Assembly: GCA_046596195.1 (NCBI GenBank)
Contig: JBKJNA010000122.1
Location: 1-61,554, forward strand
Direction: 5' to 3'
DNA: 61,554 nt
DNA from: Acidimicrobiales bacterium
GTDB lineage: Bacteria; Actinomycetota; Acidimicrobiia; Acidimicrobiales; GCA-2861595
The stretch's first letter is position 1; the number at the start of each line of letters is the position of its first letter. Of the stretch, positions 1-61,554 are shown piece by piece. The position numbers and the translations under genes are program-made. The notes under the pieces were generated by a model, which saw only the letters and a list, made by a program, of their open reading frames with translations, ran no database searches and was not told the origin of the DNA.

Positions 1-117
1 ACCACCATGACCGTGGAGCTGGGCAAGCCCATCGCCATGGACGAGGGCCTGCGCTTCGCCATCCGTGAGGGTGGCCGCACCGTGGGCGCCGGCCGCGTCA
101 CCAAGATCCTCAAGTAG
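1..117 (+). CDS. tuf: Elongation factor Tu, C-terminal end (5' part outside window)
   Basis: Frame 1 reads ...[34 protein letters not shown], then TAG at 115-117. This is a classic EF-Tu C-terminus lying directly upstream of rpsJ. Confidence 0.9.
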
Positions 118-134
118 AAGAAGAAGGCTGGCCA

Positions 135-455
135 GTGGCTGAGAACCCGAAGCAGAAGATCCGCATCCGCCTGAAGGCGTATGACCACGAGATCATCGAC
201 CAGTCCACGAAGAAGATCGTGGAGACGGTGCTGCGAACCAGCGCCAAGGTTCGCGGGCCCGTGCCGCTGCCCACCGAGATGCACCGCTACACGGTGATCC
301 GCTCTCCCCACAAGTACAAGGACAGCCGGGAGCACTTCGAGATGCGCATCCACAAGCGCCTCCTCGACATCGTCGATCACACCCCGAAGACGGTGGACTC
401 CCTCCAGCGCCTCGACCTGCCGGCGGGTGTGGATATCGAGATCAAGATCCAGTAG
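135..455 (+). CDS. rpsJ: 30S ribosomal protein S10
   Basis: ORF track, 106 aa: [17 protein letters not shown]...GPVPLPTE...[25 protein letters not shown]. First gene of the S10 operon. Confidence 0.97.
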
Positions 456-747
456 GGCTTTCGCCCTCGCTCGCTGCGCTCGCTCCGTTCGGGCGAGTTT
501 TATCGAGCTCCGGGCACCCGGCGGAGCCGGGTACCCTCCGCACTGAAATCCTCTTGGTCGGTAGCCGGAAGGGGGCCGCCTGCGGCGGCGCCGGCGGCCA
601 CCGACACTGAAAATCTGTTGCTGCTAGTGTGACGAAGCACCAATCGACGTCCTCCGGCGCCCGCATGGGAACCCGGAGGCAGAACCGAGAAGCGCTCCGC
701 CGGGTCTGCCCGAGCGGAGCGTTCGCGTGAGACAGGCGAACATCGAC
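456..747 (+). promoter_or_regulatory. Unusually long structured spacer between rpsJ and rplC (candidate r-protein leader/attenuator)
   Basis: 292 nt with no credible ORF. It contains a terminator-like hairpin, a 13-bp long-range helix (482-494 with 708-720), a competing local 8-bp hairpin (693-700 with 714-721), and a duplicated CACTGAAA motif at 541-556 and 605-620. Confidence 0.4.
479..501 (+). terminator. Terminator-like hairpin plus T-run just after rpsJ
   Basis: CTCGCTC (479-485), 5-nt loop, GGGCGAG (491-497), followed by TTTTAT. The stem is 7 bp including one G-U pair. Confidence 0.35.
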
Positions 748-1389
748 ATGGCAAGCAAAGCGATCGTCGGCGAGAAAGTCGGCATGACACAGGTCTGGGA
801 CGCCGAGAACCGCGCCGTCCCGGTGACCGTCGTCAAGGTGCCGCCGGTGCGTATCGTCCAGGTCAAGACGACCGACCGTGACGGTTACTCCGCTCTGCAG
901 GTCACTTTCGGCACCGTGAAGCCGGGCCGGCTGAACAAGCCCAAGGCCGGCGTCTTCGCAAAGGCCGGCGTGGAGCCTGGCCGCACCCTGGTGGAGCTGC
1001 GCCTCGACGACTGCAACGGCTACACGGTGGGCCAGGAACTCACGGTGGCCATGCTGACGGCGGGCGACAAGATCGACGTCACCGCCGTGAGCAGGGGCCG
1101 TGGCTTCACCGGCGCCATGAAGCGTCACAACTTCAAGGGCCAGGGCGCCTCCCACGGCAACCACAAGAAGCACCGCTCGCCCGGCTCCATCGGCGCCTGC
1201 GCAACGCCTGCCCGGGTCTTCAAGGGCACGAAGATGGCGGGCCAGATGGGCGCCAAACAGGTCACCACGCTGAACCTCGAGGTCGTCCAAGCGGACGGCG
1301 AGCGCGACCTCCTCCTCGTCAAGGGCGCCGTGCCCGGTCCCCGCGGCGGCCTCGTGCTCATCCGGGGCGCCGTGAAGGGCGGGAAGTGA
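748..1389 (+). CDS. rplC: 50S ribosomal protein L3
   Basis: ORF 727-1389. I chose the ATG at 748 ([18 protein letters not shown]...), which matches the usual L3 N-terminus. Confidence 0.95.
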
Positions 1390-2096
1390 TGGCCTCGGTC
1401 GACATCGGCAAGGCTGACAGGCCCTCGTCGCCGTCCGTCCCCCTCCGCACGGTCGACGGCTCCTCGTCCGGCTCCGTCGAACTCCCGGCCGCCGTGTTCG
1501 CCATCGTGCCCAACGTGGCCGTGATGCACCAGGTCGTGGTCGCCCAACTGGCGGGAGCCAGGGCCGGGACCCAGTCCACCAAGACCCGCGCCGAGGTGCG
1601 CGGCGGTGGCGCCAAGCCCTGGAAGCAGAAGGGCACCGGCCGGGCCCGCCAGGGCTCGTCGCGCTCACCGCAGTGGACCGGCGGCGGTGTGGCCCTCGGG
1701 CCCAAGCCCCGCAGCTACAAGCAGCGCACACCCAAGAAGATGGTGCAGCTGGCCCTGCGCTCGGCGCTGTCGGACCGGGCCGCCATGGAGCGGGTCGTGG
1801 TCATCGACAGCTGGGGCTTCACCTCCCCGAAGACCAAGGACGCCGTCGCCGCACTGCAGGCGCTCGGTGTCGACGGCAAGGTGCTGGTGGTCGTGAACCA
1901 CGAGGAGCAGATCGCCCGAAAGTCCTTCCGGAACCTGCCCGACGTGCACGTGCTGCTGGCCGGAGAGCTCAACGCCTACGACGTGCTGTGCAGCGACTGG
2001 ATCGTCTTCACCAGCGACACCCTGCCCACGGGCACGCACGAGCCGGCCACGACCAGGGCGGCCATGCCCGACGACGACGGAGGCGAAGCCAAGTGA
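1389..2096 (+). CDS. rplD: 50S ribosomal protein L4
   Basis: ORF 1386-2096 with ...[27 protein letters not shown].... The ATG at 1389 overlaps the rplC TGA (TGATG coupling, as at other junctions here); GTG at 1386 is an alternative start. Confidence 0.95.
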
Positions 2097-2383
2097 AGGA
2101 CCCCCGCGACGTGATCCTGCGGCCGGTGGTGTCGGAGAAGTCGTACGCGCTTCTCGACAACGGCGTTTACACCTTCGTCGTCGACCCCCGTGCCAACAAG
2201 ACCGAGATCCGCCAGGCGGTGGAGAGCATCTTCAACGTGCGGGTCACCAACGTGAACACGCTGAACCGCAAGGGCAAGCGCAAGCGCAACCGGCGCTCCG
2301 CCACCTTCGGCAAGCGCCCCGACACCAAGCGTGCCGTCATCACCCTCGCCGGTGAAGACCGCATCGACCTGTTCGAGAGCTAG
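2093..2383 (+). CDS. rplW: 50S ribosomal protein L23
   Basis: The GTG at 2093 overlaps the rplD stop (GTGA). Sequence [18 protein letters not shown]...KRAVITL lies in the frame of ORF 1673-2383. Confidence 0.93.
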
Positions 2384-2394
2384 CGGGAAACGAC

Positions 2395-3231
2395 ATGGCC
2401 CTTCGCAAGCGCAAGCCCACCAGTGCCGGCCGGCGGTTCCAGACCGTCTCCGATTTCTCCGACATCACCACCGACAGGCCCGAGAAGAGCCTGCTCGGCC
2501 CCAAGCCCCGCACCGGCGGCCGCAACAGCTACGGCCGCAAGACGGCTCGTCACCGCGGCGGCGGCCACAAGCAGCAGTACCGCATGGTCGACTTCAAGCG
2601 GAACAAGGACGGCATCCCGGCCAAGGTCGCGACCATCGAGTACGACCCCAACCGCAACGCCCGCATCGCGCTGCTCCACTACGTGGACGGTGAGAAGCGC
2701 TACATCCTGGCCCCGGCCAAGGTGGGCGTGGGCGACATGCTCCAGAGCGGCCAGGGTGCGGAGATCCGCCCCGGCAACGCCCTGCCGCTGCGCTACATCC
2801 CGGTCGGTACCACGATCCACAACGTCGAGCTCAAGCCCGGCGGTGGCGGCAAGATGGCACGGGGCGCCGGCATGAGCGTCCAGCTCGTGGCCAAGGAGGG
2901 CGACTTCGCCACCCTGCGCCTGCCCTCCACCGAGATGCGCCGGGTTCCCATCGACTGCCGGGGCACCATCGGCGAGGTCGGCAACGCCGAGGCCGAGTTG
3001 ATCAAGATCGGCAAGGCCGGCCGTAACCGCTGGAAGGGCGTCCGCCCCCAGACCCGCGGCGTGGCCATGAACCCCGTCGACCACCCCCTCGGCGGTGGCG
3101 AGGGCAAGTCCTCCGGTGGCCGACACCCCGTGTCGCCCTGGGGCAAGCCCGAAGGGCGCACGCGTGACCAGAACAAGGAATCGACCAAGCTCATCGTCCG
3201 GCGGCGCCGCACCCGCGGCGCACGGAGGTAA
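2395..3231 (+). CDS. rplB: 50S ribosomal protein L2
   Basis: ORF track, 278 aa, with ...[22 protein letters not shown]... and ...[14 protein letters not shown].... Confidence 0.97.
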
Positions 3232-3237
3232 CCGGCA

Positions 3238-3516
3238 ATGCCCCGCAGCCTGAAGAAGGGCCCGTTCGTCGACGACCACCTGCTCAAGAAGGTCGACGTG
3301 CTCAACGCGGCCAACGAGAAGCGCGTGGTGAAGACGTGGTCCCGCCGTTCCACGATCATCCCCGACATGGTGGGCCACACCATCGCCGTCCACGACGGCC
3401 GCAAGCACGTGCCCGTGTACATCACCGAGTCGATGGTGGGCCACAAGCTCGGCGAGTTCGCCCCCACCCGCACGTTCCGGTACCACGCCGGCCAGGAACG
3501 GGCAGGGAGGCGCTAG
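3238..3516 (+). CDS. rpsS: 30S ribosomal protein S19
   Basis: ORF track, 92 aa: [18 protein letters not shown]...[17 protein letters not shown]. Confidence 0.97.
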
Positions 3517-3518
3517 CG

Positions 3519-4211
3519 ATGCCCGGTCCCAAGACGAATGAGCGCGAGGGCACCCGTGCCGTCCTGCGCAACGAGGGCGTGTCGGCCTACAAGGTCCGCC
3601 CCGTCCTCGACCTCATCCGCGGCCAGGACGTGGGCCTGGCCCGCGACACCCTCGACCTGTGCGAGCGTGACGCCGCCCTGCTGGTGGGCAAGCTGCTCAC
3701 CTCGGCTGTCGCCAACGCCGAGAACAATGACGGCCTCGACCCCGAGGAGCTCTACGTGTCGGCGTGCTACGCCGACGAGGGCGCCACGGCCAAGCGCTGG
3801 CGGCCCCGTGCCCGCGGCCGGGCCACCCGGATCCGCAAGCGCAGCTGCCACATCACGGTGATCGTGAGCCGCCTGCCCACCGAGCGCCTGAACCGGCTGC
3901 GTGCCCGCCAGGCGGCCGAGGCCGGCAACCGCCGCGCCCGCCGTGTGGCCGGTGGCCGCCAGGGCCGCCGAACACGCCGCGACGAGCAGCGCCCCGGCAC
4001 CGCTCCGGCGCCCGAGACGGCCACCGCGACTCCGGCCGAGGTCGACGCTCCGATGGTGGAGATCCAGGAGACGACGGCGCCCGAGGCCGCCGTGGGGGAC
4101 ACGGCGGCAGCGACCTCCACGGACAACACCACCACGGACGACAGCGGCGCTGCAGAGGGCGCCGGCGACACGGCGACCGACACGGCGCCCGACGACGAGA
4201 AGGACAGCTAG
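3519..4211 (+). CDS. rplV: 50S ribosomal protein L22 with long low-complexity C-terminal tail
   Basis: ATG at 3519 in the frame of ORF 3336-4211. The L22 core spans about 120 aa (...AYKVRPVLDLIRGQ...RWRPRARGRATRIRKRSCHITVIV). It is followed by a tail of about 108 aa that is Arg-rich and then Ala/Thr/Asp-rich. Confidence 0.93.
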   Translation: MPGPKTNEREGTRAVLRNEGVSAYKVRPVLDLIRGQDVGLARDTLDLCERDAALLVGKLLTSAVANAENNDGLDPEELYVSACYADEGATAKRWRPRARGRATRIRKRSCHITVIVSRLPTERLNRLRARQAAEAGNRRARRVAGGRQGRRTRRDEQRPGTAPAPETATATPAEVDAPMVEIQETTAPEAAVGDTAAATSTDNTTTDDSGAAEGAGDTATDTAPDDEKDS

Positions 4212-5153
4212 ATGGGCCAGAAGGTAAACCCGTACGGGTTCCGCCTGGGCGTGACCACCGACTGGAAGTCGCGGTGGTTCAACGACAGGGAGTACAAGGA
4301 CCAGGTCATCGAGGACTGGAAGATCCGCGATTACCTCACCAAGCAGCTCGAGCGGGCGGCTGTCAGCCGCGTCGAGGTGGAGCGCACCCGCGACCGCCTG
4401 CGAATCGACCTGCACACGGCCCGCCCCGGCATCGTCATCGGCCGCCGGGGTGCCGAGGCCGACCGCCTGCGCACCGAACTTGCCCGCATCACCAAGAACC
4501 CGAAGGTCCAGCTCAACATCCAGGAGATCAAGCAGCCCGAACTCGACGCCGCCCTCATCGCCCAGGGCATCGCCGACCAGCTGGCCGGCCGCGTCAGTTT
4601 CCGGCGGGCCATGAAGCGAGCCGTACAGACGGTGCAGAAGGCCGGCGCCCAGGGCATCCGCGTGCAGTGCGCCGCCCGCCTGGGCGGCTCCGAGATGGCA
4701 CGCCGCGAGGCGTACCGCGAGGGCCGGGTGCCTCTGCACACCCTGCGGGCCGACATCGACTACGGCTTCCGTGAGGCGAAGACCACCTTCGGCCGCATCG
4801 GCGTGAAGGTGTGGATCTACAAGGGCGACATCCTCCCCTACAAGGTCTCCACCGAGGACAAGATCAGCCGCGAGGCGGCCATGGCCGTGGGCGAGACGTC
4901 CGGCCAGGGCAAGCCCCGCCGCATCATCTCGGCCGGCGGCGGTCGCCGCCGTCCCGACCAGGGCGACCCGGGTGTCGAGCCGGCACCCGGCACGGCAGGC
5001 GAGGACGGCGTCGAAGCGGTCGAAGCCGGCGACGCCAAGCCGATCCTGCCCGAGGTCGATCCCGACATCGAGCGCCTCCTGGCCGAGGAAGAAGAGATCG
5101 AGCGCCGTACCCGGGAGCACCACGAGGCGCCGCACTTCAAGGAGACCGACTGA
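4212..5153 (+). CDS. rpsC: 30S ribosomal protein S3 with extended acidic C-terminal tail
   Basis: ORF track, 313 aa: [23 protein letters not shown].... The S3 core spans about 210 aa and is followed by a tail of about 100 aa. Confidence 0.96.
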
Positions 5154-5578
5154 TGCTCATGCCCAGGAAGGTCAGGCACCGCAAGCAGCAGCGCGGCCGC
5201 CTGTCCGGCATGGCCAAGGCCGGCACCACCGTCTCCTTCGGCGACTTCGGGGTGCAGGCCCTCGAGCCGGGCTGGATCACCGCCCGCCAGATCGAGGCCG
5301 CCCGTATCGCCATGACCCGCCACGTCAAGCGCGGCGGCAAGGTGTGGATCCGCGTGTTCCCCGACAAGCCCGTCACGGCCAAGCCGGCCGAGACCCGCAT
5401 GGGCTCCGGCAAGGGCAACCCCGAGCACTGGGTGGCCGTGGTCAAGCCCGGCCGCATCATGTTCGAGCTGGCCGGCGTGGACGAGACGCTGGCGCGCGCC
5501 GCCATGGAGCGCGCCATCCAGAAGCTGCCCATCCGGGCACGGTTCGTGGTGCGCCACGAGCAGGAGGTGCAGATCTGA
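5153..5578 (+). CDS. rplP: 50S ribosomal protein L16
   Basis: The ATG at 5153 shares one nt with the rpsC TGA. Sequence: [16 protein letters not shown]...[23 protein letters not shown]. Confidence 0.96.
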
Positions 5579-5820
5579 TGGCCCGCTCCAAGTCACACGA
5601 CCTGCGCGACATGGATGTCAACGAGCTCGAGACCCGGCTCACCGAGGTCAAGCAGGAGCTGTTCAACCTGCGGTTCCAGCACGTCACCGGCCAGCTGGAC
5701 AACTTCGCCCGGCTCGGCCAGCTGAGGAAGGACGTGGCACGGATGAACACCATCCTCCGCCAGCATGAGATCGCGGCTTTCGAGGCCGCAGCAGGAGCCG
5801 AGGGGGCATCCCGTGGCTGA
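5578..5820 (+). CDS. rpmC: 50S ribosomal protein L29
   Basis: The ATG at 5578 shares one nt with the rplP TGA. Sequence: ...[32 protein letters not shown]. Confidence 0.93.
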
Positions 5821-6106
5821 CACGACACCTGAGACCAGCGCAGCGGACGCCGAAGTGCGCGCCGCCCGCAAGCAGCGGGAGGGCACCGTGGTGTCCAACG
5901 CCATGAACAAGACGGCGATCGTTGCCGTCATCGACCAGGTGCGCCACCGGCGCTACGCCAAGACGGTGCAGCGCACCAAGCGCCTCTTCGCCCACGACGA
6001 GGACAACGATGTGAAGGTCGGTGACCGGGTCCGTATCCAAGAGACCCGGCCGCTGTCCAAGCTCAAGCGCTGGCGCGTGATCGAAGTGCTGGAGCGGGCC
6101 CGATGA
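5813..6106 (+). CDS. rpsQ: 30S ribosomal protein S17
   Basis: GTG at 5813 in the frame of ORF 5765-6106: ...[31 protein letters not shown]...RWRVIEVL. The exact start is uncertain. Confidence 0.9.
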
Positions 6107-6471
6107 TCCAGCAGGAGTCCCGGCTCCGCGTGGCCGACAATTCCGGCGCCAAGGAAGTCCTCTGCATCAAGGTGCTGGGCGGCTCCAAGCGCCGCTACGC
6201 CTCGATCGGCGACATCTTCGTCGCCACCGTGAAGGACGCCATCCCCGGCGCGGCGGTGAAGAAGGGCGATGTCGTCAAGTGCGTCGTCGTCCGCACCAAG
6301 AAGGAGAAGCGCCGGGCCGACGGCAGCTACATCCGCTTCGACGAGAACGCCGCCGTCCTCATCAACGATCAGCAGCAGCCTCGCGGCACCCGTATCTTCG
6401 GTCCCGTCGGGCGCGAACTGCGCGACAAGAAGTTCATGCGGATCATCTCTCTAGCGCCGGAAGTCCTCTGA
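6103..6471 (+). CDS. rplN: 50S ribosomal protein L14
   Basis: ORF track, 122 aa: [28 protein letters not shown]. Confidence 0.97.
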
Positions 6472-6785
6472 TGAAGCTGAAGAAGGGTGACCGTGTGCGC
6501 GTGCGCGCCGGCAAGGACCGTGGGAAGACGGCGGAGATCATGCGCGTCATCCCGTCCGAGAACAAGGTGATCGTCGACGGCGTCAACGTGGCCAAGCGCC
6601 ACCAGCGGGCCACCCGCGCCACGATGCAGGGCGGCATCATCGACAAGGACATGCCGATCCATGCGTCGGCGGTGGCCATCGTGTGCCCCACGGACGGGCC
6701 CACCCGCATCGGGTACCGCTTCGAGGACACGTCCGCCGGGCGCCGCAAGATCCGGATCTGCAAGAAGTGCAGAGGGGACCTGTGA
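6471..6785 (+). CDS. rplX: 50S ribosomal protein L24
   Basis: The ATG at 6471 shares one nt with the rplN TGA. Sequence: [26 protein letters not shown]. Confidence 0.94.
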
Positions 6786-7366
6786 GCACCACCGCACCCG
6801 CCGCGCCGACCCGTCCCCTGCCCCGGCTCAAGCAGCGGTACAACGACGAGATCCGCGTCCAGCTCAAGGAGAGCCTCGGCCTCGGGAACATCATGGAGGT
6901 TCCCCGGTTCGAGAAGGTCGTCATCAACATGGGCGTGGGCCGGGCCACCCAGCAGCAGTCGCTGATCGACGGGGCCGTGCGCGACCTCACGATCATCGCC
7001 GGCCAGAAGCCGCTGGTCACCAAGGCCAGGAAGTCGATCGCCGCGTTCAAGCTGCGGGAGGGCAACGCCATCGGCGCCAAGGTCACCCTCCGCGGCGACC
7101 GCATGTGGGAATTCCTCGACCGGCTCATCAGCCTGGCCATCCCCCGCATCCGTGACTTCAGGGGGCTGCCGTCGCGGTCCTTCGACGGTCACGGCAACTA
7201 CACCTTCGGCGTGACCGAGCAGCTGATCTTCCCGGAGATCGACTACGACAAGGTCGACACGCCACGCGGCATGGACATCACCGTGGTCACATCGGCCCGT
7301 ACGGACGACGAGGGCAGGGCCCTTCTCGCCGCCTACGGGTTCCCGTTCAAGCGTGAGGATCAATAG
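6782..7366 (+). CDS. rplE: 50S ribosomal protein L5
   Basis: The GTG at 6782 overlaps the rplX stop (GTGA). Sequence: ...[39 protein letters not shown].... Confidence 0.94.
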
Positions 7367-7551
7367 TGGCGAAGAAGGCACTCGTTCAGAAGCAGCAGCG
7401 CAAGCCCAAGTTCAAGGTGCGGGGATACACCCGGTGCCAGCGGTGCGGCCGCCCCCGTGCGGTGTTCCGCAAGTTCGGCCTGTGCCGCATTTGCCTGCGC
7501 GAGCTGGCGCACGCCGGGGAGCTCCCCGGCGTCACGAAGGCATCCTGGTGA
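7366..7551 (+). CDS. rpsN: 30S ribosomal protein S14, type Z (zinc-binding short form)
   Basis: ORF track, 61 aa, with [20 protein letters not shown] (a pair of CxxC motifs). Confidence 0.95.
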
Positions 7552-7579
7552 GCGGGCGACTGGTGAGGGGGCAACTGCG

Positions 7580-7984
7580 ATGACGATGACCGACCCGGTT
7601 GCCGACATGCTCACGCGTATCCGCAACGGCAACACGGCCATGCACGACACGGTGAAGATGCCGTCGTCCAAGGTGAAGGAGGCGCTGGCCGCCATCCTCC
7701 AGCGCGAGGGCTTCATCGACGGCTTCGAGGTGCAGGACGACCCCGGTCGCCCGGGCCGCGTGCTCGAGATCGCCATGAAGTACTCGAGCGACCGTGCCCG
7801 CACCATCTCGGGCATCCGGCGAATCTCCAAGCCGGGCCTGCGGGTGTACACCAAGGCCGACCGCCTGCCGCGCGTGCTCGGCGGCCTCGGTGTGGCCGTG
7901 CTGTCCACCAGCCAGGGCCTGATGACTGACCGCGAAGCCCGCCAGCGGCGCATGGGCGGCGAAATCCTCTGTTACGTCTGGTAG
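7580..7984 (+). CDS. rpsH: 30S ribosomal protein S8
   Basis: ATG at 7580 in the frame of ORF 7457-7984: [20 protein letters not shown]...GGEILCYVW. Confidence 0.96.
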
Positions 7985-7995
7985 GTCGGTAGACG

Positions 7996-8535
7996 ATGTC
8001 TCGAATCGGAAAAGCACCCATCCCCGTCCCGTCCGGCGTGACAGTCACGCTGGCGGACCGGCGCGTCACCGTGAAGGGCCCCCAGGGCACGCTCGAGCGC
8101 GAGCTGCCGGGCGCCATCACGGTGCGTCAGGAGGAGGCCACGCTGGTGGTCGAGCGGCCCGACGACGCCCGCCAGAACCGGGCGCTGCACGGGCTCACCC
8201 GCTCGCTGGTCAACAACATGGTCATCGGCGTCACCGCCGGGTTCACCAAGGACCTCGAGATCGTGGGCGTGGGCTATCGGGCCACGCCCAAGGGCCCCGA
8301 CAAGATCGAGTTGGCTCTCGGCTTCAGCCACATGGTGCCCGTCGACGCCCCGCCGGGCATCACCTTCGACGTGCCGCTGCCCACCCGCATCACGGTGAAG
8401 GGCATCGACAAGGAACTGGTTGGCCAGGTCGCAGCCGACATCCGAAGCGTGCGCAAGCCCGAGCCCTACAAGGGCAAAGGCGTCCGCTACGCGGGCGAGG
8501 TCGTGCAGCGTAAGGCCGGAAAGGCAGCCAAGTGA
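7996..8535 (+). CDS. rplF: 50S ribosomal protein L6
   Basis: ORF track, 179 aa: [17 protein letters not shown]...[17 protein letters not shown]. Confidence 0.97.
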
Positions 8536-8888
8536 GTAACAGACGACTGGAATTGCGTCGAACGCGCCACCGGCGCGTCCGGCGCAAGGTATCCGGCACG
8601 ACGGCCCGGCCCCGCCTGGCGGTGTTCCGCTCGTCGCGCCACATGGTGGCCCAGGTCATCGACGATTCCACCGGCCGCACCATCGCGGCCGCATCCACGG
8701 TCGAGCCCGACCTGAAGTCGGGCGGCGGTGGCAACAAGGCGGCGGCCGCGGCCGTCGGCCGTTTGGTTGCCACCCGCGCAAAGGCGGCCGGCGTCGACAC
8801 GGTGATCTTCGACCGGGGCGGCTTCTTGTACCACGGCCGGGTGGCGGCGGTCGCCGACGCCGCCCGCGAAGCCGGTCTCACGTTCTAG
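8532..8888 (+). CDS. rplR: 50S ribosomal protein L18
   Basis: ORF track, 118 aa, with ...[18 protein letters not shown]...[23 protein letters not shown]. Confidence 0.96.
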
Positions 8889-8900
8889 AAAGGTCTGTAC

Positions 8901-9452
<552 letters not shown>

Positions 9453-9638
9453 GTGGCCAGTCTCCAGGTCACCCAGGTGAAGTCGGCCATCGGTACCAAG
9501 CCGAAGCACCGCGGCACGCTGCGGGCCCTCGGCCTGCGCGGAGTCGGCAAGACCAACAAGCTTCCCGATCGGCCGGAGATCCGGGGCATGATCGCCCGGG
9601 TCCCCCATCTGGTCCACGTCGAGGAGGTGTCCGAATGA
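9453..9638 (+). CDS. rpmD: 50S ribosomal protein L30
   Basis: ORF track, 61 aa: LQVTQVKSAIGTKPKHRGTLRALGLR. Confidence 0.94.
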   Translation: MASLQVTQVKSAIGTKPKHRGTLRALGLRGVGKTNKLPDRPEIRGMIARVPHLVHVEEVSE

Positions 9639-10123
9639 AGCCCCACGATCTGAAGGCGCCGGCCGGCTCGTCGCGCCCGCGCCGCCGTGTCGGCCGGGGC
9701 ACCGGCGGCAAGGGCGGCAAGACCGCCGGCCGCGGCACCAAGGGCCAGGGCGCACGCGGCCAGGTCCGGCCCGGCTTCGAGGGCGGCCAGCTGCCCCTGA
9801 AGCAGCGCATCCCCAAGCTCAAGGGCTTCAAGAACCCGTTCCGGGTCGAGTACGTCGTCGTCAACCTCGACGCCATCGAGGCCTTCGAGGGTGACGTCAT
9901 CAGCCCCGAGACGCTGCGGGCCAAGGGCCTCGTGCACAAGCACGGCCTGGTCAAGGTCCTCGGTCGGGGTGAGCTCAATCGCAAGATGCAGGTGAGCGCC
10001 CACGCGTTCTCGCGCAGCGCCGAAGAGGCGATCAAGAACGCCGGGGGTAGCGTGGAGGTCATCCCGCCGCCGTTCGGCAACGGCCGCCCGCCGGCCAAGG
10101 GGAATGCCCTCACCAACCGCTAG
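9635..10123 (+). CDS. rplO: 50S ribosomal protein L15
   Basis: ORF track, 162 aa, with ...RVGRGTGGKGGKTAGRGTKGQGARG...FEGGQLPL.... ATGA overlap with rpmD. Confidence 0.96.
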   Translation: MKPHDLKAPAGSSRPRRRVGRGTGGKGGKTAGRGTKGQGARGQVRPGFEGGQLPLKQRIPKLKGFKNPFRVEYVVVNLDAIEAFEGDVISPETLRAKGLVHKHGLVKVLGRGELNRKMQVSAHAFSRSAEEAIKNAGGSVEVIPPPFGNGRPPAKGNALTNR

Positions 10124-10162
10124 TTCGTCGGTCGTCCTCTCTCCGCCAGCAGGAGCAGGTGC

Positions 10163-11455
10163 ATGCTCGGAAGTCTGAAGAATATGTTCAAGGTCCCGGA
10201 CCTTCGGAACAAGATCTTCTTCACGCTGTTCATCATCTGCCTCTACCGGCTCGGCTCCCACGTGCCGGTGCCCGGCATCGACTTCGACGCCGTCCAGCGC
10301 CTGCAGGACGCCTCGAAGGCCGGCGGTGTCCTCGGGTTCCTGAACCTGTTCTCCGGCGGGGCGCTCACCCGTTTCGCCGTGTTCGGCCTCGGGATCATGC
10401 CCTACATCACCAGCTCGATCATCGTGCAGCTGCTGGGCGTGGTGATCCCCAAGCTGGAGCAGTGGCGCAACGAGGGTGCCGTCGGCCAGCGCAAGATCAC
10501 CCAGACGACCCGCTACCTCACGGTGGCGCTGGCGATCATGCAGTCCACCGGCCTGGCCTTCGTGTTCCACCGGGGCGGGCAGGGCTTCAACGTGAGCGGC
10601 GACATCGACCTGATCCCCAACTTCACCGTGCCCCGCGTGCTGCTGGTGGTCCTGTCGATGACGGCCGGCACCGCCTTCGTCATGTGGCTCGGCGAGCTCA
10701 TCACCCAGCGGGGGATCGGCCAGGGCATGTCGATCATCATCTTCGCCAACGTCGTGTCGGGCATGCCGGCCGGCGGCGCCGCGGTGCGGGCCGAGGGTGG
10801 CAACTTCAAGTTCGGCATCATCATCGCCCTCACTCTCGCCCTCCTGGTTGCCATCGTCTTCATCGAGCAGGGCCAGCGCCGCATCCCCGTCCAGTTCGCC
10901 AAGCGGGTCGTCGGCCGGCGGATGTACGGCGGCCAGAGCACCTACATCCCGCTGAAGGTGAACCAGTCGGGCGTCATCCCGATCATCTTCGCCAGCTCGG
11001 TCCTGTACTTCCCGGCCCTCCTGTCGAACGTGGTGCCGTGGGAGGGCGTGCAGAGCTTCATCAACAACAACCTGATCCAGCCCACCAGCCTCACGTACAT
11101 CGGCCTCTACGGCGTGCTGATCGTGCTCTTCGCCTACTTCTACACGGCCATCGCGTTCGACCCGCACCAGCGGGCGGACGAGATCCGCAAGCAGGGCGGG
11201 TACATCCCCGGCATCCGGCCCGGCCTGCCCACCGAGCGCCATCTGGCCGGCATCCTCAACCGCATCACGCTTCCCGGATCGCTGTTCCTCGCCTTCATCG
11301 CCCTGCTCCCGTCGATCTTCCTCGCCGCCTGGGACATCACGAACTACCCGTTCGCAGGTACCACGCTGCTGATCGCCGTCGGGGTGGCCCTGGAGACGAT
11401 GAAGCAGATCGACAGCCAGCTGATGATGCGGAACTACGAGGGCTTCCTGAAGTAG
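10163..11455 (+). CDS. secY: Preprotein translocase subunit SecY
   Basis: ORF track, 430 aa, polytopic membrane protein: ...LRNKIFFTLFIICLYRLGSHVPVPGID...GIMPYITSSIIVQLL.... Confidence 0.97.
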   Translation: MLGSLKNMFKVPDLRNKIFFTLFIICLYRLGSHVPVPGIDFDAVQRLQDASKAGGVLGFLNLFSGGALTRFAVFGLGIMPYITSSIIVQLLGVVIPKLEQWRNEGAVGQRKITQTTRYLTVALAIMQSTGLAFVFHRGGQGFNVSGDIDLIPNFTVPRVLLVVLSMTAGTAFVMWLGELITQRGIGQGMSIIIFANVVSGMPAGGAAVRAEGGNFKFGIIIALTLALLVAIVFIEQGQRRIPVQFAKRVVGRRMYGGQSTYIPLKVNQSGVIPIIFASSVLYFPALLSNVVPWEGVQSFINNNLIQPTSLTYIGLYGVLIVLFAYFYTAIAFDPHQRADEIRKQGGYIPGIRPGLPTERHLAGILNRITLPGSLFLAFIALLPSIFLAAWDITNYPFAGTTLLIAVGVALETMKQIDSQLMMRNYEGFLK

Positions 11456-12136
11456 GTGGTCACTCGCGGCCCGAGGCTCGTGATTCTCGGCAAGCAGGGC
11501 GCCGGCAAGGGCACGCAGTGTGTGCGGCTCTCACGCCACTACCTGATCCCGCACATCTCGAGCGGGGACATGTTCCGGGCCGAGCTGAAGTCGGGCTCCG
11601 ATGCGGGCCGACGGCTGAACAGGTTCATGAAGGCGGGCGAGCTCATCCCCGACGACGTGGTCATCGAGGTGATGGTCCACCGCCTCGAGCAGGACGGAAC
11701 ACGTGACAAGGGCTTCATCCTCGACGGCTTCCCCCGCACCACCGCCCAGGCCGAGGCTCTGTTCGACTACCTCGACAAGTCTGAGCTGAACATGGCCATC
11801 GACCTCCAGGTGCCCACCGATGTCGTCCTCCACCGCCTGGCCGGGCGACGGGTGTGCACGGACTGCGGGCAGAACTACGGCCTCGGCAGGATCCCCAAGC
11901 ACGAGGGCGTCTGCGACCGCTGTGGTGGCGAGGTCATCCAGCGGGAGGACGATACCGAGGAGGCGATCAGCCGGCGCCTCAACCTCTACGAGCAGGAGAC
12001 GGAGCCGCTCATCGCCTGGTACCTCACCCGCGACAAGCTGGTGACCGTGGACGGTCTCAACGAGCCGGACCTGGTCACCGATCGGCTGGTGCGGGCCATC
12101 GACCGGCGACTGGATCGGGTTCAGGTCCCCGAGTGA
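11456..12136 (+). CDS. adk: Adenylate kinase (zinc-lid type)
   Basis: ORF track, 226 aa. P-loop GKQGAGKGTQ. The lid carries CTDCG...CDRCGG. Confidence 0.95.
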   Translation: MVTRGPRLVILGKQGAGKGTQCVRLSRHYLIPHISSGDMFRAELKSGSDAGRRLNRFMKAGELIPDDVVIEVMVHRLEQDGTRDKGFILDGFPRTTAQAEALFDYLDKSELNMAIDLQVPTDVVLHRLAGRRVCTDCGQNYGLGRIPKHEGVCDRCGGEVIQREDDTEEAISRRLNLYEQETEPLIAWYLTRDKLVTVDGLNEPDLVTDRLVRAIDRRLDRVQVPE

Positions 12137-12158
12137 TGCAGGCGATGGCGGTGACACT

Positions 12159-12902
12159 GTGAAGCGCAACAAGGAGGAGATCGGGCGTATGCGCCGGGCC
12201 GGCCGGGTGGTGGCCGAGATGCACGAGCGCACCCGCCAGGCGGCCCGCCCGGGCGCCACCACCGCCGATCTCGATCGGGTGGCCCGCGAGGTCCTGGAGC
12301 GGCGCAACGCCCGTTCGAACTTCCTCAACTACCACGGCTTCCCGGCCGTCATCTGCACGTCGCCCAACGACATGATCGTGCACGGGATCCCCGGCTCCTA
12401 CGTCCTGCAGGAGGGTGACATCCTCTCGATCGACTGCGGCGCGATCATCGAGGGCTATCACGCGGATGCCGCCTTCACCATGCCGATCGGCGATGTGGGC
12501 CCGGAGGCGTTGAAGCTCATCGCCACCACCGAGGAGAGCCTGCGGGCGGGCATCGCCACCATGATCGACGGCAACCGCCTGAGCGACATCGGCCACGCCG
12601 TGCAGACGGTGGCCGAGGCGGGCGGCTACTCGGTGGTGCGGGAGTACGTGGGCCACGCCATCGGCACCGCCATGCACGAGGAGCCCCAGGTGCCCAATTA
12701 CGGGCCGCCGGGCAAGGGGCCGAAGCTGCGGGTAGGCATGGTGTTCGCCGTCGAGCCGATGGTGAACCTGGGCGGCGCCGGCACCAGGGTGCTCGACGAC
12801 AACTGGAGCGTGGTGACGGCCGATGGCAGCCTGTCGGCCCACGCCGAGCACACCATCGCCATCCTCGACGACGGGCCCGAGGTCCTCACCGTCCTCGACT
12901 GA
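12159..12902 (+). CDS. map: Type I methionine aminopeptidase
   Basis: ORF track, 247 aa, with ...[14 protein letters not shown]...[22 protein letters not shown]...HAEHTIAI.... Confidence 0.96.
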
Positions 12903-12934
12903 GAGGTTGGGGAGGTCGCCGCAGGCGAGCGTGC

Positions 12935-12976
12935 GGGCCGGACCGCCTGGGCCGGACCGCCTGGGCCGGACCGCCC
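12935..12976. repeat. Tandem 14-bp repeat, 3 copies (GGGCCGGACCGCCT)
   Basis: Copies at 12935-12948 and 12949-12962 are identical; the third copy (12963-12976) ends in C instead of T. It lies in the map-infA spacer. Confidence 0.9.
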
Positions 12977-12998
12977 GGCGGCGCCAGCGCAGTTCCTG

Positions 12999-13033
12999 AG
13001 CGATCTGTGCCCGGTTACCGGATACAGATCGCT
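12999..13033. repeat. Extended imperfect palindrome/hairpin in map-infA spacer
   Basis: AGCGATCTGT (12999-13008) pairs with ACAGATCGCT (13024-13033). There is also an inner CCGGT/ACCGG pairing. No T-run follows. Confidence 0.6.
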
Positions 13034-13204
13034 TCGGAATCCCTGCGCTCACGGCCGTCCCTCGGTCCCCGGTCGGAGGGTGCGGGTGGGCGGGTTTCTT
13101 CTTGCCGGGCGCATAAGCTACGCTTGACGTTCGGCCCGAGTCCTGTTGGCAGGTTCAGCGCGGGGCGCGCCGGAGAAGCACGAGTTTCGCAACGAGGAGT
13201 TCAT

Positions 13205-13429
13205 CTGCCCAAGCCCAAAGAAGACGCGATCGTGCTCGAAGGCACGGTCATCGAGCCGCTGCCGAACGCCATGTTCAAGGTGGAGCTCGAGAACGGCCAC
13301 AAGGTGCTGGCTCACAGTTCCGGCAAGATGCGCATGCACCGCATCCGCATCCTCCCCGGCGATCGCGTGCAGGTGGAGATCACTCCCTACGACCTATCCC
13401 GCGGACGAATCACCTACAGGTACAAGTGA
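13205..13429 (+). CDS. infA: Translation initiation factor IF-1 (apparent CTG start)
   Basis: Sequence ...[73 protein letters not shown]. There is no in-frame ATG/GTG/TTG near the conserved N-terminus. The CTG at 13205 lies 5 nt after GAGGAG (13194-13199). Confidence 0.8.
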
Positions 13430-13542
13430 TGAAAGTACGACCGAGCGTCAAGACCATGTGTGAGAAGTGCAAGGTGATCCGCCGTCACGGCCGGGTCATG
13501 GTGATCTGCACCAACCTCCGCCACAAGCAGCGACAGGGCTAG
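13429..13542 (+). CDS. rpmJ: 50S ribosomal protein L36 (zinc-binding form)
   Basis: Translated by hand because it is below the ORF-track size cutoff: [37 protein letters not shown], stop TAG at 13540-13542. The ATG shares one nt with the infA TGA. Confidence 0.92.
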
Positions 13543-13550
13543 GAGCGCCA

Positions 13551-13928
13551 GTGGCACGAATCGCCGGAGTCGACATCCCGCGGGAGAAGCGGCTCGAGAT
13601 CTCGCTCACCTACATCTTCGGGGTGGGTCGCACCACGGCCAAGAAGGTGTGCGCCGAGACCGGGATGAACCTCGACACCCGCGTGCGCGACCTCACCGAC
13701 GAGGAGGTGGCGCGCCTGCGCAACTGGATCGACGCCAACCTCAAGGTCGAGGGCGACCTGCGGCGCGACATCCAGCAGGACATCAAGCGCAAGATGGAGA
13801 TCGGCTCCTACCAGGGCATCCGGCACCGCCGCGGCCTGCCCGTGCGGGGCCAGCGCACCCATACCAACGCCCGTACACGAAAGGGCCCGAAGAAGACCGT
13901 GGCCGGGAAGAAGAAGGTGCGCAAGTAA
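13551..13928 (+). CDS. rpsM: 30S ribosomal protein S13
   Basis: GTG at 13551 in the frame of ORF 13467-13928: [26 protein letters not shown]...[13 protein letters not shown]. Confidence 0.96.
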
Positions 13929-14327
13929 ATGGCAAAGCCCAAGCCTGGAGGCCGGCGTCCCCGCCGCCGCGAGCGCAAGAACGTCGCCTTCGGCGTCGCC
14001 CACATCAAGAGCTCGTTCAACAACACGATCGTCTCTATCAGTGACATGGAGGGCAACATCATCGCCTGGGCGTCCGCCGGAAACGTCGGCTTCAAGGGCT
14101 CCCGCAAGTCGACGCCCTTCGCCGCCCAGCTGGCTGCCGAGGCGTGCGCCCGCCGTGCCATGGAGCACGGCATGCGCAAGGTCGACGTGTTGGTGAAGGG
14201 CCCCGGGTCAGGCCGGGAGACGGCCATCCGGTCGCTCCAGCAGACCGGCCTCGAGGTCTCCGGCATCAAGGACGTCACGCCCATCCCGCACAACGGCTGC
14301 CGCCCCAAGAAGCGGCGCCGGGTCTAA
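13929..14327 (+). CDS. rpsK: 30S ribosomal protein S11
   Basis: ORF track, 132 aa, with ...[20 protein letters not shown]...[14 protein letters not shown].... Confidence 0.97.
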
Positions 14328-14345
14328 AGGGAAGAGAACAGAGAC

Positions 14346-14972
14346 ATGGCTCGTTACACCGGTCCCGTCTGCCGCCTGTGCCGGCGGGAGAAGATGAAGC
14401 TCTTCCTCAAGGGCCCCAAGTGCGACACGATGAAGTGTCCCATCGAGCGCCGCCCCTACCCCCCGGGTGAGCACGGGCGCGACCGCATGCGCCAGGGCTC
14501 GGAGTACCTGGGCCAGCTGCGCGAGAAGCAGAAGGCCCGCCGCATCTACGGCGTCCTCGAGAAGCAGTTCGCCAACCTCTACGTGGAAGCCACCCGCATG
14601 TCGGGCATCACGGGCGAGAACCTGCTCCGGATGTTGGAGCTGCGCCTCGACAATGTGGTGTTCCGGGCCGGGTGGGGCTCCAGCCGCAGCCAGTCCCGCC
14701 AGTTCGTACGCCACGGCCACGTGCTCGTCAACGGCAAGCGGGTCGACATCCCGAGCTACCGGGTGAAGAAGGGTGACACGGTGGCGCTGAAGGCGAAGTC
14801 CCGCGAGATGATCGTGATCCGCCACAACGTCGACACCCTCGACCGCCAGGTGCCGCCGTGGCTGGAGGCAGGCGACGGCGGCTTCGAGGTCGCCGTGCGC
14901 GATCTGCCCCTGCGCGAGCACATCGACGTCCCGGTCCGTGAGCAGCTGATCGTGGAGCTGTACTCGAAGTAG
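14346..14972 (+). CDS. rpsD: 30S ribosomal protein S4
   Basis: ORF track, 208 aa: [26 protein letters not shown]...[13 protein letters not shown]. Confidence 0.97.
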
Positions 14973-15060
14973 TCAGTGCCCGGGCCGGCCGCAGTCGGCG
15001 CCGGGGTCATCGCAACAGCACGCCGAGGAGCGAGGGCTCCGACGCCAAAGGAGTTCCCCT

Positions 15061-16005
15061 GTGTTGATCATCCAGCGCCCAACCGTCGAGGCGTTGTCCG
15101 AAGAGGACGCCAACCGCCAGTCGTTCGCCATCGGGCCCTTGGAGCCGGGCTTCGGCCACACCATCGGCAACTCGCTGCGCCGCACGCTGCTGTCGGCCAT
15201 CCCCGGCGCAGCCGCCACCCAGATCCGCTTCGACGACGCCCTCCACGAGTTCACCACCCTGCCGGGCGTGAAGGAGGACGTCACCGACCTCATCCTGAAC
15301 CTGAAGGACCTGGTCCTGCGGGTCGACGGCGACGAGGACGTCACCCTGCGCATCGACGTTCGGGGCCCCGCCTCTGTCACCGCCCGGGACATCCAGCCGG
15401 CCAACGACGTCGAGGTCCTCAACCCCGACCTGCACATCGCCACGCTGAACTCCAAGGGCCGCCTGGCCCTCGACATCTTCGTGGAGAAGGGCCGGGGCTA
15501 CGTCTCGGCCGACAAGAACAAGCGGTCGGCCACCATCGGCGTGCTGCCGGTCGACTCGATCTTCTCACCGGTCCGCCGGGTCGCCTTCACCATCGAGCCG
15601 ACCCGGGTGGAGCAGTCCACCAACTTCGACCGCCTGGTGCTCGACATCGAGACCGACGGCTCCATCTCCCCCAGGGAGGCGCTGGCATCGGCCGGGGAAA
15701 CCCTGCGGTCGCTGGTGGGCCTGGTGGCCGAGATGAGCGACAGCCCCCAGGGCCTCGAGCTGGGCGACGTGAGCGCGGCCAGCACCGGGTCGCCCGACCT
15801 CGACCTGCCGATCGAGGACCTCGACCTGTCCGAGCGTCCCCGCAACTGCCTCAAGCGGGCCCAGGTCAACACGGTCGGCGAACTGGTCCTGAAGACGGTC
15901 GACGACCTGCTGGCCATCACCAACTTCGGGCAGAAGTCGCTCGACGAAGTGCTCGTGAAGCTCGACGAGCGGGGCCTGGCCCTGCGCACCAAGGGCGGGG
16001 AGTAG
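15061..16005 (+). CDS. rpoA: DNA-directed RNA polymerase subunit alpha
   Basis: ORF track, 314 aa, with ...[27 protein letters not shown]...; the C-terminal domain contains ...[21 protein letters not shown].... Confidence 0.97.
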
Positions 16006-16009
16006 CCGT

Positions 16010-16369
16010 ATGGGCGTGCCCGGGACACCGAAGAAGGGCCGCCGCCTCGGCGGCAGCGCCGCCCACCAGAAGGCCATGCTCGGCAACCTGGTGGCATCGC
16101 TGATCGCGGCCGAGGCCGTGGTGACCACCGAGGCCAAGGCCAAGCAGCTGCGGCCCGTGGCCGAGAAGGTGATTACCAAGGCAAAGAAGGGCGGCGTGCA
16201 CCGTCACCGCCAGGTCGTGTCGTTCATCCGTGACAAGGACATGGCCCACAAGCTGTTCGAGGAGATCGGCCCCCGCTACGAGGACCGCCCGGGTGGCTAC
16301 ACCCGCATCCTCAAGCTGGGCCCCCGCCACGGGGACAATGCCCCCATGGCCCGCATCGAACTGGTGTGA
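16010..16369 (+). CDS. rplQ: 50S ribosomal protein L17
   Basis: ORF track, 119 aa, with ...[20 protein letters not shown]...[25 protein letters not shown]. Confidence 0.96.
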
Positions 16370-17250
16370 GTTTGTTCGATCAGGAGTCGGCGGACATCGG
16401 TCCGCCGGCGCCGGTCGAGCAGGAGGCGCCGCCGCCGGTCGAGGGCGCGGCTGTACAGCAATCGCCGCCGCCCCGGGCCGGCCCCACCACGCGGGTACGC
16501 CTCACGGTGGCCTACGACGGCAGCGGGTTCCGGGGCTTCGCCCCCAACCTGGGCGTGCGCACGGTGGCCGGCGACATGGCCGGCGCCACCGGGCGCGTCC
16601 TCGGCGCCGAGGTGTCGCTCACCTGCGCCGGCCGCACCGACGCCGGTGTGCACGCCTGGGGCCAGGTGGTGCACTTCGACGTGCCGGGCGAGCCGGACCT
16701 CGTCGCCCTCCAGCGCTCGCTGAACAAGATGCTGGGCCCCGCCGTGGTGGTGCGCGACGCGGCCATCGCGGCCGAGGGCTTCGACGCCCGCCACTCGGCC
16801 ACCGGCCGCCGCTACCGGTACACGGTGCTGAACCGGGTCCTTCCCGACCCGTTCCTGGCGTCCACCACCTGGCACGTGGACGACCCCCTCGACCTCGGCT
16901 CGATGACGCTGGCGTGCGATCCGCTCATCGGTGAGCACGACTGGTCGTCGTTCTGCAAGCGCCCGCCCGGCCCCGACCCCGAGCGCGGCCCCCGGTCGAT
17001 GGTGCGGGTGGTGCGGGAGGCTGCGTGGACGGACCTGGGTGAAGGCGTCCTGCGCTTCGAGATCGAGGCGTCGGCCTTCTGCCACCAGATGGTGCGGTCG
17101 CTGGTGGGCACCCTGGTGGCGGTGGGCCGGGGGAAGGTGCGGGCGGGCGACATCGGCGCCCTGATCCGCTCCCGCGACCGAGCCGAGGCAAGCGAGCCGG
17201 CGCCGCCCCACGGCCTGTGCCTGTGGGAGGTCACGTACGGCGGGAGTTGA
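16366..17250 (+). CDS. truA: tRNA pseudouridine(38-40) synthase TruA
   Basis: ORF track, 294 aa, with ...[15 protein letters not shown]...[18 protein letters not shown]...[11 protein letters not shown].... The N-terminal ~40 aa are Pro-rich, so the start is uncertain. Confidence 0.9.
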
Positions 17251-17320
17251 GGGTTTGGAAAGGCTCGAAAAGCCCGTAAGCTTGTTGTGGAGCACACCGG
17301 CGGGGGCTCGAGGAGGAGTA

Positions 17321-18163
17321 GTGGGCGGCACGGTTCGTATCGGGGGGCAGGCGCTGGCGGATGGCGTGCTCATGCGCACGAGTCGGGCGTGGGCGGTGGC
17401 CCGTGACGACGGCTCGGTGCAGGTCGGCGCCCTGGCGCCCCGCCGCACGGCCAACATCCCGGTGCTGCGCTTCCTCGTCGGGCTGGCCGGCGGTATGCGT
17501 CTGGCTGTCGGCCGGGGCATGCTCGGCCGGGGCGCCGGCGCCGCCGTCGCCACCCGGGCCAAGCGTCGCAACGGGCGGTTCCTGTGGGCTGTCCTTGCGG
17601 TCGAGATCGTCGGCCTGTCCTTCTCGTTCGTGGTCGACGGGCGGACGCTGCCGCTGTGGGCCGGCATCGCCGCCACCGCCGGTCCATGGGTCATGGCCTT
17701 CGCCGTGCTCCGGCTGCTGGCGCCCGGTTCGCTGTGGCGGTACCACGGGGCCGAGCACAAGGCGGTCGCCGCCCACGAGGCGGGTGTCGCCATGGACGAC
17801 GTGCGGACCGTGCTGGCCGCGCCCCGGGTCCACGACCGGTGCGGCACCAACCTGGTCTTCCTGGCCATGATCGGCGGCCTCGCAGTCGGTGGCCTGCCCG
17901 CCGCCTTCCAGGTCCCCGCCTTCGTGCTGCTCCTGGCCACGACGGCCGAGGCGGTGACGCAGGCCGCGGGCCGCCCCCGGTCGCCGCTGAGCCGGCTGGT
18001 ACTGGCCGGCGGGCGGGCCCTCCAGCGCTACGTCACCACGGCCGAGCCCACCACCGCTGAGCAGGCCGTCGGCTGCCGGGCCCTCGCTGCGTGCCTGGCG
18101 CTCCACGAGCAGCTGGCTGCATCGCCCGGCACCGGGACCGCCGAGGTACTCGCCGCCGCTTGA
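17321..18163 (+). CDS. DUF1385-family membrane-associated protein
   Basis: Frame of ORF 17255-18163. The GTG at 17321 is preceded by AGGAGGA (17311-17317). Motifs: GGQALADGVLMR, WRYHGAEHKAV, HDRCGTNLVF. Confidence 0.8.
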   Translation: MGGTVRIGGQALADGVLMRTSRAWAVARDDGSVQVGALAPRRTANIPVLRFLVGLAGGMRLAVGRGMLGRGAGAAVATRAKRRNGRFLWAVLAVEIVGLSFSFVVDGRTLPLWAGIAATAGPWVMAFAVLRLLAPGSLWRYHGAEHKAVAAHEAGVAMDDVRTVLAAPRVHDRCGTNLVFLAMIGGLAVGGLPAAFQVPAFVLLLATTAEAVTQAAGRPRSPLSRLVLAGGRALQRYVTTAEPTTAEQAVGCRALAACLALHEQLAASPGTGTAEVLAAA

Positions 18164-18164
18164 G

Positions 18165-18584
18165 TCCGCCGAGTTTTCATCACTCGACGCACTGGCGCTG
18201 CATGCAGGGACGGTCGATGCAGCCGGATGGGTCGACACCCTGGCCGGCGCGGCACGCTCGGGAGTGCCGGCCCTTGGTTCGCCCGCGCCCGATGGGCCGC
18301 CGGGCGCCGTGTGGAACGGCGTCCTCTGCGCGCTGGCTGTGCGGACGTGGGATGCGGTCGACCGCGTCGAGGCGGTGGCAGGGCCCGGCCACCGGCTGGT
18401 CGTGTTCGGCGGTGGCGGCCGCAGCCGCCCGTGGCTGGAGCGCAAAGCGGCCGCCGGTCGCCTGCCGGTCCTGCGGTCCACCGCGGGCGAACCGGCCGCG
18501 CGCGGCGCCGCTCTCTTCGCCGGCGTGGCCGCCGGCTGGTGGCAGAAGGTCGACGCCGCCCCCACGGGCCTCGAGCCGATCTGA
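18165..18584 (+). pseudogene. C-terminal fragment of an FGGY-family carbohydrate kinase (no N-terminal domain present)
   Basis: The open frame reads ...LDALALHAGT...VVFGGGGRSRPWLERKAAAGRLPVLRSTAGEPAARGAALFAGVAAGWW.... This resembles the FGGY C-terminal domain. The frame opens immediately after the preceding gene's stop, so no room is left for the N-terminal domain. Confidence 0.45.
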
Positions 18585-18602
18585 CCGGCCTGCGGGCCGG
18601 AA

Positions 18603-19805
18603 TCAGCGGCCCTGCTCGACCCGGTAGCCGGCGCCGGCGAGGGCGAGTACGACCTGGTGGCGGTGCTCGGCGTCGCGGGTCTGGAGGGTGAGCATGACCT
18701 CGACCTCGTCGAGGGCGAGGTCCACCCCGGCCCGGTGGTGCTCCACATCGAGCACGTTGAGGCCGAGGCGGGCGACATCGCTGGTGAGCGAGGCGAGGGC
18801 GCCGGGGTGGTCGGGGAGCACGATGCGCAGGATCAGGTACCGGCCCGATGCCGACAGGCCGTGGTCGATCAGCTTGATGAGCAGCTGGGGATCGACGTTG
18901 CCGCCCGACAGCACGGCTACGACCGGCCCGTCGCCGCCGACGCTGCCGTTCAGCACGGCGGCCAGGGCCACCGCGCCGGACGGCTCCACCACCGCCTTGG
19001 CCCGCTCGAGCAGCAGGAGGACCGCCGCGCTGATCTCCTCCTCGGTCACCGACACGACGTCGTCCACGAACGCCCTGACATGCTCCAGGGTCAGCTCGGA
19101 CGCCGACTTCACGGCGATGCCGTCCGCCATGGTGGAGAGCACCGGCACGGGCACGCAGCGACCCGCATCGAGGGCAGCGCGCATACTGGCGGCGCCCGCC
19201 GCCTCCACACCGACCACCCTCGTGCCCGGTCGCACGCCGGACAGGGCAGCCGCTATGCCCGAGATGAGGCCGCCACCGCCGACCGGCACCACGACGGTCG
19301 AGGCCTCGGGCGCCTCCTCGGCGATCTCGAGGCCGATCGTGCCCTGTCCGGCGATGACGAGGAGGTTGTCGAACGGAGGCACGAACACGGCCCCGGTCGT
19401 GGCTGCGTGGTCGCGGGCGGCGGCGATGCAGTCGTCCACCGAGTCGCCCGTGAGGCGCACGTCGGCGCCGTACCCCCGGGTGGCCTCCACCTTGGGCAGC
19501 GATGCCACGACGGGCATGAACACCGTGGCCCGCCGGCCGGTGAGGGAGGCGGCCAGGGCGACGCCCTGTGCGTGGTTCCCGGCCGAGCCCGCCACCACGT
19601 CGGTGACGGCAGGGGCGAGGGCGGCCAGGAAGTTGTACGCCCCGCGGATCTTGAACGAGCCGGTGCGCTGGAGGTGCTCGGGTTTGAGCAGGACGGGCCG
19701 ACCCGCCAGCCGGGACAGTGCGTCCGATCGGTTGACAGGGGTGGGTCGTATCACGCCGGCAACCCGGGCCCTGGCCGCGTCGACGTCGGCCGGGCCGATC
19801 ACCAC
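18603..19805 (-). CDS. ilvA: Threonine ammonia-lyase (threonine dehydratase), short form with one C-terminal regulatory domain
   Basis: ORF track, 400 aa, with the PLP-lysine motif ...HLQRTGSFKIRGAYN..., GNHAQGVA, and an ACT-like tail. Confidence 0.9.
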   Translation of the reverse strand: MVIGPADVDAARARVAGVIRPTPVNRSDALSRLAGRPVLLKPEHLQRTGSFKIRGAYNFLAALAPAVTDVVAGSAGNHAQGVALAASLTGRRATVFMPVVASLPKVEATRGYGADVRLTGDSVDDCIAAARDHAATTGAVFVPPFDNLLVIAGQGTIGLEIAEEAPEASTVVVPVGGGGLISGIAAALSGVRPGTRVVGVEAAGAASMRAALDAGRCVPVPVLSTMADGIAVKSASELTLEHVRAFVDDVVSVTEEEISAAVLLLLERAKAVVEPSGAVALAAVLNGSVGGDGPVVAVLSGGNVDPQLLIKLIDHGLSASGRYLILRIVLPDHPGALASLTSDVARLGLNVLDVEHHRAGVDLALDEVEVMLTLQTRDAEHRHQVVLALAGAGYRVEQGR

Positions 19806-19897
19806 CGGAGGCTACCGGCGGACCGGCGCCTGTCGTCCGGCCAGGAGTCGGCCGTCATCGCACGGCCCCTTCCAACCCGTCCCGTTGAGGCGCTGGG

Positions 19898-20320
19898 TCA
19901 GCCCGTGAGGTCCTGGGTGAGTGCAGCGCGGGCGTACCGGCGGTCGGCGCCGAGGCCGACGAGGAGCCACAGCGCCCCGTCGATCACGGCGCGGCCGGCG
20001 GCATTGTCGAGCGCTACCTGGGCGATGTACGCGTGGCCTCCCCACCAACCGAGTGCGAGGGCGTAGCCCAGGAGCAGTCCGGCCGCCACCGTGGCGATGC
20101 CCTGCCTGCCGTCCGGCCCGTGGAGGTGCGGGGCCATTGCGCGGACGGTGAGCACCAGCAGCATCGTCACCAGCGCGGCGCGCATGACGACAGCCGTGGT
20201 CGTCGAATCGACCGCCAGCGCAATAGTGGTCGAGATCAACAGCAGCACGAATCCGCTCACGCCGGTGATCAGACCGAGGCGAACCGAGGGGCCCACTGCG
20301 ATCCCTTCCCTATCCGCCAC
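19898..20320 (-). CDS. Hypothetical integral membrane protein (about 4 TM helices)
   Basis: C-terminal 140 aa of ORF 19898-20503, from the GTG at 20320: VADREGIAVGPSVRLGLITGVSGFVLLLIS.... G/C at third codon positions is high. The start is uncertain (20401 or 20503 are alternatives). Confidence 0.5.
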   Translation of the reverse strand: MADREGIAVGPSVRLGLITGVSGFVLLLISTTIALAVDSTTTAVVMRAALVTMLLVLTVRAMAPHLHGPDGRQGIATVAAGLLLGYALALGWWGGHAYIAQVALDNAAGRAVIDGALWLLVGLGADRRYARAALTQDLTG

Positions 20321-20399
20321 ACTCGCTGCGGGCCACCCACGACGTCCCGTCCCACGACGCCGGGGGCAGGGCGGGCAGACCACCGCTGAGTACACCGCC

Positions 20400-20664
20400 A
20401 TGGTGGCTCTGGCCGTCGCGCTGGTCGTCGCGATGGCCACCTCCGGCGCCGGCGCGGGGATCGCTGGCGGGTTCCGGGCTGCGGTGTGCAAGGTGGTCGC
20501 CACGACCTGTGGCGCCCGCCGCCGAAGGCGGGCTTGGTGCCGTAGGCCCGGGCGGGAGCGCCGGCCCGGTCGCGCTGCCCGACAGCGACGGCGACGGCTT
20601 CAGCGACGCCGACGAGCGGCTGGCGGGGTCCGACCCCAGCAGCGCCGACACCGTCCGTCGGTGA
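20400..20664 (+). pseudogene. Flp/DUF4244-like pilin-type segment, out of frame with a downstream thrombospondin-type-3-like Ca-binding repeat
   Basis: One frame reads ...GGQTTAEYTAMVALAVALVVAMATSGAGAGIAGGFRAAVCKVVATTCG. The +1 frame from about 20509 reads VAPAAEGGLGAVGPGGSAGPVALPDSDGDGFSDADERLAGSDPSSADTVRR, stop at 20662-20664. Both stretches have high third-position G/C. No canonical start lies upstream of the G/QTTAEY motif. Confidence 0.35.
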
Positions 20665-20738
20665 CGATCGGGCCGGTACCCTGACGGCCCGCGGAGCGGC
20701 CAGCGCAACGATCCCGGTCGTGACCGAGGAAGGGCTCG

Positions 20739-21206
20739 ATGAAGCGGTTCGGAGGTTTTCCGGCCGTACTCGTGGCCCTCGCTGTCGCCATGGCCGCGTG
20801 CACGGGCGGCGGCTCGTCCGCGCCGGCCCGGTCCGGCGAGAGTGGCCCTGTGACCGCCGCCCAGCGGGCCGAGCTCGAGTCGTTCGCCCGTAGCAAGCTG
20901 CCCGACGGCGCCGTCGTGGCCGATCTCGACGACCGCGCCGCGCTTGACCGGTCCGTGCTCACCCGCTTCACTATCGACCGGGCCGATCTTGACCGCTTCG
21001 TCGCCGACGCCGGCATGACCAGGGACCCTGCGCCGGGCGTGCAGCCGCTCCAGGCGGGCGTGGGCGACGGTCTCGGCTGGAAGGTCGACGAGCTGGCGGA
21101 CGCCGTGGGTTACGACGACGAGCGCGACCACGTCGTCCGCCAGTTCCTCGTCGACCTCGCCACGCCGGGACGGGCGGTCGTGTACCTCCACGCCTTCACG
21201 ACCTGA
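20739..21206 (+). CDS. Putative lipoprotein
   Basis: ORF track, 155 aa. The signal peptide carries the lipobox LAVAMAAC (MKRFGGFPAVLVALAVAMAACTGGG). No recognisable domain. Confidence 0.65.
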   Translation: MKRFGGFPAVLVALAVAMAACTGGGSSAPARSGESGPVTAAQRAELESFARSKLPDGAVVADLDDRAALDRSVLTRFTIDRADLDRFVADAGMTRDPAPGVQPLQAGVGDGLGWKVDELADAVGYDDERDHVVRQFLVDLATPGRAVVYLHAFTT

Positions 21207-21346
21207 GCCCCGCCACCTCAGGTGCGCCTGGGCTGCGGGGACGGTCGGGACGAAGGTACCGCAGCGGTTGGCGTCCGCCCCTCCGCCGCCCTATCCTTGG
21301 ACGCCCGCCGACGCGCGGCCCGAGCCGACCCACGAAGGCGACCTCC

Positions 21347-21808
21347 TTGCGTACGTACTCCCCGAAGCCTGCAGACATCCATCGCGTCTGGCACGTCATC
21401 GACGCCGACGGCATGGTGCTCGGCCGCCTCTGCACCGAAGTGGCGCGCCTTCTGCGGGGGAAGCACAAGCCGACGTTCGCCCCCCACATGGACATGGGTG
21501 ACCACGTCATCGTGGTCAACGCCGCCAAGGTCGTCATGACCAGCGACAAGGCCGAAAAGAAGCTGGCCTACCGCCACTCCGGGTACCCGGGCGGCCTCCG
21601 CAGCCAGAGCTACGCAGCCCAGCTGGCCACCAAGCCCCAGGAAGTCGTGCGGCGGGCGGTCAAGGGCATGCTGCCGAAGAACACCCTCGGCGCCCAGATG
21701 CTCTCCAAGCTCAAGGTGCACGCCGGCCCCACCCATCCCCATTCGGCCCAGAAGCCGCAGCCGCTCGAGCTGGCACACGCCCGCCGGGCCCCCGCCGGCC
21801 AGAACTAG
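21347..21808 (+). CDS. rplM: 50S ribosomal protein L13
   Basis: ORF track, 153 aa (TTG start), with ...[45 protein letters not shown].... Confidence 0.95.
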
Positions 21809-21816
21809 GACTCCAG

Positions 21817-22209
21817 ATGCCCAAGCCGCTCATCCAGTCCACCGGCCGTCGCAAGCGGGCCGTCGCCCGGGTCCGGTTCCGCCCCGGCACCGGCACCGTC
21901 ACCATCAACAAGCGCGCCGTCGAAGAGTACTTCCCGTCCGCCGTACAGGTCACGCTGGCCACCGAGCCGCTCCGGGTCACCAACACGGCCGACGTCTACG
22001 ACATCGACGCCACTATCGACGGCGGTGGCACGTCCGGCCAGGCCGGCGCACTGCGCCTCGGTATCGCCCGGGCCCTGGTCGAGCTCGACCCCGAGCAGCG
22101 GCCGGCCCTGAAGAAGGCAGGCTTCCTCACCCGCGACGCCAGGGAGAAGGAAAGCAAGAAGTACGGCCTCAAGAAGGCCCGCAAGGCGCCGCAGTACTCG
22201 AAGCGCTGA
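21817..22209 (+). CDS. rpsI: 30S ribosomal protein S9
   Basis: ORF track, 130 aa, with ...[17 protein letters not shown]...[19 protein letters not shown]...[11 protein letters not shown]. Confidence 0.96.
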
Positions 22210-22219
22210 GCGGACACCC

Positions 22220-23560
22220 GTGCCGCTTGCGTTCGGCACCGACGGCGTGCGGGGCCTGGCCAACGCCGAGCTGACCCCGGAGCTGGTCCTCGCCCTCGGG
22301 CGGGCGGCCGCCCGGGTGCTGGGGGGGCCGTTCCTCGTGGGCCGCGATACCCGGCGGTCGGGGCCCATGCTGCAAGCCGCCTTCTCAGCCGGCGCAGCGT
22401 CGGAGGGCGTGGCCGTGGTGGACCTGGGCGTGCTGCCCACGCCGGGTGTGGCCTTCGTGTCGGCCCGCTGGGACGCACCGGGCGCCGTCATCTCGGCGTC
22501 GCACAACCCCTTCGCCGACAATGGCGTGAAGCTGTTCGCGCCCGGCGGGCGCAAACTCACCGATGCCGAGGAGCACACCCTCGAGCAGGAGCTGCACGCG
22601 CTGGTGGCGGGCACGGCCGGGGGCGGACGGCCCACCGGCGCCGGAGTCGGCAACCTCGACCTCGACCCCGCTGCGGTGGAGGCCTATGCAGCCCACCTGA
22701 TCGCCTCCCTCGAAGGACGCACGCTCGAGGACCTCACCGTGGTGCTCGACTGCGGTCACGGGGCAGCGTCGGCGGTGGCCCCCGAGGTCCTCGCCATCAC
22801 CGGCGCCACCGTCCACGTGCTCGGGGCGGCGCCGGACGGCGTCAACGTGAACGACGGCTGCGGGTCCACCGACCTGGGTGCGCTGCGCACGGCGGTGGTG
22901 GAGCTGGGCGCCGACGTGGGCCTGGCTTTCGACGGCGACGCCGACCGGGTGCTGGCGGTCGACGCAGCCGGCGGCGTGGTCGACGGCGACCACCTCATCG
23001 CCCTGTGCGCCCTCGACCTGCGCGGGCGGGGCCGGCTGAAGGACGACACGGTGGTCGTCACGGTGATGACCAACCTCGGCTTCCGCCGCGCCATGGAGGC
23101 GGCCGGGATCGCCGTGCACGAGACGCCGGTGGGCGACCGCCACGTGCTCGAGGCGCTCGACGCCGGCGGGTGGTGGCTCGGAGGCGAGCAGTCCGGGCAC
23201 CTCATCTTCCGCGCCCTGGCCACCACCGGCGACGGCATCCTCACCGGGTTGCAGGTGCTCGACATCGTCGCCCGCACCGGCCGCCCCCTGGCCGACCTGG
23301 CATCGCAGGCGATGACCCGGCTGCCCCAGGTGCTGCACAACGTGCGGGTGGCGGCCAAGGTCGACGGGGCGGTAACCGAGCTGCTGGCGCCCGCCGTGGA
23401 AGCCGAGCAGGCCCGCCTGGGCGGCGACGGCCGGGTGCTCGTGCGACCGAGCGGCACGGAGCCGGTGGTGCGGGTGATGGTGGAGGCGCAGACCACCGAG
23501 CAGGCCCAAGAGGCGGCCGCCAGGCTGGCGGCGGAGGTCGCGCGGGTCCTCGGGCCGTAA
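22220..23560 (+). CDS. glmM: Phosphoglucosamine mutase
   Basis: ORF track, 446 aa: FGTDGVRGLAN..., phosphoserine loop SASHNPFADNGVKLF, GGEQSGH. Confidence 0.95.
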   Translation: MPLAFGTDGVRGLANAELTPELVLALGRAAARVLGGPFLVGRDTRRSGPMLQAAFSAGAASEGVAVVDLGVLPTPGVAFVSARWDAPGAVISASHNPFADNGVKLFAPGGRKLTDAEEHTLEQELHALVAGTAGGGRPTGAGVGNLDLDPAAVEAYAAHLIASLEGRTLEDLTVVLDCGHGAASAVAPEVLAITGATVHVLGAAPDGVNVNDGCGSTDLGALRTAVVELGADVGLAFDGDADRVLAVDAAGGVVDGDHLIALCALDLRGRGRLKDDTVVVTVMTNLGFRRAMEAAGIAVHETPVGDRHVLEALDAGGWWLGGEQSGHLIFRALATTGDGILTGLQVLDIVARTGRPLADLASQAMTRLPQVLHNVRVAAKVDGAVTELLAPAVEAEQARLGGDGRVLVRPSGTEPVVRVMVEAQTTEQAQEAAARLAAEVARVLGP

Positions 23561-23572
23561 GCTTTCCCAGCC

Positions 23573-26500
23573 ATGTGCGGAATCGTCGCCATCCTGCGCC
23601 GGCCCAGCCGACGGCTGCCGCCTGCGGCCACCGAGATCACGTCCGGTCTCGAGGTCGCCCGGGCTGCGCTCGACGACACCGCCACCCTCGGCGAGGCGGC
23701 CACCGCCCTCGAAGCGGTCGACATCGCACTGCGGGGTACGCCGGGCATGCGGGCCCTGCTGGCCGAGCACGACCTGGTCCCCGTCCTGGAGGCCGCCCTC
23801 GGCCTGATCGACGGGACGGTCGACCGGTTGGAGGTCTCCCTCGACGCCGGCGACCTCGGCCTGTCGTCTGAGGACCTCGAGGTGGTGAACGCCGCCATCG
23901 TGCGCATCAAGGATGCCTCGTGGTCGCTCGGCCATGACCGCATACCGGCGGCCCGGGCGGTGGCCAGCCTGGCTTGGCCGGAGGCGGGCGACGCCACCAT
24001 CGACTGCTATGCCGCCATCCACTCGGCCCTGTCGAGCATCGACCGGCTCGAGGTGCGAGGTCGTGACTCGGCCGGCCTGCACGTGCTCGTGAGCGGCCAC
24101 GGGCTCGACCTCGACGACGAGCGCATCACCTCGTTGCTCGACGGCCGCACAACCGACCCGCTGTTCCCTTCCATGGCCGTGCGCACGCCGGCCGGCCACC
24201 TGGCCTTCGTCTACAAGGCGGCGGCCGAGATCGGCGAGCTGGGCGACAATACCCGCACGCTGCGCACCGCCATCTCGGCCGACCCGCTCCTGCAGTTGGC
24301 CCTCACCGCCACCACGGCCCGCGCCACGGTGCTCGGGCACACCCGGTGGGCGAGCGTGGGCATCATCTCGCAGGCCAACACCCACCCCCTCAACCAGGAG
24401 GAGGACGGCGACGCCGGTGGGCCCTACGTGGCCGCCGCCCTCAACGGCGACGTCGACAACTACGCCGAGCTCATCGCCGACGCCGGTCTGTCGATACCGG
24501 CTGCCTTCACCACCGACGCCAAGGTGATCCCCGCCCTGGTGTCGCGGCGCCTGCGCGACGGCGCCGGGGTGGCCGACGCCTTCCGTGCCACCGTCGAGTC
24601 CTTCGAGGGCTCCACCGCGGTCGGGGCGGTGGCGGCCGACACGCCGGACCAGCTGCTGCTGGCCCTGCGCGGCAGCGGTCAGGCGCTCTACGTGGGCCTG
24701 GCCGAGGACGCCTTCGTGGTGGCCAGCGAGCCCTACGGGCTGGTGGAGGAGACGAGCCGGTACCTGCGCATGGACGGCGAGTCGGCGCCCGAGGGCGGCG
24801 GCCGGTCGGGCCAGGTGCTCGTGCTCGACGCGGCCGGCGCCGGCACCGTCGACGGCATCACCCGCCTGGCCTACGACGGCACGCCCCTGCCCGTCACCGA
24901 CGGCGACATCCGCACGGCCGAGATCACCACACGCGACATCGACCGGGCCGGGTTCCCCCACTTCCTGCTGAAGGAGGTCACCGAAGCGCCCGGGTCGTTC
25001 CGCAAGACCCTCCGGGGCAAGATCACCGGCGACGGCAGCGAGCTGCGGGTCGTCCTCGGCAACGAGACGCTGCCGCCGCAGCTGCGGGAGCGGTTGCGCA
25101 GCGGTGGCATCCGGCGGGTCCGGGTGATCGGACAGGGCACCGCCGTGGTCGCCGGCCAGAGCCTGGCCACCGCCCTGTCGGGCTGGCTCGCCGCCGCCGG
25201 CGTCATGGTCGACGCCCTGCCCGCCACCGAGCTGTCGGGCTTCGGCCTCGACGACGACATGAGCGACACCCTGGTGGTGGCCATCAGCCAGTCAGGCACC
25301 ACCACCGACACCAACCGCACCGTCGACCTGGCGCGAGCGCGCGGTGCGGCGGTGGTGGCCATCGTGAACCGGCGCGACAGCGACCTCACCCAGCGGGCCG
25401 ACGGCGTGCTCTACACCTCGGACGGGCGGGACGTGGAGATGGCGGTGCCGTCCACCAAGGCCTTCTACGCCCAGGTGGCAGCCGGATTCCTGCTGGCGCT
25501 GGCCGTGGCCGACGAGGCCGGGTGCGGCGACCGCCGGCGGGCCACCGAGCTGCTGGTCGGCCTGCGCGACCTACCGGCCGCCATGGAGGAGGTACTGGCC
25601 CGCCGGGCCGTCATCGGCTCCGCCGCCGCCAGGCACGCCCCGTCGCGTCGCCACTGGGCGATCGTCGGGAACGGCCCCAACCGGGTGGCCGCCGCCGAGG
25701 TTCGGATCAAGCTGTCGGAGCTCTGTTACAAGTCGATCGCCTGCGACGCCACCGAGGACAAGAAGCACATCGACCTGTCCTCCGAGCCGCTGATCCTCGT
25801 GTGCGCGGCCGGCCTGTCAGGCCCCAATGCCGACGACGTGGCCAAGGAGGTGGCGATCTACCGGGCCCACAAGGCGGCGCCGGTTGTCATCGCCACCGAG
25901 GGCGGGGCCCGGTACCCCGCCGCCTTCGACGTGCTCGTGGTGCCACCCGCCCACCCCATGCTGGCGTTCGTCCTTTCGGCCATGGTGGGCCACCTGTTCG
26001 GCTACGAGGCGGCCCTCGCCATCGACGCCCAGGCCCTGCCGTTCCGGGAGGCCCGCGCTGCGGTGGAGGCGGTGGTGTCGTCAGCCGGGGAGGGCGCGGA
26101 CATGCTGCACAACCTGGCCGCCCGGCTTGACGCCCCCGCCGCCAGGTTCCTGGCCGGGCTGGCCGACGGCTCCTACGACGGCAGCCTCGACGCGGCCACG
26201 GCCGTCCGGGTGACCGCACTGTTGCGCTACGCCCGGGAGCACGCACCGCTCGACGGCTACGAACTCGAGTTCGGCAAGGTGGGCACGCCCAGCGCCGTCA
26301 TCCAGGACCTCACCGATGCGCTCACCCGCGCCATCGAGGCGCTCACCCGACCCGTCGACGCCATCAAGCACCAGGCAAAGACCGTCACCGTCGGCATCTC
26401 CCGCTCGGAGGAGACGCTGTACCGGGTGCCCCTCGTGGGCGAGCTGCTGGCGGCCGGAGCCGCCCGCGACCGCCTGGGCTACCGGGCCCTGCGCACCCTC

Positions 26501-26977
26501 GCCGCCCTCGACGCAGCGGTGGCCGAGGTCACCGGCTACACCCGCTACCGCATCGAGGGATCGGTGGCCGACGGCACCGCCACCATCGGTGTGCTCGATC
26601 GGGGCGGCGTGGCGGCCGACCTGTCGTCGCGGGTCAACGACAACCCGGCGCTGCTGGGTACCAAGCACCGGGCGGCCAGCGAGCGCGAGGTCACCGTGGC
26701 CCGGGGCCGCCGTGACGGGCGCACCTTCGTGCTCGTGCCCGAGACCAAGGACGCCCAGGTGGTGGGGATGACCCTGCTGCATGCCCGGTTCCACGACCGG
26801 CTCCCGCCGGCCGGCGCACTGGCCGTGCTCCAGGGCTACCGCGACCGCTACGACGCCCTGGTCGACGCCGTCACCGAGACGGAGCCGGTGTTCGACGAGG
26901 AGGTGTTGGGCCGCGTGGACCTGATCGACCTGCTCACCCAGCCCGTCCACATCCTGGCCGACCGCTGGCGAACGTGA
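23573..26977 (+). CDS. glmS: Atypically long (1134 aa) GlmS-like glutamine-fructose-6-phosphate aminotransferase homologue
   Basis: MCGIV N-terminal nucleophile. RGRDSAGL is displaced to about residue 162. Motifs HTRWAS...NTHP are present. There are two SIS domains (ISQSGTTTDT...PSTKAF; GNGPN...KLSELCYK). A GlmS-tail-like KHQAKTVTVG lies at about residue 932, followed by about 190 more aa. The gene sits in the syntenic glmS slot between glmM and acpS. Confidence 0.8.
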   Translation: MCGIVAILRRPSRRLPPAATEITSGLEVARAALDDTATLGEAATALEAVDIALRGTPGMRALLAEHDLVPVLEAALGLIDGTVDRLEVSLDAGDLGLSSEDLEVVNAAIVRIKDASWSLGHDRIPAARAVASLAWPEAGDATIDCYAAIHSALSSIDRLEVRGRDSAGLHVLVSGHGLDLDDERITSLLDGRTTDPLFPSMAVRTPAGHLAFVYKAAAEIGELGDNTRTLRTAISADPLLQLALTATTARATVLGHTRWASVGIISQANTHPLNQEEDGDAGGPYVAAALNGDVDNYAELIADAGLSIPAAFTTDAKVIPALVSRRLRDGAGVADAFRATVESFEGSTAVGAVAADTPDQLLLALRGSGQALYVGLAEDAFVVASEPYGLVEETSRYLRMDGESAPEGGGRSGQVLVLDAAGAGTVDGITRLAYDGTPLPVTDGDIRTAEITTRDIDRAGFPHFLLKEVTEAPGSFRKTLRGKITGDGSELRVVLGNETLPPQLRERLRSGGIRRVRVIGQGTAVVAGQSLATALSGWLAAAGVMVDALPATELSGFGLDDDMSDTLVVAISQSGTTTDTNRTVDLARARGAAVVAIVNRRDSDLTQRADGVLYTSDGRDVEMAVPSTKAFYAQVAAGFLLALAVADEAGCGDRRRATELLVGLRDLPAAMEEVLARRAVIGSAAARHAPSRRHWAIVGNGPNRVAAAEVRIKLSELCYKSIACDATEDKKHIDLSSEPLILVCAAGLSGPNADDVAKEVAIYRAHKAAPVVIATEGGARYPAAFDVLVVPPAHPMLAFVLSAMVGHLFGYEAALAIDAQALPFREARAAVEAVVSSAGEGADMLHNLAARLDAPAARFLAGLADGSYDGSLDAATAVRVTALLRYAREHAPLDGYELEFGKVGTPSAVIQDLTDALTRAIEALTRPVDAIKHQAKTVTVGISRSEETLYRVPLVGELLAAGAARDRLGYRALRTLAALDAAVAEVTGYTRYRIEGSVADGTATIGVLDRGGVAADLSSRVNDNPALLGTKHRAASEREVTVARGRRDGRTFVLVPETKDAQVVGMTLLHARFHDRLPPAGALAVLQGYRDRYDALVDAVTETEPVFDEEVLGRVDLIDLLTQPVHILADRWRT

Positions 26978-27339
26978 TCGGCCTCGGCCTCGACGCGGTG
27001 GAGATCGGCCGGTTCCGCCGGGTGCTGGCCCGCACGCCGGGCGTGGCCGAGCGGCTGTTCACCGAGGGGGAGCGGGCCTACAGCGCCCGCTTCACCGACC
27101 CGGCGCCCCGCCTGGCCGCCCGCTTCGCGGCCAAGGAGGCCACCATGAAGGCGCTCGGCGTGGGCCTCGGCGCGTTCGACTTCCGCGACGTCGAGGTACG
27201 CAACGCCCCGGGTGGCGCACCCACCCTGGCGGTGTCGGGCCGGGCCGCCGCCCTGGCGGGGGAGCGGGGCGTCACCGCCTTCCGGGTCTCGATCACCCAC
27301 ACCGACACCATGGCGGAAGCGGTGGTCGCCGCTCTGTGA
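26974..27339 (+). CDS. acpS: Holo-[acyl-carrier-protein] synthase
   Basis: ORF track, 121 aa: IGLGLDAVEIGRFRRVL...RFAAKEATMKALG...ITHTDTMAEAVV. GTGA overlap with the preceding gene. Confidence 0.92.
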   Translation: MIGLGLDAVEIGRFRRVLARTPGVAERLFTEGERAYSARFTDPAPRLAARFAAKEATMKALGVGLGAFDFRDVEVRNAPGGAPTLAVSGRAAALAGERGVTAFRVSITHTDTMAEAVVAAL

Positions 27340-27366
27340 ACCGCTGTCGGTCCGTCCCCGGCCACG

Positions 27367-27410
27367 CTGGTAGCGGAATCCCGCGCCAGGGTGCCGGATT
27401 CCGCTACCAG
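27367..27410. repeat. Palindromic intergenic element, copy A (15-bp perfect stem, 14-nt loop)
   Basis: CTGGTAGCGGAATCC (27367-27381) pairs with GGATTCCGCTACCAG (27396-27410). The loop is CGCGCCAGGGTGCC. Related in sequence to copy B. Confidence 0.85.
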
Positions 27411-27436
27411 AACGTGCGGCCGGGCAGGAACCGGCT

Positions 27437-28777
27437 GTGATCCCGGTCCTCACGCCCGAGGAGATGGCGGCGGTGGACGCCGCCGCGCCGGAGCTGTTGG
27501 AGGTCCTGGTCGCCCGGGCGGCGGCGGCGGTGGCCCGCGAGGCCGAGCGGATGCTGGGCGGCACCTACGGCCGCCGGGTGGTCGTGGTGGCAGGGAAGGG
27601 GAACAACGGGGCCGACGGGCGGGTGGCGGCGGATCGCCTGCGGCGGCGGGGCGCCCGCGTGGTGGTGGTCGACGCCACCGGGGCGCCGGCTGACCTTCCG
27701 CCGTGCGACCTCGTCATCGACGCCGCCTACGGCACCGGTTTCCACGGCTCGTATCTGGCGCCCCGCCCCCCGGCGGGCGCGCGCGTGCTGGCCGTCGACA
27801 TCCCCTCGGGCGTCGACGGGCTCACCGGTGAGGCGGAGGACGGCGCCGTGTGGGCCGACGTCACCGTCACCTTCGCCGCCCTCAAGCCGGGCCTCCTCCT
27901 CGGCGCCGGCCCCGATCACGCAGGGCGGGTCGAGGTGGCCGACATCGGTCTCGACGTGGGCGGCGCCCGCATGCACCTACTGGAGGCCGCCGATGTCGCT
28001 GCCCGCCTACCCCGGCGCCGACGGGAGTCGCACAAGTGGCAGACGGCGGTGTTCGTGGCTGCGGGGTCGCCGGGCTTGACCGGGGCGGCCCTCCTCGCCG
28101 GCCGGGCGGCCATGCGGGCCGGAGCCGGCAACGTGCGCCTCGGCATCCCGGGCGCCGATCTGGCCCTGCTGCCGCTGGCAGAGATGGTGGGCGTGCCGCT
28201 GCCGGCCGAGGGCTGGGCCGGCGCTGCCCTCGACGCGGCCGAGCGCTGCAGGTCGCTCGTCGTCGGCCCCGGGCTGGGCCGGGACAGCCGCACGGTGGGC
28301 GAAGTGCGCCGCGTACTGGCCGGGGCGTTGCGCCCGGCGGTGGTGGACGCTGACGGGCTGGCCGCCGTCCACGGGCTGGTGCCCGGCGACGCCCCGCGGG
28401 TGCTCACGCCCCACGACGGTGAGTACCGCAAGCTCTGCGGGTCGGCGCCCGGGGCTGACCGTGTGGGCGCGGTGCGGGCGCTGGCCACCCGCACCGGTGC
28501 CGTCACCCTGCTCAAGGGCCCGACCACCGTCGTCGCCGCGCCGGGCGGCGAGGTCCGCTTCGTGACGAGCGGCGGGCCCCGGCTGGCCACGGCCGGGTCG
28601 GGCGACGTCCTCTCCGGCGTCATCGGCGCCTTCCTGGCCTGCGGCCTCGACGGCCTCGATGCCGCGTCACTCGGGGCCCACGCCCACGGGGCGGCTGCCG
28701 CCCTCGGTCCCGAGCGCGGGCTGGTGGCCGGCGACATCGTGGAGTTGTTGCCCCGCTGGCTCTCGCAGCACGCCTGA
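27437..28777 (+). CDS. nnr: Bifunctional NAD(P)H-hydrate repair enzyme (epimerase/ADP-dependent dehydratase)
   Basis: ORF track, 446 aa, with ...VVVVAGKGNNGADGRVAA... in the N-terminal YjeF_N part and ...GSGDVLSGVIGAFLA... in the C-terminal kinase-fold part. Confidence 0.92.
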   Translation: MIPVLTPEEMAAVDAAAPELLEVLVARAAAAVAREAERMLGGTYGRRVVVVAGKGNNGADGRVAADRLRRRGARVVVVDATGAPADLPPCDLVIDAAYGTGFHGSYLAPRPPAGARVLAVDIPSGVDGLTGEAEDGAVWADVTVTFAALKPGLLLGAGPDHAGRVEVADIGLDVGGARMHLLEAADVAARLPRRRRESHKWQTAVFVAAGSPGLTGAALLAGRAAMRAGAGNVRLGIPGADLALLPLAEMVGVPLPAEGWAGAALDAAERCRSLVVGPGLGRDSRTVGEVRRVLAGALRPAVVDADGLAAVHGLVPGDAPRVLTPHDGEYRKLCGSAPGADRVGAVRALATRTGAVTLLKGPTTVVAAPGGEVRFVTSGGPRLATAGSGDVLSGVIGAFLACGLDGLDAASLGAHAHGAAAALGPERGLVAGDIVELLPRWLSQHA

Positions 28778-28792
28778 ACCGGCCGGTCCGGC

Positions 28793-28843
28793 CTTCCGGG
28801 TACGGAATCGCCGGCCCAGGGCGCTCGATTCCGTACCCGGAAG
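28793..28843. repeat. Palindromic intergenic element, copy B (18-bp perfect stem, 15-nt loop)
   Basis: CTTCCGGGTACGGAATCG (28793-28810) pairs with CGATTCCGTACCCGGAAG (28826-28843). The loop is CCGGCCCAGGGCGCT. It shares GGTA(G)CGGAATC arms and the CCAGGG-GC loop core with copy A. Confidence 0.85.
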
Positions 28844-28872
28844 CGAGAGGCCCCGACCGGCTCGACGCGTGC

Positions 28873-29460
28873 GTGGCAGTAGCATGCGCGGTCGTGCCCG
28901 CTCTCGCCGAGCTCCGCCGGGACGCCCTGGCCTGCACCCGCTGTCCGTTGGCGAAGGGGCGGACGCAGGTGGTGTTCGGCGTGGGTGACCCGGCCGCCGA
29001 CCTCATGTTCGTGGGCGAGGGCCCGGGGGAGCAGGAGGACCTGCAGGGCGAGCCGTTCGTCGGCCGGTCCGGCCGGCTTCTGGACCGCCTGCTGCACGAG
29101 GAGGTGGGCGTCGGACGTGAGCGTGTGTATATCGCCAACGTGGTGAAGTGCCGCCCGCCGGGCAACCGCAACCCGCTGCCGGAGGAGGTCGCCGCCTGCC
29201 GGCCCTGGCTGGAGGAGCAGATCGAGCTGATCTCGCCGCGCGTCATCGTCACGCTCGGGAACTTCGCAGCCCAGCTGCTCCTCGATACCAAGGCGGGCAT
29301 CAAGATGCTCCGGGGCCGCTCCTACGTCTATGGCGCGGCCTTCGTCGTGCCTACCTACCACCCCTCGTTCGTCCTGCGCAGCGGGTCTGTGGGTGAGGCC
29401 ATGGCCGGCATCCGGGCCGACCTCGTCCGGGCCAAGGAGCACCTGGCGGTGGCGGTGTGA
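28873..29460 (+). CDS. Uracil-DNA glycosylase, family 4
   Basis: ORF track, 195 aa, with ...CTRCPLAKGRTQVVFGVGDPAADLMFVGEGPGEQEDLQGEPFVGRSG...VKCRPPGNRNP.... GTG at 28894 is an alternative start. Confidence 0.9.
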   Translation: MAVACAVVPALAELRRDALACTRCPLAKGRTQVVFGVGDPAADLMFVGEGPGEQEDLQGEPFVGRSGRLLDRLLHEEVGVGRERVYIANVVKCRPPGNRNPLPEEVAACRPWLEEQIELISPRVIVTLGNFAAQLLLDTKAGIKMLRGRSYVYGAAFVVPTYHPSFVLRSGSVGEAMAGIRADLVRAKEHLAVAV

Positions 29461-29936
29461 TCACGGCAGCCACCAAGTCGGCCGAGGACACGCGAGGTCT
29501 CGGAGAAGCCCTGTCGCGCCTGGTGCAGCCGGGCGACATCGTCCTGCTCTCGGGCGACCTCGGCGCCGGCAAGACCACCCTCGCCCAGGGCTTCGCCCGC
29601 GGCCTCGGCGTCACCGACCAGATCGTGAGCCCCACCTTCGTGCTCGTCCGCCTCTACCAGGGCACGCTGCCGTTGATCCACGCCGACGCCTACCGGATGG
29701 ACAACCTCGACGAGGTCACCGACCTCGACCTGCCCGAGCTGCTGGACGAGGGAGGCGTGGCCCTGGTGGAGTGGGGCGACGTGATCGCGCCGATGCTGCC
29801 GGCCGACTACCTCGACGTCGCCATCGAGCTGGGCGAGGCCGACGACGACCGCAGGTTCACCATCCGGACGGTGGGCCCTCGCTGGGCGCCGAGGGCGGCC
29901 GCCGTGCGCGCCGCCATGGAACGGTGGCCGTTGTGA
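29457..29936 (+). CDS. tsaE: tRNA t6A37 biosynthesis ATPase TsaE
   Basis: ORF track, 159 aa: GDLGAGKTTLAQGFARGLGV...SPTF...HADAYR. Confidence 0.93.
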   Translation: MITAATKSAEDTRGLGEALSRLVQPGDIVLLSGDLGAGKTTLAQGFARGLGVTDQIVSPTFVLVRLYQGTLPLIHADAYRMDNLDEVTDLDLPELLDEGGVALVEWGDVIAPMLPADYLDVAIELGEADDDRRFTIRTVGPRWAPRAAAVRAAMERWPL

Positions 29937-30631
29937 TCATCCTCGGCATCGAGACGGCCACGCTCCAGGTGGGGTGCGCCGTCGGGGGGGTGGAGGGCGC
30001 GCTGGCGTCGTTCACCGCCACGCGGGGCCGCCGCCACGCCGAGACGCTCGTGCCGGCCGTGCAGTTCGTGTGCGCCCAGGCCCAGGTCGAACTGGCCGAG
30101 GTGAGCGTGGTGGCTGTCGACGTCGGCCCCGGCCTGTTCACCGGGCTGCGGGTCGGCGTGGCCACCGCCAAGGCGCTGGCCCTTGCCCTGCGGGTGCCCA
30201 TGGTGGGCCTGTCCAGCCTGGACCTGCTGGCCTTCGCCCTGCATCACACCGACGGCCTCATCGCCACCATGGTCGACGCCCGCCGGGGGGAGGTGTTCGC
30301 CGCCATGTACCGCCCGGTGCCGGGCGGGGTGCAGCGGGTGGCCGAGCCTCGCGTGTGCTCGCCGGGCGAGCTGGCCTCCGAGCTGATGGCCATGGGCGAG
30401 GACTGCCTGCTGGTGGGAGACGGGGCCATCCGCTATGCCTCCTCGTTCGACGACGCCCGCCACCTGCGCATCGCCGACGGCGCCTTCGCCCATCCTTCCC
30501 CGGCCGCCCTCGTGCAGCTGGCGCACGCCCGAGCCGTGCGGGAGGAGTTCGTGCAGCTCTCCGAGCTGGAGCCGATGTACCTGCGCAAGGCCGACGCCGA
30601 GATCAACTGGGAGCGCCGGGCGCGTGTGTGA
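29933..30631 (+). CDS. tsaB: tRNA t6A37 biosynthesis protein TsaB
   Basis: The GTG at 29933 overlaps the tsaE stop. Sequence VIILGIETATLQVGCAV...GPGLFTGLRVGVATAKALA lies in the frame of ORF 29330-30631. Confidence 0.9.
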   Translation: MIILGIETATLQVGCAVGGVEGALASFTATRGRRHAETLVPAVQFVCAQAQVELAEVSVVAVDVGPGLFTGLRVGVATAKALALALRVPMVGLSSLDLLAFALHHTDGLIATMVDARRGEVFAAMYRPVPGGVQRVAEPRVCSPGELASELMAMGEDCLLVGDGAIRYASSFDDARHLRIADGAFAHPSPAALVQLAHARAVREEFVQLSELEPMYLRKADAEINWERRARV

Positions 30632-31284
30632 CCGACGCCCTCGACCGCGGGGTGCCTGACGTGGCGGCGAGGGTCCAGGAGGAGTTCTACGCAGCGTCGG
30701 ACGTCACCCTTGCGCCCATGAGACGCCGCCACCTGCGGGCCGTTCTCCGCATCGAGGCCCAGGTGTACCCCCGGCCCTGGTCGCTGCGACTGTTCATGAG
30801 CGAGCTGGCGCTGCGCTCCACCCGCACGTACACCGTCGCCCTGGTCGACAGCGGCGTGGCCGGCTACTCGGGCCTGATGGTGCAGGGGGACGACGCCCAC
30901 GTCACCACGATCGCCGTCGACCCCCGCTGGCACCGCCAGGGCATCGGCTCCCGGCTCCTGCTGCAGATGACGCGCGCGGCGGTCGAGCAGGGCGCGCAGC
31001 ACCTCACCCTCGAGGTGCGGATGTCGAACGATGCGGCCAAGAAGCTCTACGGTGCCTTCGGGTTCGCCCCTGCCGGCGTGCGAAAGAACTACTACGTCGA
31101 GACCAACGAGGACGCCCTGGTGATGTGGGCCAACGACATCGACGCCCCCGAGTACCGTGCCCGCCTCGCCCGCATCGAAGCGGCCCTGCCGGCGCCGGTG
31201 CCTCCCACCGGCACGTCGGTGCAGGACCGGAGCGCGCCGGCGGCCGGCAGGTCGGCGGCGGCGCCGGAAGGAGGGCAGGGATGA
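30628..31284 (+). CDS. rimI: Ribosomal-protein-alanine N-acetyltransferase RimI (GNAT)
   Basis: Frame of ORF 29974-31284, with ...IAVDPRWHRQGIGSRLL...AKKLYGAFGF.... The GTG at 30628 overlaps the tsaB stop; ATG at 30718 is an alternative start. Confidence 0.88.
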   Translation: MTDALDRGVPDVAARVQEEFYAASDVTLAPMRRRHLRAVLRIEAQVYPRPWSLRLFMSELALRSTRTYTVALVDSGVAGYSGLMVQGDDAHVTTIAVDPRWHRQGIGSRLLLQMTRAAVEQGAQHLTLEVRMSNDAAKKLYGAFGFAPAGVRKNYYVETNEDALVMWANDIDAPEYRARLARIEAALPAPVPPTGTSVQDRSAPAAGRSAAAPEGGQG

Positions 31285-32282
31285 AGGTGCTCGGGGTGGA
31301 GACGTCGTGCGACGAGACCGCCGCCGCGGTGGTGGTCGACGGCCAGCAGGTCCTGTCGTCGGTGGTCAGCAGCCAGGTCGACCTCCACGCCGCCTTCGGA
31401 GGCGTGGTGCCCGAGCTGGCGAGCCGTGCCCACGTCGAGCTGCTCACGCCGGTGATCGCCGAGGCCATGGTGGAGGCGGGTGTCGAGGGCAGGGACCTCG
31501 GGGCGGTGGCTGCCACCGTCGGTCCCGGGCTGGTGGGCTCGCTGCTGGTGGGCCTCAGCGCGGCCAAGGCGCTGGCCCTGGTGTGGGGCGTGCCCTTCGT
31601 CGGCGTGAACCACCTGGAGGGCCACATCTACGCCGCCTTCCTGGAGGAGCCCGACCTCGAGCCCCCGCTGGTGGTGCTCCTCGTCTCGGGGGGTCACACC
31701 ATGCTCATCGCCATGGAGGCCCACGGGCGCTACCGCCTCCTTGGCGCCACGCTGGACGACGCCGCCGGCGAGGCCTACGACAAGGTGGCCCGGTATCTCG
31801 GCCTCGGCTACCCGGGCGGGCCCGCCATCGACGCCTTGGCGCTCGAGGGCGACCCGTCGGCCATCGACTTCCCGCGCGGCCTCCTGCGGGAGGGTTACGA
31901 CTTCTCGTTCAGCGGCATCAAGACGTCGGTGGTCACCTACGTCCGCAAGCACCCGAGCGTGGGCACGGCCGACGTGGCCGCATCGTTCCAAGAGGCCGTG
32001 GTCGACGTGCTCGTCACCAAGGCGCAGCGGGCGGCGGCCGAGATCGGCGCCACCGGCATCGTGCTGGGCGGAGGGGTGGCGGCCAACTCCCGCCTGCGGG
32101 AGCGCATCCTCGATACCTGTATCGCCGACGGCCTCCGGGCCTTCCTGCCCAGCCGGGCCATGTGTACCGACAACGCCGCCATGATCGCCGCCGCCGGGTG
32201 GTGGCGCCTCCGGTCTGACGGCCCCACGCCCCTCGGCGCCGGCGCCGACCCCGGCCTCGGGCTCCCGCTCATCACCACCTGA
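31281..32282 (+). CDS. tsaD: tRNA N6-adenosine threonylcarbamoyltransferase TsaD
   Basis: The ATG at 31281 overlaps the rimI stop (ATGA). Sequence: MKVLGVETSCDETAAAVV...VNHLEGHIYA...VSGGHT.... Confidence 0.95.
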   Translation: MKVLGVETSCDETAAAVVVDGQQVLSSVVSSQVDLHAAFGGVVPELASRAHVELLTPVIAEAMVEAGVEGRDLGAVAATVGPGLVGSLLVGLSAAKALALVWGVPFVGVNHLEGHIYAAFLEEPDLEPPLVVLLVSGGHTMLIAMEAHGRYRLLGATLDDAAGEAYDKVARYLGLGYPGGPAIDALALEGDPSAIDFPRGLLREGYDFSFSGIKTSVVTYVRKHPSVGTADVAASFQEAVVDVLVTKAQRAAAEIGATGIVLGGGVAANSRLRERILDTCIADGLRAFLPSRAMCTDNAAMIAAAGWWRLRSDGPTPLGAGADPGLGLPLITT

Positions 32283-32373
32283 CGGCGCGCGCCGGCCGGC
32301 GCAACCGTGCCGGCGTTGCGACGGCACCAGCGTCCGGGCTCCGGGCCCTCACGCCGGCGCAACCGGGCCGGCG

Positions 32374-32943
32374 CTACTCCGGGAGGTGGTGGACGGCGGC
32401 GAGCAGGGCGGCGTAGGAGCGCACGAGCGCAGCCCGCTCGGCCGCCACCAGCGGGCTAGTGAGCGAGCAGCCCTGGGAAACCCAGCGGTCCGAGATGCGC
32501 ATCGCCTCGGCCCGTTCCACCGCCGCCGGCCGCACCCGGTCCAGCGGGGCCCGGTAGACGAAGGCGTAGAGGTCGGCCACAGCGTCGACCAGGGCGTCGT
32601 GGCCGGCTCCACCGTCGACCTCGTCGGTCACCGCCGGGCCGGCGCCGCTTGCGGCCGCCGTGGCCGCGTCGCTTGCTCCGCCTGTCCCGCCGTGTTGGCT
32701 CACCCGGTGGGCGTGCCACCAGGCGACCTCGAGCCGGGCCGCCTCCGTGGTGTCGAGCGGCTCGCCGGCCGAGCGGGCGACCAGGCGGTAGAAGCGCTCC
32801 ATGAAGGCACGGGCCCGGGCCGGGTCGTTGTCGGCCGGCGCCCACACCTGGTTGGCCCGCAGAACGAGCCAGGCGCCGCGCAGGGTGTCGGGCCAGCCCA
32901 TGCGGAAGGCGGCCCGCACGAGGCCGACCGATGCCACGAGCAA
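32374..32943 (-). CDS. Hypothetical protein, probably longer and frameshifted (see findings)
   Basis: ORF track, 189 aa from a TTG start. The coding-like frame continues about 45 codons upstream without a start codon. A second frame starting at GTG 33151 looks like its N-terminus. Confidence 0.5.
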   Translation of the reverse strand: MLVASVGLVRAAFRMGWPDTLRGAWLVLRANQVWAPADNDPARARAFMERFYRLVARSAGEPLDTTEAARLEVAWWHAHRVSQHGGTGGASDAATAAASGAGPAVTDEVDGGAGHDALVDAVADLYAFVYRAPLDRVRPAAVERAEAMRISDRWVSQGCSLTSPLVAAERAALVRSYAALLAAVHHLPE

Positions 32944-33144
32944 CTTCGCCCACTCCCGCCGGTAGTACGTGACCCAGGCCCGGCACTCCAGGGCGCCGAC
33001 GCGGTGCGGGTCGAAGGATCGTGCCTGGCCGGCCCACCAGTGTGACGCCGCCAGGGCCGCAGGAGCCGCGCCATCCCCCGATGACTAGCAGACGGGCGAT
33101 CCCGAGCACGCGCCACTTGCCGAAGCGCCGGGTCTCGCCTATCG

Positions 33145-33171
33145 TTAGCACTCGACAGGCGAGAGTGCTAA
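33145..33171 (+). promoter_or_regulatory. CIRCE operator (HrcA binding site) upstream of groES
   Basis: TTAGCACTC (33145-33153), N9, GAGTGCTAA (33163-33171). This is a perfect match to the CIRCE consensus and lies 22 nt upstream of the groES ATG. Confidence 0.93.
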
Positions 33172-33192
33172 CGAAGCCGGAGGCCGAAAATC

Positions 33193-35153
<1,961 letters not shown>

Positions 35154-35321
35154 TTGGAGGAGATCCCTCCGCCGGACCCCGAGAAGCTGCTCGTCGCCTG
35201 GATGCAGTGGGAGAAGGGCGAGATCACACCCGGGCGGGTCATGGCCGACCTCAAGAAGGGCGGCTTGCGCGACCTGCTCGAGTCCACCGTCCAAGCTCAC
35301 CAGGAGTTGGCGGCGGGCTGA
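35154..35321 (+). CDS. Small hypothetical ORF immediately after groEL (55 aa from TTG; 39 aa from ATG 35202)
   Basis: Translated by hand: LEEIPPPDPEKLLVAWMQWEKGEITPGRVMADLKKGGLRDLLESTVQAHQELAAG, stop at 35319-35321. The composition is protein-like and third-position G/C is high. It is below the ORF-track cutoff. Confidence 0.3.
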   Translation: MEEIPPPDPEKLLVAWMQWEKGEITPGRVMADLKKGGLRDLLESTVQAHQELAAG

Positions 35322-35477
35322 CAGCACGACCACGGAACACCCTGGAGCCCCTGCCTCGGCAGGGGCTCCGGCCGTTCTGTGCCTTACCGGTCGCGCGCAC
35401 AGTGTTCGCGCGCCTTACCTGGCGTGTCGGATCTGGGTACCGTCGAGCCCACGAAGTCCCGAGACCGAGGGGAGTGC

Positions 35478-36002
35478 ATGGCCCTGCCGTTGCCGGTGCC
35501 CGAAGAGGTGGGGGAACACACGCTCCGTCTCGTGGCGGAGCAGGCGTGCTCGGCAGCCGGCTGTGTGGCCGCAGGCGTGACGGTGGTACGACCGGAGGAG
35601 CGGCCGCTGATCCTGGGCACCTCGCTCCTCGGCGCCCAGATGGAGCGTGTCCAATGGGATTCGGGCGACGGCCCTGGGCTCGACGCCATCCGCCAACTCC
35701 AGGTGTTCAACGTGGCCTGCCTGGCCAGCGCCTGGTCGTGGTCGCTGTTCGTGCACCAGGCCACCGCCCGGGGCGTGGCCAGTTGCTTGGCCGTACCCAT
35801 CATCCTGCGGGGACGGGCCCTCGGGGCCCTCGACCTCTACTCTACCGAACCGGCCGCTTTCGATGGGGCCGAGCGGGTGGGCCTGCACTTCGCCAGCGAG
35901 GCGGCGGTGGCCCTGTCCCAGATCGAAGTGGGACTGCGCCAGCTGCTACCGCTCCCCGCGCACCGGCCCGACGGGCGCGGCCGTTCTCACGCCGCGTACT
36001 GA
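35478..36002 (+). CDS. GAF domain-containing protein (no ANTAR or other output domain visible)
   Basis: ATG at 35478 in ORF 35379-36002: ...AAGVTVVRPEERPLILGTS...WDSGDGPGLDAIR...CLAVPIILRGRALGALDLYSTEPAAF.... This pattern is typical of actinobacterial GAF sensors. Confidence 0.7.
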   Translation: MALPLPVPEEVGEHTLRLVAEQACSAAGCVAAGVTVVRPEERPLILGTSLLGAQMERVQWDSGDGPGLDAIRQLQVFNVACLASAWSWSLFVHQATARGVASCLAVPIILRGRALGALDLYSTEPAAFDGAERVGLHFASEAAVALSQIEVGLRQLLPLPAHRPDGRGRSHAAY

Positions 36003-36075
36003 GGCCGAGCCGGCCGGCGGCGGCGTTGTTCCATGGCGACCGGGGGGCGTCCGTCCTGCGACGAGGAGCCACCTG

Positions 36076-36477
36076 ATGCGACTGTTCGGAAAGAAGACGT
36101 CTGCGACCGCCACGCCGCCCGGGGTGGTCGGCGCCGAGGCCGAAGCGGCGGAGGAGATCCGCCGGGCGACCGAGGCGCTGGGCATCCCTATGCCGCCGGA
36201 GGGGTGGCAACCGCCGACGGCCGCTGCCGAGGCGCTGGCCGAGGACGTGGTGACCGAGGCCGTCCCGGCGCCACACGAGACCGACCTCGGTCGGGAGGAA
36301 GCCGAGGCTGCGCAGCCGGAGGGCCTTGACCCCAAGGTGGACGATCCGCTCCCCGAGGAGGCGGAGGCGCCCGAGCCGGTGCGCCGGAGGGTGCGCAAGA
36401 CACCACCCAGCGTCGCCCCGACGCCGCCCGAACGGACAATGGCGTCGCCCCGGACATCGGGCTCGGGCCGGCGCTGA
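36076..36477 (+). CDS. Hypothetical acidic/Pro-rich protein
   Basis: ATG at 36076 in the frame of ORF 35647-36477: MRLFGKKTSATATPPG.... Third-position G/C is high; no recognisable domain. Confidence 0.35.
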   Translation: MRLFGKKTSATATPPGVVGAEAEAAEEIRRATEALGIPMPPEGWQPPTAAAEALAEDVVTEAVPAPHETDLGREEAEAAQPEGLDPKVDDPLPEEAEAPEPVRRRVRKTPPSVAPTPPERTMASPRTSGSGRR

Positions 36478-36520
36478 CCGGGGCGTAGAATCCTCCTTTC
36501 GGGAGCGGAAGGGGTGGCAC

Positions 36521-37684
36521 GTGCCTGAGGTCGAGATCGGCATCGGCAAGTCGGGACGCAGGGCGTACGGGTTCGACGACATCGCGATCGTGCCCAGCCG
36601 GCGAACGAGGGACCCGGAGGATGTCGACATCACGTGGGAGATCGACGCCTTCAGCTTCGACCTGCCCCTCATGGCCTCGGCCATGGACGGCGTGGTGAGC
36701 CCGGCCACCGCCATCGAGGTCGGCCGGCTCGGCGGCGTCGGCGTGCTCAACCTCGAGGGCCTCTGGACCCGCTACGAGGACCCCGAGCCCCTGTTCGAGG
36801 AGATCGCCGGCCTCGACAACGAGAAGGCCACCGCCCGGATGCAGCAGATCTACTCGGAGCCCGTGAAGCCAGAGCTGGTCACCGAGCGCATCCGTGAGAT
36901 CCGGGAGGCGGGCGTCACGTCCTGCGCCTCGGTCACGCCCCAGCGGGCGGAACAGTTCTCCAAGGCGGTGGTCGACGCCGAGCTCGACCTGCTCGTCATC
37001 CAGGGCACGGTGGTGTCGGCCGAGCACGTGTCAAAGACAGTCGAGCCGCTGAACCTCAAGCAGTTCATCCGCAAGCTCGAGGTCCCCGTGATCGTGGGCG
37101 GCTGCGCCTCGTTCAACGCCGCCCACCATCTGATGCGCACCGGCGCCGTCGGGATACTCGTCGGCGTCGGCCCGGGCAACGCGTGCACCACCCGGGGCGT
37201 GCTGGGCATCGGCGTTCCCCAGGCCACTGCCATCGCCGATGCGGCCGGCGCCCGCATGCGCCACCTCGACGAGACGGGCGTGTACGTGCACGTCATCGCC
37301 GACGGCGGCATCAGCCGGGGCGGCGACATCGCCAAGGCCATCGCCATGGGCGCAGACGCGGTGATGATGGGCTCGCCCCTCGCCGCCGCCCACGAGGCGC
37401 CCGGCCGGGGCTACCACTGGGGCATGGCCACCTTCCACCCCACCCTGCCGCGCGGCACCCGCGTCCGTACGAAGGCCCGCGGCAGCCTCAAGGAGATCCT
37501 CGTCGGCCCCGCCCACGAGAACGACGGCCGGCTCAACCTGTTCGGGGCCCTCCGCACCTCGATGGCCACCTGCGGCTACCAGACGGTGAAGGAGTTCCAG
37601 AAGGCCGAGGTCATGGTGGCGCCCTCGCTGCAGACCGAGGGCAAGGGTCTCCAGCGCTCGCAGCAGGTCGGCATGGGGCAATGA
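36521..37684 (+). CDS. GuaB3-type IMP dehydrogenase-related protein (no CBS insert)
   Basis: GTG at 36521 in ORF 36326-37684: [35 protein letters not shown]...[29 protein letters not shown].... It sits upstream of guaA, as in actinobacteria. Confidence 0.88.
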
Positions 37685-37700
37685 CCGTCCTCTTCTTGCA

Positions 37701-39230
37701 ATGAGCTTCGACACCGTCCTGGTCGTCGACTTCGGCGCCCAGTACGCCCAGTTGATCGCGCGGCGCGTGCGGGAGGCGCACGTGTACTCCGAGATCGTGC
37801 CCCACACGATGTCGGCGGCCGAGATGATGGCCCGCAAGCCGGCCGCCGTGATCCTGAGTGGTGGCCCCAAGTCGGTCCACACCGAGGGCGCGCCGGTCAT
37901 CGACCCCGCCCTCTACGACTCGGGCATCGCCGTCCTGGGCATCTGTTACGGCGCCCAACTCCTGGCCCAGCAACTGGGCGGCGAGGTGTCGCGCACCGGC
38001 CAGGGCGAGTACGGCCGCACGGCCATGACGGTGACGGACAGCTCGGTGCTGTTCGCCGACCTGCCGCTCACCCAGGATGTGTGGATGAGCCACTTCGACT
38101 CCATATCTGCGGCCCCGCCGGGGTTCCGGGTGGTGGCCACCACGCCGGGAGCGGCGGCCGCCCTCGAGCATCCCGCGCGCCGTCTCTACGGTCTGCAGTT
38201 CCACCCCGAGGTGGCGCACACGGCCCGGGGCCAGGAGATCCTGAAGCACTTCCTCTACGACGTGGCCGGGTGCCGGCCCTCGTGGACGATGACGTCGGTC
38301 ATCGAGCAGCAGGTCAACGCCATCAGGACTCAGGTGGGCGACGAGAAGGTCATCTGCGGCCTGTCCGGCGGGGTCGACTCGGCGGTTGCGGCGGCCATCG
38401 TCCACAAGGCGGTGGGCGACAACCTCACGTGCGTGTTCGTCGACACCGGCCTCATGCGGGCCGGTGAGGCCGAGCAGGTGGAGGACACGTTCCGCCGCCA
38501 GTTCCAGGTCGACCTGGTGCACGTGAAGGCGGCCGACCGGTTCGTGGAGGCGCTGGACGACGTCGTCGATCCCGAGCGCAAGCGCAAGATCATCGGGGAG
38601 ACGTTCATCCGCGTGTTCGAGGAAGTGGCACGTGATCTCCAGGACGCCCGCTTCCTCGTCCAGGGCACGCTCTACCCCGACATCATCGAGTCCGGCACCA
38701 AGGACGCGGCCCGCATCAAGAGTCACCACAACGTGGGCGGCCTGCCCGACGACATGGATTTCGAGCTGGTCGAGCCGCTGCGGAACCTGTTCAAGGATGA
38801 GGTGCGGGCGGTGGGCGAGGAGCTGGGCCTGCCCGAGGAGATCGTGTGGCGCCAGCCCTTCCCGGGGCCGGGCCTGGCCGTGCGCATCGTGGGCACGGTG
38901 ACGCCGGAGCGGCTGGAGATCCTGCGGTCGGCCGACGCCATCGTCCTCCAGGAGATGCGCCGGGCCGGCCTCGAGCGCGAGGTGTGGCAGAGCTTCGCCG
39001 TCCTCATCGCCGTGCGTACGGTGGGCGTGATGGGCGACGAGCGCACCTACGCCTACCCCATCGTGATCCGGGCCGTCACCTCCGACGACGCCATGACGGC
39101 GGACTGGGCACGCATCCCCTACGACGTGCTCGAGCGCATGTCGAGCCGGATCATCAACGAGGTGCCGGGCGTCAACCGGGTGGCCTTCGACATCACGTCC
39201 AAGCCGCCCGGCACCATCGAATGGGAGTGA
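37701..39230 (+). CDS. guaA: GMP synthase (glutamine-hydrolysing)
   Basis: ORF track, 509 aa: [20 protein letters not shown]..., [17 protein letters not shown]-terminal ...KPPGTIEWE. Confidence 0.97.
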
Positions 39231-39279
39231 CGCCGGCGCCCGTCTTGACGGCGCGGAGCTGCTCTGTGACCCTCGTCTG

Positions 39280-39636
39280 ATGGCGCGGGCCCCATCGGTT
39301 GCCACCACCCCCGGGGCTGCCGATGTGCTCAGTGTGCTGCGGGCGCTGGCCGATCCCAAGCGGTTCCGGCTCCTGTCCGCCCTCCGGGAGAAGGAGCGCT
39401 GCGTGCGCGACCTGGTGGACGGCGAGGGGATGGCGCAGCCGCTGGTGAGCCACCACCTGCGGGTCCTGGTGGGCGCCGGCCTGGTGAAGAGCCGCCGGTC
39501 CGACGGCTTCACCATGTACGCGGTCGACCCCGGCGGCATGGCGTTGGCGCGCGAGGCGGTCGTGGCCCTACTCGACACCGACGTGCTCGACCCGGTGGCC
39601 TTGCCCGGCGGCAACCAGGAGTGCTGCTCAAGCTGA
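39280..39636 (+). CDS. ArsR/SmtB-family transcriptional regulator
   Basis: ORF track, 118 aa, with ...LRALADPKRFRLLSAL..KERCVRDLV...QPLVSHHLRVLVGAGLV.... Confidence 0.88.
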   Translation: MARAPSVATTPGAADVLSVLRALADPKRFRLLSALREKERCVRDLVDGEGMAQPLVSHHLRVLVGAGLVKSRRSDGFTMYAVDPGGMALAREAVVALLDTDVLDPVALPGGNQECCSS

Positions 39637-39733
39637 CGGCGTTGCGGCCACTGCCCCCTCGGCCACCGGCCCCGGGAGGTGCCGGGCGTCGACGGCGCGC
39701 CGGCGGGGTCCGCTGCGGATGGTTGAATCTGGC

Positions 39734-41080
39734 ATGCGCAGCCAACGGCGATCGGTCCTGTATCCCGCTGTCGCCGCCGCCGTTCTTGCGGTGGCGGCAT
39801 CGGTCGCCGTCCCGCCCCCGGCGGTGGCCGGCGTCGCCGCCATCCAGCCGAGCAACCGTCCGACGGCGCTGTCCGGCGCCGAGAACGGCTACGTCGGCGC
39901 CGAGCGGTTGATCACCGTGGTGCCGGGCTGCCGGGTGGCCCGGGAGGCGGCGCCCAGTCTGGCCCTGCTGTACCGCATGGCCGCCGCCGCCAATGTCGGC
40001 CTCGGCGCCCGGGACTGCTACCGGCCCCTGAGCGGGCAGGTCTCGGCGTCGGCCAACGCCACCGCAGCCGGCAACAGCGCCTGCGCGGCCACGCCCGCCA
40101 CCTATCCCGACGGCCGGCCCCGGGGAACGTCGATGCACGGGTGGGGCAAGGCGGTCGACTTCTCCGAGCCCCGCGGCATCACCTTCTCGTCGCCCGGCTA
40201 CCGGTTCCTCAAGGCCCAGGGCGCCGGCGTGGGCTGGAACCACCCCGGGTGGGCCGAGCCCGGCGGCAGCGCCTGCCCCGAGCAGTGGCACTGGGAGTGG
40301 GTCGGCGACGGCGGCACCGCCGGCGGCGAGCCGGTGCGGGCCGACGTGGTGGCCCTGCTCCCGGCCGCCGACGGTCGCGGGTACGCGTCGGTCACCGGCC
40401 TGGGCGCCGTCATCCCCCGGGGCAGCGCCCGCTCCTTGGGCGCCGTCGACGCCGTCCCACTCAACTGGGTGATCGTCGGGGCCGCGCCCACAGCCGACCG
40501 GAACGGCTACTGGCTGCTGGGCGGCGACGGCGGCATCTTCAACTTCGGTAACGCCGCCTTTCACGGCAGCACCGGCAACCTCCGGCTCAACGCGCCCGTC
40601 ATCGCCATGGCCTCCACGCCCGACGGGGGCGGCTACTGGCTGGTGGCGGCCGACGGGGGAGTCTTCAGCTTCGGCAACGCCACCTTCTACGGCAGCACCG
40701 GCGCCATGCGGCTGAACTCGCCGGTGGTCGGTATGGCCCCGGCAGCCGACGGCAAGGGGTACTGGCTGGTGGCGGCGGACGGCGGGATGTTCGCCTTCGG
40801 CAGCGCCGCCTTCAAGGGCAGCACCGGTGACATCCGCCTGGCCCAGCCGATCGTCGCTATGGCGCCCACGGCCACCGGCGGCGGCTACTGGCTGGTGGCG
40901 TCCGACGGCGGGGTGTTCGCCTTCGGCGACGCCACCTTCTTCGGGTCGGCCGCCGGTCGGGGCCTGGCCTCGCCCATCGTGGCCCTCACCCGCACGCCCA
41001 GGGCGGACGGCTACTGGATCACCGCCGCCGACGGCACGGTGGTGAACCTCGGCGCCGCCGGCGACTTCGGCCCCGGCTGA
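39734..41080 (+). CDS. Secreted M15 (VanY/LAS-type) peptidase fused to six ~42-aa repeats
   Basis: ORF 39719-41080, with ATG 39734 (MRSQRRSVLYPAVAAAVLAVAASVA) as the signal-like N-terminus. LAS metal ligands are SMHGWGKAVDF and EQWHWEW. These are followed by six repeats of the type GYWLVAADGGVFxFGxAxFxGStG..L..PIVAMA. Confidence 0.8.
   Translation: MRSQRRSVLYPAVAAAVLAVAASVAVPPPAVAGVAAIQPSNRPTALSGAENGYVGAERLITVVPGCRVAREAAPSLALLYRMAAAANVGLGARDCYRPLSGQVSASANATAAGNSACAATPATYPDGRPRGTSMHGWGKAVDFSEPRGITFSSPGYRFLKAQGAGVGWNHPGWAEPGGSACPEQWHWEWVGDGGTAGGEPVRADVVALLPAADGRGYASVTGLGAVIPRGSARSLGAVDAVPLNWVIVGAAPTADRNGYWLLGGDGGIFNFGNAAFHGSTGNLRLNAPVIAMASTPDGGGYWLVAADGGVFSFGNATFYGSTGAMRLNSPVVGMAPAADGKGYWLVAADGGMFAFGSAAFKGSTGDIRLAQPIVAMAPTATGGGYWLVASDGGVFAFGDATFFGSAAGRGLASPIVALTRTPRADGYWITAADGTVVNLGAAGDFGPG
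40367..41077 (+). repeat. Six tandem ~126-bp (42-aa) coding repeats inside the peptidase gene
   Basis: Units start at ADGRGYAS, ADRNGYWL, PDGGGYWL, ADGKGYWL, ATGGGYWL and PRADGYWI. The four central units are highly similar. Confidence 0.85.
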
Positions 41081-41124
41081 CCCCGGGGACGGCGGCGCCG
41101 TTCCCGGTGGAGGGACCCTCAGCG

Positions 41125-41859
41125 TCAGACCACCTGCGCCGGCTCGCCGGCCGTCCGGAAGGGGTCGGGGAGCGTGACCACGCTGTCGCACAGGCGGTCG
41201 AGCTGGGCGCCGTCGTGGGAGACCATCAGCACGGTGCGCCGGCCCCGGAGGCCGGCGACGGCCATCTCGACGGTGGCGGCGGCGGCGGCGTCGAGGGCGC
41301 TGGTCGGCTCGTCGAGCAGCAGCAGGCTCGGATCGAGGGCCAGGGCGCGCGCCAGGCACAGACGCTGGCGCTGCCCGATGCTGAGCTGGCGGGCGGGGGC
41401 GTCGAGGCGGTCGGCGACCTCGTCCCACAGCCCCGCCTCCTCCAGGGCGCCCTGGCACCGGGCACGCAGCGCCGGGCGCGGCAACCGCTCCAGGTGCCTG
41501 AGGCCGAAGGCGGCGTTGGCCAGGATGGAGGCGGGGAAGATCACCGGCGTCTGACCCACCAGCACGGCCCTGGCCCGCAGGGCCGGGAGATCGCCGGCGC
41601 CGGGTTTCACGTCGACGCCCAGCACCCGCACGTCGCCCCCCAGCTCGAGCTCGGGGGGGAGCAGGCCGACGAGGGCCCGCAGCAGGGTGGACTTGCCCGC
41701 CCCCGACGGGCCCCGCAGCCCGAGGGCGGTGCCGGTCGGGAGGCCGAACGAGACGGGGCCGACCAGGCGGGTCGGCCCGGCGGACACGGTCAACGCTTCG
41801 ACCCGCACCGCCGCCGCCCGATCGTCGACCGAGACTGCGCCCTCCCACCCGTCGCTCAT
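41125..41859 (-). CDS. pstB: Phosphate-type ABC transporter ATP-binding protein
   Basis: C-terminal 244 aa of ORF 41125-43644, from the ATG at 41859: ...GLRGPSGAGKSTLLRAL...LSIGQRQRLCLARAL...LLLLDEPTSALD.... ATGA overlap with the permease gene's stop. Confidence 0.85.
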   Translation of the reverse strand: MSDGWEGAVSVDDRAAAVRVEALTVSAGPTRLVGPVSFGLPTGTALGLRGPSGAGKSTLLRALVGLLPPELELGGDVRVLGVDVKPGAGDLPALRARAVLVGQTPVIFPASILANAAFGLRHLERLPRPALRARCQGALEEAGLWDEVADRLDAPARQLSIGQRQRLCLARALALDPSLLLLDEPTSALDAAAAATVEMAVAGLRGRRTVLMVSHDGAQLDRLCDSVVTLPDPFRTAGEPAQVV

Positions 41860-43685
41860 GCCGCCGTCGCTCCGAGCCGGCGCCGGGCGGGGACGGCGGC
41901 CAGGACGAGGAGCGTCGCGACCACGATGAGGGCCAGGGCGGCGCCCCACGCGGCCTGGCGGGCGGCGGGCTCGGCCGAGTCCTGGGCAAGCGTGAAGATG
42001 TGGGTGGGGAGCGACGCGACCGGGGCGTTGCGCACCCCGGCCGGGATGGTGGGGGCGCCGGAGAACACGGCCGCCGTGAACAGCAGCGGCGCCGTCTCGC
42101 CCGCCGCCCGGGCCAGGCCCAGCAGCAGCCCGGTCACCAGGCCGGGGACGGCCTGGGGCACCAGCACCGATCGCACCAGCTGCACCCGTCGCAACCCGAG
42201 ACCGAGGGCCGCCTCCCGTCGCTCCGCCGGCAGGGCGCCGAGGGCGGCCGCCACCGCCACGGTGACCGGAGGGATCACCACCATGGCCAGCACGATGCTC
42301 CCAGACAGCCAGCTCTTCCCCCACCCGAGGCGGGTGGCGAACAGCCAGTAGCCCCACAGGCCGAGCAGGATCGACGGCACCCCGCCCAGGGTGAGGGTGA
42401 GCGACAGCAGCCACCGGGCGGTGCGGGGCCCGGCGTATTCGGCCACGACCAGTCCCAGGCCGAGGCCCACCGGCGCGGCGATGGCGCCGGCCGCGACGAC
42501 GAGCAGGACGGTGCCCGCCAGCTGGTCGCGGATGCCGCCACCGCTGCTGCCGACCGAGGGCGACCACCAGAACGACGGATGCAGGGCCGCACCCGCCCGG
42601 CCCAGCACGGCCACGACGACCGCTGCCACCAGGAGCAGGGTCGCGCCGAGGGCGGCCCCGAGGAGCACGCGCAGCAACCGGTCGCGGCCGACCCGGGCCC
42701 GGGTCGCCCCGCCGAGGCGGCCGACCCGGCCCGCCCCCCGCCGGGCCAACAGCCGCCGGGCCGGGACCCTGGCCGCCGCACCGCCGTCGTTGCCCCGGCC
42801 GGCCCGCTGCTGGCCGGCCACGGTGAGCAGGGCCACGCCGGCCAGCAGCACGAGACCGATGGCGCACAGGGCGGCCCAGTGCGCGCCCGACGTCCCCGCC
42901 AGGACGCTCTCGGGCCCGTTCAGCTTGGTGGTGAGTGTCTGGCCGGGCCGCACGAGCCGCTGGGCGACGTCGCCCACCGACGACGGGAAGCGGCCGTCGG
43001 CCCGCCCGACCAGGAGGAACACGGCGATGGTCTCGCCCAGCGCCCTGGCCAGGGCCAGGAGGGCAGCTGCGCCCATGCCCCGGCGGGCCGAGGGGAGGAC
43101 GGCCGAACGGATGACCTCGGTGCGGGTGAGGCCGCAGGCGGCCGCCGCCTCCCGGTGGCCGGCGGGCACGGCCTCGAGGGCGTCGGCCGATACGGCCACG
43201 ATGGTGGGCAGCACCATCACGGCCAGCACCAGGCCGGCCGCCAGCAGGCTGTCCCCGCCCGGGACGCCGGCCAGGTTGGCCACGAACGGGCGCAGGTAGG
43301 CGATGCCGATGAGGCCGTAGACGATCGACGGCACCACGGCCAGCAGCTCCGCCCCGCCCCGAAGGACGCCCTTCCACCGCCGGGGGGCCAGCTCGACGAT
43401 GGCGATCGCGGCGGCCCACCCGAGCGGCGCAGCGAGGGCCAGCGCCACGACGGCGACGGCGACGGTGCCCCAGAGCATCGCCGTGGCGCCGAACTGCTGG
43501 CGGGCCGGGTCCCACACCGACGAGGTGAGGAGCGCAGCCCAGTCGACCGGGCCCGACCGCACGCCGATGAGGAGGAAGGCCACGAGGGCGGCCAGGGCGG
43601 CGCCGGCGGCAGCCGCCGCCAGCCCGGTGCCCATGGGCACCCATCGCAGCCGGGCGGGCGGGCGCCGGCGGTTGCCGCCGACCAC
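41856..43685 (-). CDS. Fused PstC-PstA-like phosphate ABC transporter permease (609 aa, single ORF)
   Basis: ORF track, 609 aa. It has two permease halves, each with an EAA-like loop (...AAAACGLTRTEVIRSAVLPSARRG... and ...REAALGLGLRRVQLVRSVLVPQAVPG...). An Arg/Gly-rich linker joins them and there is no internal stop. Confidence 0.8.
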   Translation of the reverse strand: MVGGNRRRPPARLRWVPMGTGLAAAAAGAALAALVAFLLIGVRSGPVDWAALLTSSVWDPARQQFGATAMLWGTVAVAVVALALAAPLGWAAAIAIVELAPRRWKGVLRGGAELLAVVPSIVYGLIGIAYLRPFVANLAGVPGGDSLLAAGLVLAVMVLPTIVAVSADALEAVPAGHREAAAACGLTRTEVIRSAVLPSARRGMGAAALLALARALGETIAVFLLVGRADGRFPSSVGDVAQRLVRPGQTLTTKLNGPESVLAGTSGAHWAALCAIGLVLLAGVALLTVAGQQRAGRGNDGGAAARVPARRLLARRGAGRVGRLGGATRARVGRDRLLRVLLGAALGATLLLVAAVVVAVLGRAGAALHPSFWWSPSVGSSGGGIRDQLAGTVLLVVAAGAIAAPVGLGLGLVVAEYAGPRTARWLLSLTLTLGGVPSILLGLWGYWLFATRLGWGKSWLSGSIVLAMVVIPPVTVAVAAALGALPAERREAALGLGLRRVQLVRSVLVPQAVPGLVTGLLLGLARAAGETAPLLFTAAVFSGAPTIPAGVRNAPVASLPTHIFTLAQDSAEPAARQAAWGAALALIVVATLLVLAAVPARRRLGATAA

Positions 43686-43707
43686 GGTGGCGACCCGGGC
43701 GGTCAGC

Positions 43708-44604
43708 TCACGCCAGCCCGAGGTCGGCGCGGTTGAGGTAGCCGTGCCTGTTGACCAGCTTCTGCCCCTCGGCCGACAGGACGTAGTCGATGAACCGCTT
43801 GGCCGCGCTGGTGGGCGGCCCGTCGGTCACCAGGAACAACGGCCGTGCCATGGGGTACGAGCTGTCCTTCACGGTGGCGGGCGTGGGGGCCACACCGTCC
43901 ACCTCCAGGGCGGCCAGCTTGGGGTGGCCGGTGATGAACGACGTCGACAGGGGCCCCACGGAGCCAGGCGTGGACTCGAGCTTGGCCCGCGTCTCGGTGT
44001 TGCCGCCCACGATGGCGTAGTTGTCGGACTGCGGCGGCGGCGGCGCCTTGACGTCCTTGCCGTAGAGGAACTTGTCGAGCACCTCCCGGGTGCCCCTGCC
44101 CGGCTCCTTGTCGTAGACGAAGACCGCCAGGTCGGGCCCGCCGAGCTCCTTCCAGTTCGCCACCCGGCCCTCGAAGAGGGCCTGCAGCTGCGCCTTGTCG
44201 AGCCCGGTCACCCCGCCGTCGACCACCTCCTTGCGGATGATCACGCCCACGGCGTCCTGGCCGATCTCGGTGCTCACGAAGTCGACGTCCGGGAACTGGG
44301 CCTTGTCGGCGTCGGACACCTCCTTCGAGCTCATGGCGACCTCGACCTGGCCGGCGCCCAGCTGGGCGATGCCGCCCGCCGAGCCGCCCTGGCTGTCGAC
44401 CGTGATCTTCATCCCCTTGGCCCGCAGGACCTCGGCCGCGTCGGCGGCCACGGGGTTCACCGTGGTGGAGCCGCTGACCCGCAATGCGCCCGACTCGGCC
44501 GGCGTACCGGCGCTACCCGAAGGGCTCCCGCTGCCGCACGCTCCCACCAACGTCGCCACCAGCGCGACGAGCACCGTCCACCTCAGCCGACCTCCCCGTG
44601 TCAC
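43708..44604 (-). CDS. pstS: Phosphate-binding lipoprotein PstS-like
   Basis: ORF track, 298 aa. Lipobox ...ATLVGACGSGS. Periplasmic-binding fold motifs ...GSTTVNP...SQGGSAGGI.... First gene of the pst cluster. Confidence 0.85.
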   Translation of the reverse strand: MTRGGRLRWTVLVALVATLVGACGSGSPSGSAGTPAESGALRVSGSTTVNPVAADAAEVLRAKGMKITVDSQGGSAGGIAQLGAGQVEVAMSSKEVSDADKAQFPDVDFVSTEIGQDAVGVIIRKEVVDGGVTGLDKAQLQALFEGRVANWKELGGPDLAVFVYDKEPGRGTREVLDKFLYGKDVKAPPPPQSDNYAIVGGNTETRAKLESTPGSVGPLSTSFITGHPKLAALEVDGVAPTPATVKDSSYPMARPLFLVTDGPPTSAAKRFIDYVLSAEGQKLVNRHGYLNRADLGLA

Positions 44605-44759
44605 GCGTCCTCCGCCTTCTCGTCTAGATCAAACTGTATTGATCGAGGTGGGACTCTTGCAGAGGGGCGGCAGCCAGTCAACCTGCGGACCACCCCTCGT
44701 TCACCCACGGTCCAGATGCGGCTCACCTACGGGCGCAGCCGCACGGGCCGACCGCCCGA

Positions 44760-47042
44760 ATGCCGGAGCCGGCTCGGCTCGACCCGGGGTCGTCACATGT
44801 CGCCGGTACCCTGCGACGGGTGGAATCGCTGCTCGACGGCCTCAACCCCGTCCAGCGGGAGGCGGTGCTGCACGACGAGGGGCCGCTGCTGATCGTGGCC
44901 GGCGCCGGGTCGGGCAAGACCCGGGTCCTCACCCACCGCATCGCCTATCTGATCAGCGAGCGGGGCGTCTCGCCCTTCTCCATCCTGGCCATCACCTTCA
45001 CCAACAAGGCGGCCGACGAGATGAAGAGCCGGGTCGGCGCACTGGTGGGGCCGGTGGCCCAGCGCATGTGGGTGTCGACCTTCCACGCCGCCTGCGTGCG
45101 GATCCTGCGGCGCGACGGGGGGCGCCTGGGCTACCGGTCGTCGTTCACGATCTACGACGAGGCCGACGCCAACCGCCTCACCGGCTACGTCCTGCGCGAC
45201 CTCGACATCGACGCCAAGAAGTTCACCCCCCGGGCCGTGCACGGGGCCATCAGCGCGGCCAAGAACGAGCTGGTCGACGCGGCCGCATACGCGGCCCGGG
45301 CTCGGACCGTCTACGAGAAGCGCATCGCCGACGTCTACAGCGAATACCAGAAGCGCCTGCGGGCGGCCAGCGCCATGGACTTCGACGACCTCCTGGCAGT
45401 CACCGTCGAGCTGCTGCGCTCCGCCCCCGACGTGCTGGCCCACTACCAGGACCGCTTCACCCACATCCTCGTCGACGAGTACCAGGACACCAACCGGGCC
45501 CAGAACGAGCTCATCCTCCTGCTCGGCCGGCGCCACCGCAACGTCTGCGTCGTCGGCGACTCAGACCAGTCGGTGTACCGATTTCGCGGCGCCGACATCC
45601 GCAACATCCTCGAGTTCGAGGAGGCCTACCCCGACGCCACCACGGTCGTGCTGGAGCAGAACTACCGCTCCACCCGGACCATCCTCGACGCCGCCAACGC
45701 CGTCATTGCCAACAATGCCATGCGCAAGCCGAAAGCGCTGTGGACCGAGCAGGTGGGTGGCGAGGTCATCAGCCGCTACCACGCCGAGGACGAGCACGAC
45801 GAGGCGGCATGGGTGGCCGGGGAGATGCTTCGCCTCCACGACCACGGCGACACCACGTGGGCGGAGATGGCGGTCTTCTACCGCACCAACGCCCAGAGCC
45901 GGGTGCTCGAGGAACACTTGGCGAAGCGGAACATCCCCTACAAGGTGGTGGGGGGCACCCGGTTCTTCGACCGCCGCGAGGTGAAGGACCTGCTCGCCTA
46001 CCTGCGGGCGGTGGCCAACCCCACCGACGAGGTGTCGCTCAAGCGGATCGTCAACGTGCCCAAGCGGGGCGTGGGCGACACGAGCATCGCCCGCCTCGAC
46101 GGGTGGGCGGCGGCCAACGACGCCACCTTCGCCGCCGCCCTCGACGCGGTGGAGCGCAGCGGCGTCACCGGCCGCGCCGTCGGCGGCATCCTGGAGCTAC
46201 GCGGGTTGCTGCACCAGCTGCGGGCCTCGCTTTCGGAGGGAGCGTCGCCCGCCCGCCTGCTGTCCGACGTCCTCGACCGCACCGGGTACGGCCACGACAT
46301 GGAGGCCGAGGGCACCATCGAGGCAGCCGGCCGGCTGGAGAACATCGCCGAGCTGCTGGGCGTGGCCGACGAGCACGACTCGCTCGACGACTTCCTCGAG
46401 GCGGTGAGCCTGGTCTCCGATGCCGATGACATCGACGGCGACGAGAGCAAGGCCGTGCTGATGACCCTCCATACGGCCAAGGGCCTGGAGTTCCCGGCCG
46501 TGTTCGTGATCGGCCTGGAGGAGGGCGTTTTTCCCCACCTGCGCTCGCTGGGCGAGCCCTCCGAGCTCGAGGAGGAGCGCCGCCTCGCCTACGTGGGAAT
46601 CACCAGGGCGCGCCAGCGGCTCTACCTGTCCCATGCCTGGTGCCGCACGCTGTGGGGGTCCACCCAGTACAACCCGCCGAGCAGGTTCCTGGCCGAGATC
46701 CCCGAGGAGCTCACCAAGCTGGCGGGCGGCGGCAGGCCGCGCCCGTCGGCGTATTCGTCCGGCGGCGGCGGCTCGCGTTCCGGCGGCGGGGCGAACTCGG
46801 CCGACCACCGCCGCGACGTGGTGGAGGCGGCCCTGCGGGGCCGCATGGCCTCGCCGGTGAAGACGACGGGCGCCGAGGACCTCGGGCTGCGGGTGGGCGA
46901 GGACGTGGTGCACGCGAAGTGGGGCGAGGGCGTCGTGCTCGAGGTCATGGGCTCGGGGGACAAGGCCGAGGCGGTCGTGCGCTTCCCCGGCCTGGGCGAG
47001 AAGCACCTCCTCCTCTCCATGACACCGCTCAAGCGGGCCTGA
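44760..47042 (+). CDS. pcrA: ATP-dependent DNA helicase PcrA/UvrD
   Basis: ORF track, 760 aa, with ...LLIVAGAGSGKTRVLTHRIAYL...ILVDEYQDTN...TLHTAKGLEFPAVF...YVGITRA.... Confidence 0.95.
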   Translation: MPEPARLDPGSSHVAGTLRRVESLLDGLNPVQREAVLHDEGPLLIVAGAGSGKTRVLTHRIAYLISERGVSPFSILAITFTNKAADEMKSRVGALVGPVAQRMWVSTFHAACVRILRRDGGRLGYRSSFTIYDEADANRLTGYVLRDLDIDAKKFTPRAVHGAISAAKNELVDAAAYAARARTVYEKRIADVYSEYQKRLRAASAMDFDDLLAVTVELLRSAPDVLAHYQDRFTHILVDEYQDTNRAQNELILLLGRRHRNVCVVGDSDQSVYRFRGADIRNILEFEEAYPDATTVVLEQNYRSTRTILDAANAVIANNAMRKPKALWTEQVGGEVISRYHAEDEHDEAAWVAGEMLRLHDHGDTTWAEMAVFYRTNAQSRVLEEHLAKRNIPYKVVGGTRFFDRREVKDLLAYLRAVANPTDEVSLKRIVNVPKRGVGDTSIARLDGWAAANDATFAAALDAVERSGVTGRAVGGILELRGLLHQLRASLSEGASPARLLSDVLDRTGYGHDMEAEGTIEAAGRLENIAELLGVADEHDSLDDFLEAVSLVSDADDIDGDESKAVLMTLHTAKGLEFPAVFVIGLEEGVFPHLRSLGEPSELEEERRLAYVGITRARQRLYLSHAWCRTLWGSTQYNPPSRFLAEIPEELTKLAGGGRPRPSAYSSGGGGSRSGGGANSADHRRDVVEAALRGRMASPVKTTGAEDLGLRVGEDVVHAKWGEGVVLEVMGSGDKAEAVVRFPGLGEKHLLLSMTPLKRA

Positions 47043-47211
47043 GCGCCCTTCTTACAAATTCGGGAAAGTGCGGCGGAACTTGACCTGGCCCTTGGGGACA
47101 TCACGTAACGTGGTCACATCTAGAGTCAGCAGGACTCCAGTGGTACGTGCGAAGTGCACTTGCGTCGACAATCCCGACGTTTGGTCGGGGCTATTCGAGA
47201 AGAGGCCTTGG

Positions 47212-47769
47212 ATGGTGCAGATGATGCAGGACGACGCTGCGATCCGGCGATTCGAGGACGAGCTCTCGTCGCCCCGGAAGATCCTCCGGGCCTGTCTGCT
47301 CCTTTTGCTCGAAGAGCGGGCCGGGCACGGCTACGACCTGCTCACCCGCCTCGAACCCCTCGGGTTCGAGCGAAGCAACCCCGGCCGCGTCTACCGCGCC
47401 CTGCGGTGGCTGGAGAACGCCGGCTTCGTGCGCCCCAATTGGGAGACCACCGGCGTGGGCCCGGCCCGCCGCGTGTACGAGCTGTCGCCGTCCGGTCGCC
47501 ACGCCCTGGAGATTTCGGCCACCACCCTGCGCCGGCAGGCCAAGTCGGTCGACGACCGCCTGGCCCGCTACATCCTCGGTCGCCTGCGGGTGCTGTCGAA
47601 CAACAAGCAGGTCTTCGAGTTCACCGTCGAGGCGCAGCTGTCCGTGCAGGCGATCGACGAGATGTCGGCCCGCCGCAAGCTGGAGCGGGCCTTCGGCCAG
47701 CCCCATGTGCTCGACACCGACGTGCGCACCACCGGTGGCGTGTCCATCCGCGCCACCGAATCGGACTAG
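47212..47769 (+). CDS. PadR-family transcriptional regulator with C-terminal extension
   Basis: ATG at 47212 in ORF 47068-47769: ...LLLLLEERAGHGYDLLTRLEPLGF...GRVYRALRWLENAGFV...RRVYELSPSG.... Confidence 0.85.
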   Translation: MVQMMQDDAAIRRFEDELSSPRKILRACLLLLLEERAGHGYDLLTRLEPLGFERSNPGRVYRALRWLENAGFVRPNWETTGVGPARRVYELSPSGRHALEISATTLRRQAKSVDDRLARYILGRLRVLSNNKQVFEFTVEAQLSVQAIDEMSARRKLERAFGQPHVLDTDVRTTGGVSIRATESD

Positions 47770-48290
47770 GAGTCCGTCGCCTCGCTGGTCGAGGTGGTTC
47801 CGTTGAACGAGGCGGTGCGCAGGTCGACCCGTACCCGGCCCCCCTTCACCACGCCCGGGTAGGTGACGAGGCCCTCCCCGTCGGGAGGGTGGGCATGGCC
47901 CCGGCAGTCGATGAACTCCTCCCGGCCCCGGTCAAACGTGACGGCGCATGCCTCGTCGTCGGGGAGGCGGGCCTCGATGGCGGACCAGCCGGTGTCCGGG
48001 TCGTCGCCCAGGTGCTGGACGTAGAGGTTGCGGCCCCGCCCGAGCGACAAGGGGTCCTGGAACAGGAACGGGCCCCGGTCGTCGATCTCCTTGGACAGCC
48101 GCTCGGCGCCGCCCACGTTGAACACCGGATCGCCCAGGTTGGCCTTCTCCGGGTTCTGGGATGCGAACTTCACCACCGACCACACCAGCAGGGCCGACAG
48201 GCCGATGCCGATGACGGTGACGACCACGAGGCGGGTGGGGCTGCGCCGGGCGGCTGGGCGGGGAGCGGGGGGCACCTGCGTAGTATTCAC
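47766..48290 (-). CDS. Hypothetical membrane-anchored protein
   Basis: ORF track, 174 aa. The N-terminal TM segment is [21 protein letters not shown]. Its stop overlaps the padR stop in a CTAG palindrome. Its start lies 2 nt from the divergent gene at 48293. Confidence 0.6.
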
Positions 48291-48292
48291 GC

Positions 48293-48706
48293 GTGCAGCG
48301 CCCGTACCGAGTCGTGGTGGCCAAGCCTGGCCTTGACGGCCACGACAGGGGCGCCAAGGTCATCGCCCGGGCGCTGCGTGACGCCGGCTTCGAGGTGATC
48401 TACACCGGACTCCACCAGACGCCCGACCAGGTCGTGGACGCGGTGGTCCAGGAGGACGCCGACGCGGTGGGCCTGTCCCTCCTGTCAGGCGCCCACATGA
48501 CGCTGGTGCCCCGCATCATGAAGTTGCTGGCCGAACGGGGCAGAGGCGACGTGCTGGTGGTGTGCGGCGGCATCATCCCCGACGCCGACATCCCCGTGCT
48601 GAAGCAGGCCGGCGTGGCCGAGGTGTTCACGCCCGGCGCGCCGCTGCAGCGCATCGCCGAGTGGCTGGCCGGCGCCCTCGACGCCCGTGAGGAGGCAGCG
48701 ACCTAG
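48293..48706 (+). CDS. Stand-alone cobalamin(B12)-binding domain protein (methylmalonyl-CoA mutase small/C-terminal-domain type)
   Basis: ORF track, 137 aa: [42 protein letters not shown]...GLSLLSGAH.... This includes the DxHxxG B12 motif. Confidence 0.88.
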
Positions 48707-49857
48707 TGGATCTGCTGGAGCACCAGGGCAAGGCGTACTTCGCCCGATTCGCCATTCCGGTCTCAACCGGCGGGGTGGCGGCGACGGTCGAGGAGGCACT
48801 CGACGTCGCCGACCGGGCCGGCTACCCGGTGGTGGTGAAGGCCCAGGTCCACGTGGGCGGCCGCGGCAAGGCGGGCGGCGTGAGGGTGGTGGCCGACCGG
48901 GCCGAGGCCGAGGCGGCGGCCAGGGCGATCCTCGGCATGTCGATCAAGGGCCACGTCGTGCACACCGTGCTGGTGGAGCACGCCACCGACATAGCGGAGG
49001 AGTACTACGCCTCGTTCACCCTCGACCGGGCGGCCAAGCTCCACCTCGGCATGCTGTCGGCCGAAGGCGGGGTCGACATCGAGCAGGTGGCGGTCGACAC
49101 GCCAGGCGCCATCGCCCGGCTGCCCATCGACCCTGTCGACGGGCTCAGCGAGGCGTTGTGCCGGGTGTGGGTGGCAGGCGCCGGCCTGCGCGAGGAGGCG
49201 GTCGCCGGCACCGTCGAACTGCTGCTCGCCCTGTACCGGTGCTTCGTGGAGGGCGACGCCGACCTGGCCGAGGTCAACCCGCTGGTGTTCACCACCGACG
49301 GCCGGGTGCTGGCCCTCGACGCCAAGGTGACCCTCGACGACAACGCCGCCTTCCGCCATCCGGAGTGGGAGGAGTACGAGGGTACCCAGGAGCTCGACGA
49401 GCGGGAGCGGCTGGCCCGGGACAAGGGCCTCCAGTACATCGGCCTCGACGGCAGCGTGGGCATCATCGCCAACGGCGCCGGCCTGGCCATGAGCACCCTC
49501 GACGTGGTGAACCAGGCGGGCGGGCGTCCCGCCAACTTCCTCGACATCGGCGGCGGCGCCAGCGCGGCGGTGATGGCCAACGCCCTCGAGGTGATCAACA
49601 CCGACGAGAACGTGCGGGCCATCTTCGTCAACGTCTTCGGAGGCATCACCCGGGGCGAGGAGGTGGCCAACGGCATCGTGGAGGCCATGGGCCGGGTCGA
49701 GCTGGCCTCGCCCCTGGTCGTGCGTCTCGACGGCACCAACGCGGCGGAGGGGCGGGCCATCCTGGCCAGGCACGAGTCCGACCGCCTCCAGAGCCGGGCC
49801 ACCATGCTCGACGCCGCCCGTGCCGCGGTGGAGCTGGCCGGCGGCGGGAAGGGGTAG
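48706..49857 (+). CDS. sucC: Succinate-CoA ligase (ADP-forming) beta subunit
   Basis: ORF track, 383 aa: MDLLEHQGKAYFARFAIPV...VVVKAQVHVGGRGKAGGV...NIFGGITR-like VFGGITRGEEVA. Confidence 0.95.
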   Translation: MDLLEHQGKAYFARFAIPVSTGGVAATVEEALDVADRAGYPVVVKAQVHVGGRGKAGGVRVVADRAEAEAAARAILGMSIKGHVVHTVLVEHATDIAEEYYASFTLDRAAKLHLGMLSAEGGVDIEQVAVDTPGAIARLPIDPVDGLSEALCRVWVAGAGLREEAVAGTVELLLALYRCFVEGDADLAEVNPLVFTTDGRVLALDAKVTLDDNAAFRHPEWEEYEGTQELDERERLARDKGLQYIGLDGSVGIIANGAGLAMSTLDVVNQAGGRPANFLDIGGGASAAVMANALEVINTDENVRAIFVNVFGGITRGEEVANGIVEAMGRVELASPLVVRLDGTNAAEGRAILARHESDRLQSRATMLDAARAAVELAGGGKG

Positions 49858-49859
49858 TC

Positions 49860-50744
49860 GTGGCCATCTTCGTGGACGAGACCACCAAGGTCGTAGTGCA
49901 GGGCCTCACCGGCAGCCAGGGTCGTTTCTACGGCCTGCACAACCGCGACTACGGCACGCAGATCGTCGCCGGCACCAACCCCCGCAAGGCGGGCACCGAC
50001 GTCGAGGGCATCCCGGTCTTCGCCACCGTGGGCGACGCGGCCGCCGCCACGGGCGCCACCGCCTCGTGCATCTTCATCCCGGCGCCGGGCGTCTTCGGCG
50101 CCGTGCTGGAGGCGGCCGAAGGTGGCATGGAGCTGATCGTGGTGATCACCGAGGGCGTGCCGGCCCAGGACGAGGCCCGCCTCTACAACCTGCTGTGCCG
50201 CGACTTCCCGGGCACCCGGCTGCTCGGCCCCAACTGCCCGGGCATCATCACGCCCGACCGCTGCAACATCGGCATCACGGCGGGCGAGATCGCCCTGGGC
50301 GGTGGGCCCGTCGGCATCGTCAGCCGGTCGGGCACCCTCACCTACCAGGCCCTCTACGAGCTGCAGCAGGCCGGCATCGGTGTCACCACCTGCGTCGGCA
50401 TCGGCGGCGACCCCGTTCCCGGCACCAGCTTCATCGACTGCCTGGCCGCCTTCGAGGCCGACTTGGAGACGAGGGCGGTGATGCTCATCGGCGAGATCGG
50501 CGGCTCGGCCGAAGAGGAGGCGGCGGAGTACATCAAGGAGATGATGACGAAGCCGGTGGTGGCCTACGTGGCCGGCCTCACCGCCCCGCCGGGGCGGCGC
50601 ATGGGCCATGCCGGCGCCATCGTGTCGGGCTCGAAGGGCACGGCCAGGGCCAAGATCGACGCCCTGCGGGCGGCCGGCGCCCAGGTGGCGGCCAACCCCA
50701 CCGAGGCGGGATTCCTCATGGCCTCGGTGGTCGCCGGCCTCTAG
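49860..50744 (+). CDS. sucD: Succinate-CoA ligase alpha subunit
   Basis: GTG at 49860 in the frame of ORF 48687-50744: [23 protein letters not shown]...SRSGTLTYQ...[10 protein letters not shown].... Confidence 0.95.
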
Positions 50745-50815
50745 ACGTTCTGGTCGGCAGATCGCGATGCACTTCACGGCGTTCCGCCGACAGAACGGTG
50801 GGCGACCCCGGCGGT

Positions 50816-51763
50816 TCAGGGGCGGCGGGCGGTGATCAGCCAGCAGGCGGAGCCGAACAGGACGCCCTCGGGCGTCTCGTGGGCCTCAAGCACGGCCCGC
50901 AGCCGGGCGAGGGCCGTCTTCCTGGCGTCGACGTCGAGTCCACCCAGCAGGTCCCTGGCCAGTCCCTGGGTGCTCACCAGGGCGTAGGCGGCCGCCGCAT
51001 CGGGACCGAAGCTCACCGGCTCGCTGCGCTCGTCGAGGGTGACGTCGACGAAGCCGGCCTCCCCGAGAATGCTGCGCACGTGGGCCTCGCCGGCCAGGCC
51101 GAAGGCGCCCGGGGCGTCGGCCGGTCGCTCGGGCAGGGTGCGTCCCAGGGCGAGGGCGCCGGCCACCTCGGTCATCCACTCGTTGCGCGCCACGTCCCGC
51201 CAGGCGGCGAGGGCGAGGCGGCCACCGGGTCGGAGGGCCTTGGCCACGTTGGTGAAGGCGTGCACCGGGTGGCCGAAGTACATGGCCCCGAAGCGGCTGA
51301 TGGCCACGTCGAACGAGCCCGGGTCGAAGGCGGCGGTGGCCGCATCGCCCTGGTGAAAGGCGAGGTTGGGGAGGCCCTCGGCCCGGGCCAGCGTCTCGGC
51401 CCGTCGCACCGTGGCGGCCGACAGGTCGACGCCCAGCACCGATCCGGCGCCGATGGCCCTGGCGGCGGAGCGGGAGGACAGGCCCGACCCGCAGCCGACG
51501 TCGAGCACCCGGTCACCGCCCTCCAGACCGGCCGCCTCGAGGAGCGCCCTGTCATAGCCCGCCGCCAGTTGCTCGAGGGCGCTCTCGTACTCGAGGGAGT
51601 GGAACATCGACAGGTCGCGCGACACGGCGTCGTGCGACACCCCGAGCCGATCGGCCATGGCGCCGAGCGGGCCCGGCTGGTCACGCACGAGCTCCAGGAG
51701 CGTCCGCCTGTCGCCTGCGGCGAGGGCGACCAGGGCCTGGTCGAGCAGCTGGGGACCCCTCAC
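50816..51763 (-). CDS. Class I SAM-dependent methyltransferase with N-terminal wHTH-like segment
   Basis: ORF track, 315 aa. SAM motif VLDVGCGSGL. Also ...FDVAISRFGAMYF...LRPGGRL.... The start is uncertain. Confidence 0.8.
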   Translation of the reverse strand: MRGPQLLDQALVALAAGDRRTLLELVRDQPGPLGAMADRLGVSHDAVSRDLSMFHSLEYESALEQLAAGYDRALLEAAGLEGGDRVLDVGCGSGLSSRSAARAIGAGSVLGVDLSAATVRRAETLARAEGLPNLAFHQGDAATAAFDPGSFDVAISRFGAMYFGHPVHAFTNVAKALRPGGRLALAAWRDVARNEWMTEVAGALALGRTLPERPADAPGAFGLAGEAHVRSILGEAGFVDVTLDERSEPVSFGPDAAAAYALVSTQGLARDLLGGLDVDARKTALARLRAVLEAHETPEGVLFGSACWLITARRP

Positions 51764-51917
51764 CGCCGGGGCGCGCCGGCGCGGGCGGGACAGGAGGAAG
51801 CTCGGTCAGACAGGTTGTCCATCGATCCTCGGAGTGCGACGAAGGGGGCGGGAGGATGGTCCCGGGAAGCAGTTCCCGGTTTCTACGGTGCCGGATGCCC
51901 GGAGGGACGGCCGGGGC

Positions 51918-53570
51918 ATGCGATCATCAACGACCCCCATGCCCCGGTCCGTCACCCTCCGCCCCTGGCAGAAGGCCGCCCTCGAGCGCTTCGCCGCCGC
52001 CACCTCGCCCGACTTCCTGGCCGTGGCCACGCCCGGCGCGGGCAAGACCACCTTCGCCCTCACCGCCGCCCGCCACGCACTGGCCTCGGACGTGAGCCGG
52101 CGCCTGCTTGTGGTCGTCCCCACCGCCCACCTGAAGGCCCAGTGGGCCCGTGCCGCCGCCGCCCTCGACCTGCACCTCGACCCGCAGTGGTCGGCGTCCG
52201 ACGGCTCCCTGCCCCACGACATGCACGGGGTGGTGACCACCTACCAGCAGGTCGCCGGCTGCGCGCCGCTCATCCGTTCCATGGCCTCTGGCGCCTTCGT
52301 GGTGTTCGACGAGGTGCACCACGCGGCCGACGACCGGGCGTGGGGCGACGCCGTGCGCACCGCCTTCGAGCCCGCCGCCCGCCGGCTGTCCCTGTCGGGT
52401 ACGCCCTTCCGCTCGGACACCCAGGCCATCCCCTTCGTGCGTTACCTGCACGAGGAGGCGGTGGCCGACTACGAGTACGGCTACGGCGACGCCCTGGCCG
52501 ACGGCGGGGTGGTGCGGCCCGTCTACTTCCCCCGCATCGACGGGATGATGGAGTGGAGCGCCCCCGACGGCAAGGTGCACGCCCACGCCTTCGACGACGC
52601 CCTCGGCACCGCTCTGGCCGGCCAGCGCCTGCGCACGGCCTACTCGCTCGAGGGCGAGTGGCTTCCCCACGTGCTGCGCCAGGCCCACACCCAGCTGCTG
52701 GCCATCCGGGAGCGCCAGGCCGACGCCGGCGGCCTGGTGATCGCCACCGACCAGGACCACGCCAAGGGCATCGCCCGCATGCTCCGTGACCGCATCGGCG
52801 TGCGGGCCGTAGTGGCGACGTCCGATGACCCGGACGCCTCCGACCACATCTCCCGCTACGTCACCGGCACCCAGCCGTGGATCGTGGCCGTGCGGATGGT
52901 GTCGGAGGGCGTCGACATCCCGCGCCTACGGGTCGGGGTGTTCGCCACCACGGTCACCACCGAACTGTTCTTCCGCCAGGCCGTCGGCCGCCTGGTGCGC
53001 TGGACCCGGGGCATGCGCGGCCAGAAGTCCTTCTTCTACATCCCCGACGAGCCGCGCCTGCGGGCCCGGGCCTTCGCCATCGCCGAGCAGCGCCGCCACT
53101 CGCTGCGTCACGAGGACCGTGACCCGATGGCTCCGATATTCGACACCGCCGCCGGCGAGGCGGGCGACGCCGACGCCCAACCCTCGCTGTTCGCCGTCAT
53201 CTCGGCCGTCCCCCTGGGCGACGGGCCCGTGCCCGACTGGGCCCACGACGACGATGCGCTGCTCGACCCGGCGGACGACGAGAGCCTCACCGTGGCATTG
53301 CCACCGCTCGCCCCGAGGGGCGGCGCGGCGGCGGCCTCCGACGGCCGCACCCGGCGCGAGCACAAAGAGCAGCTCCGGGACGCCAACGCAGCCAAGATGC
53401 GCCTCATCGCCCACCACACGGGCATGACCCACGCCAAGGTCAACGCCGAGCTGAACCGGGTCAGCGGCCTGCGCAAGATCAGCGAGGCCACCGTCGAGCA
53501 GCTGGAGAAGCGCCTCCACAAGGCGGAGGCGTGGCTACGTCAGGCGTCCGCCCGCCGGGTCCCCGGCTAG
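51918..53570 (+). CDS. Superfamily-2 DEAD/DEAH-box (ResIII/ERCC3-like) helicase with helical C-terminal tail
   Basis: ATG at 51918 in ORF 51657-53570. Motif I is ATPGAGKTTFAL, motif II FDEVHHAA, motif III SGTPFRSD, motif V SEGVDIPRL, motif VI RQAVGRLVRW. Confidence 0.85.
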   Translation: MRSSTTPMPRSVTLRPWQKAALERFAAATSPDFLAVATPGAGKTTFALTAARHALASDVSRRLLVVVPTAHLKAQWARAAAALDLHLDPQWSASDGSLPHDMHGVVTTYQQVAGCAPLIRSMASGAFVVFDEVHHAADDRAWGDAVRTAFEPAARRLSLSGTPFRSDTQAIPFVRYLHEEAVADYEYGYGDALADGGVVRPVYFPRIDGMMEWSAPDGKVHAHAFDDALGTALAGQRLRTAYSLEGEWLPHVLRQAHTQLLAIRERQADAGGLVIATDQDHAKGIARMLRDRIGVRAVVATSDDPDASDHISRYVTGTQPWIVAVRMVSEGVDIPRLRVGVFATTVTTELFFRQAVGRLVRWTRGMRGQKSFFYIPDEPRLRARAFAIAEQRRHSLRHEDRDPMAPIFDTAAGEAGDADAQPSLFAVISAVPLGDGPVPDWAHDDDALLDPADDESLTVALPPLAPRGGAAAASDGRTRREHKEQLRDANAAKMRLIAHHTGMTHAKVNAELNRVSGLRKISEATVEQLEKRLHKAEAWLRQASARRVPG

Positions 53571-53603
53571 TAGGCCCAGGGATCGGGCGCAACGGACTGG
53601 GAG

Positions 53604-53861
53604 ATGACTGGTAGAGTGTCACCAATGGTGACCACCATGGACTCGGTCGGCCGCATCGTCGTGCCAAAGCCCCTGCGTGATGCGTTAGGTCTCACCGCAG
53701 GCTCGACCGTGGACATCTCCCGCTACGGCGCCGGGCTGCAGCTGCTGGCTACGGGGCGTACCGCTCGGCTGGTCGACGAGTCCGGGGTGCTCGTCGCCAC
53801 CGGGGACACCGCCATTGACGACGACGTCGTCTTCGGCCTGATCGACGCAGGACGACGCTGA
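53604..53861 (+). CDS. AbrB/SpoVT-fold antitoxin (VapB-like)
   Basis: ORF track, 85 aa, with ...[26 protein letters not shown].... ATG at 53625 or 53637 are more likely starts. Confidence 0.75.
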
Positions 53862-54118
53862 CCGCAGTCGCCCTCGACACGAGCGTGGCGATTCCCCTGC
53901 TCGTGGCCACCCACAAATCCCACGATGCGGTTCGTCTGTGGTGGAACGGGCAGGAGGTGGCGCTGAGCGGACACGCGTTGGCCGAGACCTACTCCGTGCT
54001 CACCCGATTACCGGGTGACCTGCGGATGGCTCCGGCCGACGCCGCCCGCCTGCTTGCGGACCGGTTCGTCGAGCCCTTCCTCCTACGACACGGTTGGGGT
54101 TCGCGTCATCGTCGCTGA
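53858..54118 (+). pseudogene. PIN-domain (VapC-like) toxin, N-terminal half only
   Basis: Reads (L)[24 protein letters not shown]...[18 protein letters not shown].... The conserved LDTS Asp precedes the first ATG/GTG. The only upstream start-like codon is the CTG at 53858, which overlaps the antitoxin TGA. The ORF stops inside the first copy of a 14-bp tandem repeat, and the C-terminal half of a PIN domain is missing. Confidence 0.6.
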
Positions 54119-54156
54119 GTGATCGTCGCTGAGTGATCGTCGCTGAGTGATCGTCG
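54108..54156. repeat. Tandem 14-bp repeat, 3.5 copies (ATCGTCGCTGAGTG)
   Basis: Identical copies at 54108-54121, 54122-54135 and 54136-54149, plus a partial copy at 54150-54156. Each unit contains TGA triplets. Confidence 0.92.
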
Positions 54157-54181
54157 GTGCCCGGCACGGTGTAGGACCGAA

Positions 54182-54846
54182 GTGTGGAGCCGTCTCGTCG
54201 ACGATCGTTGGTGCGACGCTAGGCCATACCTCCCACCTGAGATACTCTCATCGACGGAACTATCATCAGAGATAGTCTCTGAGGAGATCGCCGGTGAGAT
54301 CGCCGACTCCGACCTCCCTCGGCGCGACCTGTTCGCAGACGCGACCCCGGCCACATGGGAGGCGGCGATGCGGCTCCTGGCCGCCGGCGTCGAGGACCAG
54401 CTCCCGGCCATCGTCATCCTCGACGAGTTCCCGTACCTCGTCGCGGACGACCCGTCCCTGGAGGCGACGTTTCAGAAGCTGTGGGATCGGGTGCTGTCGA
54501 AGAAGCGGATCCTGTTGATCCTCGTGGGTTCAGACCTGGCGACGTTGGAGTCCCTCGACGACTACGACCGTGCGTTCCATCAACGGGGCACCCCTTTCGC
54601 CAAGAAGATCGCGTACGCCGGAACCATCAAGTGGTTCGACAACGCTCCGCTCGACCAGGCGACATGACCAGACTGATCGTCGGCCTCGGCGCGGTCGCCG
54701 GCGCCGACGAGCACACGCCGCTCGTCGCCGTCTCCCGCAGCGGAGCAACGGCGACCGGCACCGTCGTCCTCGGGCCCGACGAGCTGATCCAAGCGTGGAG
54801 GTGGTGCAGGCTCTTTCCAACCCGGCTCATCCTGCGAATGCGATGA
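54182..54846 (+). pseudogene. Remnant of an ATPase_2/DUF234-type ATP-binding protein (N-terminally truncated, internally deleted, frameshifted)
   Basis: ORF 54182-54667 has ...AIVILDEFPYLVADDPSLEATFQKLWDRVLSKKRILLILVGSDL... (Walker-B region) but no Walker A. The family's C-terminal signature ...TPLVAVSRSG...GPDELIQAWR continues in another frame (ORF 54355-54846). Confidence 0.5.
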
Positions 54847-54861
54847 TCGTCCCTCCGACGA

Positions 54862-55080
54862 GTGACCGGCGGTAAGCTCGGAATCGTGCGAGACGACAAG
54901 CTTTGGACAGCCGCCGAGCTGGAGCGACTGACGCCGGACGAGCGCCAACGAGTCTTCAACGCGGGCATCGTCACGGACCTCGATCAACTCTCGCCAGAGT
55001 TTCTTGATCGCGTCAGAGTGAAAGGGAGGGCCTTGCTCGCGGAGCGTGGCTTGGGCGAACCCCAAGCCGATGGCGGCTGA
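54862..55080 (+). CDS. Small hypothetical protein (candidate antitoxin-like partner)
   Basis: ORF track, 72 aa; GTG at 54886 is an alternative start. Codon usage is mixed with lower G+C (ctt, ttt, aga, aaa). It overlaps the next ORF by 11 nt. Confidence 0.45.
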   Translation: MTGGKLGIVRDDKLWTAAELERLTPDERQRVFNAGIVTDLDQLSPEFLDRVRVKGRALLAERGLGEPQADGG

Positions 55081-55432
55081 ACGGCGGCTTGTCCGAGTAT
55101 CTCCCGCACTCTTCGATCAGCTCGACGAGCAGCTCGGAAGCGTTCGCGGCGAGGCTGGACAGCCCTCTACGACCGACTTCCTGGTCATTGACCTCCCCGC
55201 CATCGTCGAGCGCTTCGCTACAGACTTCGATGGGCTGCCCGAGTTCGTCGAGGGCGTCGGTGTGGCCAGAGTGCTGGTCGCGACTGGACGATTGGCTCGG
55301 GCCGTTGCCGTGTATGGGCTCCTCGTTTCCGACGACGCGGTTGAACTCATCGGCATCGAGCTCGATCTGACACCTGAGGCGTTTCGCCCGTGGTTCGAAC
55401 GTCCGCCGTCAGGTGTCTCCTTGTGGAGGTAG
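55070..55432 (+). CDS. Small hypothetical protein (candidate toxin-like partner)
   Basis: ATG at 55070 in ORF 55046-55432, 120 aa: MAAERRLVRVSPALFDQLDEQL...AVAVYGLLVSDDAVELIGIELD.... No family recognised with confidence. Confidence 0.45.
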   Translation: MAAERRLVRVSPALFDQLDEQLGSVRGEAGQPSTTDFLVIDLPAIVERFATDFDGLPEFVEGVGVARVLVATGRLARAVAVYGLLVSDDAVELIGIELDLTPEAFRPWFERPPSGVSLWR

Positions 55433-55473
55433 CGCAAGCTCTTTCGAACCCCCAGAACCCTGCATACAACCTG

Positions 55474-55765
55474 CTAAATCCCGAACGCGACCGAAAGGAC
55501 CTGAAACGCCGAGGTGGCTAGATCTCTTGGGGTGAGCACAACGTTATGGCCCGGTCGGCATGTTGCTGGCACGCCGCAGCTGCGCGTGCAGGCCTGCAAC
55601 AGGCTGGCGTTCGGATCTAGACCCTCTCGCTTCCATTCAAGCCAGAAGCCGGACTTGGAGAAGGGAGTGCACGGAGGTCCGCCGACGAGCAGGTCTGGCC
55701 GGGCGCCGCGTCGCAACCCAGCTGCACACGTTGATCCGCCCTCGACGGTCAGATGCTGCCTGGCT
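55474..55765 (-). pseudogene. Fragment of a DNA (cytosine-5)-methyltransferase (motif IV region only)
   Basis: Reads ...RPDLLVGGPPCTPFSKSGFWLEWKREGLDPNASLL.... This is the catalytic PC motif. An in-frame stop lies about 16 codons upstream, there is no motif I (FxGxG), and the sequence degenerates after about 35 aa. Confidence 0.55.
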
Positions 55766-55833
55766 CACGAAGGCGAGCGCACGACCCTGGAATGTACCTG
55801 TGGAGTGCCTGAACGCGGTTGTGGTGCAGGCGG

Positions 55834-56424
55834 TCAGGAGCGAGACGGCGCCGAGCGCCGGCGAGTCGGGGCGAGCGCCCGGTTGACGGCGACGATGTCG
55901 AGATACTCGGGGTCGAACCGGCCGCCGACCCACACGAGCAGCTCGTCGTGCTGGTCGTGGTCGGGATTGGCGAGCGCGGCGAGGAGGTTCTCGTAGCCCC
56001 AGGTGCCCCCGCAGTCCTCAGGCGGGCATGAGCGCTCGCCGGCGATGCAGGCCGGGTACGCCTTGCCGGTTTCGGCCTCGAGCACCTCCTCGACGTCGAT
56101 GTCGTGCTCCCAGCTGTCACCGAAGTCGTACTCGTAGCTGAACGTGGTCCCCTTGCCGGCGACGCTGTCGAGCCGTGTGCGGCGCTCGTCTTCGGGGGCA
56201 GGGCCCCATCCTTCGCCGTCGTCGGTGCCGTAGGTCACGCCGGCGATCTCGAACTGGTGGAGGTGGTAGCCCTGCCAGCCCATCGCCACCTGCACCACGC
56301 CGTGCAGGTCCGCCAGCGTTATGGACCCGGGCACCTGGAGCCGACGCCAGATGCTCGGCTCGACGCCTCGAAGGACGATCTTGAGCTGGTGGACCTTGGT
56401 GGTGGACGAACCAGAAGGGGCCAT
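55834..56424 (-). CDS. pRiA4b ORF-3-like family protein
   Basis: ATG at 56424 in ORF 55834-56475: ...VHQLKIVLRGVEPSIWRRLQVPGSITLADLHGVVQVAMGWQGYHLHQFEI...YEYDFGDSWEHDI...CPPEDCGG.... Confidence 0.75.
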   Translation of the reverse strand: MAPSGSSTTKVHQLKIVLRGVEPSIWRRLQVPGSITLADLHGVVQVAMGWQGYHLHQFEIAGVTYGTDDGEGWGPAPEDERRTRLDSVAGKGTTFSYEYDFGDSWEHDIDVEEVLEAETGKAYPACIAGERSCPPEDCGGTWGYENLLAALANPDHDQHDELLVWVGGRFDPEYLDIVAVNRALAPTRRRSAPSRS

Positions 56425-56689
56425 GGCGCTGAACGTAGCCGCCGCCGAAGGCTGGACGGGACCCTGGCGCAGCAAGCGTACGGTCCGGGCTGGAACTCAC
56501 CTCCGGGCGACCGCTCGAGTGGGCCACGAGCTGCGGGTGCTCCCGCCAGACTTGCTCGGCCGGCTCTCGGACGCGCTCGTGATCCGGCTCGCGCCCGGCC
56601 TGCCGACTCAGCCCGCGTGCAAGCCGTCCAACGGCGTGGTCCATCACCGACCCTCGCCGCCTCAACAAAGCGGCGGCGTCGCCCCCGGC

Positions 56690-57272
56690 GGGTAGGTGAC
56701 CCCAGTGCCGCCCGTCCGGCCCGGTGACCTCGAGCCTTCCGTCGGGCGCCAGCTTGGCGTGCCAACCCGGCATGTGCAGCACATGATGGTTGCCGCGTGC
56801 AGGCCAGCACGAGATTCTCGAGGTTGGTCTCCCCGCCGTGCTCCACGTGGTGGCCCTCGCACCACTGCGGCGGGCGGTCGCACCCGCTCACCCGGCAGTG
56901 GCGGTCCCTGATGACCAGGGCGTTCCACGGCGGGGCAGGGATGGTGCGGGTGGCGGTGCCGTAGTCGAGGATGGTCGAGCGGCCTGCCATGAGCACCCGG
57001 TGCACGGCAGAGTCGCACAGCAACTGTGACAGCGTGACCTGGTCGAGTGGGGTGGCGTCGATGGTCTCGCCGCCCCGACCGGCCTCCAGGTCCTCCAGGT
57101 CCACCACCACGTTCACATGGGGGCGGTGGCGGCCGCCCGGCCTGGTGGTCTGGTGGTCGAGGAAGAAGCGGGACAGGTCGACCAGGGCGTCGGCCCGGCG
57201 CTCGCCCGGGGAGCGCACTGGCTCGCCGTCGGTGTCGTCGCTCGAGGCCAGGCGCAAGGCGGTGGTCACCAC
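56690..57272 (-). pseudogene. DUF222/HNH endonuclease (REP13E12-like) remnant, 5'-truncated and frameshifted
   Basis: ORF 56319-57272 reads ...GERRADALVDL...HVNVVVDLEDL...VIRDRHCRVSGCDRPPQWCEGHHVEHGGETNLENLVLAC. The expected continuation ...RGNHHVLHMPGWHAKLAPDGRLEVTGPDGRHW is in another frame (ORF 56117-56782). The shift lies near 56800-56811. Most of the N-terminal DUF222 part is absent. Confidence 0.6.
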
Positions 57273-57274
57273 AT

Positions 57275-57332
57275 CGCCGGCGCCATGCCGGCCGCCGGCA
57301 CCGGCGCATCAGGCGCCGGCGATGGGAGCACG
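57275..57332 (+). repeat. 58-bp direct repeat, copy 1
   Basis: CGCCGGCGCCATGCCGGCCGCCGGCACCGGCGCATCAGGCGCCGGCGATGGGAGCACG matches 60607-60664 with 3 mismatches, in the same orientation. Confidence 0.9.
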
Positions 57333-57497
57333 AGTTTGATGTAGCGAGACGATCGAATGACACAGGTGTAGTTCAGGCAACTGGCGGCGGCGGCCGTGGC
57401 CTTCGCCCGGAGCCAAGCTTTGCGCAGGGTGCGTATAGTTTTATCCCGATTTCGTTATCTCTCGGCTAACACGCAATCTCGTGCGTAAACTGCGGCT

Positions 57498-59165
57498 GTG
57501 ACGCCAGGAGAGCTGGACGAACTCCTGCGAGGCGGCGAGACGCGCCTCGTCGAGCTCAAGGGTGACGCCAATGACGACCGTCTCGTGGAGGCCGTCGTCT
57601 GTCTCGCCAACGGCGACGGTGGGCGGCTGCTCCTCGGCGTCGAGGATAACGGGACTGTTGTCGGCGCTCGGCCCAGGCACGGCGACCACACGGACGGTGC
57701 GCGGCTCGCCGCCCTGGTGGCCAACAAGACCACGCCATCGGTAGCGGTCGACGTGGAGATCCTCGGTACACCGTCCGGGCCGGTGGTCGTCATCAACGTC
57801 CCGAAGGCAAGGACCCTTGTCGCGACGACGTCCGGGCTCTACGTGCGGCGTGCCATCGACGTCAACGGCAAGCCTCAGTGCGTTCCGATGCCGCCGAACG
57901 AGGTCACCGCCCGCGTGGCTCGCCTCGGTGCCCAGGACGTCTCGATGATCCCGCTGCCCGATCTCGGCGCCGATGACCTGGACCCGGCCGAACTGCGCCG
58001 CTTCCGTGACCTCGCCCGAGGCGGCGGCGACCCGGTCCTCGGCGAGCTGTCCGACCCCGACCTCCTCGCCGCCCTGGGTTTGCGCACCGCTTCTGGCGAG
58101 CTGACGCTCGGAGCGGTACTGCTCTTCGGGACCACGGCCGCCATCCGCCGGTTCGCACCGACACACGAGACGGCCTTCCAGGTGCTCGACGCCCTCGAGG
58201 TCCGGGTCAGCCGCATCGAGTGCGCACCCTTGCTGAAGTCCATGATCGACCTCGCTGACGCGATCAAGCCCTACAACCCGGAGGAGGAGATCGAAGAAGG
58301 CCCGTTCCGCCTTGGGGTGCCGGCCTATTCCGAAGTGGCCATCCGCGAGCTGCTCGCCAATGCCTTGGTCCATCGCGACTACGCCACCAACGGCCAGATT
58401 CGGGTCGCGATCGAAGACGAGACCCTGTCGATCACGAGCACCGGCGGCTTCCCGGAGGGAATCACCCTCGGCAACCTCCTCGCTGCGCCGCCACAGCCCC
58501 GCAATCCTCGGCTGGCGGACGCCTTCAAGCGGGCGGGCCTCGCCGAACGCACCGGCCGTGGGGTGAACCGGGTGTTCCGCAGCCAATTGGCCCTGGGTCG
58601 GCCGCAGCCGGACTACTCGCGCTCGACCGATTCGTGGGTCGAGGTTCGCCTCCGCTCCGCTCCTGGCGACAGCGAGCTGGCCGCCTTTGCCGCACAAGCC
58701 GAGCGAGAGGCGAGGCCGCTTTCCCTCCGGACCCTCCAGGTCCTGCACGAGGTCCGGGCCGAGCGGCGCATCACGTCCGCACGCACCGCCGAGGTACTTC
58801 AACTCTCGACGGACGAGGCCCGTGCCATCCTCAACGACCTCGTGGAGCGGGGCTACCTCGAAGCCCGGGGCGAGGGCAAAGGTCGGATCTACCACCTGAC
58901 AGCCAGCATGTACCGGAAGATGGGCGGCCCGGCCAGCTATGCACGCACAAGGGGTTTCGAAGACATCCAACAGCAGCAGATGGTGCTGACGTACGTCATG
59001 GAGCATGGCTCGACCACCCGCGCCGAAGTCGCCGAGCTGTGCCAACTCAACCCCGATCAGGCCACCCGGTTGCTCCGCCGCATGACTGACCGGGGCGCCC
59101 TGGAGATGACTGGCGCCCGGCGAACGGCCCGCTACCAACGCCCGACAGGAGCGGCCGATGCCTGA
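57498..59165 (+). CDS. AlbA_2 (Schlafen-type) DNA-binding domain / HATPase_c_4 / wHTH protein (often mis-annotated as RecG-like)
   Basis: ORF track, 555 aa (GTG start). N-terminus: ...GGETRLVELKGDAN...VCLANGDGGRLLLGVEDNGTVVG.... Middle: ...AIRELLANALVHRDY...RNPRLADAFKRAGLAERTGRGVNRV.... The C-terminus has two wHTH-like units. Confidence 0.8.
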   Translation: MTPGELDELLRGGETRLVELKGDANDDRLVEAVVCLANGDGGRLLLGVEDNGTVVGARPRHGDHTDGARLAALVANKTTPSVAVDVEILGTPSGPVVVINVPKARTLVATTSGLYVRRAIDVNGKPQCVPMPPNEVTARVARLGAQDVSMIPLPDLGADDLDPAELRRFRDLARGGGDPVLGELSDPDLLAALGLRTASGELTLGAVLLFGTTAAIRRFAPTHETAFQVLDALEVRVSRIECAPLLKSMIDLADAIKPYNPEEEIEEGPFRLGVPAYSEVAIRELLANALVHRDYATNGQIRVAIEDETLSITSTGGFPEGITLGNLLAAPPQPRNPRLADAFKRAGLAERTGRGVNRVFRSQLALGRPQPDYSRSTDSWVEVRLRSAPGDSELAAFAAQAEREARPLSLRTLQVLHEVRAERRITSARTAEVLQLSTDEARAILNDLVERGYLEARGEGKGRIYHLTASMYRKMGGPASYARTRGFEDIQQQQMVLTYVMEHGSTTRAEVAELCQLNPDQATRLLRRMTDRGALEMTGARRTARYQRPTGAADA

Positions 59166-59283
59166 TCCATCCCGACCCGTCCTGTATGCCGCCGCGCGCC
59201 CGCAGAAACTCACGAGGGTCAAGGACTGCGTCGTTTGCGCGCACTGCCCAGGATCGGTTCCCGATCTGAGCTGAGACCTGGTA

Positions 59284-60861
59284 TCAACGCACCTGATCGG
59301 CGGCAACGAAGGACGTCACGTCGTCCGCTACCGAGCCCGCCGGGAACGTCGCCACCGCGTCGGCCACGCCGGTGATTTCGTCGAGGAACGCTCCGTGGGC
59401 ACCCCGCGCCGGGTCCTCGGTCGTGCCTTCGACGAACACGACGGCGAAGCGCGCGGGCCGGCCGTCGGGCTTGCGCCGCAGGACCCGTCCCATGCGCTGG
59501 ATCATCTGCCTCTTGCTCCGGCTGGCCGCCAGGATGATCCCGAGATCGGCGGCGGGCACGTCGACGCCCTCGTCGAGCACTTGGGGAGCGGTAACGGCCC
59601 GGAGGTCGCCGCCCGCGTACCGGTCCAGCACCGACCGCCGAGCGCTCCTGTCCAGCGCCGAATGGACGGCCGCCGCCGACAGCCCCTCCGACCGAAGGAC
59701 CGCCGCCGCCTCCTCCGCCCCGGCGATGCTCTGCGTGAACACGATCGCACGGTCGGCGGCCCGCACGGCCGGCGCCAGCCGGGCCAGCGCTGCCGCCTTG
59801 GCCGGCGTCTCGGACAGGAGCCGGCGGCGGTCCTGCATCGCCCACAAATACTGCCGTGCCACCTTCGTTGCGCCGTCATCACCACCACTGCGCGCCAGGC
59901 GGGCCACCGCCTCCAGGAACAGCCCGATCGGCTCGGCCGGAACGAGATGGCTTGCCACCAGACGGGACCGGGCGGCCGACATCACCGTGGAGAGCTCGTC
60001 GTACTCGGCCCGCTCGTGGGGTTCGAACGCCACAGCCACCAGCGCAACCCGCACCCGGGCGATGACTCCATCGGCGATGGCGCGCCGGTACCCCAGCCGG
60101 AAGCAGGTGCCCCCGAAGTAGGGGTCGAGCCAGGTGAGATGTCCGTCATCGGCTCGGGCGTAGGTGGCGCTGAGGCCGAGCCGGCGCGGGAAGCGGGCCT
60201 CGAGGACCAGGCGATTGCCCTCGGAGCCGTACCGGTGGCACTCGTCCGCCACCAACAGCCCGCCTGGGCGGCGAGGCCTGAGATCGGCCTCCCGGGCCGA
60301 GTTCACCACGGCAACCAGCACGTCGACCCGACCGAGGCTCGCTGTATTGGCGTCCCCCAGCAGCCCGAGGCTGACCCCCGGCGCCAGTTTCGGGGCGAGC
60401 ACGCCGGCCCACTGGCGGAGCAACTCGGTGGTGGGAACCACCACGCATGCCTGGCCGCGTGCGGCGACCTCCTCCAGGACGGCCGCCACACCGACGATGG
60501 ACTTTCCGGCACCGGTGACGGCCTCCACGACGCCCCGCCGGCCCTGGCGGCGCCACGCCCCGAGGGCGTCGACCTGCCACACGTGCAGCGGTGGCATGGC
60601 GCCGAGCGCCGGCGCCACGCCGGCCGCCGGCACCGGCGCATCAGGCACCGGCGATGGGACCACGGCATGGGTGGTCGGCCACCACCGGGGCGGCTCGGCG
60701 CCGTCGTGGTGAAAGCGTCGCGGGAACGTGGTGAGGACGCGGCTCACGTCCCCGGCAGTGAGGGAAACCCGACCGGTCGAGCGGAGGGCGTCTCGCACCT
60801 CGACTGCCGTCCGGCCGGGCGCCGCCTCCAGGACGGCAGCCACCTCGTCGACACCACTCAC
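59284..60861 (-). CDS. SF2 DEAD/DEAH-box helicase (ResIII + Helicase_C) with N-terminal wHTH-like domain and Pro/Ala linker
   Basis: GTG at 60861 in ORF 59284-61080. Motif I is VTGAGKSIVG, motif II LVADECHRYGS, motif III LGLSATYAR, motif V LDEGVDVPAADL, motif VI QRMGRVLRR. The start lies 4 nt after the upstream ATPase stop. Confidence 0.85.
   Translation of the reverse strand: MSGVDEVAAVLEAAPGRTAVEVRDALRSTGRVSLTAGDVSRVLTTFPRRFHHDGAEPPRWWPTTHAVVPSPVPDAPVPAAGVAPALGAMPPLHVWQVDALGAWRRQGRRGVVEAVTGAGKSIVGVAAVLEEVAARGQACVVVPTTELLRQWAGVLAPKLAPGVSLGLLGDANTASLGRVDVLVAVVNSAREADLRPRRPGGLLVADECHRYGSEGNRLVLEARFPRRLGLSATYARADDGHLTWLDPYFGGTCFRLGYRRAIADGVIARVRVALVAVAFEPHERAEYDELSTVMSAARSRLVASHLVPAEPIGLFLEAVARLARSGGDDGATKVARQYLWAMQDRRRLLSETPAKAAALARLAPAVRAADRAIVFTQSIAGAEEAAAVLRSEGLSAAAVHSALDRSARRSVLDRYAGGDLRAVTAPQVLDEGVDVPAADLGIILAASRSKRQMIQRMGRVLRRKPDGRPARFAVVFVEGTTEDPARGAHGAFLDEITGVADAVATFPAGSVADDVTSFVAADQVR
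60607..60664 (+). repeat. 58-bp direct repeat, copy 2 (inside helicase linker-coding region)
   Basis: CGCCGGCGCCACGCCGGCCGCCGGCACCGGCGCATCAGGCACCGGCGATGGGACCACG. On the minus strand it encodes ...VVPSPVPDAPVPAAGVAPA.... Confidence 0.9.
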
Positions 60862-60865
60862 CTGA

Positions 60866-61554
60866 TCATGTTGCGGCGGCCTCCTCGCCACCACCGGGGC
60901 TACCGGCGCCGTCGGGCCCGGGATCGAGGTCGTTGTCCTCGGTGAAGTCCATGACAACCTCGCTGGCCACCAGGTCGGGTTGGTACGACGGGTCGATGTG
61001 GCGGATGTCCCACTCGGTGATCCATGCCCGCACGTACTGGCGCATCCGGTTGGACGGCAGGCGCTCGAGCCCTTCGACATCGGGCGGGTCCCAGCCGAAC
61101 GCCTCGCCGTGGACCTGGCGAAGCTTGGTGTAGGTGCGGTCCAGCGCGTCCCGGTCGGGCGGTTGGAGCTTGACCTGGTCGCGCTCCATGATGCGCATGC
61201 CCGCCTCGGCCGTCGTGGCCAGCAGGTCGTGCTCGGCGGTGCCCTTCATGCGCAGGCGCTTGGGGACGAGCTCGATGTCGTTCTTGCCGGCGAGCACCTG
61301 GGTCTCGAAGTCGTCGACGCTGGTGAGCACGGCGCACAGGGGCGCGCCCGGGTCCTCCCGATCGCCCCGCACCCATCGGGCCACCTCGCCGTAGGACTTG
61401 GCCCGCTGCAGGAACGAGTACCGCCCGATGAGCTCGACCTCGTCGAGGAGCACGACCCATCCCTCGTAGCCGGCGGCCCGGACGAGCCGGGGCACGAAGC
61501 GGAACCGCTGGAGGGCGAGGTCGCGCTCCTTGGCTGCCGCCAGCCGATAGGTGG
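60866..61554 (-). CDS. P-loop NTPase, C-terminal part (5' end beyond window); possibly BrxD/DUF2791-like
   Basis: The frame is open to the window edge: ...TYRLAAAKERDLALQRFRFVPRLVRAAGYEGWVVLLDEVELIGRYSFLQRAKSYGEVARW.... This includes a Walker-B-like VVLLDEVE. The gene is co-directional with, and 4 nt from, the helicase gene. The family assignment is from memory only. Confidence 0.6.
   Translation of the reverse strand, partial: TYRLAAAKERDLALQRFRFVPRLVRAAGYEGWVVLLDEVELIGRYSFLQRAKSYGEVARWVRGDREDPGAPLCAVLTSVDDFETQVLAGKNDIELVPKRLRMKGTAEHDLLATTAEAGMRIMERDQVKLQPPDRDALDRTYTKLRQVHGEAFGWDPPDVEGLERLPSNRMRQYVRAWITEWDIRHIDPSYQPDLVASEVVMDFTEDNDLDPGPDGAGSPGGGEEAAAT

Follow-up and report, generated by a model that had tools for sequence, protein, structure and literature searches.

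A conserved five-gene operon with BrxD-like ATPases and an XPB-type helicase, a candidate anti-phage system of actinobacteria

Introduction

BrxD is an ORC/Cdc6 AAA+ ATPase that is tightly linked to the helicase BrxHI and was proposed to act as the loader or an activator of BrxHI (PMC12839542). In Shango, which consists of the TerB-like SngA, the ATPase SngB and the DEAD/DEAH helicase SngC, defence against phages was shown experimentally (10.1101/2022.11.11.516204).

In this paper we looked at a 61,554-nucleotide stretch of DNA from an Acidimicrobiales bacterium (the window). At its end a sequence-only reading had described a P-loop ATPase and a superfamily 2 (SF2) helicase, encoded next to an AlbA_2 protein, and had offered three explanations: the end of a type-2 BREX/Pgl locus, part of a TerB-N/TerB-C triad, or an undescribed system possibly acting with the AlbA_2 protein. 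The pair is D and E, the last genes of a conserved five-gene operon, A-B-C-D-E. This operon is widespread and unnamed, no paper on such a system was found in the literature, and it is probably a new anti-phage system, which we present as a candidate.

The ATPase and helicase genes in the window

An open reading frame on the minus strand, which enters from beyond position 61554, stops with a TGA at 60868-60866, and the four nucleotides tcag separate it from a GTG at 60861, where the helicase gene starts; this is the junction that had been described before. The frame is the 3' part of gene D (228 codons and a stop; 60866..61554, minus strand), which encodes a BrxD-like (DUF2791, ORC/Cdc6-type) AAA+ ATPase and whose 5' end, including the Walker A motif, lies beyond the window end. 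Its Walker B motif, read from the sequence as VVLLDEVE (61433..61456, minus strand), is nearly invariant in 40 homologues. The fragment passes the gathering cut-off of Pfam BrxC_BrxD/DUF2791 (1.4e-7; 31.3 bits vs 22.2), matches BrxD in PADLOC (2.7e-5) and is 89% identical to, and colinear with, residues 199-424 of a 427-aa protein in a related locus, L001, in which the Walker A is GGGFGSGKSH.

Gene E (59284..60861, minus strand) encodes an SF2 helicase of 525 aa that is of the XPB/Rad25 type and has an additional domain at its N-terminus. The homologue P0002 (90% identical, 525 aa) supports the GTG start, as its MSGVDEV begins at the same residue; identity to another homologue, P0001, is 95%. 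An alternative ATG at 61080, which gives the 598-aa frame of the mechanical ORF list, was rejected (215-nt overlap with the ATPase gene). E contains the Pfam domains DEAD, ResIII, ERCC3_RAD25_C and Helicase_C, and its PDB profile matches include Sulfolobus XPBII (9e-46) and Archaeoglobus XPB (5e-40). E belongs to the XPB family and is not Lhr/Ski2-like, in agreement with the ERCC3/ResIII type assigned earlier. Motif I (Walker A) is AVTGAGKS (residues 114-121; 60499..60522, minus strand), with A114, V115, T116, G117, G119 and K120 invariant, and motif II is ADECH (residues 205-209; 60235..60249, minus strand), with D206, E207, C208 and H209 invariant. Motif III and a RED-like motif follow in SATYARADD (residues 231-239; 60145..60171, minus strand), where S231, A232, T233, R236 and D238 are invariant; we take this position to correspond to the RED motif of XPB.

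The first ~60 residues of E (60682..60861, minus strand) form a conserved domain, a putative winged helix, in which residues 18 to 60 include many positions that are invariant or nearly so, and a Pro/Ala-rich linker extends from it to about residue 90. The domain and linker of the sequence-only reading are both present. No Pfam model matches the domain, and a winged-helix nature is suggested only by hhalign, which aligns it weakly with the third of the winged helices in protein A (E 0.016). Compared with the two close relatives, dN/dS is 0.16-0.19 for E and 0.20-0.29 for the D fragment (0.16-0.29 overall), and both are under purifying selection.

The five-gene operon

Of the operon, just E and the 3' half of D are inside the window. 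In the two closest relatives, the loci L002 and L001 (helicase identity 95% and 90%, respectively), the order is A-B-C-D-E, with proteins of 616-618 aa (A), 262-275 aa (B), 318 aa (C) and 427-431 aa (D), and window positions 59299-61554 are colinear with L002 at 95% identity. Based on these relatives, we predict that this genome also has A, B, C and the rest of D, its 5' half. Upstream of the pair, where a canonical, described system had been considered, both relatives have C, B and A instead.

The same order is found at about 45 other actinobacterial loci. Co-occurrence was counted in one-genome-per-species contigs, over loci with at least one of B, C and D and with enough upstream sequence; L079, with a weak and distant D match on the other strand, was left out of the counts. 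Upstream of E, D is found in 44/44 loci, C in 41/41, B in 39/39 and A in 34/36 (it is undetectable in the other two), all tightly packed on the strand of E. No further conserved gene was found around the about 45 loci, and the genes beyond A-E in L001 and L002 are unrelated. The flanks are non-syntenic and include PIN, Fic, AbiEii, PtuA, AriA and type I methylase genes; since many other flanking genes are housekeeping genes (SufB, EF-G-like, catalase), the defence-island signal is only modest. The distribution of the system is patchy and crosses phyla with a GC content of 36-70%.

The proteins of the operon

Protein A combines several DNA-binding modules: an HTH of the sigma-70 region-4 type (2.5e-8), three winged helices and a barrel resembling those of B3 and EcoRII-N. 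Tandem winged helices and the B3-like barrel are seen in its structure model, which is confident (pLDDT 84). The B structure is also predicted with confidence (pLDDT 90), as a long coiled-coil hairpin and an alpha/beta domain without a recognised fold. A search with this model gave no significant match among PDB and viral structures, and B has no match among the Pfam, NCBIfam and PADLOC v2 models. The B family contains 819 clusters at 50% identity. Searches of phage genomes, IMG/VR contigs and 72,556 plasmids yielded no member, so that there is no visible sign of the operon on mobile elements.

BrxC_BrxD is matched by D (3.8e-20) and by C (1.7e-13), as is PADLOC BrxD, and NCBI names both proteins as 'BREX system ATP-binding domain-containing protein'. 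Their alignment is in register. D keeps Walker A and Walker B and is predicted to be an active BrxD-like AAA+ ATPase; C is a BrxD-like paralogue that lacks an intact Walker A and a canonical Walker B. In the actinobacterial form, A-E showed no effector domain such as a nuclease or a methylase.

The AlbA_2 neighbour

The AlbA_2 gene (57498..59165, plus strand) is intact, convergent with E and separated from it by 118 nt from stop to stop. Its 555-aa protein has a Schlafen-type SLFN_AlbA_2 domain (8e-13), an HATPase_c_4 domain (5e-16) and a C-terminal wHTH (HTH_24, 7e-7). This agrees with the domains reported before, with a weaker match for the second of the two wHTH units, and the BrxC_BrxD, AlbA_2, HATPase_c_4, ResIII and Helicase_C models all matched proteins of the window. 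L001 has the same junction with E, and there the AlbA_2 gene is truncated to ~100 codons while A-E are intact. No AlbA_2 homologue lies beside the operon in any other locus examined, and neither the AlbA_2 nor the HATPase_c_4 family occurs in at least two of 137 flanking proteins. Because it is absent from the other loci and truncated in this 90% relative, the AlbA_2 gene is an unrelated bystander outside the system, and the partnership suggested for it is not supported.

The statement that most neighbours are dead is true in part. A PIN (77 aa), a C5-methylase (80 aa) and a DUF222 protein are encoded only as fragments, but a VapB-like gene and a PRiA4_ORF3 gene are intact. The G+C content at the window end is 0.65-0.70, compared with 0.72-0.77 in the remainder.

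The B-C-D core in other phyla

The helicase module of the operon is swapped outside the actinobacterial form: B-C-D recurs across many phyla with an SNF2 helicase instead of A and E. In 80 metagenome contigs (GC 36-70%) the B-C-D arrangement is invariant, with C in 54/54 and D in 40/40 assessable cases. In the place of A and E, D is followed by a small protein, c4 (21/26), and by the SNF2 helicase (25/26). The one full-length SNF2 protein that was checked, from L104, has a C-terminal Mrr_cat domain (1.2e-23), and among PADLOC models the SNF2 protein fits ZorD (3e-71) and DpdE best.

Distant relatives of E adjoin GmrSD, HNH, PLD, SNF2 and SF1-helicase/REase_MTES_1575 genes, and one on a Rhodococcus plasmid adjoins DUF262 and a type I R-M system. 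On two Arthrobacter-group plasmids the E relative is annotated as a sigma-70 family factor; the one of these proteins that was inspected is a helicase fused to sigma regions 2-4.

Proposed function and alternatives

We consider it rather probable that the five-gene operon works in a restriction-like way to counter phages or other mobile DNA. The core of such a system would be the triad of B, C and D, in which B may scaffold a C/D hetero-oligomer. Modelled on ORC/Cdc6-type loaders and on the BrxD-BrxHI pair of type-2 BREX, C/D would load an SF2 DNA translocase on the target DNA, or license it there, in an ATP-driven step. In the actinobacterial version this translocase would be the XPB-type helicase E, and targeting may come from A, because A is built only of DNA-binding modules. 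The complex, the loading step and the final inactivation of DNA in the nuclease-less actinobacterial form are, like the defence role, what we infer from these data.

The three earlier explanations fit the operon much less. A reading of the pair as the 3'-terminal brxD-brxHI genes of a type-2 BREX/Pgl locus agrees with the BrxC_BrxD and PADLOC BrxD matches of the ATPase and with the order of the BrxD-BrxHI dyad (PMC12839542). Yet what precedes the pair in L001, L002 and some 45 further loci is C, B and A, and none of these loci has PglZ, PglX, PglW or BrxC. D reaches 61 bits against a BrxD equivalog cut-off of 350, and the BrxHI models match the XPB-like E only over the generic Helicase_C region (1.7e-9). 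A BREX tail is extremely improbable. It is also very improbable that the pair is part of Shango (SngABC), the current name of the TerB-N/TerB-C-ATPase-helicase triad. The ATPase-then-helicase order is that of Shango (10.1101/2022.11.11.516204), and D and C weakly match SngB (about 1e-5) and E weakly matches SngC (5e-4 to 2e-3), but these scores are far below those for BrxD (7.6e-17) and PbeA (8e-56), there are five genes and not three, and A and B have no match to Pfam TerB, TerB_N or TerB_C (E up to 1) or to PADLOC SngA (E up to 0.1). The third explanation, by which the AlbA_2/HATPase_c_4 protein would be the sensor of the ATPase-helicase pair in a system of three components, came closest, in that an undescribed ATPase-helicase system is what we find. 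In favour of the sensor are its intact gene adjoining E and the same junction in L001; the unit, however, comprises five genes, and with the AlbA_2 gene missing from the other loci, its families not recurrent in the flanks and its truncation in L001 beside an intact operon, this version is very doubtful as well.

Another option is that the operon has a cellular role in DNA transactions and not an immune one, either in the processing of damage or stalled complexes or in helicase-assisted transcription, with the BrxD-like ATPases regulating the sigma-like A and the XPB-type translocase E. E is of the XPB/Rad25 family, whose known members act in repair and promoter opening, and A carries a sigma-70 region 4; XPB-type helicases and domains of the sigma type serve repair and transcription too. 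The sigma-annotated plasmid relatives of E, one of them sigma-fused on reading, the lack of a nuclease in A-E, the many housekeeping flanks and the absence of B from the phages and plasmids searched point in the same direction. Against this stand the patchy and non-syntenic distribution across phyla of such different GC content, the best-matching profiles for C, D and E, which are those of defence proteins (BrxD, SngB and PbeA), and the E relatives that sit among restriction genes. Moreover, the B-C-D core also pairs with an SNF2 helicase that in the one checked case bears an Mrr domain, and such nucleases are typical restriction effectors. We regard a cellular role as unlikely, though less so than the three earlier explanations.

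Comparison with known systems

Among the closest known arrangements to D-E is BrxD-BrxHI of type-2 and type-6 BREX/Pgl, where an ORC/Cdc6 ATPase of the DUF2791/BrxD type is likewise encoded directly upstream of an SF2 helicase. The operon differs from these loci in lacking PglZ, PglX, BrxC and PglW, in having two BrxD-like paralogues, one of them predicted to be inactive, with D at 61 vs 350 bits, and in its extra proteins A and B, which have no BREX counterpart. In addition, the helicase is of the XPB type, whereas BrxHI is of the Ski2/Lhr type (PMC12839542).

Shango shares with the operon an ATPase, an SF2 helicase and a non-enzymatic partner, and the similarity of D to SngB is weak but detectable. 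It differs by its TerB domain, by three genes instead of five and by another helicase clade, and the SngB and SngC similarities are marginal.

E resembles the XPB/Rad25 helicases (archaeal XPB-Bax1, bacterial XPB and the XPB of TFIIH): its core aligns over ~390 residues with archaeal XPB structures (9e-46) and it keeps a RED-like motif after motif III. In E, however, the damage-recognition N-terminal domain is replaced by the small putative winged-helix domain, and the score is 72.8 bits compared with the 610-bit equivalog cut-off of bacterial XPB. The operon also lacks a Bax1-type nuclease partner; B has no significant match in the PDB, XPB-Bax1 complexes included. The best PADLOC match of E is PbeA/dnd_restrict_1 (2e-56), a restriction component of phosphorothioation-based defence, and NCBIfam TIGR04095 is matched at 2.3e-39, both over the helicase core. 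Yet E lacks ~240 N-terminal positions of the profile and scores 135.7 bits vs a 600-bit cut-off, and no dnd or pbe genes were found near the operon. The SNF2 helicases ZorD of Zorya and DpdE are similar to the SNF2 protein that follows B-C-D in the sister branch, which is not the branch of the window; that sister branch differs from Zorya and Dpd in having B-C-D with neither ZorABC nor Dpd genes.

A five-gene operon at the end of the window

The window ends inside an operon of five genes, A-B-C-D-E, of which it carries E and the 3' part of D. Gene D enters from beyond position 61554 on the minus strand and stops with a TGA at 60868-60866; the part that we see contains the motif VVLLDEVE and matches the Pfam family BrxC_BrxD/DUF2791. 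Four bases separate this stop from the GTG of gene E (60861 to 59284, minus strand, 525 codons), which has Pfam matches to DEAD, ResIII, ERCC3_RAD25_C and Helicase_C. The same GTG is the start used in P0002, a homologue that is 90% identical to E and begins MSGVDEV. After 118 nt there follows an intact, convergent gene of 555 aa (57498-59165) with AlbA_2, HATPase_c_4 and C-terminal winged helix matches in Pfam; SLFN_AlbA_2 scores 49.4 bits (gathering threshold 25.3) and HATPase_c_4 58.9 bits (gathering threshold 26), so that both thresholds are passed. The sequence-only reading had described an ATPase-helicase pair facing an AlbA_2 gene, an observation that is confirmed.

The E family is large (1359 clusters at an E-value of at most 1e-10). 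In the contigs of both closest homologues, L002 (a JGI metagenome, 95% helicase identity) and L001 (an Acidimicrobiales MAG, 90%), the five genes lie on one strand in the identical order. They encode A, a multi-DNA-binding protein of 616-618 aa; B, a protein of 262-275 aa without annotation and with a fold without a known match; C, a BrxD-like protein of 318 aa without Walker A; D, a BrxD-like AAA+ ATPase of the active type (427-431 aa); and E, the XPB-type helicase (525-537 aa). The L002 contig is colinear with the window from 59299 to its end at 95% DNA identity. Since the window ends inside D, we infer from the relatives at 90-95% identity that this genome also has A, B and C. When the window is compared with the two relatives, dN/dS is 0.16-0.19 in E, and the fragment of D has values of 0.20-0.29.

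A scan with the helicase alignment, one genome per species, gave 450 relatives; 80 loci were kept and the five proteins were mapped on them by tblastn and HMMs. Counting loci that have any of B, C and D and enough upstream sequence, and leaving out L079 with its weak, distant D match on the opposite strand, D was found upstream of E in all 44 assessable loci, C in all 41, B in all 39 and A in 34 of 36. The two loci with B-C-D-E and no A homologue detectable, even by HMM, are L004 and L019. The latter is labelled as a MAG of Bifidobacterium breve, an unexpected carrier of an operon that is otherwise centred on Acidimicrobiia, and it may be mis-binned. The carriers are mostly MAGs of Acidimicrobiia and other Actinomycetota. 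Identity to the L001 proteins across the loci is highest for D (70-83%), followed by C (61-78%), B (54-71%) and E (47-69%), and is lowest for A (31-45%).

Beyond A-E no conserved neighbour was found at about 45 loci, for which flanks of up to 10 kb were compared and genes were called with a crude ORF caller; the flanks are non-syntenic. The AlbA_2 protein, which had been proposed as a possible partner, does not belong to the unit: it is found at none of the other loci, no AlbA_2/HATPase_c_4 family recurs in the flanks, and about 100 codons of it are left in L001, where A-E are intact.

Composition and neighbours

The region is rich in G+C overall, with values of 0.65-0.70 in the last 8 kb of the window against 0.72-0.77 in the preceding 30 kb. 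Between 57000 and 61554 no promoter-like sites were found and terminator-like sites showed no excess over shuffled sequence; no tRNA genes lie near the island at the window end. A second SF2 helicase of 637 aa is encoded on the plus strand (51657-53570; ResIII and Helicase_C; PADLOC PbeA, 5e-26). It has only about 27% identity to E and a C-terminal extension of about 170 aa. Downstream of it, on the same strand, are an intact VapB/MazE-like antitoxin gene (53604-53861) and a PIN toxin gene of which 77 aa are left (53885-54118). The stretch 54182-57363 is a patch of gene remnants with a lower G+C (0.65), containing an unassigned 161-aa ORF (54182-54667) and, on the minus strand, an 80-aa fragment of a C5-cytosine methylase (55474-55716), fragments of DUF222 (56319-57272) and, intact amid the remnants, a PRiA4_ORF3 gene (55834-56475; 3.6e-68). 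At the other end of the window a SecY gene (10163-11455, plus strand) matches solved SecY structures at 1e-110. The small plus-strand genes around it, at about 100-17250, resemble ribosomal-protein operons, SecY alone being identified by a match; together they place the island in a core chromosomal neighbourhood.

E, an XPB/Rad25-type helicase

Residues 74-467 of E match the PDB profiles of Sulfolobus XPBII (9e-46) and Archaeoglobus XPB (5e-40), and Pfam ERCC3_RAD25_C matches at 3.2e-9. In the E alignment, R236 and D238 of the motif SATYARADD are invariant; the motif follows motif III, which we take to be the position of the RED motif in XPB. Judged by its sequence, E is an XPB/Rad25-type helicase, and it scores 72.8 bits with the model of the bacterial XPB orthologue (NCBIfam NF045503), below the equivalog cut-off of 610 bits. 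The best PADLOC model is PbeA (2e-56), over the helicase core only, and the similarity to SngC of Shango is weak (4.7e-4 to 2e-3). The N-terminal ~60 residues make up an additional conserved domain that Pfam does not recognise, a putative wHTH hinted at by a weak profile match to a winged helix of A.

An E relative of 876 aa, N-terminal domain included, is encoded on the Rhodococcus qingshengii plasmid pCP2 (L163, 1-11619). It adjoins a gene for DUF262 (GmrSD-N) as well as a complete type I R-M system, with integrase and transposase genes near; this locus is a plasmid-borne defence island.

C and D, an inactive and an active BrxD-like ATPase

In D, the Walker A motif GGGFGSGKSH and the Walker B motif VVLLDEVE are both conserved. 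D matches BrxC_BrxD at 3.8e-20 and PADLOC BrxD at 7.6e-17, and SngB of Shango weakly (9.8e-6, 22.9 bits). The corresponding matches of C are 1.7e-13 and 2.4e-10. The gathering threshold of Pfam PF10923 (BrxC_BrxD, DUF2791; 22.2 bits) is passed by the D fragment of the window (31.3 bits), by full-length D (72.6) and by C (50.7), and NCBI names both C and D 'BREX system ATP-binding domain-containing protein'. C can be aligned with D in register. It lacks Walker A, its Walker B is degenerate (LVLELD), and it is therefore an inactive paralogue. No sequence relatives of C were found in the PDB.

A and B, the two partner proteins

A contains a sigma-70 region-4 HTH, with profile matches to RpoS and RpoH (2.5e-8). 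The AlphaFold model of A (pLDDT 84) has three parts: a helical N-terminal half, whose GIGP motifs look helix-hairpin-helix-like in sequence; winged helices, of which the model predicts three in tandem; and a C-terminal beta-barrel similar to the DNA-binding domains of plant B3 and EcoRII-N type (Foldseek gives a probability of 0.97-0.99 but an E-value of about 0.1). A showed no enzymatic domain.

B has no match in Pfam, NCBIfam, PADLOC or the PDB sequences, and its named family members are all 'hypothetical protein'. In its confident model (pLDDT 90), residues 7-71 make a long helical hairpin, after which comes an alpha/beta domain; neither the PDB nor viral predicted structures gave a significant structural match. 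A library of 1.84 billion cluster representatives yielded 819 family members at an E-value of at most 0.001, nearly all of them stand-alone proteins of about 260 aa; IMG/VR, GenBank phages and PLSDB plasmids yielded none. A reading of B as a PD-(D/E)xK nuclease, with E88, D120 and D126-K127-K128 on an alpha-beta-beta-beta-alpha core, was dropped because D120, D126 and K127 are not conserved in the wider family and Foldseek gave no nuclease match.

A B-C-D core with exchanged helicases

A metagenome scan with an alignment of 12 B sequences gave 80 contigs with a G+C of 36-70%. C comes after B in all 54 contigs where this can be assessed, and D in all 40; both A and an XPB-like E are absent from these contigs. 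After D comes a small protein of 180-200 aa, c4 (21 of 26 contigs), and after the c4 position a SNF2 helicase (25 of 26), for which the best PADLOC models are ZorD (3e-71) and DpdE. In the contig L104 this SNF2 protein has at its C-terminus a restriction-endonuclease domain, Mrr_cat (1.2e-23). Twelve further SNF2 proteins have the same length (738-744 aa), and two shorter ones that were checked lack Mrr_cat. The conserved c4 protein (in L104 at 4425-4988, ~188 aa) is encoded between D and the SNF2 helicase there and at 20 other loci of this non-actinobacterial branch, and has no match in Pfam, PADLOC or the PDB sequences. The idea that c4 stands in for A, or for the N-terminal domain of E, was rejected: hhalign shows no relation to either, and no relation to B is detectable.

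In Rhodococcus cerastii (L067, 11839-14070), an A-like protein (HMM 7e-31) adjoins an XPB-like helicase, with a 1651-aa SF1-helicase/REase_MTES_1575 protein in place of B-C-D, which suggests that A and E travel as a pair. From the exchange of helicases across B-C-D contigs and this pair without B-C-D, it follows that the system is modular: a B-C-D core is combined either with A and an XPB-like helicase or with c4 and a SNF2 helicase that can carry Mrr.

Possible function

We regard the operon as a candidate defence system, which is the reading that we hold to be rather probable. The ATPases of the defence systems BREX-2 and Shango are related to C and D, the sister SNF2 branch can carry an explicit restriction nuclease, and the distribution is patchy, non-syntenic and across phyla. 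More distant relatives of E adjoin GmrSD, HNH, PLD, SNF2 and REase_MTES_1575 genes, and the relative on pCP2 adjoins DUF262 and type I R-M genes. Among the 137 nearest flanking proteins are PIN (5), Fic (4), AbiEii, PtuA, AriA (2), a type I methylase and PDC-S01, an enrichment that is descriptive. Against defence, many flanks are made of housekeeping genes and no copy of the operon was found on phages or plasmids; in the actinobacterial form (A-E) there is no recognisable effector. The main rival, a role in cellular repair or transcription instead of defence, seems unlikely to us; it builds on the links to XPB and to sigma factors, of which a plasmid-borne fusion of a related helicase with sigma-70 regions 2-4 is the most striking. 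This fusion is a 990-aa protein of the Pseudarthrobacter chlorophenolicus A6 plasmid pACHL01 (L164, 8908-11880), annotated 'sigma-70 family RNA polymerase sigma factor', in which residues 24-459 are an XPB-like helicase of the E clade (45% identity), followed by sigma-70 regions 2-4. A Paenarthrobacter sp. YJN-5 plasmid also carries an E relative annotated as a sigma-70 family factor. Such fusions probably explain the JGI label 'RNA polymerase primary sigma factor' on some E homologues.

Under the defence reading, a possible mechanism is that the C/D pair, scaffolded by B, would license the SF2 translocase in an ATP-dependent step. This step is proposed by analogy with BrxD, which is classed as an ORC/Cdc6 AAA+ ATPase and was proposed to load or activate BrxHI (PMC12839542). 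A would supply the DNA recognition, and the motor would then act on foreign DNA, which would be cut in the Mrr-bearing SNF2 branch; in the XPB branch, replication or packaging would be blocked, or the DNA would be handed to a host nuclease. A more far-reaching proposal, which we consider improbable, is that B-C-D is a so far unrecognised, phylum-spanning 'translocase-licensing' immune core, in which two BrxD-like ORC/Cdc6 ATPases, one active and one inactive, and a new-fold protein would arm SF2 motors that can be exchanged for each other. There, the sigma-factor-derived A would target the system by reading promoter-like DNA or engaging RNA polymerase, and the XPB-type motor, without a nuclease of its own, would block foreign DNA, a bacterial parallel to TFIIH-style promoter DNA handling that is put to use in defence. 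If this were true, the helicase/sigma-70 regions 2-4 fusion of Arthrobacter-group plasmids would be its Rosetta-stone link.

Comparison with known systems

Defence systems of Actinomycetota and the other carrier phyla are, to our knowledge, poorly charted. The sequence-only reading had offered three identities for the pair. The 3' end of a type-2 BREX locus can be set aside: upstream of D in L001 and L002 there is no PglZ, PglX methyltransferase, BrxC/PglY or PglW, and the BrxD equivalog (NCBIfam NF033438, cut-off 350 bits) is not reached by the full-length D homologue (61 bits), by C (38.2) or by the window fragment (23.1). BrxHI is a Ski2/Lhr-like helicase with an Lhr-type C-terminal domain (PMC12839542), whereas E matches the BrxHI models over Helicase_C only (1.7e-9) and has XPB as its best structural relatives. 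The TerB triad, which is Shango, does not fit either. A and B gave no match to the Pfam models TerB, TerB_N and TerB_C (E-values up to 1) or to SngA of PADLOC (up to 0.1), and their models show folds other than that of the TerB protein SngA; the marginal matches of D and E to SngB and SngC are much weaker than those of D to BrxD and of E to PbeA. With PbeA/dnd_restrict_1 (TIGR04095), E reaches 135.7 bits, below the equivalog-domain cut-off of 600 bits and over the helicase part of the profile only, and neither dnd nor pbe genes occur in the operon flanks. A, B and c4 are matched by no model of PADLOC-DB v2.0.0, which recognises C and D weakly as BrxD/SngB only and E in part as PbeA, and our literature search found no description of the A-E operon. 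The third proposal, an undescribed system, comes closest, with a unit of five genes in place of a pair possibly joined by the AlbA_2 protein.

If the operon acts in defence, it would be a new multi-gene family in the ATPase-plus-helicase class of BREX-2 (BrxD-BrxHI) and Shango, and thousands of proteins of Actinomycetota and other phyla that are now called 'hypothetical' or 'BREX system ATP-binding domain-containing' would receive names. It would also be a case open to dissection, with an active/inactive BrxD-like pair and the new-fold B, whose family counts at least 819 clusters (at 50% identity), none with an annotation. As its helicase modules, XPB-like with A or SNF2 with c4, have already been swapped in nature, this modularity makes the helicase-loader role proposed for BrxD-type ATPases testable. 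Modules of a BrxD-type ATPase with an SF2 helicase are known, and two protein families are new.
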